Of a stretch of 64,000 nt of DNA, positions 1-64,000 are shown piece after piece. Under the pieces are notes generated by a model. The model saw nothing but the letters and a program-made list of their open reading frames with translations, was not told the origin of the DNA and made no database searches. The stretch is from assembly GCA_958009085.1 (NCBI GenBank), contig OY253677.1, positions 868,001-932,000 of the forward strand, written 5' to 3'. Position numbers and translations under genes: made by a program. The DNA comes from Protoeuglena noctilucae (taxonomy: Eukaryota). How positions within the stretch are numbered: position 1 is the stretch's first letter; each line of letters opens with the position of its first letter.

Positions 1-1127
1 CCCCGTCTCTCGAGCCCGGACCTCGCCCAGCTCCCCGACCGGACCCTGACCCTCCCCGCAGACGCTCTCTCCCCAGCGCCGTCCTCGCCGACGTGCTGGC
101 ATGCCCACCGGGGGTGCTGGGGGCCCAGACCCGTGGCGGGGCTGCTTCCCCCGGACGTGTTTAGCCCCCCTACCCTAACCCATGGCCAGGCTCGCGAGGT
201 GGCCGAGGAATGCGTCGGGGGTGCGTGCGTGGGTGGTCGCGTCCCCCGCGCGCGTGCCCGCGTGCTTGCCACCCTCAGGGGCGCACCATAAGCCTCTCCC
301 TCCCTCACCCCGCAGCTGCAGGAGGCGCTGTGGCTACCGCTTGCTGACGCGCCCGCCACCGCTCCGCACTGCTGCCAGTGGCAGGCTCCACCTGACCGCG
401 TGCCCCCTCCAGCTGCGCAGGAAGGGGGAGCAGTGCATGCGTGACGACGCACACACAGTCGCTCACGCCTCCTCAGTCTCCCTTGGCAGGGCCCAGGAGG
501 TGTGGGGACCGTCCAGGCGGCCGCGCGTGGCGCTGCACCTGACCTGCCCCCCCTCGCAGCGGTGGCCCCGGGGGCGGCTGGCTGCCCCATCCGGCGGCGC
601 CGGCACCAGCTCCGGGAGAGGCCTCAACACCCGGGCCCCCACGCCCAGCTCGGCGCCGTCGAGGTCCACGACACCCCGGCCGACACGGTGCCCTCGAGGG
701 AAGTTGCGGGTACGAGCGGCCCTTTCCCGCAGGCAGGCTCTAGTCCGTGGCCTCTCCGGTTTCCTAGTCTCACGCGTGCACTCGAAGTAGATTCGATGCC
801 GATTGCGAGAGAAACACGCTCGTGCTGCAAGCTTGGTGGCTGGCGCGGCCCTGACTTGCAGCGGGGGTCGTTTTATGACGCGCCGAGAGTGGCGGAGCGC
901 AAGACAGCTATCGTATCGTGCATCGGACACCTGTCTCGGTGACTCGGCGTGACTGGGAGCGCGCAATTGGGCCTCGCATCAAAGCATGGGTGTTGACGCC
1001 CGCCGGGTCGACCCGCGCGCCCCGTCCGCGATGCCGTGTCAATGCATGAGGATATGGGCTCGCTGCTCGCGGGAAGCGACGGCCGCGGCACGCGGGACGC
1101 GCACCTGGCACGCTCGCAGCGCGATGG

Positions 1128-2236
1128 GTGCAGCTGCTCTCTGCGCCCCCTCGGGAGGGCCGTTCTACGCGGTTTCGCGGCTTTCAATTGCGATACAACG
1201 CAGGAACTCGCACGTGTACCTCGTCCGGCGTCGAGCGGGCAGTGACGTGCGTCGAGGTTGGCGGAACGAACCTCGAAGAGCCGTCTTGCGCTGGTGAGGA
1301 CGTGCAGCTCCACGGAGGCCCAGTGGCTGCTGCGTTACCACACCAATAGGGTCGTCTGACCTGGCTGACCAGCCTGAGCTGCGGCTTGAGGCGCTCCTCG
1401 ACCTTGCGATCTGCCTCGCCGCAAGTCACGACCTGCTCGTGCGTCCCCTCCCGCAGCAGTCGTCGAGGCGCAGGACACGGGTGCGGATGCGACCGCGCCC
1501 AAGTCACCAGGGCCGACCCCTCCCCTGCCGAGCTCGAGGCTCGCACGCGATGATTGCCGTCAGCCGGCGAGCCCAGGTGCAGGCGTGTCCTCCTTTGGGA
1601 GGCATTGGGAGGCCAGGTCTCTTGGTGGGACCCAATTGCGGACCACCGATGAGGCGAAACAGAGATTGACCCTGTACATCAGGCCGACCTTCGTCCCTCT
1701 GCATCGGTGGTCCGCGGCTGGGTTTCACGAATACACCTGCTCTCGCGATGGCTCTTCGTGAAAGTCAAGGCCGTTACTGGCATTGATGGCTATTGGCAGG
1801 CACGCTAAATGAGGTGGGCCCCATCGATGGGGGCAACGACGCCAAGACTCACGTCTTGGCGGCTCGTACAGCGTGGACCCCTTTCGCATTTTGCGGCGGC
1901 ACTGCCAAGGCATGCAGGGCACTGGTCGAGGAGGCTTTGGGGGCCCACGTCTGGTGCTCGTGTGTGGACGCGTACGGCTCGCCCACCATCGACAACCATA
2001 TCGTGTGCCGCAAAGGCCTCCTTCCCCAGTGCCCCGGCAGTCTTCCCCGTCTGCTCACAATAGGGGTCGAAGACTTGGTCGTTGACATTGGGAGACGCTG
2101 GAACAGGCACTTGCGGTGCCGACACTGTTGCCGCATCCAGGCTGCGGTAGCCCTGAGCAGTGCACGTGTCCTGAATGAACATAGGATAGGTGAGTGGGCT
2201 GCTGAGGAGGTAGCATGTGCGCGTGGATGGAGGTAG
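1128..2236 (+). CDS. Possible divergent multi-exon gene of unknown function (ends unresolved)
   Basis: Segments flanked by plausible splice sites join into protein-like text: ...EEPSCA|gt (1292), ag|GSSDLADQPELRLEALLDLAICLAASHDLLVRP (from ~1350), ag|ADLRPSASVVRGWVSRIHLLSRWLFVKVKAVTGIDGYW (from ~1683), ALVEEALGAHVWCSCVDAYG. No family recognised. Confidence 0.3.
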
Positions 2237-2534
2237 CGGGTGTTGAGTAACAAGGACGTCGCAACGGCTGGCGGAGGCCGCACGAGGAAGGAGATGGGGC
2301 GAGTGTCGCGTGACGGGAGGCGGCGAGGGCTGGCTGACGTATGAGGGCATGGACATGTGATACATATGGTCCGTGCCCTCCTCCTCGCTACCCTCGCCGC
2401 CTCCCCTCACCCAGCATGAGCCGCCAGAACCTTCCTCAGGTCGACCCCCCCATCCGCTGCATCGTCTTTCCACCCAACACCCACTGCCTCCATGCCTCCA
2501 TCCCGCATACATGCTACTTCCGCCAGCCTCGCCC

Positions 2535-2605
2535 CCACCCTGCTTGCTACCCCCACCACCCTGCTTGCTACCCCCACCACCTTGCTAGCTACTCTCGCCA
2601 CCCTG
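2535..2605. repeat. Degenerate ~21-bp tandem repeat (cccaccaccctgcttgctac), about 3 copies
   Basis: Read directly in the sequence, downstream of the IFT122 stop. Confidence 0.7.
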
Positions 2606-3004
2606 TTTGCTTGCCACCCTCGCCGTTTGACAATTTCTATGTCCCGATAGCATGCGCACATGCATCCTGCCCTGCAGCAGAATCTATCCCTGTGCTCTGC
2701 TGGCGAAGAGTGGGACGGATCCCCTCGCTTTCTGCTTTTCCTGAAGCGTTACACGTCCCCTGTATCTCAGCCACAGCCACTGACGACTTACACACACATT
2801 CGACTTCACATTGAATGCACGCGGCTTGACACTACTAGTTGTTCTAAAGAGCCTTCATGACCCCAACAGCCCTACACAACGACCGCCCGCAGCCCCACAC
2901 GCCGTGTCCCCCTCTCTTTCGACAGCCCCAGCCCTAGCCACCACCCCCCTGCTCCACTACCCCACCACCCCCATCACTCCACCCCCCACCACCCCACAGC
3001 TCCA

Positions 3005-6000
3005 CTACCCCACCACCCCCATGGCCGCCAGCTCCTCGTCGTCCCTCTGCTGCATCGCCGCCTGCGCCACAGCACGTACCGTAGTGCTCGGCCGATCCGG
3101 CTGCCACGACTGCACCGCACGCCACCCCTTGCCGCCCCCCACCGCCCCGCCCACTCCCCCCCCGGCCCCCATCTCAGCCGGCAGCTCCCCCTCCGCAGCC
3201 CCGCGCCACTCCGAGTCTTGGTGCACGCGGTCAATGGGGATGGACCGCCCCTTCAATGCAACGCGTGAGAAGGGGAGGTGACCTGTTTCCAAAGCCCTCA
3301 GCTCGCACTCGTCTCTTTCGAAGAAGTGCCCGCATGGTCCCACGCATAAGGGGGTGTCGGGGTCCATGGATCGGAAGTACTGGGATGGGACGCCCGGGGT
3401 GGGCCAGGTGCGGATGAGCACCTCGGAGCGGCGCAGGGCGAGCAGGACGTCGCTGCATGGGGGGGGGAGTGAGTGAGAGTGAGATAGGAGAGGAGAGGGG
3501 TGAGGGTGCGGGTGAGAGGTGTAAGGGTGTGAGGGCGAGGAGGACGTCGCTGGCGAGAGAGAGGGAAGGGGTGGGGGTGAGAGTGATAGCGGTAGTGATA
3601 GTGGTAGTGGTAGTGATAGTGGTAGTGATAGTGGTGATAGTGAGAGGTGTTAGCAGGCGCAATGAGCGGGGAAGGTTGTTAAACACACAACAGAACGGTT
3701 GAATGGCAGACGCAAACAGCAGCCGCGCTGCCCTCACGTTCATCACTCTCAACCCTCAACCTCCACCCTCACCTGCACCACTACCACCATCCCCTTACCC
3801 CTACCCTCACCCCTCACCACTACCCCCGCCCCCCAAAAACAACAAAAACAACAATCACCCCCCCCCCCACCCCACCAACCCCTCACCGGTCCACCACGAT
3901 CGGCGACCCGAGGTCCCTCTGCGACGTGAACGGGTCCAGCCGCCCCGCCACCACCTCCCGCGCATCGGCCGTCCCGTCATCCAGCCTTAGAGTGTCCGCA
4001 TCCTCCCCCCGCTCCTCCCGGCCCCCCATGTCGCCCCCCAGCGCCGCCACCCCCCCCCTCGCCCGCTCAAGCACGTTCCCCGGCGGCGGCTCCTCGTCCA
4101 GCAGCCGCAGCGCCTCTTCGTCCGACACACCCGGCGCGAGTTCGAACTCCACCAGCGGCAGGTGCTCGAACGTCAAATAGGACCGCACGAACGGCGCCGT
4201 GCAGTGGCTGCAGAAGTCCCCATGAGGGTTGAGCAGCGGGTTGACCGCCCCGCACCGATAGCAGATGGGGACCAATTCCTCAGGATCCGATAAAGGCTTG
4301 GACCGCACGTGCATGGCCAAGGCGTCCAGCCTCTCGCGCTCGGCGGGGGGCAGACGCAGCTCGTTGGTCTTATCCAGAGCGGTGCGCGCGAGCTTGTACG
4401 CCCCCAGCTCCTGCGCCGTGCGGGCCAGGCACCCCAGCACCCGCGACAGCCGCACGCCCCTCGGCGCCGGTTTGGACGCCCCAGCCGCCGCCAGTTTCAT
4501 GTACAGGTGCCGTGCAGCGTTGAAGAGGACGTCCGCGGTGACGGTGCGGAAGGGCTCGGTCTCGGCCGATGCCACCAGATTGTACAGGTAGTGCACCTCG
4601 CTCTCCCAGTAAAGGGCGCTCCACGCATCCAGCCCCCGCCTTGCTTCCGGCCCCGTCGCCACCGCCACCTCCTCCAGTCGCTCCAGACTGAGCGAGTAGA
4701 GGTAATAGGACGCGTCCCTGTGCCTCTCCTCGTCGATGGCGTTAGACGCGAGTGCGCGCAACACGGCGGCGGCCTCCCGTGGGTGTCCCGCTCTCTTGTA
4801 TGCCACGCGTGCCTCCTCGAATCGATCATTCGCCGAGAGCCAGCGGGCGTAGGGGAGGAGGACCTGGGGGGGTGTGTGGGGGGGGGGGGGGGTGGGGGTG
4901 AGTGGAGATGAGGGGAGGGGGGGGGGGTTGAGTGAAGATGAGAGGGGGAGGGGGAGTAGAGTGCGCATGTGAGAGGGGTAGCATGAGGAGTAATGACGCT
5001 ATGCGACGCCCACGCATCCCCCATTCCCCTCACCTCTTCCACCATCTCACAGAGTACCTCTCCATGACCTGGAATGCATCTCAACACATATTCACTCATC
5101 AAACTGACACACTCACCTCTACTCATAACACACACATACCCCTCACCTCTTCCTAAGCTCTAAGTACCTCTCCATCACCCACTCCCAATCCCTCACCTCT
5201 TCCTTTAACTCCGGGTACCTCTCCATGACCTGGAATGCGTCCCCCCACTGATGCATCTCCACGTGCACCAGTGCCACGCCCTTCATGTCCCCCAGCCGCA
5301 TCATGGTGTCGCGGGCGTACTGGAGCTCCTTGGCCCTGGGGGTGGGTGGGGAAAAGAGGGATATATCTGTTGATGTTTGATATACATTCGGAGTTATCAC
5401 ACACAGTGACTGGCACCCTTACAGCAGTGATCGCATCACCAGACACAACCCCCTACCTCGAACAGTGCTAAGTGCGCTCACCCCAGAGCCATCCCACAGT
5501 CTAACTACCAACGCATCCCCCTCAACCCAAACCCCCCTTCCCCAAACTTCACCTCGGGAAGTGCTTCGCACACTGCTCCAGCAGCTCCCCTTACCAACCC
5601 CACCAACCTCGATCTCACCTTACTCAGTGCTTAGCGCCCTTATTACACAACCCCAACAACCCATCTGAATTGCATTGCTGGCCGCCACCCCCCCACACAC
5701 CCCTACAACACCCCTCACCCCAAACAGTGCTTAGCGCACCCATCCCACAACACCAAACACATGACATCCCCCCCCCTCACCAACCCCCCCCCCCACCACC
5801 ATATCTCACCTCAAAAAGTGCTTGGCGCACTGCTCCAGCAGCTCCCCGTGTTTGTCCTTCTCCATCCCCTGCGATATCTTGAACAGGTCGCCCCACGCCC
5901 TCTGCCGCACCAGCAGCTGCACCGCCTTGTCGTGCTTGCCCGCCCTCACGTACATGTGTGCGGCGGCACCGAAGTCCCTCATCTGCTCCGACCAATCGGC

Positions 6001-9000
6001 CTGTTTCATGACTAGTTGCTGTGCCATGGGGTGCGCGTCCGCGTGTTTCTCCATAAATGCGTGGGCGTGGTCGAACTGTCGCAAGTCGCCAAACATCTGA
6101 AGGGCCATCTGCAGGGCGCCTGCTTCCTTGTAGGCCTCGGCGGCGCGGTCGAAGCGGCCCATGCTGGCTGGGGGGAAGAGGGTGGGGGGGTGGGGGTGTG
6201 CTTATACACGCACTAGTGAACTCACCACATCAGTCACCTCACCATCTCCCATGCATCATGCATCCGTTGTCATCTATATTATCCATATCCATACCCAAGC
6301 ACTCCGCCTTGACCACCATGGGCTTCTCCCCCTGCTTGTACATGCATCCATTCGTCGACTCACCATCTCATTTACTATATACAAATACTAAGCTCAAATA
6401 TCATGATATCATATACCCACTCACCTAAGCACTCCGCCTTGACCACCATGGGCTTCTCCCCCTGCTTGTACGCCCGCTCGGCCCTGGCCACCACCTCGAG
6501 CATCTTTGCGTCCCTCAGCCGCTGGTAGCACTTGCGGGCCAATTCCGTCTCCATTGCCAGTAAACAGCTCTCCGCCAGCCCCCGCCAGGCCAAAGGGGGC
6601 ATCCCCAGGCATGCCACCTCGTATGCCGCACCCCATTCCCCCGCCTCTGCGTGTTGCTGCACCAATGCGCTCAGTGGCAGGTCTAAGGCTTCCAAGCGAG
6701 CCTGGCGCAGGACGAAGGCGCGGGAGCCAAGGCAGCCGATGACTGGGGGGGAGAGGGGGAGGGGGGGGGGGTGGTGGTTGAGTCCGGGGGGGGGATTGGT
6801 GGGGGTGGAGTGCAGGGGTGACGAGTGGGGGTGGCAAGGGTGGTGAGTAAGGGTTGGAAAGGGTGGGATGGCAAGCATTGCGAGGTGCGCACCTATCAAA
6901 GGTAAAGCAACACACCTCCACCACCCTCACCCAATCCACAACCAACCAACCAAACATCCCCCCTCTACCCATCCCCCCCCTCGCTTCCTCACCAAATCAA
7001 CAACAAAGCACACCCCCTCTACTCATCCCCCTCCCCCCACCCCATCCCTCACCCATCCCCTGGTTGGCCACCCGCACGGGCGCCAGCCCCCCCGACCGCA
7101 CGCAGAGGTGCGTGCCCGTGGAGTAGCAAAGCATGCCGTCGCAGTCCGCGTTGAAGCAAGCGCTGCTGACCCCATTCTCCAGAAAGCTCGCGGCCCTCGT
7201 GCGGGGGTCATAGGTGGCCAGCTTCCCCTCGGCATCCACCACCGCCAGCCGCGTGCGATTGAGGGACCAGTCCAGGCACCGCACCGGCCCCCCGTGCTGC
7301 GCCAGATCCACGGGAAAGGGGTTGTTGAGGAAAACGTGCTGCACCGCGCCGGTCGCCAGTCCCAGTAGCAGCCCCTCCTGCCCCGGCTTGCCCCCGACCG
7401 CTTTGACGAACTTCACGGGGGCATCCATCACCCACTCCCGCTGCAGCTGGTCCGAGAAGGAGTAGGCCTGCAGCTTGGCGCCCTGGCACAGCACGATGTG
7501 CTGGGAGGTGACCAGCATGAGCTCGCAGTCCATGCTGCGGTCGATCTGGGGGGGTGAGGGGGGGGTGTGTTGCGATGGTGCTTGTGCAGTGGATACGTAC
7601 TAGGCACAGTGGGGGAATGAGGGGGGAGATGGATGGGAGTGTTAGTGCAGTGCAGTAAGGGCTTCCCACGTCATCCACTGACACACAACCACCCTCCTCA
7701 CCTGGGCGATCTTCTTCTGAGGTGCAAGCACCCCGCTTCAGCTACCATACATGCTATACTGTACCGATACTTAAAGCTAACTACAACGCTGTTATCCACC
7801 CCTCACATCCCCCACTCTCTCACCTGCGCGATTTTCTTCTGCGGCGCGGGCGCCCCCCCCTGCCCCCCGTCGCTCCCCAAATCGTACACCAACACCCGGT
7901 CGCCCAGCTGCACGGCCAATCGATCCCCAAACACCGACACCTTCTTGACGAAACTGCTGCACCGGATGGCCAGCCTGGCTCCCGTGGCCAAGTGCCGGAC
8001 CATGACTGTGGTCAGCCCCTCTCGGTAGGCGTAGCGCCAGCGGTGCAGGGAGTGGACCAGGCCGGCGTCCACCTCGTACACGCTCAGCTGCGGGCGATGG
8101 CAGTTGGCGAAGTAACTCATGGCCCCCACCTCCATCACTGCTGTCTGGCATACAATCTCCTGTATTATCTCATTTACATGCTCCTCTCCATTCCTCACCT
8201 GCCCCGACTTGGTCCCCACCGCCACCACTGCTGTCCATACAGTGACATGCTATCTTTTATAGTATGCCACATGCCTGTCTCTCATTCTCACCTGCCCCGA
8301 CTCGGTCCCCACCGCCACCAAACTCGGCTCCGTCTCTGGCCGCGGGGGCGACCACACCGCCGCCGCCCACACCCAAGCCGTGTCTGCCACCAAATCACTC
8401 AGCTTGCGGCCGTCCGGCGTCACCAGCGCCACTGCCTTGGTCGAGCAGGCGGTCACCAGCACCTCCCCGCCCCCCAGCGCGGCCAGGCTGTTGGGGCAGA
8501 AGGGCTGGGCGTGGTCGGCCTGCAGGGTGCCGTCGCGGGCGTACATGGAAATGGAGCGGGACCAGTCGCCGATGCTGCGGGTGGAAGGGGCGATAGGGTG
8601 TGTGGGAGGATATATGGAGATGGAGCGGGGCCAATCACGCTGTGGGTGTTAGGTCAGGGTGGTGTGGGGGTGCGGTGTCGATGGCGACAGAGGGAAGCAA
8701 AGGTACTGAAAGCGTGTAACAAGAGATGCAGTGAGGCTGGAAGACCTTGTGCACCCCTCCCCCTCCCCCCACCACCACTATCAAACCCCCCCCCCCCCCC
8801 CCCTCCCGCCCCCCCTTACCTCAGCCTTAGGTCCCCCGAGGGTCCATCCACGCTCCAGCAGAGCCCCCACACCGGCGCCTCCCTGACAATCCTCGACGTC
8901 TCCGCCCCCGCCTTGTCCCGCATCACCACGACCCCATCCAAATGCCCTGTTGCCAGAACCATGCCGTCCGGGCTCCACGCGGCAGACACCACCTTCGCGT

Positions 9001-9551
9001 GCACCTTGACCTTTTGTACCGAGCTCTGCTCCGGGTGCCAGAGGCCCAAGTCGTCGACCGCCCCCGACGCCAGCTGCTGCGTGATGGCGTTGTAAGCTAG
9101 GCACTGCACGGCGGTCGAGTGCGAGTACTTAAGCAGGCCCGTGGCCTCCTTGCTCCACACGATCACCACGCGATCCGCGCCGCCCGTCGCGAAGCGCTGC
9201 CCGTCGAAGGCGTAGGCGGTCGCGTAGACGGCGTCCTTGTGGCCCTTCATCGTGTGCATCAGGATGCCCGCGCGGACCTTGTACACGTGCACGCGCGAGC
9301 CGATGCCGGCCACGACCGTCTCCCCGTCCGGACTGCAAGGAGACGGCGGGAGAGGAGCCGGGGTGGGCGGCGGGCGGCGCCGGGAGCGCGCGTACAAGGC
9401 GCGCATGTTGGTTCGAACTAGCTGGCCTCGCGAAGGCGGTGCCGCGGGGCCGGGCGCGACCGCCCGCTCGCCTGAAGCTCATCGAGTAACACACGAGACG
9501 CACGCCATCCTTCTCCGGCGGCACGTCGGACCACAGGTGCGACGCCCGCAT
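3005..9551 (-). CDS. IFT122: Intraflagellar transport protein 122 (IFT-A, WD40 + TPR-like), about 10 exons
   Basis: Spliced translation MRASHLWSD...FSPDGETVVAGIGSRVHVY...GHKDAVYATAYAFDGQRFATGGADRVVIVW, RYAYREGLTTVMVRHL, LLPYARWLSANDRFEEAR, CYRCGAVNPLLN, FEHLPLVEFEL, CGHFFERDE. Splice phases are consistent throughout. Confidence 0.95.
3584..3642. repeat. Intronic (GTA/GTG/ATA)n microsatellite
   Basis: gtgatagcggtagtgatagtggtagtggtagtgatagtggtagtgatagtggtgatagt inside the last IFT122 intron. Confidence 0.8.
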
Positions 9552-9944
9552 CGTCCCACCAGCGCTGGGCCCCGCCGCGCGGCCCGCGGGAAGCTCCCGT
9601 CAATCAGCCGGCGGAGGGACCGTCGGTTCGCTCACGGCGATCGCGCAGCGAGAGATGCCCACAGACGCGGCCGGAGCGGCGTCGCATGGACCGCTCCTGC
9701 TCGCACGGGTCCCCGCGATCTGAGCAGGCACCGAGGGCTCCCTTGCGCGTCGCCACGGCGAGTGGATGTCAAATTGCGCGTGCAGAGCAACCCTGAGGGC
9801 CCCAAGTCGTCGTTTCCCCAGTCGAGTCAGGTGTCGGAAGGCCTGTTGCGGGGACGGGGGACATCCGGGCGACCCTGCCGCACCCGTGCGCATCGCCCCG
9901 CACTGGCATCGCCGCGAATCGCACCGCAGTGTCGAAAGGGAACC

Positions 9945-12069
9945 ATGGCGAGCACGACGGTGGTTTCGCAGGTGGGGATAAGGCGCATGCGGCCTTGCCG
10001 GGGCGTGGCGGGCTCCGATATGGCCGCCAGGACGCCTTGCGTATCTTCGAAAGTGCCACCGCCCATCGCGCCCTCTGGATTCTTTCCATCGACCCGGGCC
10101 CTCGCACCCGACGCTGTAGACCCCGCTCCCCGCGCGGGCTCGCGTGTATGCGGCCTCCCGCGCAGCCCACATCTTCATTTGGATATGCTTTGTCGCGTCG
10201 TCTCGTTTCAGATGCCTCCTTTGCCCCCACGACGACGGCCCCTGCCCTGACCCTCTTCGATATCTTGAGCCACCATAACCTGCTTTTTCCCGGCGTCTGC
10301 CGCGCCTGACGCTCGCCTGAGCATCGCACCCGGCACAATTGCTCCACCCGGCCCCGTCGGACACCGCAGGCCGGCCCCTCGCTGCGCCCGGCGACCTCCC
10401 GGCCCCGCTGCCCCTCTCCGCAGGCCGTGCGGGCGCGCGACGTCCGCGCGAGCGCCGTGTCGCAGCAGACCCGGGCGCCGAGCGCCGTGACGAGCGACGC
10501 CAAGCTCCCGCTGCTCCTGCGGGCCCTCAAGGTGGGTCGGAAACTCGCCCGTGCCCTTCGCTCCCCCGCGCTGCCTCGTCACGCACCCCGCCCGCCCTGC
10601 TGCCCGCCGCCCCGCCACCCCGCCGCCCCATCCTCCTCGACATCCCGCCACGCTACTACCGCAGGGTGACAGGGTGGAGCGGCCCCCCCGTGTGGATGAT
10701 GCGCCAGGCGGGCCGTTACCAGGTGGTGTACCAGGAGCTGTGCAAGAAACACCCGACGTTCCGCGAGCGTTCCGAGAACGCGGACCTCGCCGTGGAGATC
10801 TCCCTGCAGCCCTACCGCGCCTTCCGCCCCGACGGCGTCATCCTGTTCTCTGACATCCTAACTCCGCTCCCCGCGATGAACATCGCGTTCGACCTCCCGC
10901 CCGGCAAGGGCCCCGTCATCCTGAACCCGATCCGCACGGCTGCCCAGGTGCGCGAGGTGACGACGGGCGACGACTTCACCTTCCGCGAGACAAACCACTA
11001 CGTGGGCGAGGCCCTTACCCGGCTGCGGCAGGAGGTGGGGGACGAGGCGACGGTGCTGGGCTTTGCGGGGTGTCCCTACACTTTGGCGACCTATATCATC
11101 GAGGGCGGGTCGTCCAAGAACTTCACACACATCAAGCGGATGATGCTGGCCGAGCCCGCCACGCTCCACGCCCTGCTGGACAAGCTGGCGACCAACGTGG
11201 CGGACTACGTGCGGTACCAGGCCGACGCGGGGGCGCAGGTGGTGCAAATCTTCGACAGCTGGGCCGCGCACCTGATGCCCCAGGACTTTGACGAGTTCTG
11301 CGCTCCGTACAACAAGGTGAGGGGTGCTGGGTTGGTGTGGTGGCGGCATATGCGGTGGGGGACCATGTCGTGGGGGTGGGTGAGGGTGCTGGGAGCCCTG
11401 GAAGAGAGTGGCAGAGTTTTGATTCGTTGTTTCTTCATCAGTATCAATATCCCTTACTTTGATTGGGTTGCACTTGACACACCACCTCACCCCTCACCCC
11501 TCACCCACCCCCTCTCCCCAGCGCATCATCGACGAGGTCCGCCGCACGCACCCCGACCTCCCCATCATCCTCTACATCTCCGGCAGCGGCGGCCTGATCG
11601 AGCGCATGGCCCAGTGCGGCCCGGACGTGCTGTCGATCGACCACTCGGTGGACCTGGGGGACGCCATCCGGCGTGGGGGCAGCCGGTTCGCCTACCAGGG
11701 GAACCTCGACCCGGCCATCCTGTTCGCGGAGAAGGTGAGGGAGTATCAGGGGTGGGGTTGGTGACAGCGGTTTGGAATGCAAATGGGGCTGTGCGGTGTG
11801 TTAGCTGAGGAAGAGTGGGGATGGTGACAAGGCCATCTCATCACACCCATCTCTCTGTGTCTCTCAACTCACCAAACCAATCTCCCATTCACCCTCTTCC
11901 CCCCCCCCCTTCCCAGGACACGATCCGCGCCCGCACCCACGCCATTGCGCGCCAGGCCAGGTCGGCGGGCGTGCGCCATGTGATGAACCTGGGCCACGGG
12001 GTGCTGCCCACGACCCCCGAGGACCACGTGGGGGCGTTCTTCGAGGCGGCCAAGGAGTTCCGGTACTGA
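9945..12069 (+). CDS. UROD/hemE: Uroporphyrinogen decarboxylase, plastid-targeted (apparent 1-nt insertion at 10683-10689)
   Basis: [68 protein letters not shown]. The Ser/Arg/Ala-rich N-terminus resembles a transit peptide. Confidence 0.95.
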
Positions 12070-12772
12070 AGTGGGTAAAGGGGGACTGTCACGACATGGA
12101 TGTGGGTGGTACAGCGGTGCTGGGTGTGGGTATCGACAGGGGGGTTGGCACTGAAAAGGTGCTGAGACATGGAGGGGAGCGAAGGGGTGATGGAATGGAT
12201 ACTGATACGAAGGAGTGGGGGGTTGCTGGGATGGTGTCACTCACGCGGACGGGGTGCGGGGGAGGGATGGAATTGACGAAGCACACATGGGGTGGCATGG
12301 CAGGTGCACAGGGGTCGCTCTCAATGCTGCTTGCTCGCGAGTGCCGGTGGTGCTGAAAGACGATGCGATCGGTAGTGCGCATTCGGGTTCACCTTTGCAA
12401 GTGGGTGGGGTGGGTGTCACACGAGGGGGAGCGTGAGCATGTGCGTCATGCGGGATGTGGTTTTACTAGGCGTAGTTGTGCCCTACGATTCTGCTCTATT
12501 CCTAGCGGATTCTGTATATGGGGTCAGACGGGGGGAGATGAAGATGGGTGGCGGTGTGCTGCTGGGCCGCCCCTCTGCTGCAGTGTTGGTGTGGAGGGTG
12601 ATGCGGGTGCAGGGTGCGCGTGGTTGCACTCGAGAGGACCGCGCAGTTGAAGGGAAGAGGAGACGAGAGAGCAATAGCATAGCTAGATCAAGCGTATCCA
12701 GACGAGCACAAGACAAGCGCACGCGCACACGGAAACCTGAGTCCGCTTGTATCTTCCATCAACAGCACCGCT

Positions 12773-15700
12773 TCATGCATTCCGCATCGCCCCCACCCGC
12801 GGCCCCTCCCCTGCAGCCGCAGCCTCCGCTCCACCCCCCGCATCCCCCTCATCCCCACTCTCGCTGCCCCCGCTTCCCCCCGCATCGCTGCTAGAGGCAT
12901 CACTGGCAGCCGCAGTAACACCCTCATGGGTAGTTCCACCCACAGTGATATCACCAGCGCTTCCCTTGCCCCTGCTGCCACCACGCCCCACCTCACTGCC
13001 AACGTCGCTGCCACCATCGCTGTACCCATCGCTGCCACCATCGCTGGAGCTCTCCTCATCCCAGGCATCCGAAGATTCCGAATCGTCAACCCTATAGCTA
13101 ACAACAACCCGTGAGGGCCTGCCTCTCATTGACACCCCACCCTTCCCCGTCCCACGCATCCCTGCACTCCCATCAGCCCTCTCCCCACCCGCACCGCTGC
13201 TCGTGGCGACAGCCCCGTATCTGCCATCGCCAACTCGCCCACTCTTGTCCCCACCAGCCCCACTCCTGCTGCGCTCCGCACCCCTCCCACTCTCATCACC
13301 CACACCCGTACCCTCTCTCTCCACTGACCGAGCCCCCACCCCTCCCATCTGACCCCCCCCATCCCTTTCTGCTAATCCTGTCCCCACCAGTCCCATCTGA
13401 GGGTACAGCGTCTGGCCCTGGGACTCTGCCGTGGTCAGCGCACGCAGCCAGTCCTTGACGGGCGCCAGAATCTGCAGGAAACGCGAAGAGGGGGGGGGGG
13501 GTTGTATGAAGAAAAAGCGAGGAGCAAGTGTGTGTAGGAAAGACTCACTGCCGCAGCGCTGTGTTGCGGTGACACGTGCTCGCAACAGTGCATGGTATGC
13601 TATTCCGTGTTACCGTCACTCCCCATCCGGACATTATGCAGTTTCAACTCTCACCTTATCCGCCAGCGTCCCCCTGTCCACGTCTTCCATGCATGTGTCA
13701 CTGTTACCCCTCACTCACCTTATCCGCCAGTGTCCCCTTATCGACGTCATCCGGTGCCGAGGGTGGGAAGTCCATCCTCAGGTCTCGCTCGGCCGAGTAC
13801 GCACGGAGCTCCATGGCACGGAGCTCGTTGCCTGCGATCATGGCATGGGATGGGAAGGGTGAGGGAATGGGAATGGTGGAATGTAGCATGGTTGCCAGAT
13901 GGGGTGCATATCATACACCCACACACACGCACACACACCACCCCCCACATTCAAACACTCACCCATCCTCTCCTCCATCTCCGCCCACGTCAGCCACACT
14001 GTCTGGTTCCCCGGGTCGCACTTCACTCCGCATTTGAACAGCTCCCTCGCCACCGCCCCGTTGCCCTCTTTCTCCTCCATCACACCCCACGCGTGGAACA
14101 CCCGCGCCGCTTTGGGGGACTGCGGGTCGCACCAGAGGGCCTGGCGGAACAGGTCCCTGCGATGAGCACAGCGAGAGTGATGGTATGCTGAAATGTGAGA
14201 AGCAGGTCTTGCTGATTAAGTATGACCAATGGCCATCTGTACTCGCCTGGCCCTGTCTGCGTTCCCCGCCTGGTGTTCCAGGATGGCCCATGCCTGCCAC
14301 GCCGCCATGTGGCGCGGCTGCACGCGGATGGACTTGGCAAAATACGATCGGGCACTCTTCAGGCGACCATCCTCGGCCTCCATCACGCCGAGAGCCTGGG
14401 GTGGGGGTGGGGGGTGGTGCGGGTGTGGGTGTGGGTAGCAGTGGGGGTGTGGGTGTGGGTGTGGGTAGCAGTGTGGGTGTGGGTAGCAGTGTGGGTGTGG
14501 GTGCGGTTGAGCTGCACCGTCACTGTCGTTGCAAGTGTGACTGCGACTGTGTTGACATCTATGCATCTCATCTCGCCTGCAGTAGGACGTGGTCGGTGCG
14601 GTTGAGCTGCACCCCCGTCTCGAGTAGCTTCCGGGCCGCCTCCCTCGACCCCCGCTCCTTCTCCACTTTGGCCCACGCAGAGTAGACGTGGCGGGCGCGG
14701 GGGTTGGCCTCGATGGCGCGGCGGAAGAGGCGCCTGGGGTGGGTGGGGGGAGGGGGAGAAGTTATAGGAGGTGAGAAAGGTGAGTGGCACGGCAAGAGGG
14801 GTTAGCGTGACCCACCCATGTCCCTCCCTCACCTGGCCAACACCATGTCCCCTCGCCTCATCCCCCACCAATCACCCACCCTCTCCACCACCCCCACCAC
14901 CCTCACCTGGCCAGCACCACGTCCCCCCCCTCGGCCTCCAGCTGCGCCCAGTCCTTCCACAGCGCCACGCTCTTCGCTCCCAGCGGCGTCTCCGTGCCCT
15001 CCCGGAACCACTGCCGCGCCTCCGCGGGGCGCCCCAACCGCACGCACAGCATGGCGAGGGAGTGGTACAGGTGCGAGTTGCCGTCCGGGTCCCTCAGCTC
15101 CCGCACCCCGCGCACGAAGAGGTCCCGCGCACGCAGCAGCTCCCCATGCCGCATCTCCAGCATCCCCCAGCCGTGCCAGGCGGGGGCGTGCGAGGGGTCC
15201 GCGGCCGTCGCTGCGTCGAAGAGCTGACGGGCGCGGGAGACGTTGCCGCGGCGGGACTCCAGCGTCGCCCACGCCTGGGGGGGGTGGTCAGGGACGTGGT
15301 GAATGAATTGTGGAGTGCTCGTTTTGACACGTGAATATCCAATCACTGTGATCATTTCTCTTTTCGTGCCCCTGTGCAAGCGGTCGTGCATGCTCGCTCG
15401 CCCGTGAACGCTCCCTTGCCTGCCAGATGAATGCGCTCGTGCCTCCCAGCGCCTGGCATCCCACGTCGTAGAGCCTCGCGGCCTCCTCCTCCCGCCCGTC
15501 CTCCACTAGCAGCTTCCCCAGGCACACATACCCACGGGCGTCCTTGGGGTCCATCGCGATCACGCGGCGGAAGTTGGACTCGGCGCTGCGATAAGCGGAA
15601 CGGTACAGCGATATGATGTATTATGGCAGCGCGGGGACGTCGCGAGGTGCGCGGCACGCGTGCCATCAGCCGGCCTCTGCTGTGCGGGGCGTGGACGGAG

Positions 15701-16047
15701 CGCGCGCCGGGCGCGCCGCGGGCACCTGTCGAGCAGCCTCCGCTTCGTAGCCGCGTTGAACGTGTTGCGGCTCTTGCGCAACTCCAGGCGGCCGTTGTAG
15801 ATCAGCAGGTCGCGGTTTATCTTGAGTGGCTTTGCCGAGGGGAGCCCCTCGCCGCCGGAGGGCCCCGGTCCGTCCGATCGGCCGCCGTTACCGAACATCG
15901 ATCGAACTCGACCTTTGCGGTCCCTCGCGCGATCCCTGAGGGACGATGCAACGCTCCCCTGCAGCGCGTGTGCAGGCGGTGCATCCCACCCCGCGCTCGC
16001 CCCGCCGCTGCGGCACGCGATCCCAATGCGAGCCCGACAGGTGCACA
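12773..16047 (-). CDS. HCF107/MBB1: HAT/TPR plastid psbB/psbH mRNA maturation factor (HCF107/Mbb1 family)
   Basis: KPLKINRDLLIY, DPKDARGYVCLGKLL, GCQALGGTSAFIWQ|AWATLESRRGNVSRARQLFDAATAADPSHAPAWHGWGMLE, further HAT repeats, and a low-complexity acidic C-terminus. Confidence 0.88.
14420..14503. repeat. Intronic (GTGTGG)n / GTAGCA minisatellite
   Basis: Read directly inside an HCF107 intron. Confidence 0.8.
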
Positions 16048-16649
16048 TTGATCGGAATGGGCTGATGGCGGCCGCCAATGTCCCCGCGGCGGACGTGGAC
16101 GCCGCTTCCTGGCCCCTTGAGCCCTGCGAGTGTACGGGAGCGGACAGGGTTCTCAGGGAGCGCGGCGGTCAGCCCAGTGACTTCCACGGCGGGCTCTGCA
16201 ACGCACCAAGGGCGCCGGGGCCCGCGGACCCAGGGCCAGCCCGAGCATGACGGGTCTGCACGGATGGATGCTTGCGAACAGACTCCCCCGCCTTGCTTAG
16301 AGAGGAAAGGGTCACAGATGCCGATGCAGGAACATTAAGCGGCGTTTGCGGACAACGGGACCATGGCATCTGTCGCATCGGCACCAGGCATGCGCGGCTT
16401 TGGGCATGGGCTGCTTCTTGCAGTTTCGAAGCTGCAAGTCATGCTGTGCGCACATCACTGTCATTTCACGGTGTCGCGGACACACACCAGTGTAACAGAG
16501 TGCGCACAGCAGGTGCAAGCTGTCTAATAAGTCCTCCCGCGCCGCGTTCCCGTCCTCTGCCACTCGCCGGAACATCGGCTTCCCGCGCGCACCTGGAGCT
16601 GCCAAATTGCAGCGGCTGCCGTGGCCTGTGTCCTACGGTATTATAAAAA

Positions 16650-19077
16650 ATGACCTCGTCCCTCGGATGCCCCGCCACTGCGGCGGCGCGCGCGCAGTCG
16701 GGCGTCTCACGGCGCTTCGCTCGGTGCGTCGCGCGGGCGGCGGCAGGCACACATATGCCGCCGCAATTGTTTGCATTCTCCCATGGGATAACGGAATAGA
16801 CACGCGGCCTACCCAAATATTGCAGCCGCGTGGCCCGTGGCGCGTCCCGGCCAGTCGACCTGCCTTCCCGCGCCTCCCCGCAGCGCCGACGCTCCGCGGC
16901 GCCACGTCCGCGCGCGTGGGGAGACGCGATCTGCAAACCGCACCAAGTGGGCATCAGCGGAGGCTCCGGCCCCAGTCGCGGCGGTGGCGGAGGCCGACCC
17001 TACCGCCCCCGCCCCCGCGTCTGCCTCCACCCCCGCCCCTGCGCGCCCCTCATCCCACGAAGCGGTGTGGGACTGCGTCGAGGCGTTGCAATCCGACTTC
17101 CTGGCGATCGACCGCCTCATCGCGCACAACTCGGCGCGGGTGCAGCGTGCCTTTGCCCGCCAGCGCCTGGGGCCGCACTGTTTCCAGGGCAGCACTGGGT
17201 ACGGTCACGGTGACCTGGGCCGGTCAGTATTGGACGCTGCGTTCGCGGAGATCTTCGAGGCGGAGGCGGCGCTCGTGCGCCCGCAGTTCATGTCGGGTAC
17301 TCACGCGATTGCCACGGCGCTGTACGCGTGCCTTAGGCCGGGGGACGAGCTCCTGTGCGCGGCGGGGCACCCGTATGACACGCTGGAGGAGGTGATTGGG
17401 ACGCGGAACGGGTCAGGCATGGATAACATCGGGTCTCTCGCTGACTTTGGGGTGACGTACCGTGAGGTGCCGTTGAGCGCGGACGGGTCAGTGGACATCG
17501 ATGCAGTGGTGGCGGCGGTGGGGGAGCGCACGAAGGTGGTGGAGGTGCAGCGGTCGTGTGGGTATGCCCTGCGGCCCACGCTGACGGTGGAGGAGGTGGG
17601 GGAGGTGGTGCGGGCCGTGAAGACCAAGGTGCGTGTGTGGGGTGGGGCGGGTGGATGGGGTGCTAGGGTGGCGGTGGATGTGAAGGCATAGGTGGATACG
17701 GGGCGTGGTGTGTGAAGCAGTGGGTGAGGTGAGTGAGATCAGTAGAGGTGGTGGTAGAGGTAGTCACGGTGTCTGAGGCAGTGGGGGTGGTGAAGTAGTG
17801 GTGGGCGAGCTACGAGCTATGAGCCGTAAACTTCGTCAATTGTTTCTTCATCTCTCTGATCCCGCAGAAGCCCGACTGCATCGTGGTGGTGGACAACTGC
17901 TATGGGGAGTTCACGGAGGAGCGAGAGCCGACGGCGGTGGGGGCGGACCTGTGCATGGGGTCGCTGATCAAGAACGGGGGAGGAACCATTGTGCCAGGTG
18001 ACATTGATGAGGGTAAATCTTAGATAAGAGTGTCTGTGCATGGGGGGAGCTGGAATGACCGTGCTGGTGGTGGCGCATCCCTCTCATGAGCCACGCTCGG
18101 CACAAAGTTCGACGCAGTGAACATCGCCTTCACTTGATCTCACTCGATAACATAACTACAAGTGCCACGGGAACGCATCAACCCACATCTCAACCACCCC
18201 GCCAGCTCCCATCCCAGGGGGTGGCTATGTGGCGGGCCGGCAGGACCTGATCGAGCGGTGTGCGGCGCGGCTGTCGGCGCCGGGTCTGAGCACGGACGCA
18301 GGCAACGTCAACGGGGAGCACCTGCGTCTCATGTTCCAGGGACTGTGGCTGGCGCCGCAGATGACGGGGGAGGCACTCAAGGCGAGGGGGGGTGGGGGTG
18401 TGGGAAGCAGGGGTGGGGAGTAGCAGTTATGAGGTGTAGGAGTGGCAGAAGATGCGATGGGCGCGAGGGGCATGTGCGTTGTGTATGGCCTGTTAGTCAC
18501 CGACGTGTCTCTCTACCCTCACTCCACTCTCCCCACCCCCTCTCTCCCCCAGGGCGGCCTGTTAGTAGCTGAGGTGCTGCGGAGGGAGGGCTTCCGCGTG
18601 CGCCCCGTGGTGCCTGAGGGCGGCCGCCGCGTGGGCTTCATCACGTCCGTGGAGCTGGGGGATCCCAAGCGCATGGAGGCGTTCTGCCAGGTGAGAAAAG
18701 CTCAACAACTTGTGTATGTGTGCTTAGTCATGACGTGGTCGACACAGCGCAACAATTACAACTTAGCAGGGTCATACAACTAGACAGCACGATGCGGCCG
18801 TTACCCACAACGTGCTCCACCCCCATTCGTGCTGCAGGCCATCCAGGCCCGGTCCCCCGTGGGCTCTTACATCACGCCCATCCCCGGCGCCACGGCTGGG
18901 TATGGCGACGAGGTCATCTTTGCCGATGGCACGTTCATCGACGGGGCCACCAGCGAGCTGTCGGCAGATGGGCCGTTGAGGCCGCCCTATGTGGTGTACT
19001 GCCAGGGGGGGCAGCACTGGACGCAGTGGGCCAATGTGCTGGAGGGGTGCCTGGAGAGGATGAGGGCGATGGAGTGA
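16650..19077 (+). CDS. YnbB/aluminium-resistance family PLP-dependent enzyme (methionine gamma-lyase-like), likely organelle-targeted
   Basis: GSTGYGHGDLGR, AEAALVRPQFMSGTHAI, GHPYDTLEEVIG, QRSCGY, VDNCYGEF, GSLIKNGGG (PLP lysine), GTFIDGATSELSADGPLR. The first exon is tentative. Confidence 0.88.
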
Positions 19078-19398
19078 AGGGGGGTGGGCAGTGCTGAGTG
19101 CTGTGGGAGGGGCTCATGGCGCGATTAGTAGCGGACAGGACTTGCAGGGTCGTCTTAGCACAGATGCCGATACTTGACAGGTACTAGGCAGGCTCTTTCA
19201 ACACAAGCGCAGCTGCGTTTCCTTTTCAAAGGGTAGCTGCGCATCGCCGGTGTCCGTGACCGCGCTTGAAACCGCAACTCGGTATTAAATCGCCTCACCA
19301 TCCATCCTGCCATCATCCCACCCCGCCCTCAAACGCTCTCCCTTCAACACCCCGCCTCCACACCCATCCACCCCCTTCCCCTTCCCCAGCCACATGCA

Positions 19399-21921
19399 TC
19401 ATTTCACGCTGACCAGCTCGACCTCAAAGACGAGCGTGGCGTTGGGGGGGATCGAACCCTTGACCCCCTTGGGCCCGTAGGCCATCTGGGGCGGGATGGT
19501 CAGCCGACGACGGTCCCCCACCCGCATCCCCACAATGCCCCGGTCCCATCCCTTGATTACCTCCCCCACCCCCAATCGGAACTTGAAGCTCTTGCTCTGG
19601 TCAAACACGCGCCCGTTGGCCGCCAGCTTGCCGACGTACTTCACCACCACCTGCTTGCCTGCGGGGAGAGAGAGAAGGGGGGAGGTGTTACTGGTCGGGG
19701 AGATATCAGAGGGAGGGGTGACCTGTTGACAGCACACCATCAGCGATGATATGCACCTGTAACACATCGTCAGTGACCCCATGACTAAAAATACACCGTC
19801 ACGACGCCCCCCCTTTGTCACTCGCCTGCCTTGGCCACGGCCCCCCCCGCCTTCCCCACCCCCAGCTGCTCAATCTTGAATCCATTTTCGTACTCCTTCA
19901 CCATCCCAGCCTTGGTCAGGTCCTGCTGCTGAGCGTCACTTGAGCCCTGGGGGGGGGCACGCGAGGTGATCTACTGTGTTACTATTACAATATCACATCA
20001 TGTCGTATCTGCTAGGAGCGTTTATGCAAACGTGACATCGCTATGGACTGTAGATGTCCATGCAATGATGGCGCAGTGACCACGCCACCCATGCGCCCCC
20101 CCCCCCCCGCAATGTCCCTCACCTGCCCCCCCTCCTTGTCCCCCTTGTGGTCATGACCATGGCTGTGACCGTGACCGTGATCACAGTGACTGTGATCGTG
20201 ACCATGACCGTGACCGTGGTCGTGGCTGTGACCGTGGGCACCCTTGCTGTCCTTGCCGTCCGCCTGCGATTGCCAAAGCACGGCACGAAGCGTGTTGTCC
20301 ATGGCACAGCGAGCCATTAGTAAGATTTATGCAACAAATTCTTTTGCCTGTCAAGGAGAGGGAGGACAAACAAGTCTTTACATCAGTTCCCACCACCACC
20401 GCGACTGGACCGTCACCTCGGCCTTCCTCACTTCTCGCCCCCCCACATGACACAACCACCACCCCAACCGTCACCTTGGCCTTCTTCCCCCCCGGCGTGG
20501 CCCCCTGCCCCCCCTCCTCTGCGCGGCGCTTCTTGTCCTGACCACCCGATGCCTTGCCATCACCCTTTGCACCCCCGTTGCCATCCCCCTTCGCATTACC
20601 CTTCGCACCCCCCTTGCCATCCCCCTTGCTCCCCTTCCCCCCCTTCGGCTTCGCATCCTCCTCCTCCTCCTCATCGTCATCATCATCATCCATGTCCTCA
20701 TCATCCTCATCCTCATCATCATCCGAGTCGTCCTCCCCCGCCCCGCCCTTGGCGCCACCGCCCGGCTGCACCGGCTTGCCATCCGCATCGATCTCCTGAA
20801 GAACACAGGCAGACACAGGCAATTGTCAACCATTGCAATGCTATCGAGTTGTGAATTCAAACCCTCTTGATGTGCTTGCACCACGCCACCCCCCACATCA
20901 TGGCACATGCCCTACATCTGCCCCAGTCCCCCCCTTTATGAAACCCCCCAACCACCCCATACTACCCCATCCCTCCCCCAAACACCCCCCCTCACCTCGA
21001 TCTTGACCCGCGAGGCCGGGATGAGCCTTCGCTCCTCCCCGTCCTCCTCGTCCTCATCGCTGTCGGACCCAAGGCCGTACATCTCCGCCAACTCCTCCTC
21101 ATCCATCATCTCTGGGTCCAAATAGTCATCCTCCTCATCGTCATCGTCGTCAACGTCCTCCTCGTCGTACTCGGGGACGTAGTAACCCGACACGTGCACC
21201 TGCGATGGGATGGGCGACGACCGGTGGTGGTGTGGGAGGTGGCTGGAGGTGCGTGGATGGTTGCAAGCGGTGAGCAATGGTGGAGAGAAGGGTGTATACG
21301 GTATACATGCAGCTTATCAGTCGACTGGGACAATGAGGGACAGGACATGTGGGACAGCAGGCATGGATACGGGGGGTACCATAGCAGCCGTGTCCGGAAC
21401 ATCGCGACGGCCGCTGGCCACACACACAGAGCATCCCGGGCGCCCCGGGCGCGGACTAAGGACACGTGACGATGCCAGGGACATGCATGACAACTGTTAG
21501 TATATACGCCAAACACCCTGGCGCACCTCCCCGCCCGTGGCGGTGAACTCGGCGTAGGTGTCAAAGACCAGGTCCAGGGTCTGGCTCTCGGCCTTCCCGT
21601 GCTCCAGCACGGCGATGATGATCTCGTCTCCGAGCTCCGGCTGCTCGTCCTCCTCCTCGGGGTCGCCGCCGGACACACGGACTCGCAGCGTGACGCGGCC
21701 TTTGGTGCCGTCCCCCAGCGCCACCTGCGCGCGCGTGGAAGTTGATGATGCAACCGCTTGCTTCCTGGCAATACACGAGGGTGTCATCGCGCCATCGCGG
21801 CGCAGGAGAGGCGCGGAAGCGGCGCCCCCGGCACCTGGGAGAGGTGCAGCCGCATGGGCTCGGGTGGAGGCACGTACGGGACCGCCTTCCCCGGGCGAAC
21901 GACCGCCCCGAAGAAGCTCAT
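19399..21921 (-). CDS. Nucleolar FKBP (nucleoplasmin-like N-domain, acidic tracts, His-rich exon, C-terminal FKBP PPIase), FKBP53/Fpr3-4 type
   Basis: MSFFGAVVRPGK...LHLSQ, LDLVFDTYAEF, VHVSGY, D/E tracts, VVKYVGKL...FDQSKSFKFRLGVGEVIKGWDRGIVGMRVGDRRRLTIPPQMAYG...IPPNATLVFEVEL. Confidence 0.92.
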
Positions 21922-22298
21922 GGTCGACACGCGCTCGACAACGAAGCGGTGACCCTGGACTCGGGCCCTGCGAGGTGCACGAGCCGGCGGCGGAGAAGGC
22001 AGACGCGCGAGACCTGTGTGGGATGCGCGGTCAAGAAGCAAATGTGATAAAGCAAGCAGCCCCTGGCGCACAGATGCCTGCGCGGAACAGTTCTAGCTGC
22101 CCGGGCCCGTGTCAGTGAAACTTCTCAGAAGCGGTGGTTCTCGGGCCGCCTCTGCCCCATCATGCCACGAGTTCTCGTAGGGCGTGTCCGGCAGGTGCTG
22201 TCAGTGGTGCACACGCGAGCTCCGTGGCGCTGGACGGTCTTTGAAGCGTAGACAAGCAGGGGAACCTCGGGAGGGGAGGCTGGGGTCGTGAACGCGCG

Positions 22299-22716
22299 AT
22301 GGGGCTCGCCACCTCCTTCTACCGCGCGGTCATGCGCCGTAACTACATCTACGTCCCCGTCGTTCTCGCGGGAGCGTAAGCGCTCGACATGGTGAGCCTG
22401 CGCGCACATGGGCCGCGCTGGGGACCGTGGGGTCGCCTGCCCCGGCTGTGTTGGTGGCCTCCTGCAGCCGCGAGGACCCGAGGACCCAATCGCCGACGCA
22501 TCGGGGCCTACCGTGTGCGTCGCCATCTGGGGCCCCTCCGCCCCGCGGCTCGCGGCCTGGCCCTCGCGCGAGGCTTGACGCGGACATTTTGCGTTGCTGC
22601 AGGGGTTCGAGGCCGCCTTGAACGGCGTCTGGGAGATGAACAACCGGGGCAAGCTCTACGAGCACAACGTGGCCAGGGGCGTGTTCGGGGGGGCCAAGGA
22701 CGAGGACGAGGAGTGA
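22299..22716 (+). CDS. QCR9: Cytochrome bc1 complex subunit 9, 2 coding exons (22299-22391, 22603-22716), with in-frame TAA at 22377-22379
   Basis: MGLATSFYRAVMRRNYIYVPVVLAGA*ALDM|GFEAALNGVWEMNNRGKLYEH matches the QCR9/UQCR10 pattern RRN..Y....AGA....W..NN.GK. The ORF track misses this gene. Confidence 0.85.
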
Positions 22717-23206
22717 CTCAGGTGCGTGTTGGGGCCGAATGGAGGCGCAGCAGGCCAGGCAAGTCCGCAGTCGGCGTGTCCGTGGTGCACGGCCAGGTGC
22801 TGTGCCGTTTTCATGCTGAAGGCGCCCGCCGCGCGCAAAAAATCGTTTGCACATGACCGCTTGCTGCTCTCTCGCAGATGAAGATGGACTCCGGCAGCGC
22901 CAGGTGTCGCTGGCGACGTGGGAGCACAAGCCACGCCAGGCGCCTGCGGCTGAGGGCCCAGTTCTCCACAGCAGGCCGACGGGTGCTTTCTGTGCTTGCT
23001 AGAGCCTATGTTCACTCCCACTTCTTGAATGGAAGATCTGTCAGATACGCAATCCAACGAGGGCGCGACGGCACAATGTCCGGGCGCGGCACCGCAGGCA
23101 AGCAGGGCGGCATATGAGCAAACAGGCAACCACCCGGAGCCCCGCGTAGCACTGGTGCCAGACTGGCCCTCGTCATGCGCTCTCGCTCCGCCTCTGTGTT
23201 AACTTC

Positions 23207-24441
23207 TCATTTGTTCACGCGTCCGAGGTACTCCCCCGACTCAGTGTTAACTTTGATGATCTCCCCCGTGGTGATGAACAGAGGCACCTGCACCTCCGCC
23301 CCCGTCTCCAGCGTGGCCGACTTGGTCGCGTTCCCCGATGCCGTGTTGCCCTGCGAGCACCCGCGAAGGAAGGGGTGGGTCAGGCCCAGTGCCGAGTGCG
23401 CATCACCCGGGCCCCCTTAACCAGCAGCCGCTGGCAGCCATTGCGCATGGATGAAGAGAAAACCAATGCGCGTACTCGCCTTGACGGCCGGCTCCGTCAT
23501 CGTAACCTCCAGGTCCATGCTGTTGGGCATCTCGACGCTGATGCACGCCCCGTTGTACATCACCACCTGCACGACCGTGCCCTCCTTCAGGAAACGCTTC
23601 CACGTGTCCTCGGCCTTCACCCTGCGGGATCGGGCGCGATGTAAATCCCGGGTGCTGCGACCGATGCTGCGCACCACGGCCTGTACGGCACTTGGTAGCC
23701 TCATCAGCAGGGTGCCGCCCGCACCTCATCTCCTCGTAGCTCTCCATGTCCATGAAGGCGCAGTCGTCCCCGTCGGCATAAACGTACTGCACGTCCTTCT
23801 TCTCCACCACCGCCAGGTCAATGGGCTCGCCCGCGCGGAACGTCCGCTCCTGGGTGTTCCCGGAGATGTAGTTCTGCGGGTGAGAGAGCCCGCGGTAGTC
23901 GCAGTCAAGGACAAAGCATCCCCTGCGCCCGATGGGAAGCTGCGGGAAAATCCGCGGGGAAGGACTGCACGCCGCCACCAGATGGCCGGAGGGCCTGGCG
24001 GACAGCTGGCGACAAAAAGCAGGGCAGAAAATGGCGGTGACAGATGCGCAGGAGTCGCATCTGAAGAGGAGCAGGACATCGGCCGCCGCAGGAGCCCGGC
24101 CGCCGCGATGGGCCCCCGCGACGCTCTATCCGTGCAGTCCGCATGCAGCTCGCAGCGCCATGCGTTTCCCTCCCAGGTCCAGCAGCACGTCCAGGATGCG
24201 AATGACCGAATCAGAGCGCCAGCGCACTCGCCTTGAGCTTGGTCCTCACGAACGCGGACCCCTTCCCCGGCTTGACGTGCAGGAACTCCTGGACCCTCCA
24301 CGGCTGCCCGTCCAGCTCGATGGACATGCCCGTCTTGAAATCATTCGAAGTGATGGCGCGAGCGGCAACGTAGCGCGTGGCGCGGTTGAGCGACGGCGCC
24401 GCGAAGGACCGCGCGGGCCCAGGAACGAGCACAGCCCGCAT
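23207..24441 (-). CDS. efp: Organellar (probably plastid) elongation factor P
   Basis: [57 protein letters not shown]...FMDMESYEE...VK|GNTASG...[25 protein letters not shown]. Confidence 0.95.
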
Positions 24442-24646
24442 CCCAGCCACTCTATATATACGAAGTCGATGTCAGGTGTCTGGTTTCCGCACACTGCCCG
24501 GGTCCAGGAAGACACTTTTCAGGTGTCGGTTCGCGTCGTCTGCCCTAGCGCCCGCAGCTCGTGGCCAGACCCCGACTAACTCGCTGCCTTGAACATCTAG
24601 GTAGAAGCCACGCCACGAACCAAGGGCCCTCCGCACCCAGCACGCA

Positions 24647-25595
24647 TCAAATGGGCCGGTTCGTGACGATGGACGTGGGCTCGTAGATGAAGGAGTCGTT
24701 CAGGCCCACCATCGCCTGGAGAGTCCAGCTGATGCCCACCACCACCAACACCCCGGCGATGACCACGCCCACTGCGCTCAGCACGGGGCAGGGAGGGCTG
24801 TCCGTGACGCGCATGCGAATGCATGGTGACGCACAGCGCTGCCGCACGGGGGGCATCCATGAGTTCCAATCAGGCTATCCACGAACCTCTCTGGCCGCGC
24901 ACGACAGGATTCCCCTGCCTTGCATAAAACCTTGCGCAAGCATCAGCCATCACCTGCCGAGACGGGGTTCTTCATCATCCCCTGGATGGGCTTCACCGCA
25001 ATGTAGGCGGTCCCTGCACTCACAGTCAAAGGGCAGCATTGTAGACGCATGTGCACTGTGGCAATCCCCTGCTCTGGCCATGCAATGGAGCTCAGTGCAC
25101 CCAGCTTGCGACTCGATCAATAGGCTGCTGCTTCTGGGCGAGGCCAGCTGGCCCCAGCATCGTCACCTAGCAATACCGAGAAGAAGTACCGCACGTACGC
25201 GAAGACGTTGGCCCAAAAGTTCTCCTCGTTCGCAACATCAGCCACGACCTGCGGGTCCCGGGGAGGCCCCGTCGTTGGATCGCTGTCCATCGATCCAAAC
25301 AGCATCCAGGGACATCAGAGACCACGAATGCGTCGCGACTCACGTTCGCGTGGTAGTGAGTCGCCTCCCATGCGGCCCCCGCTGCCTCGGCGCTGTTGGC
25401 CGCCCAAAGCGTCCCGAGGATCAGCCCAGCCGACACGGCGGCCGTTGCGGGGCCACGCATCCTCTCATCCACACGCGCAGCTGCCACTTCGCGCTCGCCA
25501 TCGCGGGCGGCGCGCGCGGGAACAACGCGCGTCTTCCGTGGATAAAGCGCCGCATAGCTGTGAAGCCTGCACGGCCCTACGTGCGCGCAGGCCAT
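24647..25595 (-). CDS. ycf33: Ycf33 (DUF751) family small plastid membrane protein
   Basis: ENFWANVFAYVRYFFSVLL|GTAYIAVKPIQGMMKNPVSA|VGVVIAGVLVVVGISWTLQAMVGL, preceded by a transit-peptide-like exon. Confidence 0.8.
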
Positions 25596-25993
25596 CTCGC
25601 CGATATGCAAGGGCACGATAAGCTCAGCGCAGGCAAATCGCACCGAAGAAGAGGCGGGCAAAGAGCTGTTGCCAAGAATGCGACGCTACGACGGGGCGGG
25701 CGAGGCTGCAGAGTGGTCCAGGCGATGGTTGCGATGACAATTAGTGCAGCAGAACGGGACAGCAGCACACGGTCACCTCGCTGCACCGTGCAACGCCGGT
25801 GCCTGACACGGACGGCACCTGCGCGAGCTGGGGAGGCCGAGAAGGCAGCGTTTCTCGCATGATTCCGGACACAGATCGCTCGGAAGAACACGCACCTCAC
25901 TCTGCCGCAACAGTGATCGTCGTGCTGCTCTGAGGGACCACGTCGACGGCGTGCGGGTCAGCCATTCGCTGGGGCGCTTAGGGAGGGCCCAGG

Positions 25994-28832
25994 ATGCGGC
26001 TGCACGTGGCGACCACGAGTGCGCCATGTGCGGGGGTGATGGCTGCGAGGAGGACGGTGGCCGCGCACGGCGTGCGCGTGGGCGGCAGACCGAGCGCGCC
26101 CGCGCCTCCGCCCGTGGAGTTCGACGCCGCGGGGAGCCAAGCCGTGGCATCCGCGGTAGCCGACATGGGCGTAAAAGACGCTGGTGCTGAAGGGAGGAAG
26201 AAGATATCAATGGTGTCGCTGGGCTGCCCCAAAAACACGGTGATGGCTGCCACAGCTGGGCCCCGCGCCGCGCGCAGGCGCCGCCCGATGCGTGCGCGAT
26301 CCGATGCGTGCATTTTGCGAGCTTGGCTCACGTTACATGCGTGCCAGAGACCTGTATTCGCCGCACGCGCGCGCGGTGGGGCGGTCCATGCCCACCGTCG
26401 GCCCCCGCCGGCTTCCAGGTCGACGGGGAGGTCCTGTTGGGCGACCTGGTGCGTGCGGGCTTCGACATTACCGACGACCAGGATCAGGCGGAGGTGCTGG
26501 TGGTCAACACGTGTGCGTTTGTGGAGGACGCGAAGAACGAGTCCCTCGACGCCATCCTGGCCGCAGCAGAGCTCAAGGCGGCATCCCAGGCGAGGAAGCA
26601 GCTGTTGACAGCTCGATTGACACTTAATACTTGAGTGCAGTGGCGTTTTTCCACTTATAGTGACTCATGACGGTGCCTTATGGTGTCCGCGAGTCGCGAG
26701 GTGCTGTAGCCACGTCCCTAGTCAAGCACACCGTGAGGTCTCATGTCCACGCGTGGCCGCAGGGCAAGCGGCTGGTGCTGACGGGGTGCCTCGCACAGCG
26801 TTACGGCAAGGACCTGGCGGAGCAGGTCCCGGAGGCGGACCTCATTGTGGGATTTGAGCGGTATGGGGAGCTGGCGGGGGCACTGAAGGAGGCGCTGGGG
26901 ATGCCGCCGGGTGAGAGCTAAGGGCTGTGGTGGCATGGAGTGCGTTGGTGCGCGAGTGATGCAACAAGTGGGTACCTATGTTCTAGACAGAGGTTGGGGG
27001 TGGGCCCTTGTCTCTCCCTGCCCAAGCGTGAGGGATGGGGTGATGGTGCGCATGATGGTGCGATTTCCAGGCTTCTGGTGGATGACACCGTATGATTACA
27101 CAACTACCTCCATCCCATGCACATGCCTGCGATGCACTCACATCCGCAGGGTCCGCCCCAACGGGAGAGCGCGTGCGCGTGGGTGCGGCCACGGTCCCCT
27201 TCCGACCCGAGTCAGGCCGCCACCGCCTGACCCCTCCCCACACCGCCTACCTGCGCGTCGCCGAGGGGTGCAGCCACGCCTGCACCTTCTGTGCCATCCC
27301 CGGCTTCCGTGGCAAATTCCGCTCCAAGCCTTGGGACGACGTCGTGGCCGAGGCACGGAGGCTGGCTGAGGAGGTGAGGGGTTGGGGTGGAGAGGAATAG
27401 GGGTGCGTGCGGGGGGTGTGTTTGATAGATGCAACACCTCGCAGCACGCCACCCTGGCTGCTCGAGCATGCAACGGCCCTGCCTCAGGCCCTGCGACTTT
27501 CTCCGCTAAGCGCAGGGCGTGGTGGAGCTGAACCTGATTGCCGAGGACACCAATCAGTACGGCATGGACTTCCCCAAGACCCCCGGGACCGAGGGCCGCC
27601 GGTCTCTGGCGGAGCTGCTTAGGGAGCTGGGGAAGATTGAGGGGCTCAAGTGGATGCGCATCCTCTACGCCTACCCGTCCTACTTCTCGGAGGAACTGAT
27701 CGACGAAATCGCCACGAACCCCAAGGTGAGGGAGGATGGAGCGCGAGGGCCACAAGTGGACGATGGCCTGTGGGGTCCCCAGCAACACTGCCCTGACAGT
27801 ACGGTTCGGCGCTGCATTGCATGACTAGTACTCCGCTGCTCTGCACCCACCCCCCACCCTGCCGGTGCCCACTCCCACCCCACACCTCTTCCCCCCAGGT
27901 GTGCAAGTACATCGACATCCCCCTGCAGCACATCTCCAACCTGGTCCTCCTGGCCATGAACCGACCCCCCCAGCAGCACACGGTCGCCCTGCTGCGAAAG
28001 CTGAGGGACCGCATCCCTGGCCTCGTCCTCCGCACCACCTTCATCTCCGGCTTCCCCGGCGAGAGCGACGCCGCCCACCGGGAGCTGGTGGGGTTCGCGA
28101 AAGATATGGGATTCGAACGCATGGGGGCGTTTGCCTACTCGGAGGAGGACGGCACGCCTGCAGCCGGTGAGGGGATGGGGGCTGTGAGGGGGGGTGTGGT
28201 GGGGGGCGTGAGCTGGGGTGCAGTGTCGCCAAAAAGCTGACAGCAGACAGCACTACGGGTCATCAGCCACTACCACCATATCTGCTTTCATCCCCTCAGC
28301 TTCTCTCTCACCCCTCTCACCCCCGCAGATCTCCCCGAGCAGGTGGACCACGAGACCCGGGAGAGTCGCCGCGACGAGCTCGTGTCCCTGGCACAGGACA
28401 TGACCATGGCCTTCGCGCAGTCACTCGTGGGGACTGAGGTCGACGTGCTGGTGGACGGGTACTCGTGAGTGGCCACGCAGTGGACGGAACTGATGTCGAT
28501 GATGCTTGGTGCTTACTCATGTGCTCACCACTGCGACCCTGCTATCGCCCGTGGGAGCGACCTTCTCATGTTTTCCGACCACGGCAGCCCTGCTGTCCGT
28601 CACTGCATGTGACGAGTCACCCGTAGTCACTTCCCTCGCTCTGCGTCACCCTCCCAGGGAGGAGGGCGACTTGCTGGGCCGCACCCAGTGGGACGCCCCC
28701 GACATCGACCCTTACGTATTCCTCTCCGATGCGGACGACCCCGCCGTGCCGCGACTGGCCGTGGGGCAGGTGCGCAGGTGTCGCGTCGAGGGGGTCAGCG
28801 TCATGGATTTGATCGCCACGCCCGTGTGCTGA
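25994..28832 (+). CDS. rimO: Radical SAM methylthiotransferase, RimO type (ribosomal protein uS12)
   Basis: [84 protein letters not shown], and TRAM-like [11 protein letters not shown]. Confidence 0.9.
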
Positions 28833-29351
28833 GAGCAGCTCGTGGCACCCGCCAGGGTCGCCAGTGACGCTAGGAAAGACGTGGCACTGGCAGTGGCTGT
28901 GATGGATGTGACGTTGTGATGGGCTGGCGTGACCAGGCTGCGGGGCCGTACCCCGAGACCTGACGGTTCTGAGCCGAGTCGTGCTCCGGCAATCGTGCTG
29001 TCGACGACTTGCTGCAAAACGTACGTGCTTTGAACACAAGTCTACTATTGCGTGGGTCGAGCTATCCCACACAAACCGCCCGTGCCGTCCTGCCGGCTTG
29101 AAACAAGGGGCCATGGCAGTCACGCCATCGCAGTCCAAGCCGTGCGCAGTGCCCCACAAAGGTGACTCAGCCCAACCCCCAATCCGCTCCGCCTTGCACC
29201 CCTCCCATACGTCCCCAGCCAGCATCGACACCGCCACTCCCCAGCCTCACTCCCTGCGATGAAGGTAACCAACATCGTTTCAACAAACGCCCTCTCCATG
29301 CACTCTACACAGACCCTCATACACATACTTGCAGTCCCCCAAATCACCCCC

Positions 29352-30418
29352 TCACCGCGCGACGACGACCTTGAATCGCCCCGTCACGTCCGGGTGCAGC
29401 TTGACCGACACCTCGTACTCGCCCAGGGCGTTGATGTTGGACGGCACCGCCATCATGCGCTTGTCCAGCTGCTGCGCCGTCTGCTGGTACACGGCGTCCG
29501 CCACGTCCTGCGTCGTCACCGACCCGAAGATGCGGTTCTCCTCCCCAACCTTGCGCTTGATCACGAACTTGCCGATGGTGGCCAGGGCGTTGGCCATCTT
29601 CTGCGCCTGCTCGCGCTCCTTCGCCAGGCGAGCCTCGATCGCCTTGCGCTCCGCGTCAATCTTCGCGATGACCTGCGGGGCGAGGGGAGAGACGCGTGGC
29701 GTGATGGCGGGGGGTGGGCGCGGGCAAGAGTGGCAGCGGAGCAGGCGCGGGGCTCAGAAGGTGGAAGACGTGAGTAATGGGTGCATTGTGATCATCGCGA
29801 TGCTCATCGTGAGCTGGGAAAACCCAATCATCGTCGCCCCGATCAAGGCAAGCGCGGCGGAGCCGCCGCGGCCCTGCGGGGAGCGCCGCGCACCTCCTGG
29901 GTCGCGACCTCCGCGATGCGCTGGGGCTGGAGGAAGTTCCGCCAGTAGCCCACGCTGACCTTCACCAGCTGGCCCTCCTTGCCCAGGCCCGTCACCGTGC
30001 GCGTCAAAATGACCGTCTGCCTCTTGGGCACGCGCTTGGCCGCCACCACCTGCGCCCACCGGGCCACCATAAACTCCTTTGCTAATCACGCACACGATGG
30101 AGGGGGCGGGAGCCCGCGAGAGGCCCCGGCATGCCCTGGACCAATGGATGAACAGCTCCCACCCCTTTTGGGACGTCGCCAGGGCGTCGCAAGCGGTCCC
30201 TGGCGCATCAGCCGATGCCATTCAAAGCATATTGGGCCGAAGCAAGTCCCGGGACCCCGTGCGCGTCCCTTGCGACCCGGGCGGGCCGGCCGCGAGGCGT
30301 CTGGCCAGGGGACTGCGGCCGGGGGGTGCGAGTTCACCTGCAGGCTGCCCCTGCCAGGGCGAGACGAGGTGGACGCCAGGGCGTCCATCCTCCCCGCGGA
30401 GAGCGCAGCGGCGGACAT
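29352..30418 (-). CDS. RPL9: Plastid 50S ribosomal protein L9
   Basis: TVILTRTVTGLGKEGQLVKVSVGYWRNFLQPQRIA, KRKVGEENRIFGSVTTQDV, LGEYEVSVKLHPDV. Exon 1 (MSAAALS...GSLQ) is tentative. Confidence 0.92.
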
Positions 30419-30728
30419 CGTCGACCCGCCGCGATCAAACCAAAAGGTGAGCGAGGAAACCAGCCGTGAATCCCTCGACTGCAACTTATGACGAGCTGGG
30501 AACTGGGGCGCGAACGCCCCAAACGGCGCGAGTCGTGCAGCCGGCTTGGCGCCCGAAGTTTCAGGCACGGCCGGCAGGCGACCCTTGCGGTCTCGCGCCC
30601 TGCTGGGGTCCATTTGCAATTCCAGGTAACGCGATCGCTCAGGGTACTGCGGCGAGCTTCGTAACCCACTCACTGCGAACAACAAGCAACGGGAGCCGGG
30701 CGGCCTTGGTGTGCGCAGCAGGGGGCTC

Positions 30729-31504
30729 ATGACTGGGGCGGCGGGGTCGGCGGTAGGGCGTCTCTGGCCTGCAAGTATGCATCTGTGTCGTGCGGGGTGC
30801 CATCGCCTGCTAGGTGAGCTGCCAAACGCGTTGCAGCGTCTCATTTTGTGTGCATGGCGATGCAGACCGCGAAACCTGCTCTTTCACGTGCCTGTGGCGC
30901 AGATGCGCTGGGGTCAAGGAAGCGGTGGCTTGCGCAACGGACTGGGGGGGGATTGGGAGGAGAGGTGAGGACTAGAGCACCAGAGCATTGGCACTGTCCG
31001 CGTTTCGGCCCTGCTCCGGCTTATGACAGCACACCAGCGCCTCCCCGCGCGCAGGCCGTGAATGAGAAAGAGTTTGCCGTGATGCTCGACACCATCACTC
31101 CGCGGGAGAACGTGCGGGACCTGAGGTGCGTGGCAGCAGAGACAGCGCTGGCAGCGCCGGGCCTCACCCTTTGCCAATGACGCCGCGCGCGCTGTGTCTG
31201 CAGTGAGGAAGAGAAGGAGGAGGCGCGGAGGAGGTATCGCGAGTACAGCCGGCGGCTGATGGAACGGGAGCACGCGTGGCGGCAGGACCTTCAGACCAAG
31301 ATTGCGCTCAAGCGCGATGCCCTGGCGGCGCTGCCAGAGGAGTTGCAGGCGGCGGCGATGGAGCCGGACCTGGAGCCGTTCCCGCTGGACCGGTGGATCG
31401 CGACGCTGAGCCCGCCGCGGCTGGCCAAGGACGAGGGGGCGGAGAAGGCCAAGGAGGCGGTGGGCACAAAGAGCGGGCTGGGGATGGGCAAGAAGCAGCG
31501 ATGA
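30729..31504 (+). CDS. Mitochondrial ribosomal protein mL40-like
   Basis: REYSRRLMEREHAWRQDLQTKIALKRDALAALPEELQAAAMEPDLEPFPLDRWIATLSPP fits the mL40 (MRP-L28) family. Four exons in consistent phase. Confidence 0.75.
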
Positions 31505-31715
31505 CGCGGGTGTTGAAACGGGTTGGCAGGATAGCGCACGGGCCCGTGCGACACGGTTAAGGCGGGGTTAGGGTAGCGGGCCAATTCCATTCCATTCGAA
31601 GCACTGGGGGGGCCAATACACCTCGCACGCAACGACACGCTTGCGCAGGGTACTGAGACGCCTGAACCCACAGTTCAACCGCCACGCCCCGTCTCGTGCC
31701 CACCGGTCATTCAAA

Positions 31716-34068
31716 TCACTCAAAGAAGAGGAACTTGCCGCGCCCCTCGACGATGCTGGTGATGCCGCCGTCCCAGCCCAGGTCTGACCGCCCGAACTCC
31801 CGGCCCTTAAGCACCGTCTTGACCACCTCGCGCCGGAAGGCAGCCGGCGGGGCGAACCCGCCCCCGCGCCGGAAGTAGCCGTCGGCGGGCGTCGGCAGCC
31901 GGCGCTGCGAGTTGATGGAGTTGCGCTGCACCGTGAAGGGCCCCGCCGGCCTCAGCACCCCTGTCTGCCTCGGGCGGGTGACCTGCGGGAGTCAGGGATC
32001 CATGGTGCGAGTGGGTCACAAGTGCTGATGTAGACGTGTATATGCCGCATGGGTACGCTGGGCGTGACGCCACTGGATGTGTGGATCAAGCACATGCATC
32101 AACACCGGCAACCCCGCCCCTCCCCACCGTGGTCAGCCGCATCTCGGGCTCGATGTTCGGGATGACCCGTCGCACTTCGGGGTCGTAACGCAGCCCAGCC
32201 ACCGCCCGCCCCGTTAGCCGGAGGTCCTCCAGCACCTCTCGCACCGTCGCCCCACCGGGGACCTCAATGCCCGTCATCCGGGACATGGGGTCCAGGTCGT
32301 GCTCCCGCTCCTCCTGGCGATTCGGGGAGCTTGCTGCGAGAGGGTGACACCGACGGGGTCAGAGTTGCACACGGAGCCTCAAGCCACGGCAAGCTGAGAG
32401 TGGAAAGGCAACGCGTCGCCAGCAGCGCCCCTCACCCCTCGTGCCTCCCGCGGCGCTGCGGAGAGTGGCGCGCTGCGGCGACGCCGGCCGCGACGGCCCT
32501 TCGCTGGGCGGCCCCCGCGGCCGCACCGCCCCTCGGCTCAGGGACAGCCTCCCCGTGAACTCGGGCGAGGGCGCCTGGGGCGACGCAGCACGCGCCACCA
32601 CGTCTGGCCTCGCCGAGTGTCCCCGCGACGCGCCCACCGAGTGCCCCCGGGCGCGCCCGTCTGCCGAGCCCCTTGACACGGCGCGCTTCGCCTCACGGGT
32701 GGCGAGGGAGGACGTGTTGTAGGCCAGGTCGGCCAGGGAGGGCGGGAGGCGGGCGTTGGTGCGGAGGACGCTGCGCCGGAGGGCCACGGCGGGCTCGGCG
32801 GCCCACTCCGGGAGGTTGCGGAATCGGTACATGGGGGCGCGGTAGTGGAGGCGCGGCTTGGCGGGCTCCACGCGCGCGGCCCTGGCCAGCCGCTCCTTGA
32901 AGCCCTCGTCCCGCTCGGCGTAGTGCAGGATGCGGAGGTCCTGGGTGTCCCCGATCGTCTGCTTCATGTCCAGCGGGTGGCGCGTCGTCCGCGTGGGCGA
33001 CAGCACAAAGGGAGGGCGCTTCTTCAGCTCCCCCTCCCGCATCACGGTCGTCTGGAGGCTGCGGGGGAGGACGAGGCAGTGAGTGGTGTCAGTCACTGAT
33101 GACTGACCCCAGCATTCATGCAACAGTGTGGCACCTGCACTGCTCCCTTCCGCCGTGCTCACCTCCCCCGGTCGTACAGCCCGTGGCCCCTGCCTGGCGC
33201 CGCCTCCCCGTCTGCCGGGAGCTCGAGTGGCTCCACGCCATGCATGCTCCGGTGCGTCACGAGGATGCGCGCGCGCTCTGGGTCGGTCTGCTGCCCGTCC
33301 GTCAGCATGCGCTCCGTCGTCACCGGTACCGCTGCAGAGTAGTAACCATCGGGATCGGGGACGCGAGCCATGGCGGCCTGGATCCTGCGGGTAGAGAGGG
33401 AGAGAGAAAGCGTGTGGCTGCATGCCCAGCGCTGTTTGGACGCAGAACCAGCCGCTGCTTGCTGCTGCCCTAGCCTCACCCATGCATGCGCATGACGGTC
33501 TCAAAGCTGCGCTTAGCTTCGAAACTGAAGTGCCCGTGTGGGACGTCACTATTGATGCCTTCGTGGATGTCTCGCTTCGCGGCTGCAAAAGCAGAGGGGC
33601 GCGGGAGGGTCGGGGTTGCTGCGAGCTGGGGCCGGGCTGCGCGCGAGCTCGACCTTCCGGGGCCGTACCTGTCAGTGGCCGTATTAGATAGTTGTCCGCA
33701 TAGTCACTCAGCTTCCTCCCTCCGCTCCCCGCCGGCTCCCCCGGGGCTGCGAGCATGCGCTCCAACATGGGGGTCAGGAACCTCGGCGCGACGCCGGCGC
33801 AGTGAAACGCCATGAATCGGCATAAGCTAGGATAGATGCCGATTCACGATCGAGCGCTCTCTGGGCCGCGCACCCCCGTGGCACGTCACGCAGCCCCATT
33901 CCCACGGCTTGGCATGCAGTCACCTGTTGACGCCCTCGATGCCCAAGCAGGGCCCCCGACCCTGGGCTCATCCAACCACTCTCTGTCTCCGTCGCGCCGT
34001 CGCGAATACTCGAGTACATCGGGCTGGAAGTCCAGGAACTCGGGCGGGGCCCGAGTCCCGGACCCCAT
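31716..34068 (-). CDS. Multi-exon protein of unknown function
   Basis: Phase-consistent exons from MGSGTRAPPEFLDFQPDVLEY through IQAAMARVPDPDGYY and LQTTVMREGELKKRPPF to DLGWDGGITSIVEGRGKFLFFE*. High GC3, no family recognised. Confidence 0.65.
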
Positions 34069-34465
34069 GTGAAACACCGCACGCGCTGGCCCCGGCTTTG
34101 ATAGAAACGTAGCGAGAGGGATTGCACGCACTCGCTATGTGGCCTTGCAAGTCTCTCAGAGCAGCACGGGGACCCTGGTTTCACGTATAGCAGAGTTGGT
34201 GCGCGCTGATTGCCTGCATGCACTTGTGACTGTCCCGGGCAGTCGTTCGGGCCAGGCAATTACGCGGAAAGGGCTGGGAACCTGGACCGTCAGTCTGACC
34301 GCAGCGTGCAGAATTAACCATCCTCCCTCATTGTGCGGTTGTTCATCGCTGTTCTGATCGCGGTTCGTGACTCAGTCCCAAACCAGCCCCGGCGCAATTA
34401 CCTGCATCCACATCGCTCATCCGGCGGCTTGTATTGGCTTGTGTTGGCGTCGTGAGGCGTCATAA

Positions 34466-36207
34466 ATGGGTGTATTCGCCGTCACTGGAGGCACCGGCTT
34501 CCTGGGAGAGCATCTGGTGCATCAGCTCGCCGCAGATGGCCACCAAGTCCGCGTGATCAGCAGGTGTGCGGCGCATGCGGTCGACAGCTGGGCCCATATT
34601 GCCCCTGCGTCAATGGCGCATCCGCCATCTCACCCAGCAATGCAATCCTGCGCTGTGGGTAAATCGCATCGGATACTCTCCGTGCCGGCCAGCGTTTACG
34701 CTGCCGCAGGAGAGCAGACATACGATCCGTCGCGTGCGCTGCCCGACTCTGCCGCAGGGACCCCGCGCCCCTCATCCGTCGGCTTCCCAGCGAAGTAGAC
34801 AAACGTCTCGTCGTCCCGTCGCCGGCATCGGTGCTGGATCCGCGCGCGCTCGCCGAGGCAGTGCGTGGCGTCGACGGGGTCTTCCACCTGGCCGGGGTCG
34901 TGGATCACAGCCGCCGCGCTCCCGCGGATGTCAACGATCTCAATGTTCAGGGTACGCTGAACTGCCTCCGCGCGTGCGCCGGCGCCGGGGTGCAGCGGGT
35001 GGTCTACGCGTCCACCTCCGGCGTGTGTGCGGTCCGCCGTTCCCCAGCCAAGGCCACGGCCCTGGGAGACTCGGCTCCCTATGCGGACGACGCCGTGCGG
35101 GGGTGGCCGTACTACGAATCCAAGGTGCGGTTCCACCTGCAGAGCCCATCGAAAGTGGGCACTGCACACCACCAGGGCAAGCGCTGGCTGGCAGGAGTAC
35201 GAGTGCTCTCTGTAGTGACGCCTTCTGACCCCCGTGCTCCGCAGATCGAGGCGGAGCGGGCGAGCGCTGCGCTGGCGGCGGAGCTGGGCCTGGACTTGGT
35301 GTGCATGCGACCGACGCTGCTGCTGGGCCCAGGGGACCGTCGCCTGTCGTCCTGTCGCCTCGTCGCAGACCTACTCCGCGGTCGCGTGCCTCTCTGCCCC
35401 TCGGGGGGCCTCAGTTTCGTGGATGTGAGGGACGTGGCAGACGCATTTGCGGTGGCGATGCAGAGGGGGCGGAGCACTAGAGACGGTGCAGGGACAAGCA
35501 CGAGCGCACAGGGGGGCATGGCTACGGGATACGTGTTGGGGGCCGCAAACATGACGCTGCGGTGAGGGACGCGTAAAGGGGTTATAGGGCCACAGGCAAC
35601 GTGTCATGTGTGAGGTGTGGGGGCTGCGAAGATGAACAGTAATATGGGGGGTAGGCATGCGCAGGGGACTTGTGGGTGGCTCAACGTCGTTGTGAGTTTT
35701 ACCTCTTTACATCTTCCCCCGCTGCTTTTTTTTCAGAGAGTTTCTGGCGGAGGTGGAACGCCTGAGCGGCGTGCCAGCCCCCCGCGTGTCGCTTCCCCCG
35801 GTCGTGGAGCGTGCGTCGGCCTGGCTGCTGTACCAGGCCAAAGGGAGGCTGCTGGGGAACTGGGACAAGTCCCTGGACCCCGTCTACGTGGAAATGGGGC
35901 AGGCGTTCTGGTACACGGGTGAGGCGGTCATGGCATGTGAGGCGGGCGGTCCCTGCCTACCTGGCTTGGCTTGGCTTGACTCAGTCGTGGCTTCGTTGCA
36001 TGTACTAGGTCCATTTGTGTCATGGCGAACGGGGGCGACGTGCAGCTTTGGTGATAACATGTAAAAAGACGAGTCATCTCTTGGCCCACGGTTGCAGATT
36101 GGTCGGCCGCACAGAGGGACCTGGGATTCCAACCCCGCAGCCCAGAGGAGACGCTGAGAGACACCATTGCATGGCTAAAGAGTAACTGGGGTGCCATTGC
36201 CGAGTGA
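34466..36207 (+). CDS. NAD(P)-dependent epimerase/dehydratase (extended SDR, DFR/HpnA-like)
   Basis: AVTGGTGFLG, GVDGVFHLAG, NVQGTLN, VVYASTSG, catalytic YYESK, RPTLLLGPGD, SFVDVRDVA, DLGFQPR. Confidence 0.9.
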
Positions 36208-36313
36208 CGCTGGCTGACGACCATTGAAGCTTCCTCGACCAGCGATGCTATGCGCAAGCGGGCATGGGGATATGACACATGACTATTCTCATCTACCCCT
36301 CTGCTACTCCCCC

Positions 36314-39300
36314 TCATCTCCTCGCCACGGCCATGGAGCTCAGCGCCTCCGCCAGCTCCACCCCCAGCCCCACCTCCGTCTCCACTGCCGCAAACGCCCG
36401 ACGCCCGGACGACCGCCTAGATGCGCGCCGGCCCCCGCTCCCCTGCGCCGCCGCCACCTCCGCCAGCCGCGAGATCGTCACCAGGCACGCCGCCCGGTCC
36501 AGCCGGGCCGCGGGGCTCTCCGCCATCGCCGGCCCAGATGTGGCCCACAGCGCCGCCCCCAGCTGCACCCGCCGCCATGCATCGCTAACGGACCACTGAC
36601 CCTGACCACTGCGCCCTGACTCGACACCCTCCCACGCGGTCATAGTCTCCATCCCACTCCCCGCATCACCCCCGCCGCGCACGCACTGCCTCAGCACCGC
36701 CCCTGCCACCACGTCCCCCGCCTCTGCCGCCACTGTCCGCTCGCTCCCCACTGCACTCCTCGGCTCCCCCTCCCCACCGCGACTGCCGGAGACGCTAAGG
36801 CAGCTATCCGCGTCGCCTGTCCCTGCCCTGGCCTCCTCCCCCAGATCGCCTGTCGAGTGACCGGGCCCCTCCGCACCCAGGCGCAGATGGGGCCGTTGCT
36901 TGGAGGGGACCAGGTGAGAGGGGTCCAGGGGCCACGAGGCAGGGGGCACGTCGGGCCGGGGGGCGCGGAGGACGTCGCACGCAGAGAGGGCCTCCAGGGC
37001 GGCAGAGAGGGACAAGAGGGAGTGGGGGTCATTGTCGTGGGGGTCGTGGAGTGGACGGCGCACTGCAGGGAAAAGAGAAGGAAGGAAGGGTTAGGTTCAT
37101 GCAACAGCACGGCTTGAGTATACAAAGGTGGGATTGTGTCCGCACAGCCAGGCAAATTGTTCATGCCCCACCTGCCACGTCTGCTGCCACTCCCCCATCC
37201 ACAGCGCCCTTTGCTGTGAACATCTCATCGTCCATACCCTCCATGCCGCGTGCAAGCAGTCTCTCCAGCACCCCCGACACCGTCACAGGGCCCCACGCAT
37301 CCTCGACCCCTGCCCCCGGCTCGCTTGCCATGCCCACCGCCACTGCTGTGGCTACCTCGTTCTCAGCAGCGCCACCGCTGTTAAGCACACCCAGCCCAGG
37401 GTCACCGTACCCCTCCGCCAGCCCCACTGTCCCCACACCACGCCCTCCTTCCCCGCCACCATCAGCAAGCGCCTGTGCATCAACGGGGTCGTTGCCTGGG
37501 GACGTGCGTGGTCGCTTGGCAGGGCTGGGTGTGCCGTCGCTGATGGGGTCCTCTGAAGATGCCTCGTCGCCATCTTCCTTGCCCACTCCCTCTTGCAGAT
37601 GGTGTGAGGAGTGGGTCTCCGTCACGGGCAGCGCATCGCGCACGGCAGCGGACCTGCAGAGGGACAGGGAAAGGAAGTGGGTGGGTGCTGACGCATAAAA
37701 TGACTAGTATCAACTGGTGCAACTGGCGCTGTGGAAAGGCCCAAGGCAATGCAACAACCAACACCCCCTCACCTCTTGGCGGCTCTCATGAGGACACCTA
37801 ACACGCCACGGCTCCTCCGCTCCTCTGCCCGCGCCTCCGCCCATCGCACCGCCGCCCCCTCCAGCAGCCGCAATGCCTCTGCCTCCACCGCCGCCAGCAG
37901 ACCCCCTCTCACCCGCACCCGTCCCCATGCATCATGCTCCGCATCACCCTCTGCCGCAAACGCAGCTTGCCCCACCCTCGCCCGCACCGGCGTCGTCCCT
38001 GCACCCTCTGCCACTCCACCCATGCCCTCATCCCTCATCTCCCACCCCACCCCACTGCATCGAATGCCGCATCAATGACCGACCCCACCGACCCATGACT
38101 CTGCCCTGTAGTGACGGCACCCCTGTTAGCCCCCGCCAGCCACAGCTGCGCCGACAGCAGCGCCCCCCGCACATCCCCCCCCGCCCCCCTTGCCACCGCC
38201 TGCACCTGACCCAGGCTCACAGGGGCCCCCATCGCCACGCACGCACACGCCACCACCTCCGCCACCTCCCCGTCCGTCGGGCGACCGAACCGCACCTCAG
38301 GCATTCCCGCTGCCGCCCCCAGGCACGCAGGCCTGGCTGTCCGGGCCGTCAGCACCACCGGGCGCTTCGTGCTCCCCACCAACTCTGCCAGTGCCCCCGC
38401 AAACCCCCTCTCATCCTCCCCCAGTGTGTCCACCTCCTCCAACACCAGCAGAGTCCGGTCCGCCGCACCCCCCGCACCACCCGCAGCAGCCCCTGCTGCA
38501 CCCACCCCACCCCACGCCCCCAACACCATCCCTGCCCCCGCTCCACCCCCCCGCTTCCCCACGCCCCGCGACTGCGACGCCTCCCCCACCGCGCGCAGCA
38601 GCCCCGCGCCCGTGCGCTCCGTCCCCGCATTCACCTCCAGGACGCGGAACCCCGCCGCTTTCGCGCACGCCCCGACTGACGCCGACTTGCCCACGCCCCC
38701 AGGTCCCCACACCAGCACCGCCGCGCACCCCGCCCCCATCGCCGCCTCCCCCGTCCCCTCCGCGCCCCACTCATCGTCGCTGGTGCTGTCGCCCTTGCCA
38801 CGCCCACGCCCCCGCCGCTTGCGCCCCCGCCCGCCCCCGCTCCTCTCCGGCACCCCCGCGCACCCCTGCCCGTCGATCCGCGTCCCCCCACTCCCGCAGC
38901 CATGCACACAGCGACTCTGCCGCCTCCTCATTCCCACAAACATCCGAGGGGTCCTCGGGGGCCACCGCGTCCGCCCACAGCAACGACCGATGTACGTGTC
39001 CAGAAGTGGGGGCAGTGGTGGCGTCGCTGGGGTGGCTGGGTGCGGCAGAGGGCGCGAGGTCCGGTCGGGTCGGGGAGGTGGCAGGCAGGGGCTGGCTGTC
39101 GTCATCTGTGTCGACGGGGATGGGGGCGAGGGCAGAGGGGTGGTCGCGGTGTGGCGGCTGCCACGGCTGCGCCTGGGCCGCCTCCGCCTCCCGTCTCTCC
39201 GCCAGCGCCCGCATCCGCTCCGCCCTCCTTGCCAGGCGCGCCTGCACCTCGGCTGCTGTGGATCGGGGCCCATCTGGGAGATGAGGGAGCGAGGGATGGC

Positions 39301-40719
39301 GTGGCACAGGGTTGTCACGTCAGCCGGCTGTGACTTGTTGTGGCTACCACATGGAGAGCATGGTTATGGTGAAAGCAGCCATGTTGACAGTACAAGCAGC
39401 GCGATACATCCCCGGTCACTTCAGCAACATGTTAAGACTTCGGGTGCCACCCACCTGGCGCAGTCGTGGATGCCAGCCACGCCGCCACTGCCGCCATCAG
39501 ATCCTCACGCCAGTCACCCGCCCCCTCCGACGAAGCACACGCAACTGCCGGCCCTTGTCCCCCCTCCACGCCCCCCCGCACGTACGCAAACGCGCCACTG
39601 TCGTCTGCACCAACCTCGCCCACTGACGTTGGCACGCCCAGCACCCGCGTTGCCACCTCGACCCCGCTGCTCCCCTCGCACCCCTCTCCAGCATCGCGCT
39701 CTTCGCCCTCAGTCCCCACATTAGTCTCCTCCCCCCACCCCACATGCACGGGCGGCAGCATGGGCCCCAGGACCCGCACCACACCCCCGTCATCCCCCAC
39801 CCCCTCCCCGCACCCCTCGCCACTGCCCCGCCGCTCCGCCGCCCCCTGCCGCGCCTCCCGCACCGCTCGGAAAAAGGCGTGGTCACCCGTCTTGCCCGCA
39901 TTCATCAACGCTGTCGCCTCCCGCTGCTGGGCTGCGAGGTGAAAGCATGGGGGCCACAGTGAGGCAGACAAGCGAGCGAGGCAGCCGCGAGCGAGGGGAG
40001 CATACACACACATACCAGGGAAGCAACACATGAGTGACTAAGGCAACACACCCACGCATCTACTTGGCCACACCGGTCGCGCCCTCACCCAGTTCCTGCA
40101 GGAACACCTCCCGTGCCCTCTGCGCCAGCTCTTCCCGCTGCGCCGCCTCCTCCGCTTCCCGCCGCCGCTGCCGCTCCGCAGGGGTCAGGAAGAACGTTGC
40201 GCCGGGGCGGCTGGCACCACGTGCTGCAGACGCCCCCGCCTCACTCTTCGCGCCCCGGCCCCGCATCCCCGCACCGGCGCCCCGCCCGCGCGTCGCTGCC
40301 ACGCCGACCACCTCCGGGCTCTCGCTGCGACGACCCTCCACCTCCACCTCGCTGCTGGTCCCATCAGCCGCACCCGCCTCGCCACCCCTGCCCTGCGTTG
40401 TGCCGGTCTCTCCAGCCCCGTCCGGCGCCTCCGCATTCGCAATCTCCCGCATCCGCTGCCTCGATCGGACCGCAGCGGCCCTCGTCGCGCGCCGGCCCGT
40501 GACAGCCTTGTTGCTGTCATCAGGGGCGGGCACGGAGGGGCCGGGGTCGTCCGCCCGGCCCTGCCGCAGCAGGTCGAACGCGTTCACCTGCCGCACCGCC
40601 GGCTCCGCTGGAGAATGTCGCATCGTAGCGCTCGGCCCGGGGCTGTCGAATTTGCCTTGCGGCGACGGACGCTCACGGGTCGAAGCGCCATCACTGCGGA
40701 GCAGGCTGGGAGTCGTCAT
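36314..40719 (-). CDS. ELG1/ATAD5-like RFC large-subunit paralogue (AAA+), with two apparent frameshifts
   Basis: LLWADAVAPEDPSDVCGNEEAAESLCAWLREW, Walker A region VWGPGGVGKSASVGACA, FRVLEVNA, GEASQS, LLVLEEVDTL, STKRPVVLT, GDVRGALLSAQLW. Confidence 0.75.
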
Positions 40720-41388
40720 TGGATGTAGTGCGAATGCCAGACCTTCTCAATATATACATGGGTGTTGCGGTTGCCATAACACACGTCCGCGAAGGCGCAG
40801 AATCGCGAGGCGCCTTCACAACGAGCAGCGATGCTCTTCAGGTGCCCCGCGCCGCGCGGTGGACAAACGAAGCTATCGATGGCAACGCGCATTGAGCCCA
40901 TGGGTCCTAGACCCTCCGCAAGATGATGTCAGCAGAGGGGGCGAGCGCGCACGGGCCCCTCACTCGTCGTGTTTGCCTTGCTCGGCCTGCGGCAGCGTCT
41001 GGGCCTGCGCGAGGGAGCCGGGATGCACCACCAGACACTCGTCATCATCTAAGTCGGGGTCCAACAGATAGCCTCGAAGGCCGCCCATCGGGAGCGTCGC
41101 CAAAGTTCAAATTCAAAGCGACAGCTGCATTCGTGCAGGGATTCGGGGGCAAGGCACGGCTCAAGACGGATGTGATGACTCAGGGGGGATGAGATGCAAA
41201 TGCCATCAGCCTCGAGGTCCTGCCGGAGCTTTCCTGCGAGTGCGCAAGGCCGTCAGAAAACGGCAACCTTACGCCAGACGGCTAAGCTTCCGTTTCCAAG
41301 GCCGGCAAGGAGCGCCATGGCGCCAGACCCCTCGATTCCTACTTGAAGCGGTGCCCATCACAGGGACAGCCATGCGGTAACACTGTAG

Positions 41389-41866
41389 ATGGCTCCGCGT
41401 GGCAAGGACGCTGCGCCAGCAGAAACAGGCGCAGGGGACGACGAGAAGAGGCGCTATGCAGTGTGGCGCGACGCATTGGATCAGGTGCACACCTCCTGCC
41501 GTCTGCTTCTCCCTGTGGGCGTGCAGTCCTGGCTGGTCCCCTGCCCGCACCCCTGAAACCTGACCCCTCTACCCGTCAGCAGCGGCGGGTGTCGCTCCAC
41601 TCGTCTTACGGGTGGGTTTTCGATCACCCTGGCACTCCGCAGGTGTCTTTAGCCAGGTGAGTGCTATCTCCTGCTCAAGCCCGATGGCTCGTGACGGCAC
41701 GAGCCATCCGTGTTGCGAAAGCTTGCGACTGCTCGTGACTCCCAGCTTCCTCGCGACACGCAGAGTGCATGTCCAGAAGGAAGATGCGAGATCGGACGTT
41801 GCAGGGGAGCTGAGCCGCGTCATCTCGGTCCTTGCCTCTAAAATCACGGAAGGGATGAAGCGATAG
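41389..41866 (+). CDS. Small three-exon protein of unknown function
   Basis: MAPRGKD...YAVWRDALDQ|QRRVSLHSSYGWVFDHPGTPQVSLAR|VHVQKEDARSDVAGELSRVISVLASKITEGMKR*, with GT-AG junctions in matching phase. Confidence 0.45.
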
Positions 41867-42078
41867 CTGCGCTATGCCTTGTGCCCGTCGCATGTAGTTG
41901 GATGGTGACCGTCGCGGCTCTGTCTGAGCCCCTGAGCCCCGGTGACGCCCCAGCAGCATGCAGAGTCGCCAGAAGGCGCTGGTTTTGGCGCATCGTGAGG
42001 CCACTTTTCCTCTCTAGGCCTGTCCGCGGCAGCCTGAAATCTCAATCGTAACATCGGAGACCGACATAGAGGCTCACG

Positions 42079-43088
42079 ATGGCGTGGCGCTCGGTGGCAC
42101 CCACCCTCGCACCTGCGGTCCAAGCAGCGGACCCGCCGCGCGCCCGAGGCCCGTTGCCATGCCATACGCGGCGCGTAGCGCTTGGTACCATCGCAGCTCT
42201 GCTAATCGCTGCTGGCGCGCAACGCCCCGCCTTCGCTGAGCTTGCGGAGGTGACGGATTAGGCTCAGATGGCACGCAGCGGCTCGTGGGAGGTGCCTTCC
42301 CTCACACTGGCGCTGGCGTCGCACCTCGCAGGCGTATGCGGTGGAGGAGGTTGCATCGGCAACGGAGCAGGAGGAGGCCGCGCCGGCCCCTGAGCCCGAG
42401 CCGTTCTTCAAGATGTTCCAGAGCAAGGAGAAAAACGGATACTCGTTTGAGTACCCTCGCACGTGGAAACAGATATTCGACGAGTCGGCCGGGAACCCGA
42501 TGGGGCAGCAGGTGCTCCTGAGCGACGAGGGGGGGATGGACACAGTGACTGTGACCAAAGTGGACGTCACAGGCGCTGCGCTGGTGCCGGACGCGCGGGG
42601 CCTGGCCGAGTACCTCACCCAGGGATTCAGGGACGACGCCACGACGGTCCAGTTCGACGTGGTGACGGGGAACGAGGTGGACGAGGAGCCGGGGAGGTGA
42701 GGGCGGGCGGCTGCCTGCGCTGGGGGGCTCTTTCGTGCGCAGATGCCCGCTGCGGTGTCGCGCATGCGCTGAGCGACGTGTCGACATCGACAGCTGCACC
42801 CCTCGCAGGTTCACCTTTGAGTTCGAGATGTCGACGTGCAAGGGGGGCTGGGTGGAGGAGGACTTGGATGGCGTCCGCTTCTGCGGCGGCGCTGGGGACC
42901 AGCCGATCAAGACCCTGGACCGCCACTACGTCGGGGCGACGGTGCTGGGCCTCGAGTCGGAGGAGGCATGGGTGCTGACTGCGGGGACGACCGAGGAGCG
43001 TTTCCCGGAGATGAAGGGCCTGCTGAAGGAGATCGTGGCGAGCTTCTACGTGCCGCAGGAGTGGGATCTCGACATCCCCGTGTACTGA
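42079..43088 (+). CDS. PsbP-domain thylakoid lumen protein
   Basis: Twin-Arg signal TRRVALGTIAALLIAAGAQRPAFA, GYSFEYPRTW, FTFEFE, and C-terminal EERFPEMKGLLKEIVASFYV. Confidence 0.7.
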
Positions 43089-43402
43089 CGACGCCGTGCT
43101 TGAGAGACGAAGGGTGTACGTTTGCCACCCCACGTGCCTCGCTCAGAGGAGAGTGCCGCGTGTGACGGTGTAGGGGAGTGGTGTAAGGGAGTGCAACTCC
43201 TTTACAGAGAGAGAGATGCCGTGCCGATGCTGTGACGCATGCTGTTGACATTGTCTGGGCCCTTCGCGACGTGTGCTGCACCCGTCCCCTAGCCCGTTCT
43301 GCTGATTGAGTTAACACAACAAGACGTGTGCTTTGTGACTCTTCTTGAACGATATCATTAATCACTTCATCAATCACTGTCATAGACTCGAGCCAGCACC
43401 CA

Positions 43403-44638
43403 TCATCCCGACGTCTTCCACACGATGCCGTCCAGCTCCCACCGCTCCCCGTCCCCCTCAGCCACGTACACACGCAGCGACCGCAGTGTCGTCCTCTTGG
43501 GGTCATCCCCCGCGGCAAACAGCGACCGCCCGCCGTCCGGCATCCGCGTGTAGAACGTGCCCAGGCGGCTCCGAGCCACCCTCTCCTGCAGCAAAGCAGC
43601 ACGCCTTTGGTCACATGAACAATGGCACGTGCATGAACAATGCCACACAGGGACTGTGTCTTACCACCGCCAGCTTCCATGCATGCATGAGCACCACCAG
43701 TGCATGCCCTCACCTGCCCCCGCTCCATTCGAATTGTCAGCCCCTCCGCCCCAAACTGCGGTCCCTCCCCTGGGGCGTCTTTGGTCACCGCCAGCGACGG
43801 GCCCCCGACCTTGGGAAGCTTCACGGCGCGCTGCGTCAGGTCGCCCGTGGGCCAGGTGAAGAGGAACGCCGCGATCGAGTCCCTGAGGTGCAGGGTGCGG
43901 TGTTCAACCTATCAGTCACCCTATCTGGGGTGGCAGCGAGGTTGGCATTCGGGGACACGAGCAACAGCGTCGCATTGAACACACAGCCATGCTGCCATGC
44001 TGCCTCGCCTGTCCCCCAGGCCGATCCAGCCCCTCGGATTGTACCCCCCACACACCGCCCCCCCCTCGGTCTCGGCCAGCACGACGGCGGCGCCGAAGCT
44101 GTCCACGCGCGCATGGAACGCCTCGGGGCTCCACCCGTGCACTGCCGCGTCGTAGGCCAGCCGCAGAGGGCGACACTCCAGCTGCGTGCGTGCCAGGAGA
44201 GGCCGTATGCGCAACATTTCCACATCGTCCCCCTCGACCGGCTCCGCAAACTCTGTCGTCGTCGCCGGGTACATCTCCGGCGCCGCGTCCTCGTCCAGGC
44301 GCTTCATCCCCGCCGGATTCCGGTCCTCCAGCGCCTTGCGGCCGAAGAAACGCTCGACGAAACGCTCGATGGGATCTAGCTCTTCGCTCTCCTGCGCGTA
44401 TACTAAGTATAGATTTCATCGCTGTCGACGAGACGGGGACAGACGAGCTGCAGCGCTCGGGTGGCGGGCCGTGACACACCTTCGCCGTGACCACCGTCCT
44501 CGGTGACCGGACGGGCGATCGCTGCGCCCAGGTGCGCGCGATAACCGTGGGTCGGCTCAATGCGCACCGATGCGACGCGTGTGTGAGGCAAGGATGCCTT
44601 ACCCCTGCAGCAACGCTGCTTTTCGCTACGCTCCCCAT
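43403..44638 (-). CDS. TLDc-domain protein, likely plastid-targeted
   Basis: LRLAYDAAVHGWSPEAFHARVDSFGAAVVLAETEGGAVCGGYNPRGW, AFLFTW, KLPKVGG, GPQFGAEGL, ARSRLGTFY. Confidence 0.85.
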
Positions 44639-44802
44639 GCTCGTCTCTTTCAAAGGCGTTGCGAGCTGGCCTCTCCTCTCCGGTTGGTGCGAGAGCTAGT
44701 GCGGAAGAGGGGTAGCCAAAATGGGAAAGAAGCATAGCAGCAAGCCCTCCTGGCAGCGCCAGAACCGACGTGCTGTGGACAGTCACAGGGTGTCATGCGC
44801 TG

Positions 44803-46556
44803 CTACAGGAAGGTCCACTTCCACCCTAGCGCGACCGTCAGCGCCGTGCCCTTCTCCGACTGCGTTGCCACGATCCCCGGCGTCAGCGTCAGGCCGTCCC
44901 TCAGCGGCTGCGTCACGCTGACCTCGGCCGTCCACCGGTCGGGGCGGTCGTCCGCCATCACCTGCGAAACGAGACGAGGACCGCGATCGCAAATGCCATG
45001 ACAAATTTTGCAAGAGAAACGTGTCCCACGGCGTAAGTGCTCGCATGCCCTGCCGGCCCTCGCCTGGTCCATGCAGGCAGCGGAGGGGCGGCGGCGCCCG
45101 ATGGCAGCCACCATCACCCCGCCGTCCACGACGGGCCGCGTCAGCTTCAGACCCCACTCCACGCTGTCCGCCAGCGACCGCCCCCGGCGCAAATGGTCCC
45201 CGCACGCCAGCACCCAGCCGTTGACCTGGGCGCCGCCCCGCCCCACGACGGCCGCGAAGGCCCCACCGATGCGGGTGCGCACCAGCGACAGCGCCTCGGT
45301 GGCCCCGCCCTGCGATCGGGGCCGCGCCGCCGCCGCCGCCAGCGCCCCCAGCAGCGGCAGCATCTGCCGCCCCAGCTCCTGGGACCCCCCGGCCGTGTCG
45401 AGGCGCTGCGCCATGGCCACCGCGGACATCGACACCCACGGGCGCGGGGCCACGCACGCCTGCGCCAGCACCGACTGCACGAGGCCGGACAGGGGCGCGT
45501 CGCGGGCGCGCGTGTGGGCCGCCAGGCTCACGACGGTCGGGCCCAGGCCCCGGACGTCCGCGCGCGCCTGGATCGCGGCGCCGGGACCCTCGGCGAGCTG
45601 GTGCGCCGTGCACCCCTCCCTCGTCAGCTCCGTCAGCCCCAGGCCCTCCGCGGGGTTCAGCGTCGGCACCGCGTCCGAGGCACGGCAGCCGCGGGGGGCC
45701 ACGAAGAGGTCCCAGCCACGTCGCAGGGAGGCACTGGGGGCAATGGAGACATGGCGCGGCCGAGTCACGGAGACGGATGCGATGGGCACGGCACGTACGC
45801 TCAGCAGCTCAGCAGCCATCGCCTGAGCCAGATAGATTCCGTCACTGCTCACCGGATGAGGATCTTGTCGACCTGGAAGGCAGGCTGCAGGAAAGAGCCC
45901 GCGGCCTGCACCGCGGCGTAGAGGGGCCCCCGCGCCCGGTCCCCCACTTCGGCACGCACGCGCACCTCGTAGCCCATGTCCAGGCCCTCCTCCCTGCGCG
46001 CAGCGACGATCGATGGGCCGCCCAGGCATTGACACATCGACACTTTGGTAAAAAACTCGCTAAGTTTGATTCCAGTCGACACTCACGAGGCGAAGGACGG
46101 CTCGCCCTGGCGTTCTGGGTCCCAGGGCTGGAGGCCGTGGGCCAGGGACAAGTCCGCGGAGACCACCGCGGGCGACGTCTGCGTGCGGCCGACGCCGCCC
46201 GGCGCTGGCGCGCCCTGGCTCTTGATCAAAAGCAGCTGCGGGCAGAACCATGTTGCGCTTCATTCGACGAGCTGCCCGGTCGGCGCTCCCCGCTGAGTCC
46301 CAACGACCTTTGCCCGATGAGTCACCTCGTGAAAGGCATCGCGCTGCATCCGCTTCAGCGCCTCGATTTCCTCCCTGTGCTCGTGCATCACGTCCTGCAG
46401 CTGCCCTACGGGCCCAGTGGTTCGCCGCGTGGCGGATTTGGCACCCAGGAACGCCGATCCCCCCGCGATTACGCCGCCCGCCACCACCAGAGCGACCGGG
46501 CGGGTGGTAATCGACGCGCGACCCGACGGGCCGGGCGACCCCCCCGCTGCGCGCAT
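44803..46556 (-). CDS. Unknown membrane protein, candidate OprB/cyanobacterial-porin-like beta-barrel
   Basis: N-terminal hydrophobic segment plus coiled-coil-like LQDVMHEHREEIEALKR, amphipathic beta-strand-like segments, and C-terminus WTAEVSVTQPLRDGLTLTPGIV...LTVALGWKWTFL*. The gene is well supported; the function is inferred. Confidence 0.55.
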
Positions 46557-47073
46557 CGCGCTAGGACCGCGCCCCCCTGCAAGCGCGACATGCAGGATAT
46601 GTAGGCAGCGGTGTCTTCATTGACTTTCTCACGCGCTCAGCTTGTCCCATTTGACGGGACACGAAGACCAAAGAGAGCGATGGCGCACGCGAACTTCTCG
46701 ACGCATCGCAGAGCACACGACACAACTGTCAAGCACCGCGGGTACGCAAAAGGCAAACCTATAGCCCTTAGCCCACAGCCGCGGACACACCGCGACCCCC
46801 ACCGTCGCGCCCCGCGCGTATTTGAATCCCCGGGCCCCTCATGCGCGCCCCCGTCACTCCCTCGCGTCTTTGCGACTACAACGGCACAGCTAAGAGAGTG
46901 GGAGCGCGAGGACCGGCGAAGGGGTGTGTTGAAAGGCAGGCCCACTGATGACACGGATCAAACACTCGATTTGTTCGCCATTTGTTGAGTCTGCCGGTGC
47001 CACCAGAGGCGAATGCGCGTGTATTGTCCAAGCCAACTAGTGCCTGGCGTGCCAGTGACACAGACATCCATCT

Positions 47074-50000
47074 TCAAACGTCAGTACTGGCAAGTGCGGC
47101 CCGTGCTGCCCGCTGTGCCTCCCTGAAGCTCTCACCCGCCCCCATCTCTACCGCCGTGACTGCCTGCCGCACAGCCGCGGCCAGCTCATCCCCTCCACTG
47201 GCACCCTCCAGCCTGCGTCGCTTCGCCCCACGCTCTACCTCCTCCCCCGTCAGCCAGCCCCCCTCCAGTGCCTCCCCCACGGCCCTCGCGCGCTCCACCA
47301 GGGTCACCGGCAGCCCCGCCAGTCGCGCCACCTCGTATCCGTGGCTCTTGGGACAGAGGCCCGGCACCATCTTGTACAGCAGCACCAGCGTCGCCTCCTC
47401 GGCGTCGCCCCCAGCCACAACCTGGCAGGCCATGTGGCGCAGGCTCACGCGGGGGTGCCCTTCGAAGGCACGCGCCAGGGCGTGGAAGTGCGTGCTGAAC
47501 ACCACACGCGGCACCACGTGTGCAGTGGGCCTGCTGCCACTGCCACTTCCACTGCCACTGCCGTCCCTGGGGCCTGCGAGGTGGCTCAGCACGGCATGGG
47601 CGATGGCCGCACCGTCGTGGGTGCTCGTGCCGCGCCCCAGCTCATCGAGGATGACCAGAGCGTCCTGGTCCGCCGCGTTGAGGACGGCCGCTGCGTCCAG
47701 GCACTCCTCGTGGAAGGTGCTGGAGCCAGCCACGAGCCTGTCCCCCGCGCCCATGCGCACAAAGACGCGCGACACAGCCGTCAGCTCGCACGAGGCCGCG
47801 GGGACCAGGCTCCCCGCCTGCGCCAGGATGCAGCAGAGCGCCACCCCGCGCATGGCTGTCGACTTTCCTCCCATATTAGGGCCTGTCACGATCACCACAG
47901 GCTCCGTGTCGCGCCCCTCGCCCCCCAGGCGAATGTCATTGGCCACGATGCCCCAGCTGGCCCCCGGCGCCCGCCCCGTCAGCGCGCACGAGCACAGGGG
48001 GTTCCAGAACTGCCCGAGCGCGAGAGAGGGCGGCCCCGCACCCTCGCGCCCCGCCGTCCGGGGCAGCACCCGCGGCCGGCACACCGGCCCATTCGCCTGG
48101 CACGACTGCGCCCACGCCGCCAGCGACCCCAGGGCGTCCAGGGTCGACACCGCACGCTCCAGCCGTTCCCAGTGCGACGACCAGGCCAGGAGCGATTCGA
48201 CCAGGGACGTGGTCAGGCGGACCTGGTGGGGAGGGAGCAAAGGACGAGTTCAGCTGTCACGATGGATCGTGCCACCTCGCCCCTGCTCGCAGGCCCCTCA
48301 CCTCCACTTCCATGCGCCCCTCGTCGCTCGCCAGGTCCTCGCCCTCCTCCGCCGCCCACGTCCGCACCCGCTCCTCGCTCAGCTCCACGCTCTCTCGCGC
48401 CCCACGCCCACCGCCTCCCGCACGCAGGGCGCTGGTCACACACCCCAGCGCCTCCATCGCACCCATGCCTCTCAGCTCGTCCCCCACCGCATAAACCGAC
48501 TCCAGCACCGCCGGCAGGGCATCCCCGGGACCTGTAAGGACAACAAAGTTTGATTTCCATCGGAAAGCGGCATCAGTGCAGGCGATGTGCTGCCACCAGT
48601 TACACAAGTGAGGTGCTCGTCTCACCCATGGTGAGCCCCATGTCCCTGGCGGCAGCCTCCAAGGCGTCCACAGCCGCTGCAAGAGTATCAGCGATGGACC
48701 GCAGGCACCGGAGGCGGCGGCTCTGGGCGCGGGACTGGACGTCGACGGGGAGGGCTGCGAGGGGCTCGGCCACGCATCGCCTGCAAAGGAAAGCAGACGT
48801 TTCGTTGCTTGGGCGAGGAGCATAGTGGCAGCGTGGGTAAGTGACGGTGTGGCGAAGCCCATAGGTGCCTCAGAGCTCACCTGAGGATGCCCATGGAGCG
48901 CACGAGGTCGTGGCAGGGGCGGAGGGCATTGCGAAGGGAGGACCCCGCGTCGGGGAGGGCGAGGATGGTTTCCACGCAGTCCAGCCGACGATCGATGGCC
49001 CAGGGGTCCGTGAGAGGGGAGAGAATCCAGGACCTGAGCAGAGAGCGGGGTGTGAGGCAGTGCTTGGCACCCTCGGTGCCGGGTCGACGGAAACGTCATC
49101 ACATAGAAGCACACCCCAAATGAGAGCACGTTCTTCTTTGACCCTCTCTCACCGCACGGTCGCTGATCCCCCTGCCGTCACGCACACGTCCACGCGCGAC
49201 AGCAGCCCCCCAGGTCCCTCAATCGTCAGGGCCTCCAGCGCGGCACCGTCCATCGCCAGGCGCGGGCCCAGCGATGGTGGCGCCCCTGCACCCGGCGTAG
49301 GCGACGCGGCAGGCCCCGCCTGGGCGCTGGCATCCTGGGGACCGCCCCCTGCCGCGGCAGGCTCAATGGCCACGCAGGAAAAGGCCCCCTTCAGTTCACA
49401 GGCACTGCGCATGCGCTGCACGTGGGCCAGCAGTCCGCACAGGGCGGCCTGCGCCCCCTCGTCCGCCGACAGCACCGGGGCGGGGAGTGCCGTGGGGCCC
49501 AGGACCGAGGCGGCGAGGGAGGGGAGCATGCGGGCGACGTCTGACATGCTGCGAGGGCGGGCGAGGAGGTCAATGTCATAATGAGGAGCAAGCGGTGTTG
49601 AGCAGCACAATGTGTCCCAGTGGATCTTCTCAGCAAGCCTGTGCCGCACCTGGGCGTCTCGTCGCCCAGCCACGACACCTGCAGAGGCACCGGCGGCGCT
49701 GCCAGGAGCCTCCGCGTCGCGTGGGTGGCCCCCGCCATGAGAAGAACCTCGCGCGGTCGCAGCCGGGTCAGCACCGCGCTGAGATTCGCGCGGGACATGC
49801 CCTCGTCTGATGCCAGCCCCAGGACCACCCGGCCGCGGTCAGCGTCCAGAAACGCCAACCCAAAGGACGAAGCCTGGACGGCAGCGTTGGCGCCGACTGG
49901 GGTGCGCTCGTGCACGCACAGCAGCCCCCCGCGCACGTCAGCCACCCCGCGTGGCGCGTCCGCCGCCTCCTCCCCCACCGCCTGCGCCCCCGCTGCGGCC

Positions 50001-51371
50001 TTGGGGTGCGCCGGCACCAGCGCCCCGTGCGTGGCGGCTGAGGCAATGGACACGAGCTCTCGACGAATGACGGCACTGGCCCCCCGGGCTGCCTTGGCCT
50101 CCTGTGCCGTCTCCATCTGCTCAATCATGCCGACCTTGTAGCCGCGGGAAACCAGGGTCTCCACCGCCGCCTCGACGCCGACCTCACTCACGCCCACCTG
50201 CCTGCGACAGGGTGGGGCAGGAGCTGTTCTCTATGACGGCAACCGACCCATAGCAGAGAGCATCCACCCGACCCGCTCTCCACTCACCGGCAGCCACCCA
50301 CGCCCGACAGGGTCATCTTCCAACCAAGGACGCGCGCCCCAATCTCCGCGTCCTCCTCATAGAGCTCGTAGAACTTGCCACACTGCACGTGGCGTGGCAA
50401 CTCCAACAGGGTCCCGTTGACTGGCTGGTGCTGTGTGTTCGTACAGCACATTTCGTCAACACGTGGCTCATCTCACCTTGAAAAATACAATTACGTCCAT
50501 GTATCTGCTCTTGATCTCCCAGTACTGCGCCTTGGCACCAGACAGCTTCCTGCGCACGCTGTCCGGGATGAGCGCCGTCCTGCGGATGTGACGGGTCACT
50601 GGCCGTGTTGTTGTTGTGTTGTGGGTTCGTGAGCATGTCGCCTTGTGAAGGCAACGGCACCAGCCATCACCTGGCGTCGTAGCCACCGTCCGTGGGGCGG
50701 CGGCCGCGGGCGTCGCGGACGTTGTCCGGCGACAGCCATGCAAACTGCTCAGATACCGCCTGGGCTCGGGCCTCCTGCCGCGAGAGGCATCCCTCCAGCT
50801 TGTCCAGAAGGGGCCGCGAGGGCGCACCGCTGGTGAAGCGGCGCGGCTGGGTCTTTGCGGGAGGGCGGGATCCCCGCAAAGCACTTGCCATCTTGCCAGC
50901 CGCATGGGAGGATCGGAAGGCATCCTGCAGGCCATGGACGGTGCTGCACGCTGAGTGACGGCCCCTGGCGATGGTAAGCTCGGTGCGCTTACAGCATTTG
51001 CAGTGAGGATTTGGACGATGGCACGCTGGTGTCTTGTGCGACGCGTCAGGCCCAGCGCGCCTTACCTCGTCCATGGCAGGGCTCAGCAGCAACACGGCAT
51101 CGGTGCTGTAAGTCGCGTTGGAGCAGGTGGGCGGTGCAGCATGCACAGCACGCGTGGCTGCAGTGGCAGCCGGACTCTGCGCGATGGCTGCGTTATCCTG
51201 CCCCTGCTTCGACAAGCAGCTACCTGCCTTCTGTTGCTGCTGCACGCACTAGGAAAGACGGGATGAGACACACCCAAGAGACGGTTTCAAATCTCCGTGG
51301 CGTGCACATGTTTGAACCCGCAAGCACCTCACCCGAGGAGCGAAGAAGCTCCGAACGTCCCCCTGACGCAT
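47074..51371 (-). CDS. MSH7: MutS homologue, MSH7-like (MSH6 family)
   Basis: PIP box MRQGDVRSFF, FAWL...RDARGRRP, QYWEIKSRYMDVIVFFK|CGKFYELYEEDAEIG...WKMTLSGVGGCR|QVG, RGYKVG, TGPNMGGKST, LVILDELGRGTSTHDG, FSTHFH, CPKSHG. Confidence 0.85.
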
Positions 51372-51865
51372 AGTACGTGCACAATAGCAGGCAGACAAAG
51401 GTGCAGCCGCTGCGCTTTCTCCGCAGGTCAGTCGATTCACGGAGTTGACTGTGGGACACAAGAGCCAGTGCGAGCGCGCAGTCCTCTGGTCCTCATCAGC
51501 GAACCCTTCACAAACATGCGACTCGTGACGTGCTCAGGGCGTGACCCCAGCGATCAGATGTGACGGACCGGGCGGCACGCCAGAGGGTCTGACGTGCCGG
51601 GGCCGGGCCCAGCGGTAAATCCGGATTCCCTGCACTTCCTCCGCATTAGCACCTCATCCTCTTCGCTGCGACCGGTTCCCGTGACAAGGGGCCAGCGCCG
51701 CGAGGCTCCAGGCGGATTTTGAAGCGAGCACATCCGTGCTGCGCGCTCCTGGGGCCCTGAACCGCGCGCAGCGGTGGAGGCCAGCTCCTGTCTCTGACGA
51801 GTAGTCGTAGCTGCGACTAACTGCGCGCTTCCCTTGCGCTAGCTACGCGCACAGAGCGAAAGACG

Positions 51866-54800
51866 ATGGAGAATGGGTTTGGGGGACGCGGCCGCGGTGG
51901 GGCGGCGCTGGATGGCGGCGACGGCTCCTACCTAGCATTTAATGATGACAGGGACGGCAGGCGACCGTGCGACGAGCTCAATTCCCCCGCGCATCAGCTG
52001 ATCCACGACCCCCGGATCCCACCAGCGCCTGGGCTCGCCGGCTCCCCTCCAAGCATCGCCGCCTGAATACTGCGCTGCATGTGCACCTACCATGCGGCGC
52101 TCGGCCCCGCGAGCGAGAGCCCTCGCCATTCGCAGCGACGGCCACGACCACTTCGCGATGGACGGGCACCTGGGCGACTTCCGCGACGATTTCGACGAAG
52201 GGGGCGTGGCGTTCGACGAGACGGCAGACGCTCTCGCGGACCGCATGGAGGGCGCGCTCCTGGACGGCCGCGCGGACGACGGCGCGCGGTCGCGTACCCC
52301 CGCCGACCGCGAGGAGGCAGAGCCGGACGAGCCGCTGCCCGAGTGGGCGTGCGCCTACTGCGGCGTGAGCAACCCTGCGTGCGTCGTGCGTTGCCTCAAG
52401 ACCGGCAAGTGGTTCTGCAACGGCTGGCAGCATGGGTGCTCGGCGTCCTGCGCCGTCTTCCACCTCGTCCGCAGCAAGGTGCGCGCGGGGCCTGGGTATG
52501 CCGTGGGAGGTCTTATCCGATCGCTGCATGCGCATTAAGCCCTCGCACCTGATGAGATGGGCGATGCACACGGGGTGTGATGGACGCCGCAACAGTCGAT
52601 GACTGGTAGCGTTGGTTCGTTGGCGTCTCTGCATCGACGCCCTCGTCACCCTCGCTGCCCTCTTAGAGCAAGGAGGTCTGCTTGCACCGGGACAGTCCCC
52701 TGGGTGAGACCATCCTCGAGTGCTACGCCTCCGGGGCTCGCAACGTCTTCACGCTGGGGTTCGTGCCCCTCCAGGTGCGCGGTGGCAGTGGGTGGGATGT
52801 TACTGAGTCAGCATGGCATGTGACTATCATGCATATGAGTTCTATGCTCGGCTGCCTCGTCTGGTCCCCGCAGTCCCAAAGCACGGTGGTCATCCTGTCG
52901 CGCAACTGCCAGGCGGGGGCGCCGGAGCTCAGGTGTGTGAATACGACGATGGCTCTCTGCCCCAGCTCTGCCACACGCACAGCCGCTGTAAGCACCCGTC
53001 CACTAACCCTTGCCTGCTGCTGTGCGAAATGGTGGAGCAGGTGTGGGTGAGGGACTCAGCACCTACCCCATACCCTCCTTGACAGGAACCTGGATTTGGA
53101 CCTGACGAGCTGGCAGCCGCTGATCGAGGACCGTCAGTTCGTGCCGTGGCTGGTGCGCGTGCCCCAGGGGAGGGACCTGGAGCGCACGCGGCCCATCACC
53201 CAGGCGCAGATGACGGCGCTGGAGGAGCTATGGATGCGCAACCCGACCGCCACGGTCGAGGACATCGGGTGACGAGAGGGGGGGTGTGGGGATGGTGGGA
53301 GTGGGAGGGGGGTGTGGGGAGTGGTGGGAGCCGAGAGGGTTGCGCTGAGCGCATGCTCACCTGCGCACTTGCTCTATCGGTACTTTACTCGTTAACTCGC
53401 CTCCTCTGCTCCTGTGTCTCAGGGAGAAAGTGGAGAGCGAGGGTGCGAGCCCCGTGTGCATCCGCTACGAGGACGCCTACCATTACCAGAACATCTACGG
53501 GCCCCTGCTGAAGCTCGAGGCGGACTACGACAAGACACTGGCTGAGGCGCAGAGGTGAGAAGGGGGGGGAGGGGGCAGTGTTGTTGCATGGGTCGCTCAC
53601 GTGACCTGAGACATGAAATCCCACACACTTCGCATGCCCTATCGCAGCCAGGCACATGTGCACAGGATGACACGCACGCTGTGCGTGCCCCTCACATCCC
53701 CCGCTTGCTCACCTCCCTTCCCAGGAAGGAGGGCATCGAGATCAGCTGGGAGGCACTGGGCTCCCGCCTCATCGCCATCTTCTGCTTCCCCATCGAGGAC
53801 AGCGACGTGAAGCTGGGCGTGGGGGACGAGCTGCTCCTGAAGCACCCCAGCCGCCCCGACTGGGTGGGGAAGGCCAAGGTGGCGTCCATGGACGCCTTTG
53901 GCACCGTCGAAGTCATCCTGCCGGGGTCCAGGTGAGAAGAGGGGGGTGGAGATAGTGTCGTGTATCGGTGCAAGATGGCCATGCTGGATGGGAGGGACCA
54001 AGGGAGGGGTGGGCTGGCGGAGCTGGTGGGGTGTTGCTCCCGCCCTTCTCTGGCCTGGCTCTCATTGCATTGTTCCCCGTCTCTGCACCACCCAGGGAGG
54101 TGCCCTCTCACCTGTCGTCCAACTTCACGGTGGAGCGCACGTGGAACGACACCAGCTTCAAGCGCATGCACACGGCTCTGACGCAATTCGCGGTCAACGA
54201 GTCGTCGGGTGAGGCCGTGGGAGCAGTGAGGCATTCAGGCAATCTCAGTGCTCACACCAAACATTGAGTTCTCTGCTGGCCACGCCCCGTGGGGCCGTGG
54301 GAACTCAGAGCTGTGTACGACATGTGTACACCCACCCCTGCTTGCCTCAGCCCCCACCGCACCCCCCATCCCCATCTCCCCCCACTCAGTCGCCGGCTAC
54401 CTCTACCTCCGCATCCTGGGCCACGATGCACCCGAGAAGCCCCTGCCCGTGCGCACCCCGGACAACCCCACGGCCCCGGGCCTCCCCAAACTCAACCCGT
54501 CTCAGCAGGACGCCGTCAAGTCGGTCCTGGCGCAGCCACTGGCGCTCATCCAAGGGAAGGGGGGCGCCAGTGCTTGCTTTTAACTGCCTCTGCCAACCCC
54601 ATGGGTGGTCTGTCCCTGCACTCGTGCCTGCTGCCACCACCCTCTGCCAATCCCTGCCATGCTTGCCCCCGCCCCCCCAGGCCCCCCCGGCACAGGCAAG
54701 ACGGTCACCTCGGCCACCATCGTCTACCACATCGCCAAGCAGAACGCGGGGCAGCAGGCGAGCGAAGGATGCATTGTTAACACACTTGCACTTTGCTTTG

Positions 54801-57167
54801 GTCATGACATGCCCCCCCCTCACACCCCTCACCTTCGCACCCCACCTGCGCCACCAGCCCGTAGTACTCAGTATCTCACCCCACCATCCCTCCGTTACCC
54901 CCAGGTCCTCGTGGCTGCCCCCTCCAACGTGGCCGTGGATCACCTGGCAGAGAAGATCGCTGCCACCGGTCTGCGCGTGGTGCGGCTGTGTGCCAGGGCC
55001 AGGGAGGACACGGAGGTGGTGTCGGCGAGCGTAGTGCCGCTCACGCTGCACTACCAGGTGAGAAAGTGTTGTGTGTGTGGTAGCTGAATGCCACTCACGA
55101 TGCACTACCAGGTGAGGGAGTCTGTGGTAGCGTGGCGGCGGTACCGAGCGAGAGGGTGCCAACGAGAGCTAAGGCACTCAAGGGACCTTGTTTAAGCACG
55201 GCAGTTTAGCTCACTCACTTGCTGTAAGGTACCTTCCCCTTCTCTGCTCCCCAGGTCCGCAATGCTGACGTCCCTGAGGCCTTCCGCCTGCGTGCGTTGA
55301 TGAAGCTGAAGGACGAGATCGGCGTGCTGCACGAGAAGGACTCGCGGGAGATGGCCAAGCTGCGCAACATGCTGGAGCGGGAGGCCCTGAGCGCGGCCGA
55401 GGTGGTGTGCTGCACGTGCTCGGGGGCGGGGGACCCCCGCATGGTGGGGCGCAAGTTCCGGCACGTCCTGATCGACGAGGCCACGCAGGCCTGCGAGCCC
55501 GAGTGCCTCATCCCGATCGTCAAGGGCGCGCGGCAGGTGGTGCTGGTGGGCGACCACTGCCAGCTGGGGCCCGTCGTCATGTGCAAGGCCGCCGCCAAGG
55601 CCGGGCTCAACCTCTCCCTCTACGAGAGGCTCATCCTCATGGGCATCCGGTGAGCACAGCACAATTAGGTATCGTAATATCCTTCTAGGAGAGGGCCATT
55701 CTCAGCGTATGACAGGCAGTGAGCGGGTCGCTCTATTGCACATGTGCACGTAACGAAGCTGACTTTCCCTCTGCCGCTGGTAGCATGCGCGCTGTATGCA
55801 CGTGCCCCTCTCCCTCAGCAACCCCATGCGCCTCATCCCCTCCCTCTCTCCCTCCCCAGCCCCGTGCGTCTCCAGGTGCAGTACCGCATGCACCCCTGCC
55901 TGTCCCTCTTCCCCTCCAACACCTACTACGAGGGCACGCTGCAGAACGGAGTCTCCGAGGCACACCGCACGCGGCCCGAGGTTGACTTCCCGTGGCCGGG
56001 TGAGAGACGCCTTGGCCACAAGCGACAGGCACACGATGAGCGTGGGAATGGCGCGACATGTTTAAGCACGCTTGCATGCACTGGATCGTTCCATCGAGGC
56101 GCGCAGAGCGCAGCGCAGTTGCCACGTCGCATGCAAAAACAGCTGCCCCCCCACCCCACCCCACTCCCCCAGGCCCGACCACGCCCATGATGTTCCTGGT
56201 GTCGCTGGGGGCGGAGGAGCTGAGCGGCAGCAGCACGTCGTACCTGAACCGCGCCGAGGCGCAGGCGGTGGAGAAGGTGGTGACGCGGTTCCTGATGAAC
56301 GGGGTGGACCCGGCCCAGATCGGCGTCATCACGCCCTACGACGGGCAGCGGGCGCACGTGGAGGCGGTCATGCAGCGGTCGGGGCCCCTGCGCCAGGAGC
56401 TGTACAAGGCCGTGGAGGTGGCGTCCGTGGATGCCTTCCAGGGCCGGGAGAAGGACTACGTGGTGCTGTCGTGCGTGCGATCCAACGACCGGCAGGGGAT
56501 CGGGTTCCTCAGGGAGCCGCGGCGGCTCAACGTGGCACTCACGCGCGCGCGGTACGGGCTGGTGGTCGTGGGGAACCCCCGGGTGCTGGCCAAGGTGAGG
56601 GGGGAGTGGGCGGGAGTGTCTGTTGCATCCCCATCTGCCTGTCTTTGTGGTCGCCTGACCATACAAGGTGTTCTCGCCACATGCATCTCTGGCCTGTTCG
56701 TTGCAATTTCTCCCGCTCTCCCCCCCCCTCAGCACCCGCTGTGGAACTCGCTCCTCACGCACATGTCCTCCCTGGGGTGCATCGTGGAGGGCACGCTCGC
56801 CCACCTCCGCCCCAGCACCGTGGCCTTCCCCATCCAGCGCCGGCCCTTCCAGTACGTCCCCGAGGCCCACCTCGCGCTCCTCTCCGCCCACACGGCCCAC
56901 GACGCGCCACCCCGCCCGGACTACGAGGACCCGGATGCCGCCCGCGCCCCCAACGGCGCCCAACCGCAGCCGCTCTTCAGCGTCCCCGCCTTCAACCCCT
57001 TCTCCGGCCTCTCCACCCCCGCCCGCCCCGGATCCCAGCAGTCCCAGCAGGGCCTGGCCCCGCCCTTCCTGGACCCCTTCGCCGCGTACCTCGGCTCTGC
57101 ACCCCGCAGCCAGGGCGCCTGGAGCGACTACTCCCTGGCATCGCAGCCCAGCGTGGCAGGGCGATGA
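51866..57167 (+). CDS. UPF1: Regulator of nonsense transcripts 1 (SF1 RNA helicase)
   Basis: CAYCG...[105 protein letters not shown]. Confidence 0.96.
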
Positions 57168-57967
57168 GAGTCGAAAAATTACCAGCGATGACGCGCCCAC
57201 GTGCCGCGAGGGGTCGCTCAAGGGCCCACGCAGGCAATGGCCACTCTGGGCTGTCGAGGGGAGCTGCCCGTGGCGCGACTGCCTGAGGACAGGGGGTCCC
57301 GGCACCCGCAGCTTTGGCTGGCCGGGCCAGTCTTTGCGGCTTGCGCGCACGGTGCCCTGCCGAGGCAGCAGGCAGGCGGTGTCTGCTCTGCGGGACCCAG
57401 GGAGGTGGCCACATACCTGGCCACAGCAGCGCACAAGTGCGGTGCTCGCATCAGCTGGGTGGCCCGCCTGGCCAATGGTCTGGGCACCCTGCTCAGCCCA
57501 GCAGCCGTGCTCAGAGCCGGCTGGGTTGCTGGGGAGGTGGTCCACTGGCGGGGCCGTGGCTGTTGCCGTGCCATGGGCCGTGCAGTGACGCGGTGCGGCC
57601 CAGGCAAAGCCTCAAGGGCCGGCTGCGGCGTTGGCAGGCACGGGGCTTGCCGGTGGCTGTCCAAGACTCTAGCATCCGCTGGGGGAGCCACGCAGCCAGT
57701 TGGATGGGGCAGGGGATGGGCTGATGGCACTGGGGGTGTTGTGCAGGACAACGCACCTTTGCAAGCAAGCAGGCCTTGCGGGGGAATGCAGGACGCTAGT
57801 CCCAAGCAACTCTTTGAATCAGACACAGGCAGGGAAAGATCATCCTGAGCAAGTGACGTTACAGCTCTCTCTACGACAGCTGGTGCAAGGGGCCATCCGC
57901 TGGCAAAGTCCGCGTAGCACAGACGGCCTGCCGCTGTGCTCACTGTGCCCAGTGAGCAGCATGCTCC

Positions 57968-58801
57968 TCACAGCACTAGCCTCGCCCCGCGCCCGTCCCC
58001 CTTCCGCGCCATGCTCTCCTTGCGCACCCGGGCAAAGTCGGTCGGGGCCGACGGGCGACTCGAAAGCGGCTCCCCCAGTCCCACGTCGTCCCCCGCATGG
58101 GACCCCGCGCTGTACAGAGCGCTGCCCATCGCTGCACGCGCTGGCATAGCCGGGGCCTGCGGGGGTCGTAGCAGAGGCAGATGTGGCGACGTGCGCCGGG
58201 CCAGGTCGCGCCCCGGCACGCGGCGGCCGCTGTGACCGGCACCTGTCGATTCTCCAGGCGCATCCTCCCAAATGGACTCTCCGCCAATTCCTTCTTCCCT
58301 GGCACCCGCGCGCCGCTGATGCTGCTGGCCTGCACCGCCCCGTTCCGCTCCATCAGCGCCCGGGCCCGGGACGCCCACGTCGAGTGGCAGGAGGACGGGC
58401 CCGGGAGAGTTCCTGGGGTGCGTTCCAAGACCTCGCGGATGATGCGCGCCTGGAACTCCTGCAGCTTCGGCAGCGCCACGGCTTTGCCCCACTTGCGGTC
58501 CACGCTTTGGCGCTCCGCGACGCTCGCCCGGGGCTGCACGTCCTCCTTCTCGAACGCAAAGCTTGACCGATCAAAGCCCTCCCATTGCGACGTGTCGACC
58601 GTGATGGTCGGGCGAAGCTGCGAGCGCAGAAGCGAGGCCATTTCGGGGGGCGCTTTCAAGGGGGGGGCAGCGCACACTTGCAGCTCCGGGACTGAAGTTG
58701 TCAGTATCAAAGCATCGATCAAGTCAAAGATATTCACGTCGAGACCCCGAACTGCGCGGAAGTCCACGCGCCGATCCGCACATGCACCCTACCTGCGACA
58801 T
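57968..58801 (-). CDS. Three-exon protein of unknown function
   Basis: MSQ|LRPTITVDTSQWEGFDRSSFAFEKEDVQPR...RMRLENRQ|APAMPARAAMG...RLVL*, with high GC3. The start is tentative. Confidence 0.55.
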
Positions 58802-59311
58802 CTGGCCTCCGTCGCGGCGACGGCCACGCCGTCAGTCAAGAGCGGCGCTCTCAGCACAAGATCAACGTTTATCGCCGGATGTCTGCCCCACGAGCGGCAG
58901 GAGCGACCAGCACGGCGCGAGCGCTGAGTGTTGAGTTGTGTACGCAATCCTATGGCTCTTACGAGTCGGTCCTCACACTACTGGTCCGTGTTCAATATAA
59001 GAAGCGCAAACATGGCTGACGGAGAACGTCTCCCCTATTCGTTCGGGTCCCTAAGGTGATGGCGCGTCGCCATCAGAAAACAGAACGAGATCCAACCAGA
59101 TCCAGCATACGACCCCGTCCAGGGTCTGGCAGGCAATGACATCAGCAAAGGGAGTTGAAAATGGACCCCACAGAAACATGGCACCTCACTTGGCCTGGGC
59201 CTCCTGCTTGGCCTGAGACCTGCACGCATGGAAAGGGTTCTCAGATTGCGAGGGGAGGTTCCCCATGTGTGTGTGGTGGCCTCTCTTCCCACACCCAATG
59301 CTGTTGACTCC

Positions 59312-59711
59312 TCACCGCTTCGACGAGGTTGCTGCCTCGAGCCCCACCAGCCCCACCACGCTCGCGACCGTGATGCCCTGGGCATAGACGCGGCTCTCGA
59401 TGAGCTTCAGCTGCCACGCCGTGGGCCGTCGTGCCTGCCACGCGATCAAGGCCGCCATCGAGATGCCCCACACAGACACGGCCGCCCTCAGACGGTTGCC
59501 GAGCACCCAGTCGCTCGCTTTCTCGAGGAACGTGTCGCCCTGCGCCGTCTGCCACGTGACCTCCCTCCGCTGCGGGAGATCCTCGAACTCCTGCAAGCGA
59601 CGCGAGAGATGCGCCCATGAGTTGCAATCTGGCTCGCTGAGACGGCCGTGTGGTGTGCCCACACGCTCCCTTCCATGCGCCTGGACCACGAGAAGCTCTG
59701 CTGCCCTGGCC
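59312..59711 (-). CDS. HIG1-domain mitochondrial membrane protein (5' exons unresolved, may extend to ~60044)
   Basis: DWVLGNRLRAAVSVWGISMAALIAWQARRPTAWQLKLIESRVYAQGITVASVVGLVGLE carries the HIG1 R.YAQ..T motif. Confidence 0.75.
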
Positions 59712-60333
59712 TGCTGACTAGCCCATCGAATCCACCATCCATGTGCATCGGCTAACAGACAAGTCATGCTCGATGACGCGTGAGAGAGCTGCGGCGCTCT
59801 GTGCGCCACAAAGATGGGGCGGAGCCGCGACAGCAATGCAAGGTCGCTGCGCGCGTGGTTCCTGCGATGGCCACGCAAACGCGGCACTCACCACTTCATG
59901 AGTGTGAGTGGAGCCAGTCGTCATTGCGAAGCAAGCAAGCCAGGAGGGCCGAAGGGCCCCAGAAGTGGCCAGGAAATAGATGCGTTTGTTCTTCTCTCTC
60001 TTTGACGACGCTGCCACGACGATTTCAGTCAGAGATGGCAACATGACCTCACGAGTCTGGGCTATCGACGACGCACTGCTCTGGTTCTCTCGTCAGACGA
60101 CGGAAACGTGGGCAAGGCCGACCTCCTCAGTCTGCCCGCTGGCCGCCGTGTCTCCAGTGCCTTGGTTGCTGTGCGTGTGGGAACCCACGAGCCGCAGACA
60201 CTGATCGTGGCGTCCCCTTTGGTCTCATCGCTGCCGGCGTGCGTCCTGCTGCTCCGATCTTTCCTGTTCCGATCCCGAGTAGAGAAGGCAGCTACCTGAC
60301 ATCCAGGACCCGAAGAGCGTGGCCTGGGCCACG

Positions 60334-62628
60334 ATGGTGGCTGCAGGGCAAGAGAGGGTCTTCTTCAAGGTGCCGCAGCTGCCTTAGGATCTCCACCGGC
60401 GCGCTGGACGGCTTGCGCGCTCAATGATGACTGACCAAAGGGGTGAGTTGTGCCTTTTTTACCAAGCGACGCCTGGGAGTGCTGGCGCCCTTCCCGCAGT
60501 TCCACGACGTCTCCCACCACACGGGCTCGGTCTACACGTGCGCGTGGAATTGCGATGGGACCAGTGTCGCTACTGGGGCAGGTTAGAGTTGTTCGCCGAC
60601 CCGCCCAGCTCACGCATTCGCCACACGCCTGCCTGCAAACGATCAACCCCTGGGCGGGCCCGCAGGGGACGCGACGGCCGCGATTTGGAGCGTGGACCAC
60701 ACCGGATGCCCCAGGGATCGTCCAGAGAAGTCCCTGAAGGGGCACAACAAGGTTGGTTGGCGCTGCGCAAGGGTGGCGTGCCGGCGTTCGGCCCGACCCT
60801 CGTCGCGGGCCCATCGCTGAGGCACTCTCCTCTGCTGCAGTGCGTGGACTCGCTGTCTTGGCATCCGAAGAAGCGCAACGTCATTGCTACGTGCTCCCGG
60901 GACGACAAATGGGTCGGGTTAGCAGCGACTTGTTGCCAAGCGGCCCTGCAGGCGTGGGCGCAGTTGCCTCGTTTCTTAGTGTCAGTCAGGTTGCATGGGT
61001 TCTAGTGACTGTTGTGCGCAGGGTGTGGGATGCGGACACGGGCAAGCTTCTTGTCAAGATCCGCACGCCGGGTGGCAACTGGCAGGTGCTGTGGCGGCCA
61101 GATGGGGAGGAGATTGCGACCCTGACGCGGTGAGCGAGGCAGGGGGGAGTCAGGGAATTTGAGTGGGCACAGGTGTAGCTGAGAACTATGACCTATCGGT
61201 CGCTGCCTGGCTGCTCACCTTCCCCCTGGATGTGATGTTCTGACAGGGTGAACATGGTTAACTTCATGGACACTGAAGGGACCCAGGCGCCTCGAGTGCA
61301 CACTGCGAGGGAGGAGATCAATCAGATAGCGTGGTCAAAGGTGCGGCGGGCGAGGGCAGATGTGCGCGTGGTGGTGGTGCGGCCGCGCTGGCGTGGGCAG
61401 TTGCAGGGTGCTTGGCTGCACATTCCATCGCCGCCCCGCCCCCAGTCCGGTGACCTCTTCATCACCACCACGCGGTCAGGTGCCGACGTCTTCGCCTACC
61501 CCGGCATGCGCCCCCTGCGCTCCCTGCAAGGCCACAACTTCAGCGTATTTACTTTGGCCGTGGACCCTACGGACCGACTGCTCGCCACGGGGGGGATGGA
61601 CGGTAGCGTCGCGCTGTGGAGCCTGGGTGAGGGCCGGCACTGTGCGCATGGATGAGGGATGCCCTGTTGCTACCCTCCGCCACTCTGCCACTGTACCGAC
61701 TCGCGCCTCCCCCGCAGACGAGATGTACTGCACGCTGACCGTGGCGGTGAGCGGGGGTGCCATTCGCGCCGTGTGCTTCTCCCCCGACGGCAGGCGGGCA
61801 GCGTTTCTGACCAACGAGGGGCGCGGGGAGGGCAAGCTCTACGTGGTCAGCACGGCCACGGGGGAGGTGCTCTTCCAGCACGACGTGCAGGCGAGTGGGC
61901 AACACCAGGGCTCTTGAGCTGTCCTTTACACTGCCGGGCAAACTGACTTGGCAAACGGAATAAGCGTGCCATGTGCTTGAATCACTTCAGTAGCTTCCCC
62001 CTGGCAATGGCGTCCCATCCGCTCGCGACGCGCAGGACAGTGCGGCGAGCGTGGCGTGGCACCCCCGAAAGGGCACCCTGGCCATCGCGGCACGCCTCAG
62101 CAAGAAGCTGCTGGTGGCGACACCCACGGACGAACCACCCAAGGAGCGGGCGGCGTCGGGGGGGCAGGCGAGGGGGCTCTCTCGTGTGCGAAAACATGGA
62201 GCTGCCTCGCATGCGTGGCTGGCTGTGAGTGCCCAGCCCTATCTGTGCCCCGTTTCACTGGACCCACAGTTCCTTACCCCCATGTGCAGGCCGCCAACGC
62301 CGAGCCCGCGCGCCCCTTCGCCTCCCTCCTCCACCGCGCCCTCGACGCCCCTCCCTTCGACCCGTACCGCCGCCCTCCCCCCCGCGACCACCCCTTCATG
62401 CCCGCGGCCGCACGCCCCCTCGACCGCTACGCCCCGCCCGCCGCGCCCGTGCCCCCCAGCCGGCGCGGCTTCCCCGACGGGCGATTCGTGGGGGACCCCG
62501 CCTACGCCCGGGGCCCGCCGCCGGGGATGTACGCGGGGGGAGGGGGCCACGTCATGCCGCCCAGCCGGGGGGGCGCCATGCCGGGGGCGGGCATGTACGG
62601 CTCAGGGCCGCCGCGGCAGATGCGATGA
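60334..62628 (+). CDS. THOC3: THO complex subunit 3 / TEX1-like WD40 protein with Pro/Gly/Arg-rich tail
   Basis: HTGSVYTCAWNCDGTSVATG, LKGHNK|CVDSLSWHP, VWDADTGK, EINQIAWS, LQGHNFSVFTLAVDPTDRLLATGGMDGSVALW, IRAVCFSPDG, SVAWHP. Confidence 0.8.
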
Positions 62629-62719
62629 GAGTATGTGTGTGTATGCGTGACGATGTAGGCATATGCACTTTCAACCCATGTGTTTCGTCACAAGTGCCTT
62701 GCGTTGAACGACCACTGAA

Positions 62720-64000
62720 TCACTCGTCGGCATGGGGTGCTTCGGACTGCGTGACTCCCGCTGCCTCGAAGATCTGGTTGAGGACCGTGGCGAAGAACTG
62801 GTCGAACTCGTCGGCCGGCTTCTGTTTCTCGAACATCCTGGGAGCAGATGAGAGAGTGAGAAGAAGTGGGCACGTGGGGTGAGTAGGGATAAAGCCAGAG
62901 CCGTGGTTCCCAGAAAGGCAGATCCGGCCTCACCGGTATGCGATGGCGACGATAAATCGCTCGAACATGGGCTCGTCCACCGCCACGGGCGTCGGCATGA
63001 GGGTCATCTGCGTCACGTCGGGGTCGGACCCGCTGCTCCCGTCCGCCCCCGCGGCCGCGAAGAGGAAGCAGAGCACGACGTCGTTGGCGGGGACCATGGC
63101 CGGCACGATGCCCCACCGCTGGAGGTGCGTGAGGAGGTAGCGCACCTCCACGCGGGCCACGCCGTCCGAGGAGCGGACGCGCTTGAGCTGCGGGTGGGGG
63201 TCGATGCGGGGGAGGTGGGAGAGGGTAAAAGGGATGGTGGGTGAAGCATCTGCGTTACGGAAGCGACGGGTCTAGCGAAGGCATTGCCCCCGTCCCTTGC
63301 CTGCACGCTGGCGAGGGTCTGGGCCAGGAGCTCCCTTGCCCGCGCGACCCAGGCCTGGACCTTGGGGACCCACGCGGGCCGGAAGTGGTCGATGTCCTTG
63401 TTGACCTTGGGCACCACGTGCGGCATCAGGTGGTCCAGGACCAGGCGCCGCAGACGCAGGGGCAGGGGCTCCGTGGCATGCGGGTCGTCCTCCATGAACT
63501 GGGGGGGAGAACAGACGAGTGCATTGAGTTTCATTGGCCTTTATGACCATGACCTTCTCGTATACGCAACAGCTGTCGACCAGCACAGTCCGAGGAGCCT
63601 GACTGCCAATGCCGAGTGTGCAGGCTCTGCCCCCCTTCCCTCCCCCATCCCTCGCCTTCTCGCCCGCCATGACGACCAGGACGAGCATGAAGTCTCGCAG
63701 GTCGGCCTCCGTGACGGGCGCGCGCCCCTTGGCCTCCCTGGCCCGGGGGGAGCTGGACACCACGCGCTGGAAGACGGCGTCGGCGCGCTGGGAGTGGAAG
63801 GCCTCGGTAATGACCTTGGCGTCGCGGCAGAACATGTGGAAGTTGGAGGGGTTGAGGTAGTCGACATGGAGGGAGACGCTGCGGGCGAGAGGTGGGGCTG
63901 GCATGCGGGCTGCCTCTGCCCATCTCACCACACCCCTGCGACCCTGTCCCGCTCTGATCCCGTCACCTGTCGCTGCCCCCGGCCTCCCCGGCCACCGTGT
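62720..64000 (-). CDS. 3' part of a multi-exon gene of unknown function (runs off the window)
   Basis: Phase-consistent exons YLNPSNFHMFCRDAKVI...MAGEK|FMEDDPH...ASVQ|LKRVRSS...FERFIVAIAYR|MFEKQKPADEFDQFF...HADE*. Confidence 0.7.

What the first reader, a model, noticed from the sequence alone, without database searches (positions are those of the whole stretch)
3420..8650. Exon-edge echoes: most IFT122 introns hold decayed copies of the adjacent exon end plus its splice site
Seen directly: 6297-6341 is a perfect 45-nt copy of exon end 6427-6471 with its own GT. 7696-7730 copies 7818-7850, and 8193-8228 copies 8286-8320. 5028-5082 and 5141-5180 copy the exon end near 5191-5240. Up to four copies of the 5805-5847 end lie in 5454-5740. 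Acceptor-side copies also occur (3531-3553 vs 3436-3455; 8608-8646 vs 8541-8580). Copies of different divergence coexist. Inference: a recurrent local duplication or templated-insertion process is focused on splice junctions and creates decoy splice sites and raw material for intron gain, sliding or recursive splicing.
Basis: partly seen in the sequence, partly recalled or inferred. Interest (0 to 1): 0.75.

Follow-up and report, generated by a model that had tools for sequence, protein, structure and literature searches.

The report
Exon-edge copies inside algal introns
In a marine green alga's flagellar-transport gene, seven of nine introns hold decayed copies of the neighbouring exon end together with its splice signal; single introns in a few human genes show the same oddity.

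Summary
IFT122 lies on the minus strand (3005-9551; 10 exons, 9 introns). Seven of its 9 introns hold one to four copies of the adjacent exon edge plus its splice site: five on the donor side, two on the acceptor side. Alignment scores are 35-93. None of 300 shuffles reached them, and the best of 144 non-cognate pairs scored 26. Contigs from an independent metagenome carry the same copies, so they are not an assembly artefact.

Across my 105 predicted introns in the window, 13 of 210 edge tests pass a 99.9% null. Seven are in IFT122, four in the TPR gene next-but-one and two in the other 87 introns. Eleven of 14 copied donors score as high as real donors.

Best reading (0.55): repeated short tandem duplications spanning exon-intron junctions. 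They are tolerated because the outermost site is used, as in the human F7 intron-7 minisatellite. The exon-derived part stays recognisable far longer than the intron-derived part.

A truly junction-targeted mutation process is not excluded (0.2). Intron birth, introner elements and recursive splicing find no support. It is a new variant of a known kind and moderately interesting. RNA use of the decoy sites could not be tested.

The parts
3005..9551 (-). IFT122 gene. Exons: 9551-9472, 9332-8820, 8574-8292, 8087-7824, 7545-7053, 6742-6425, 6167-5810, 5335-5197, 4863-3887, 3452-3005.
   Evidence: Homologues at 33-49% identity; tblastn exon map; junction sequences; alignment with 6 homologues; Pfam TPR_IFT122 and Zn_ribbon_IFT122 on exon 9. 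RNA contig joint 3452>3887, and an RNA piece at exactly 8820-9332.
8575..8819 (-). Intron 2, with an acceptor-side echo at 8611-8648: a copy of the exon-3 start plus CAG, 69 nt upstream of the real acceptor.
   Evidence: family D16 (85% over 26 nt); score 35, 0 of 300 shuffles. Pseudo-acceptor scores 4.1 against 11.8 for the real one.
8088..8291 (-). Intron 3, with two donor-side echoes of the exon-3 end. The young one is 8189-8227 (28 of 29 exon-derived bases identical, donor CAG|GTGAGG). The old one is 8120-8145.
   Evidence: families D7 and D15; one search score 66; for the acceptor at 8088; unit alignment; donor score 14.0 against 12.3 for the real donor.
7546..7823 (-). Intron 4, with a donor-side echo at 7694-7734 (donor CAG|GTGAGG), 122 nt downstream of the real donor.
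   Evidence: score 42, 0 of 300 shuffles; donor score 13.8 against 13.9.
6168..6424 (-). Intron 6, with a donor-side echo at 6293-6341: 46 of 47 exon-derived bases identical, of which 45 are consecutive. Its donor is degraded to GG|GTATGG. It lies 130 nt downstream.
   Evidence: family D6; one search score 93; donor score -0.4. Short-read contigs of X1 and X2 stop at 6326, and X1 resumes at 6442.
5336..5809 (-). Intron 7, with four donor-side echoes: 5714-5756, 5614-5656, 5517-5590 and 5443-5485.
   Evidence: families D3, D5 and D10; one search score 59; donor scores 10.9, 10.7, 6.0 and 4.0 against 10.8 for the real donor.
4864..5196 (-). Intron 8, with two donor-side echoes: 5135-5179 and 5027-5080. 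Both have the donor GAG|GTGAGGGG.
   Evidence: families D9, D12 and D13; one search score 64; donor scores 13.4 and 13.4 against 13.6.
3453..3886 (-). Intron 9, with an acceptor-side echo at 3532-3552: CAG plus 18 nt of the exon-10 start, 97 nt upstream of the real acceptor.
   Evidence: family D18 (95% over 21 nt); one search score 37. Pseudo-acceptor scores 9.1 against 9.9. The RNA contig uses the real acceptor at 3452.
13472..14906 (-). TPR/HAT-repeat gene (predicted span 12089-15898) with donor-side echoes at 13650-13688, 14823-14867 and 14497-14518. The last copies exon positions -37 to -16 and does not include the junction.
   Evidence: scores 53, 48 and 39; sequences; donor scores 12.8 and 14.7; Pfam TPR families on exon 14909-15274. 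Intron bounds come from my own gene finder.
55058..55254 (+). Predicted intron of a plus-strand gene, with a donor-side echo at 55089-55116. This is a clean 54-nt tandem unit.
   Evidence: one search score 46; sequence; donor score 14.7 against 13.2. The intron-derived part is also similar (5 of 500 shuffles).
20264..20474 (-). Predicted intron with a short donor-side echo at 20409-20429.
   Evidence: score 32 (threshold 28); sequence; donor score 9.9 against 10.8.

Best explanation
The echoes are remains of repeated short tandem duplications (units of about 50-260 nt) whose unit straddled an exon-intron junction.

Each event leaves the gene intact. The outermost site still gives the correct mRNA: the most upstream donor, or the most downstream acceptor. 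The inner copy becomes intron. Later events duplicate earlier copies as well, so introns grow from their edges.

The intron-derived part of each unit decays quickly through substitutions and many small insertions and deletions. The exon-derived part stays recognisable because its partner, the exon, is held by selection. It may also be refreshed by short-tract gene conversion from the exon.

Shown: the copies, their nesting, their strong splice signals and their presence in an independent sample. Inferred: the duplication mechanism, the tolerance through choice of the outermost site, and gene conversion.
For: 1. Copies run across the junction and include the splice site. This holds for 10 of 11 robust donor-side cases and both acceptor-side cases.
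2. Copy and original lie 50-260 nt apart on the same strand.
3. The cleanest case (55033-55123) is a head-to-tail 54-nt unit whose intron part is also similar.
4. Intron-derived flanks keep weak similarity in several units. Of 11 units tested, 3 were reached by 0-5 of 500 shuffles and 5 by 16-40 of 500.
5. Intron 7 shows nesting. The exon end and copy 3 are 257 nt apart, and copy 1 and copy 4 are 262 nt apart (D3 and D10). That fits one ~260-nt duplication carrying an older copy along.
6. Exon-versus-copy differences fall 4, 4 and 11 on codon positions 1, 2 and 3, over 72, 73 and 73 sites (binomial p = 0.024). This is close to the 1:1:2 expected if the copy drifts freely and the exon changes only at silent sites. 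The copies therefore do not look protein-coding.
7. The stretch from each junction to the far end of its last copy adds up to 1145 of 2674 intron bases in IFT122. Without it the mean intron would be 170 nt; the median of 87 other introns is 145.
8. Small indels still arise in these introns. Run X2 has a 7-nt insertion behind 8250, between the exon and its copy.
9. The only RNA joint shown inside the gene uses the real acceptor (3452), although the copy 97 nt upstream scores as high.
10. The arrangement is documented in humans. In F7, 6-16, CBS, LAMIN B2 and PDGF a minisatellite's first unit spans an exon-intron boundary. Only the first donor is used in F7, LAMIN B2 and PDGF; 6-16 and CBS also use two pseudo-sites (PMC1557585: abstract, Introduction and Discussion read).
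Against: 1. In the two youngest copies the exon-derived part is 46/47 and 28/29 identical, while the rest of the unit aligns poorly. One recent tandem event with neutral decay should leave both parts alike. This needs gene conversion, a much faster decay of intron sequence, or a copying event that took only the exon edge plus about 5-25 nt.
2. Three of 11 units show no flank similarity at all (103-268 of 500 shuffles).
3. No duplication confined to intron or intergenic DNA was seen in about 33.6 kb of noncoding sequence at the stricter settings. A uniform duplication process would be expected to give some.
4. Donor-side copies outnumber acceptor-side ones by 11 to 2 junctions.
5. Eleven of the 13 hits lie in two genes. 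The model does not explain this.
6. No copy-number difference was seen between the window and the contigs of X1 and X2.
7. Which donor is used could not be read: 56 joints were not displayed.
Confidence: 0.55

Rival explanations
1. A mutational process really targeted at splice junctions. Breaks or stalled forks near splice sites would be repaired by copying a short local template (templated insertion or template switching). Only the exon edge plus a few intron bases would be copied into the intron.
For: The conserved segment is usually just 15-47 exon bases plus the splice site and about 5-25 intron bases. Nearly all non-microsatellite local direct repeats that touch noncoding DNA have an exon-edge partner. 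The youngest copies sit in much more diverged surroundings.
Against: The clean 54-nt case and the 260-nt nested unit of intron 7 are ordinary tandem duplications. Several flanks keep weak similarity. The absence of purely intronic repeats could be a detection effect. G-rich starts of introns, the obvious candidate for break-prone DNA, do not differ between introns with and without copies (G fraction p = 0.60, longest G run p = 0.75). Eighty-five of 87 introns outside the two genes have no copy.
Confidence: 0.2
2. The copies are kept by selection as working elements: decoy sites that tune splicing, alternative donors feeding nonsense-mediated decay, or recursive splice sites.
For: Eleven of 14 copied donors and one of two copied acceptors are as strong as real sites. 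The exon-derived part is better kept than its flanks. Two in-frame options exist: a 15-nt piece at 7702-7716 and a 57-nt extension at 8088-8144.
Against: The codon-position pattern fits free drift of the copies. Copies are of very different ages, and 3 of 14 donors have decayed. As acceptors the copied donors score -15 to 4.8 against a real mean of 10.4, so recursive use is unlikely. The introns are only 139-474 nt long. Use of the inner donor would shift the frame, or meet a stop in the 93-nt intron-3 unit; I read this from the unit lengths 122, 130, 50 and 93 and the open frames. Homologues show no room for the extra residues.
Confidence: 0.08
3. The copies are scars of intron birth, either by tandem duplication of an AGGT-containing exon piece or by insertion of an introner-type transposon with a target-site duplication.
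For: Both routes leave direct repeats of gene sequence at intron ends; I saw only search listings for PMC3265369, PMC4974935 and PMC9860276. IFT122 is intronless in the twelve nearest relatives found in metagenomes, loci L001-L012; the gene map was checked in seven of them.
Against: Birth by duplication predicts that the intron's 3' end copies the upstream exon end, or that its 5' start copies the downstream exon start. Here the copies lie mid-intron, carry their own splice site, and are followed by an unrelated C-rich tail and acceptor. No repeat family is shared among the 105 introns: 3 short hits of 19-20 nt among 125 blast rows. Copies of 15-47 nt are much longer than the target duplications I recall for introners (not seen in any call).
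Confidence: 0.05
4. Assembly artefact.
For: The source assembly is unknown, and de Bruijn contigs break at the 45-nt repeat.
Against: Contigs of an independent marine-metagenome sample (X2) run through every copy with 0-2 other letters. The copies are diverged, not identical.
Confidence: 0.01

Closest known systems
Minisatellites whose first unit spans an exon-intron boundary: human F7 intron 7 (37-bp units), 6-16 intron 2, CBS intron 13, LAMIN B2, PDGF intron 4. Source: Borensztajn et al. 2006, PMC1557585; abstract, Introduction and Discussion read.
   Same: A direct repeat begins in the exon, so the donor sequence recurs inside the intron as strong 'pseudo-sites'. The gene still works. In F7 only the most upstream site is used.
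   Different: The human cases are single introns with 5-25 near-identical head-to-tail units and variable copy number. Here there are 1-4 copies per intron, of very different ages, with mostly unrecognisable intron-derived parts. They sit in 7 of 9 introns of one gene and on the acceptor side too. No copy-number variation was seen. Which site is used is untested for the donors.
Intron gain by tandem duplication of an exon segment holding AGGT. The Rogers model is recalled. Hellsten et al. 2011 (PMC3265369) and the potato RdRp case (PMC4974935) were seen as search listings only. Lehmann et al. 2010 (PMC2891723): abstract read.
   Same: Short tandem duplication inside a gene duplicates a splice-site sequence, and the extra copy ends up as intron.
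   Different: In that model the duplication creates the intron, and the repeats sit at its two ends. Here the introns have their own unrelated 3' parts, and the copies lie inside them.
Introner elements, i.e. transposon-made introns. Gozashti et al. 2022 (PMC9860276) was seen as a search listing only. Huff et al. 2016 is recalled.
   Same: Gene sequence next to a splice site is duplicated, and intron content grows.
   Different: No shared element exists among the 105 introns of the window. By contrast, one metagenome relative (L015) does have a palindromic repeat family filling its IFT122 introns.
   Same: The exon end plus donor is repeated in the intron, and the transcript uses the first copy.
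   Different: That is one intron with one uniform array. Here there are many introns with few, decayed copies.

Membership tests
Boundary-spanning minisatellite with 5' pseudo-sites (F7 intron 7 type) | A direct repeat whose first unit contains the exon-intron junction | tested here: met
   Copies include the last 15-47 exon bases and the splice site in 7 of 9 IFT122 introns.
Boundary-spanning minisatellite with 5' pseudo-sites (F7 intron 7 type) | The donor sequence is reiterated downstream at near-full strength | tested here: met
   Eleven of 14 copied donors score 9.9-14.7; the real ones score 10.8-13.9.
Boundary-spanning minisatellite with 5' pseudo-sites (F7 intron 7 type) | A head-to-tail array of near-identical units with variable copy number | tested here: not met
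   There are 1-4 copies, and the intron-derived parts are mostly unrecognisable. No copy-number difference between the window and the X1 and X2 contigs.
Boundary-spanning minisatellite with 5' pseudo-sites (F7 intron 7 type) | Only the outermost site is used in RNA | tested here: inconclusive
   One joint uses the real acceptor of intron 9, and RNA pieces end at the real exon-2 edges. Joints at the donor-side copies were not displayed (56 rows cut).
Intron born by tandem duplication of an AGGT-containing exon segment | The intron's 3' end repeats the upstream exon end, and/or its 5' start repeats the downstream exon start | tested here: not met
   Intron 3' ends are C-rich and unrelated. Donor-probe hits lie mid-intron with their own GT. 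Acceptor-probe hits keep their own CAG.
Introner / MITE-derived introns | One element family present in many introns | tested here: not met
   All-against-all blast of 105 introns gave only 3 short complex hits between different introns (19-20 nt).
Recursive (ratchet) splice sites | A functional 3' splice site placed directly against a 5' splice site inside a long intron | tested here: not met
   As acceptors, 13 of 13 copied sites score -15 to 4.8 (real mean 10.4, sd 3.2). The introns are 139-474 nt long.
Recursive (ratchet) splice sites | RNA intermediates spliced to the internal site | not testable with these tools

The most novel reading that the evidence does not exclude
In this alga a junction-linked copying process would repeatedly paste the last 15-50 bases of an exon, with its splice site, into the adjoining intron and keep refreshing those copies from the exon. 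Candidate mechanisms are template switching or short-tract conversion started at splice-site DNA. Introns would then grow from their edges, and a gene could carry a dozen full-strength decoy sites. That would also imply that this spliceosome picks the first donor by position, not by strength.
Probability: 0.2. Interest if true: 0.7.

Novelty: new variant of a known kind. Interest (0 to 1): 0.45.

Why it matters
If the pattern holds genome-wide, it would show a simple way for introns to lengthen from their edges: 43% of IFT122 intron length lies within these copy arrays. It would also give a natural test set of a dozen full-strength decoy donors and one full-strength decoy acceptor. With these one could ask how a green-algal spliceosome chooses among equal sites, a question so far addressed experimentally mainly with the human F7 minisatellite. 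The much better survival of the exon-derived part of each copy is a small open problem of its own: gene conversion from a constrained partner, or very fast intron turnover. For annotation there is a practical point: my own gene finder was fooled into a false 15-nt exon by one copy.

Tried and rejected
All controls are limited to this 64-kb window.
- Orthologous introns. The first metagenome scan found nothing. The second found 30 loci. The nearest IFT122 relatives (L001-L012, about 39% identity) are intronless in the seven I mapped. L015 is a different, intron-rich organism. Its exon ends fall near three of our introns, but with at least 18 introns in 888 residues this may be chance, so I did not use it.
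- Proteins of the same organism that would reveal the spliced junctions. None was found with exon 9 (best 49-50% identity) or with exon 7 (no hit).
- RNA use of the decoy donors. The one read-laying run showed only one joint inside IFT122. One RNA contig of 2059 nt lies on 4110-4861. Its remaining 1306 nt equal, within 2 nt, the summed lengths of exons 8 to 5 (1308). That fits normal splicing but is only arithmetic, not an observed alignment.
- G-rich intron starts as break-prone sites: no difference. Introns with copies do have longer C runs at their 3' ends (p = 0.0125) and lower GC. I could not interpret this.
- Introner or transposon origin: no shared family.
- A single-strand gene finder gave mirror-image false genes. 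I replaced it with a two-strand model.
- The 'aligned identity' figures from global alignment with cheap gaps (first table) are inflated and one row failed. I rely instead.
- One of the 13 hits (acceptor side, 12888-13305) lies in a repetitive, coding-looking stretch. It is probably a gene-model error, so I count 12 as robust.
- Three literature searches found no report of such copies across many introns of one gene. The third search returned nothing relevant.

Full report
WHAT IS THERE

The region is GC-rich (0.61-0.72). It encodes an IFT122 homologue on the minus strand.
- Exon 9 finds 41 IFT122-type proteins. The best is 49% identical and none comes from the same organism.
- Pfam gives TPR_IFT122 and Zn_ribbon_IFT122 on that exon.
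- I mapped exons with tblastn, read the junction sequences and aligned the model with six homologues.
- That alignment showed a 19-residue insert at the start of exon 4 that no homologue has. Moving the intron-3 acceptor from 8144/8145 to 8087/8088 removes it and keeps the frame.

The resulting model has 10 exons and 9 introns:
- I1 9333-9471. It probably has a GC donor, AG|GCGAGC. My gene finder preferred a GT donor at 9426, which would add residues that homologues lack.
- I2 8575-8819, I3 8088-8291, I4 7546-7823, I5 6743-7052, I6 6168-6424, I7 5336-5809, I8 4864-5196, I9 3453-3886.

RNA support is thin.
- One metatranscriptome contig joins 3452 to 3887.
- Another lies exactly on exon 2 (8820-9332).
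- A third ends at 4861, two bases from the exon-9 start.
- Fifty-six further joints were not displayed, and the call is capped at one.

The organism is a marine green alga without a named close relative in the libraries.
- Its UROD exon has unnamed 99% matches and 70-74% matches to chlorophytes.
- The DNA is held by marine metagenomes and metatranscriptomes.

For a formal test I took, for each junction, 60 exon bases plus 10 intron bases. I aligned this probe locally to the rest of its own intron.
- Seven of 9 introns score 35-93. None of 300 dinucleotide shuffles reaches the score in any of the seven.
- The other 11 of the 18 tests score 12-25.
- 144 non-cognate probe-intron pairs reach at most 26.
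- Five introns carry donor-side copies (I3, I4, I6, I7, I8). Two carry acceptor-side copies (I2, I9).
- With the corrected intron 3, a second and older copy of the exon-3 end appears at 8120-8145.

The copies are not an assembly artefact. Contigs of an independent metagenome sample (X2) run through all of them with 0-2 other letters. The de Bruijn contigs of X1 and X2 break at 6326, and X1 resumes at 6442. That is what a 45-nt exact repeat would cause, though this last step is my inference.

HOW GENERAL IS IT?

No genome is held, so I annotated the window myself with a small two-strand hidden Markov gene finder trained on the window.

Checks on that annotation:
- It reproduces the three RNA-supported introns inside its predicted genes (11317-11521, 11735-11916, 18382-18552). 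It misses one (10532-10664), which I added by hand.
- The largest exon of 11 of the 14 predicted genes tested has a Pfam match in the predicted frame.
- It makes errors: a false 15-nt exon at 7702-7716, made of an echo, and the I1 donor.

Results with 105 introns of at least 60 nt (shorter predictions dropped; IFT122 replaced by my curated model):
- 13 of 210 edge tests reach 28, the 99.9th percentile of 4200 non-cognate scores (maximum 31).
- Seven are in IFT122.
- Four are in the TPR/HAT gene at 12089-15898. One of those, in a repetitive coding-looking stretch, I regard as a model error.
- One is at 55058-55254 and one at 20264-20474.
- So 10 of 18 introns in two genes carry robust copies, against 2 of 87 elsewhere (Fisher p = 8.5e-8). 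UROD, which lies between the two genes, has none.

An annotation-free scan of all diagonals 25-700 nt apart gave:
- 11 non-microsatellite local repeats at 21 of 24 matches. Equally many distant diagonals gave 0, 0, 0, 1, 0.
- Under several settings, 9-19 exon-to-noncoding pairs and 1-16 exon-exon pairs (mostly a coding repeat).
- Only 1-6 noncoding-only pairs. The ones I inspected, at the strict settings, are copy-to-copy pairs inside I3 and I8; the 6 at the loosest setting were not inspected.
- Control means of 0-2.7.

ANATOMY OF THE COPIES

A typical copy holds the last 15-47 exon bases, the splice site and about 5-25 intron bases. It lies 50-260 nt from the original.

Splice-site strength:
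- On a donor matrix from 87 introns of other genes, 11 of 14 copied donors score 9.9-14.7.
- Their real partners score 10.8-13.9. The training mean is 9.4 and the 99th percentile of intronic GTs is 8.8.
- Three have decayed: -0.4, 4.0 and 6.0.
- The copied acceptor in I9 scores 9.1 against 9.9 for the real one, yet the RNA contig uses the real one. The copied acceptor in I2 is weaker, 4.1 against 11.8.
- Using an inner donor would add 50-257 nt. By my reading of the unit lengths and the frames, it would shift the frame or meet a stop.

Drift of the copies:
- Exon-versus-copy differences fall 4, 4 and 11 on codon positions 1-3 (p = 0.024).
- This is what free drift of the copy plus silent change in the exon predicts.

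Intron length:
- Copy arrays account for 1145 of 2674 intron bases in IFT122.
- That explains why its introns (median 278) are longer than the rest (median 145).

MECHANISM

Pointing to ordinary tandem duplication across junctions, repeated and nested:
- The 54-nt case at 55033-55123 is a clean head-to-tail unit.
- Intron 7 shows a ~260-nt unit that carried an older copy along (D3 and D10).
- Several intron-derived flanks keep weak similarity. Of 11 units, 3 were reached by 0-5 of 500 shuffles, 5 by 16-40, and 3 by 103-268.

One point does not fit a single neutral event. In I6 and I3 the exon-derived part is 46/47 and 28/29 identical, while the rest of the unit is barely alignable. Three explanations are possible:
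- The exon refreshes its copy by short-tract gene conversion.
- The AT-richer, slippage-prone middle of these introns turns over very fast. A 7-nt insertion variant behind 8250 in X2 shows that such changes are current.
- Only the exon edge was copied.

This same fact weakens the argument for a junction-focused process. If intron sequence becomes unrecognisable this fast, purely intronic duplications of equal age would not be seen. I therefore treat 'focused on junctions' as open (0.2) and not shown.

Other points:
- G-rich intron starts, a natural candidate for fragile DNA, do not differ between introns with and without copies.
- No introner-like family exists among the introns.
- The layout expected for intron birth by duplication is absent.
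- As acceptors the copied sites are poor, so recursive splicing is unlikely.

COMPARISON WITH WHAT IS KNOWN

The closest known case is the set of human minisatellites whose first unit spans an exon-intron boundary: F7 intron 7, 6-16, CBS, LAMIN B2 and PDGF. In F7, identical downstream pseudo-sites are functional but silent, because the most upstream site is chosen (PMC1557585; abstract, Introduction and Discussion read).

This scan has already noted one such case on other DNA, an invertebrate LIG1 (note e1-7880541).

The present case works the same way in outline but fails one defining feature of that family. It is not a uniform, variable-number array. It consists of few, old and young, decayed copies. 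Its unusual side is the spread: most introns of one gene, several of a second, both splice-site types.

Three full-text searches found no report of that. The library lacks most subscription journals.

VERDICT

- Most likely these are tolerated junction-spanning duplications (0.55).
- This is a new variant of a known kind. Interest is moderate (0.45).
- The main limits are a single 64-kb window, no RNA read-out at the decoy sites and no close relative.

Noticed in passing
window 8088-8144: An in-frame alternative acceptor at 8144/8145 would add 19 residues (57 nt, no stop) to exon 4. Part of that stretch derives from the old copy of the exon-3 end. Six homologues have no such insert, so I placed the acceptor at 8088. 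No RNA evidence exists either way.
   Followed up: partly
window 7702-7716: The copy in intron 4 is preceded by CTCAG and followed by GTGAGG. Together these make a 15-nt in-frame piece that would repeat the residues KKIAQ of the exon end. My gene finder called it an exon. Homologues leave no room for it.
   Followed up: partly
window 9471 and 14576: Two introns seem to use GC donors (AG|GCGAG): IFT122 intron 1 and the predicted intron 14396-14576 of the TPR gene.
   Followed up: no
L015:1000-5800 and 11100-16400: A metagenome relative's IFT122 locus is filled with a repeat family that has about 40-nt terminal inverted repeats. Copies start right at exon ends (for example near 14891), which looks like introner/MITE-type introns. 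This is the opposite of the window, where introns share no family.
   Followed up: partly
L001, L002, L004, L005, L007, L009, L012: IFT122 is intronless (a single tblastn segment of about 3.6 kb) in these GC-rich (0.62-0.71) marine metagenome relatives, at about 39% identity to the window's protein.
   Followed up: partly
window 4866-4898, 8786-8805, 14400-14466: G or C homopolymer-rich intron ends attract many short contigs from all four runs, with depth spikes up to thousands and joints between these places. They seem to be a low-complexity motif shared by many loci.
   Followed up: no
window 8250 and 2535: The independent sample X2 differs by a 7-nt insertion (TATCTTT) inside intron 3, between the exon and its copy, and by a 21-nt deletion at 2535.
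   Followed up: no
window 20151-20236 and 20558-20629: Short in-frame tandem repeats (27-63 nt spacing, and one 36-nt unit) lie inside predicted exons of an acidic low-complexity gene.
   Followed up: no
window 3589-3642: A GTGATAGTG-type microsatellite lies in intron 9. Short-read contigs break there (3553-3647).
   Followed up: no
all 105 predicted introns: Introns with donor-side copies, and the introns of the two copy-rich genes in general, have longer C runs in their last 40 nt (median 6 against 4, p about 0.01). I have no explanation.
   Followed up: partly

Follow-up and report, generated by a model that had tools for sequence, protein, structure and literature searches.

Some introns of a green alga harbour short copies of the adjoining coding sequence, here called echoes, far in excess of chance. 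The echo in intron 4 of IFT122 is real, and so is the lean of exon/echo differences towards third codon positions; the null against which that lean had been judged was wrong, and most of the silent bias is the ordinary effect of setting a gene beside a dead copy of itself. The echoes are best read as dead local duplicates: coding copies beyond chance, with disabling changes and no open frame.

Results

The window, by which we mean the whole 64-kb stretch analysed, is nuclear DNA of 61-72% GC. Gene models came from a small gene finder followed by manual curation, giving 98 introns (196 intron ends); some first exons are not included, and frame problems led us to drop QCR9 and split ATAD5. Homology searches back the identities of IFT122 and UROD, while HCF107, UPF1, FKBP, QCR9 and ATAD5 are names presumed from the protein sequences; for the HCF107-like protein, homology backs only a TPR/HAT-type protein. 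The best named matches of the UROD protein are core chlorophytes (70-73% identity), and it sits on a long branch, which is all that our quick tree shows. The best relatives reach 49% identity for IFT122, 68% for HCF107 and 72-74% for UROD (99% identical UROD copies set aside), and the search for a close relative as outgroup found none, a metagenome scan yielding one match at 31%.

Several models show irregularities of their own. A run of 7 C at 10682-10688 shifts the UROD frame; a database protein 99% identical to UROD reads through this run in frame, and the shift is likely a homopolymer assembly error. ATAD5 (about 37950-38900) is also out of frame. The QCR9-like gene has an in-frame TAA mid-gene (22376-22378), for which sequence error, a broken gene or recoding may be responsible; the 18 finished models end in TGA (16) or TAG (2), never TAA. 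An intron within the P-loop motif of UPF1 (54555-54680) requires a GG donor, which may be non-canonical or an assembly error, and 16 of 99 donors are GC.

We searched for echoes with a score blind to codon position (+1/-1.5, codons ignored) and a threshold of 13 or more; self-BLAST misses near-diagonal copies. This gave 13 segments in 11 of the 98 introns, with 29 differences over 344 sites (Table 1). The threshold was reached at 11 of 196 intron ends, whereas non-cognate introns predict 0.27; at 12 or 11, weak segments enter that are partly chance. Each of the 13 direct copies has its end no more than 18 nt from a splice site; near splice sites there are no inverted copies, and 26.6 kb scanned for copies of deeper exon DNA (at 60-300 nt) held none. 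Seven of the nine IFT122 introns bear echoes, against four of the 89 others. Echo introns are longer, CpG-poor and rich in G/C runs; G4-like runs occur in 8 of 11 against 27 of 87 others (p 0.015, confounded with length), and GC3 beside them is not lower (0.90 versus 0.87). Two candidate signals were rejected: an 11-mer upstream of two echoes, since introns share 65 such words against 47 +/- 10 when shuffled, and a pre-existing internal GTGAG as priming site, which is not enriched in ordinary introns (17 versus 14). In intron 7 of IFT122 (5336-5809), at least four echo-like pieces sit inside a colinear unit some 260 nt long, which suggests repeated events at one boundary.

Table 1. Echoes in the window and the parts of IFT122 intron 4, numbered from the first letter of the window.
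Feature	Position	Strand	Remarks
3' echo (copy of next exon's start), IFT122 intron 2	8611..8636	-	2 silent, 2 replacement
5' echo, IFT122 intron 3	8199..8227	-	28/29 identical, one E>K; then a decayed second copy
IFT122 exon 4	7824..8087	-	gene model, homology; last 33 nt (7824-7856) are the echo template
IFT122 intron 4, 278 nt, GT..AG, echo-bearing	7546..7823	-	gene model
Spacer, true donor to echo, 89 nt, G-rich start	7735..7823	-	not alignable with intron behind echo
Echo in intron 4, 33 nt	7702..7734	-	7 differences: 5 silent, 2 replacement; 1 of 6 CpGs left
Copied donor GTGAG	7697..7701	-	if used, 122 nt would stay in the mRNA, out of frame and with a stop
Remainder behind echo, 156 nt, shaped like a complete ordinary intron	7546..7701	-
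IFT122 exon 5	7053..7545	-	gene model
5' echo, IFT122 intron 6	6297..6341	-	45/45 identical
Long 5' echo, IFT122 intron 7	5553..5590	-	4 silent, 1 replacement up to its donor
Older 5' echo, IFT122 intron 7	5721..5739	-
5' echo, IFT122 intron 8	5054..5080	-	conserved core, scrambled towards donor
Second 5' echo, IFT122 intron 8	5164..5179	-	1-nt deletion further on
3' echo with copied AG, IFT122 intron 9	3532..3549	-
5' echo, HCF107-like intron 7	13655..13688	-	3 silent, D>E, K>R
5' echo, HCF107-like intron 3	14833..14852	-
Echo without donor, HCF107-like intron 4	14497..14518	-	runs into CCCACA repeat
5' echo, UPF1 intron 10	55089..55111	+
Short 5' echo, FKBP intron 4	20417..20429	-	two replacement changes; below threshold, outside the 29-mismatch count

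For the echo in IFT122 intron 4, the first-pass annotation had reported four differences from the exon end, all silent, over the stretch encoding APQKKIAQ (exon end 7824-7847 against echo 7702-7725, minus strand). These four are present, but they are not the whole copy: scored without regard to codons it runs to 33 nt and adds GCG>GTG and CCC>CTT, which makes five of seven silent rather than four of four. Under a null in which both copies mutate, at least five of seven would be silent by chance with a probability of 0.12-0.23, and four of four with 0.03-0.06, trimming not yet allowed for. The annotation's own worry that spotting by eye favours conserved copies was justified, as the stretch it cited ends just where the amino acids cease to match. 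Assembly did not create the echo: an environmental DNA contig spanning 6797-8772 also carries it; the contig has two other letters, both outside the echo, and seven gaps whose places the record does not show. The APQKKIAQ stretch does not align with the closest IFT122 homologue.

Other copies cited in the annotation fared unevenly. One of two CTG>CTC changes in a DVLLAL copy lies inside the segment at 3532-3549, the other at its edge in a CT-rich stretch. The TTA>TTG change assigned to the intron-6 echo may equally be read as loss of an 8-nt donor. The likeness of the HCF107 echo to its exon is borne out in that D>E and K>R are conservative and accompany three silent changes, but two of its five changes do replace amino acids. 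Indels at 5028-5180 were confirmed.

The 29 differences comprise 19 at third, 6 at first and 4 at second codon positions, and 18 are silent. This third-position excess is strong against a uniform null (p 3.9e-4) or against a null in which only the echo changes (p 1e-5 to 0.005), and only marginal once both copies are allowed to mutate. The uniform null is unsuitable because the exon also mutates after duplication, keeping mostly silent changes. Thus the premise that a neutral intron copy should favour no codon position is wrong for an exon/echo pair, in which the exon gains silent changes only; the proposed check for uniform mismatches does reject uniformity in the window, but it was mis-specified. 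A silent lean is also expected because CpG loss and GC-to-AT decay fall on GC-rich third positions (89% G/C).

When mutation is allowed in both copies, a silent share of 0.38-0.54 is expected, according to the mutation spectrum (p 0.007-0.23, highest under stronger bias), and one of 0.42 (p 0.021) with a spectrum derived from 28 roughly polarised SNPs, 5 of 33 rows having been dropped because they lie in repeats. Simulation gave 11.5-12.3 silent differences against the observed 18 of 29 (p 0.008-0.017), and conditioning on mutation class raised the expectation to 13.2 (p 0.05). The excess vanishes when the threshold is lowered to 12 (24 of 48 silent) or 11 (24 of 50), with p 0.06-0.79 at omega 0. 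Taken by themselves, transitions, 12 silent and 7 not, agree with the null (p 0.22), and the residual excess lies in G<->C changes (5 silent versus 1 not; p 0.04, post hoc). We conclude that the surplus of about five silent changes, which comes from three genes, is suggestive and not established.

Other features of the differences point to change on both sides. In the 18 silent cases the echo codon is the commoner one in 6, the rarer in 10 and similar in 2; both copies have changed, because echo codons are commoner in some cases and rarer in others. The idea that echoes keep an older exon state holds in an ordinary sense: exon codons ending in A/T differ from the echo in 5 of 8 cases, the echo having G/C in 4 of them, and codons ending in G/C do so in 13 of 103 (p 0.003). 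Differences fall at 12 of 54 CpG sites against 17 of 290 other sites (p 4e-4), and CpG counts drop from exon to echo from 25 to 15 overall and from 6 to 1 in IFT122 intron 4. The pN/pS of echo pairs is 0.18-0.20, and pS is not significantly uneven across echoes (p 0.10-0.16). In IFT122 as a whole, CpG observed/expected is 0.39 in introns versus 0.92 in exons. Across genes, intron values range from 0.19-0.39 (UROD, IFT122) to about 1.1, exons staying near 0.8-1.1; regional differences in methylation or mutation may account for this range.

Similarity breaks off right after the copied donor. Over 11 echoes, ungapped identity is 0.84-0.89 in the last 10 exon nucleotides (inflated, as alignments were anchored on good matches), 0.95 in the donor and 0.35-0.53 beyond it, where the control is 0.28-0.34. 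The intron behind the last echo is of usual length (median 143 nt versus 139.5 in ordinary introns). Spacer and remainder are weakly related (pooled p 0.037): they are colinear in introns 3 and 7, where the spacer has diverged much further than the exon part has; in intron 6 they are shuffled. The duplication units of 50-257 nt are direct, closely linked copies, as in repair-mediated duplication. A test for filler was mixed, and four sequencing runs revealed no echo-less allele.

The suggestion that echoes are sometimes translated found no support. Each of 11 echo donors, if used, would retain sequence that shifts the frame or holds a stop. In one RNA contig, the sole one listed across an echo-bearing intron, the segments 7053-7425, 6425-6742 and 5809-6167 follow each other with no gap in contig coordinates; its junction from 6425 to 6167 shows use of the true donor, with the perfect intron-6 echo therefore skipped. 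Another RNA contig ends as expected for the true donor of IFT122 intron 3. RNA contigs drop rare forms, so that rare use of an echo, that of intron 4 included, could escape them, and run X9, which covers introns, was not counted as splicing evidence. For intron 4 there was nothing among the RNA records listed, and depth arithmetic gave a weak hint of one contig made up of about 7407-7545 and 7824-7854. An internal CAG in the intron-4 echo is a possible acceptor for an in-frame 15-nt micro-exon, and was picked by the gene finder. Echoes carry radical changes (P>L, P>S, E>K) at residues common to distant homologues, and they do not combine the own acceptor, frame and mRNA use that characterise mutually exclusive or cassette exons. 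Nor do the junctions and the RNA contig show a duplicated unit removed as a new GT..AG intron, as intron gain would require. Copies of spliced junctions were absent from the 98 introns (best 15/20).

The four runs contain 28 SNPs in 12.1 kb (3300-15400). Among exon SNPs 14 of 21 are non-silent, near the neutral share, four of them in a last exon whose model is uncertain; introns, with 5 SNPs in 4594 bp, are no richer in SNPs than exons, with 21 in 6306 bp, two of the four runs being RNA with poor intron cover. This pattern suggests a very young or bottlenecked population. In these nearly monomorphic runs no SNPs are listed in exon ends that match echoes, and no present-day allele carrying an echo variant was seen, the result that bears on the annotation's suggestion that exon and echo may exchange sequence by gene conversion. 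One decayed echo is still changing, as SNP 8123 falls in it at a first codon position. Eight public UROD variants differ at 4 of 372 positions, a read-through intron included; the variants (10690-11805) show all four combinations of two variable residues, which may reflect recombination or mixed consensus assemblies.

Discussion

We favour, at somewhat better than an even chance, an origin of echoes as break-repair duplications that spanned a splice site, had no function and then diverged as gene and dead copy do. In plants, filler DNA and patch-mediated repair leave a short direct duplication at a break. For the echoes, we infer that an intron broke close to its G-rich start or its C-rich end, and that repair copied 15-47 nt of exon end with the donor, the two copies being set apart by local DNA in rearranged form; of these copies, the downstream one and its intron would be the original, and the two would have been identical at first. 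The upstream donor would have stayed in use, as RNA indicates for some introns, and the event would be harmless and the second copy dead in the intron because of this. Both copies then changed, as the statistics above show: the echo anywhere, mainly by CpG loss and GC-to-AT transitions, and the exon keeping silent changes only. Such two-sided change would yield 42-53% silent differences without selection on the echo, and picking and trimming by eye would account for the rest of the silent impression. Against this origin stand the residual silent excess and a pN/pS below the 0.32 of rice pseudogenes (PMC2724416). The end of similarity right at the copied donor and the small silent excess remain unexplained, and the colinear, more diverged spacers of introns 3 and 7 suggest a diverged allele rather than scrambled filler.

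A more doubtful but still serious alternative is that each echo and the intron behind it were acquired as a unit, exon end plus intron, from an allele or homeologue that had diverged strongly. An intron would have broken in an ancestor that was hybrid or highly heterozygous, and the other chromosome, whose exons matched and whose introns had drifted, would have served as repair template; copying would have crossed that chromosome's entire intron and reached the exon end, and the product been joined to the untrimmed start of the old intron, or later conversion against an echo-less allele would have given the same result. The exon ends would differ silently because both were working DNA until then. 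Capture would fit the fall in identity past the donor, the ordinary intron length behind the last echo, the weak relation of spacer to remainder, the residual silent and G<->C excess, the not significantly uneven pS and the clustering in IFT122. However, neither the 28 SNPs of the four runs nor the UROD variants reveal a diverged haplotype, the echo of HCF107 intron 4 lacks a donor, and the transitions need no extra explanation; any diverged partner allele would be ancient or unsampled. If capture were true, about 1 in 10 introns would be a two-haplotype chimera, a marine alga that is now almost monomorphic would preserve traces of a vanished phase of hybridity or extreme diversity, and allele capture would be a means by which introns grow and turn over. 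The literature searched, whose accessible part excludes most subscription journals, yielded no description of intron growth by capture of a diverged allele.

Plain tandem duplication of exon end and intron start, the intron part decaying several times faster, is improbable. Colinear units in introns 3 and 7 speak for it, and in simulations with one clock the echoes of intron 4 and FKBP and the long one of intron 7 fit (p 0.19-0.35). Yet of eight echoes four reject one clock (p <=0.017) and one is borderline; the failures are clearest in introns 3 and 6, where near-perfect or perfect exon copies adjoin poorly alignable intron parts, and intron 6 was reproduced in 0 of 209 and 0 of 197 matched simulations. 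Present SNP density, moreover, is not higher in introns, which two of the runs cover poorly.

Splicing in and translation of echoes under amino-acid selection is very hard to credit, the possible micro-exon and the conservative HCF107 changes notwithstanding, given the unusable donors, the skipped intron-6 echo and the radical changes and indels; equally implausible is insertion or refreshment from mRNA or cDNA, which would explain the sharp edge at the donor, but echoes retain the intronic donor (up to 8 nt in FKBP) and spliced-junction copies are absent.

The echoes also have a practical value. Present in 11% of introns, they would serve as neutral references within the genome, with which silent substitutions can be polarised and CpG decay gauged; this would spare an outgroup in a lineage for which the sets searched gave no close relative.

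Most of the silent bias is what a comparison of a gene with its dead sibling is known to produce, and it cautions against a uniform null. In the accessible part of the rice study, pseudogene-sibling pairs have a Ka/Ks of 0.32, partly as the sibling keeps gaining silent changes (PMC2724416). Echo pairs share a ratio well below 1, but they are copies of 16-45 nt in the parent's own intron, with a somewhat lower ratio from a small sample. Repair-mediated duplication as set out in the available text of Pace et al. (2009; PMC2671141), where 4 of 824 donors were partial exon/intron and some copies inverted, likewise involves closely linked copies, some with splice sites, and duplicated exons free of coding constraint; by contrast, echoes are all direct and adjoin splice sites, and 11% of introns have them. 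In two further sources, the sole relevant item in the portions at hand is a cited title on one-sided invasion (PMC1484586; PMC4888836). Small tandem duplications arise at staggered breaks, according to the part consulted of PMC8355091; echoes too are short direct duplications at a putative break, but their copies are separated by 30-220 nt of weakly related spacer. Finally, intron gain by tandem genomic duplication, as described in the accessible portion of PMC3443670, resembles the echoes in duplicating within a gene a sequence that holds splice signals, whereas here an existing intron grows, no new intron arises and no matching GT/AG pair frames the unit.
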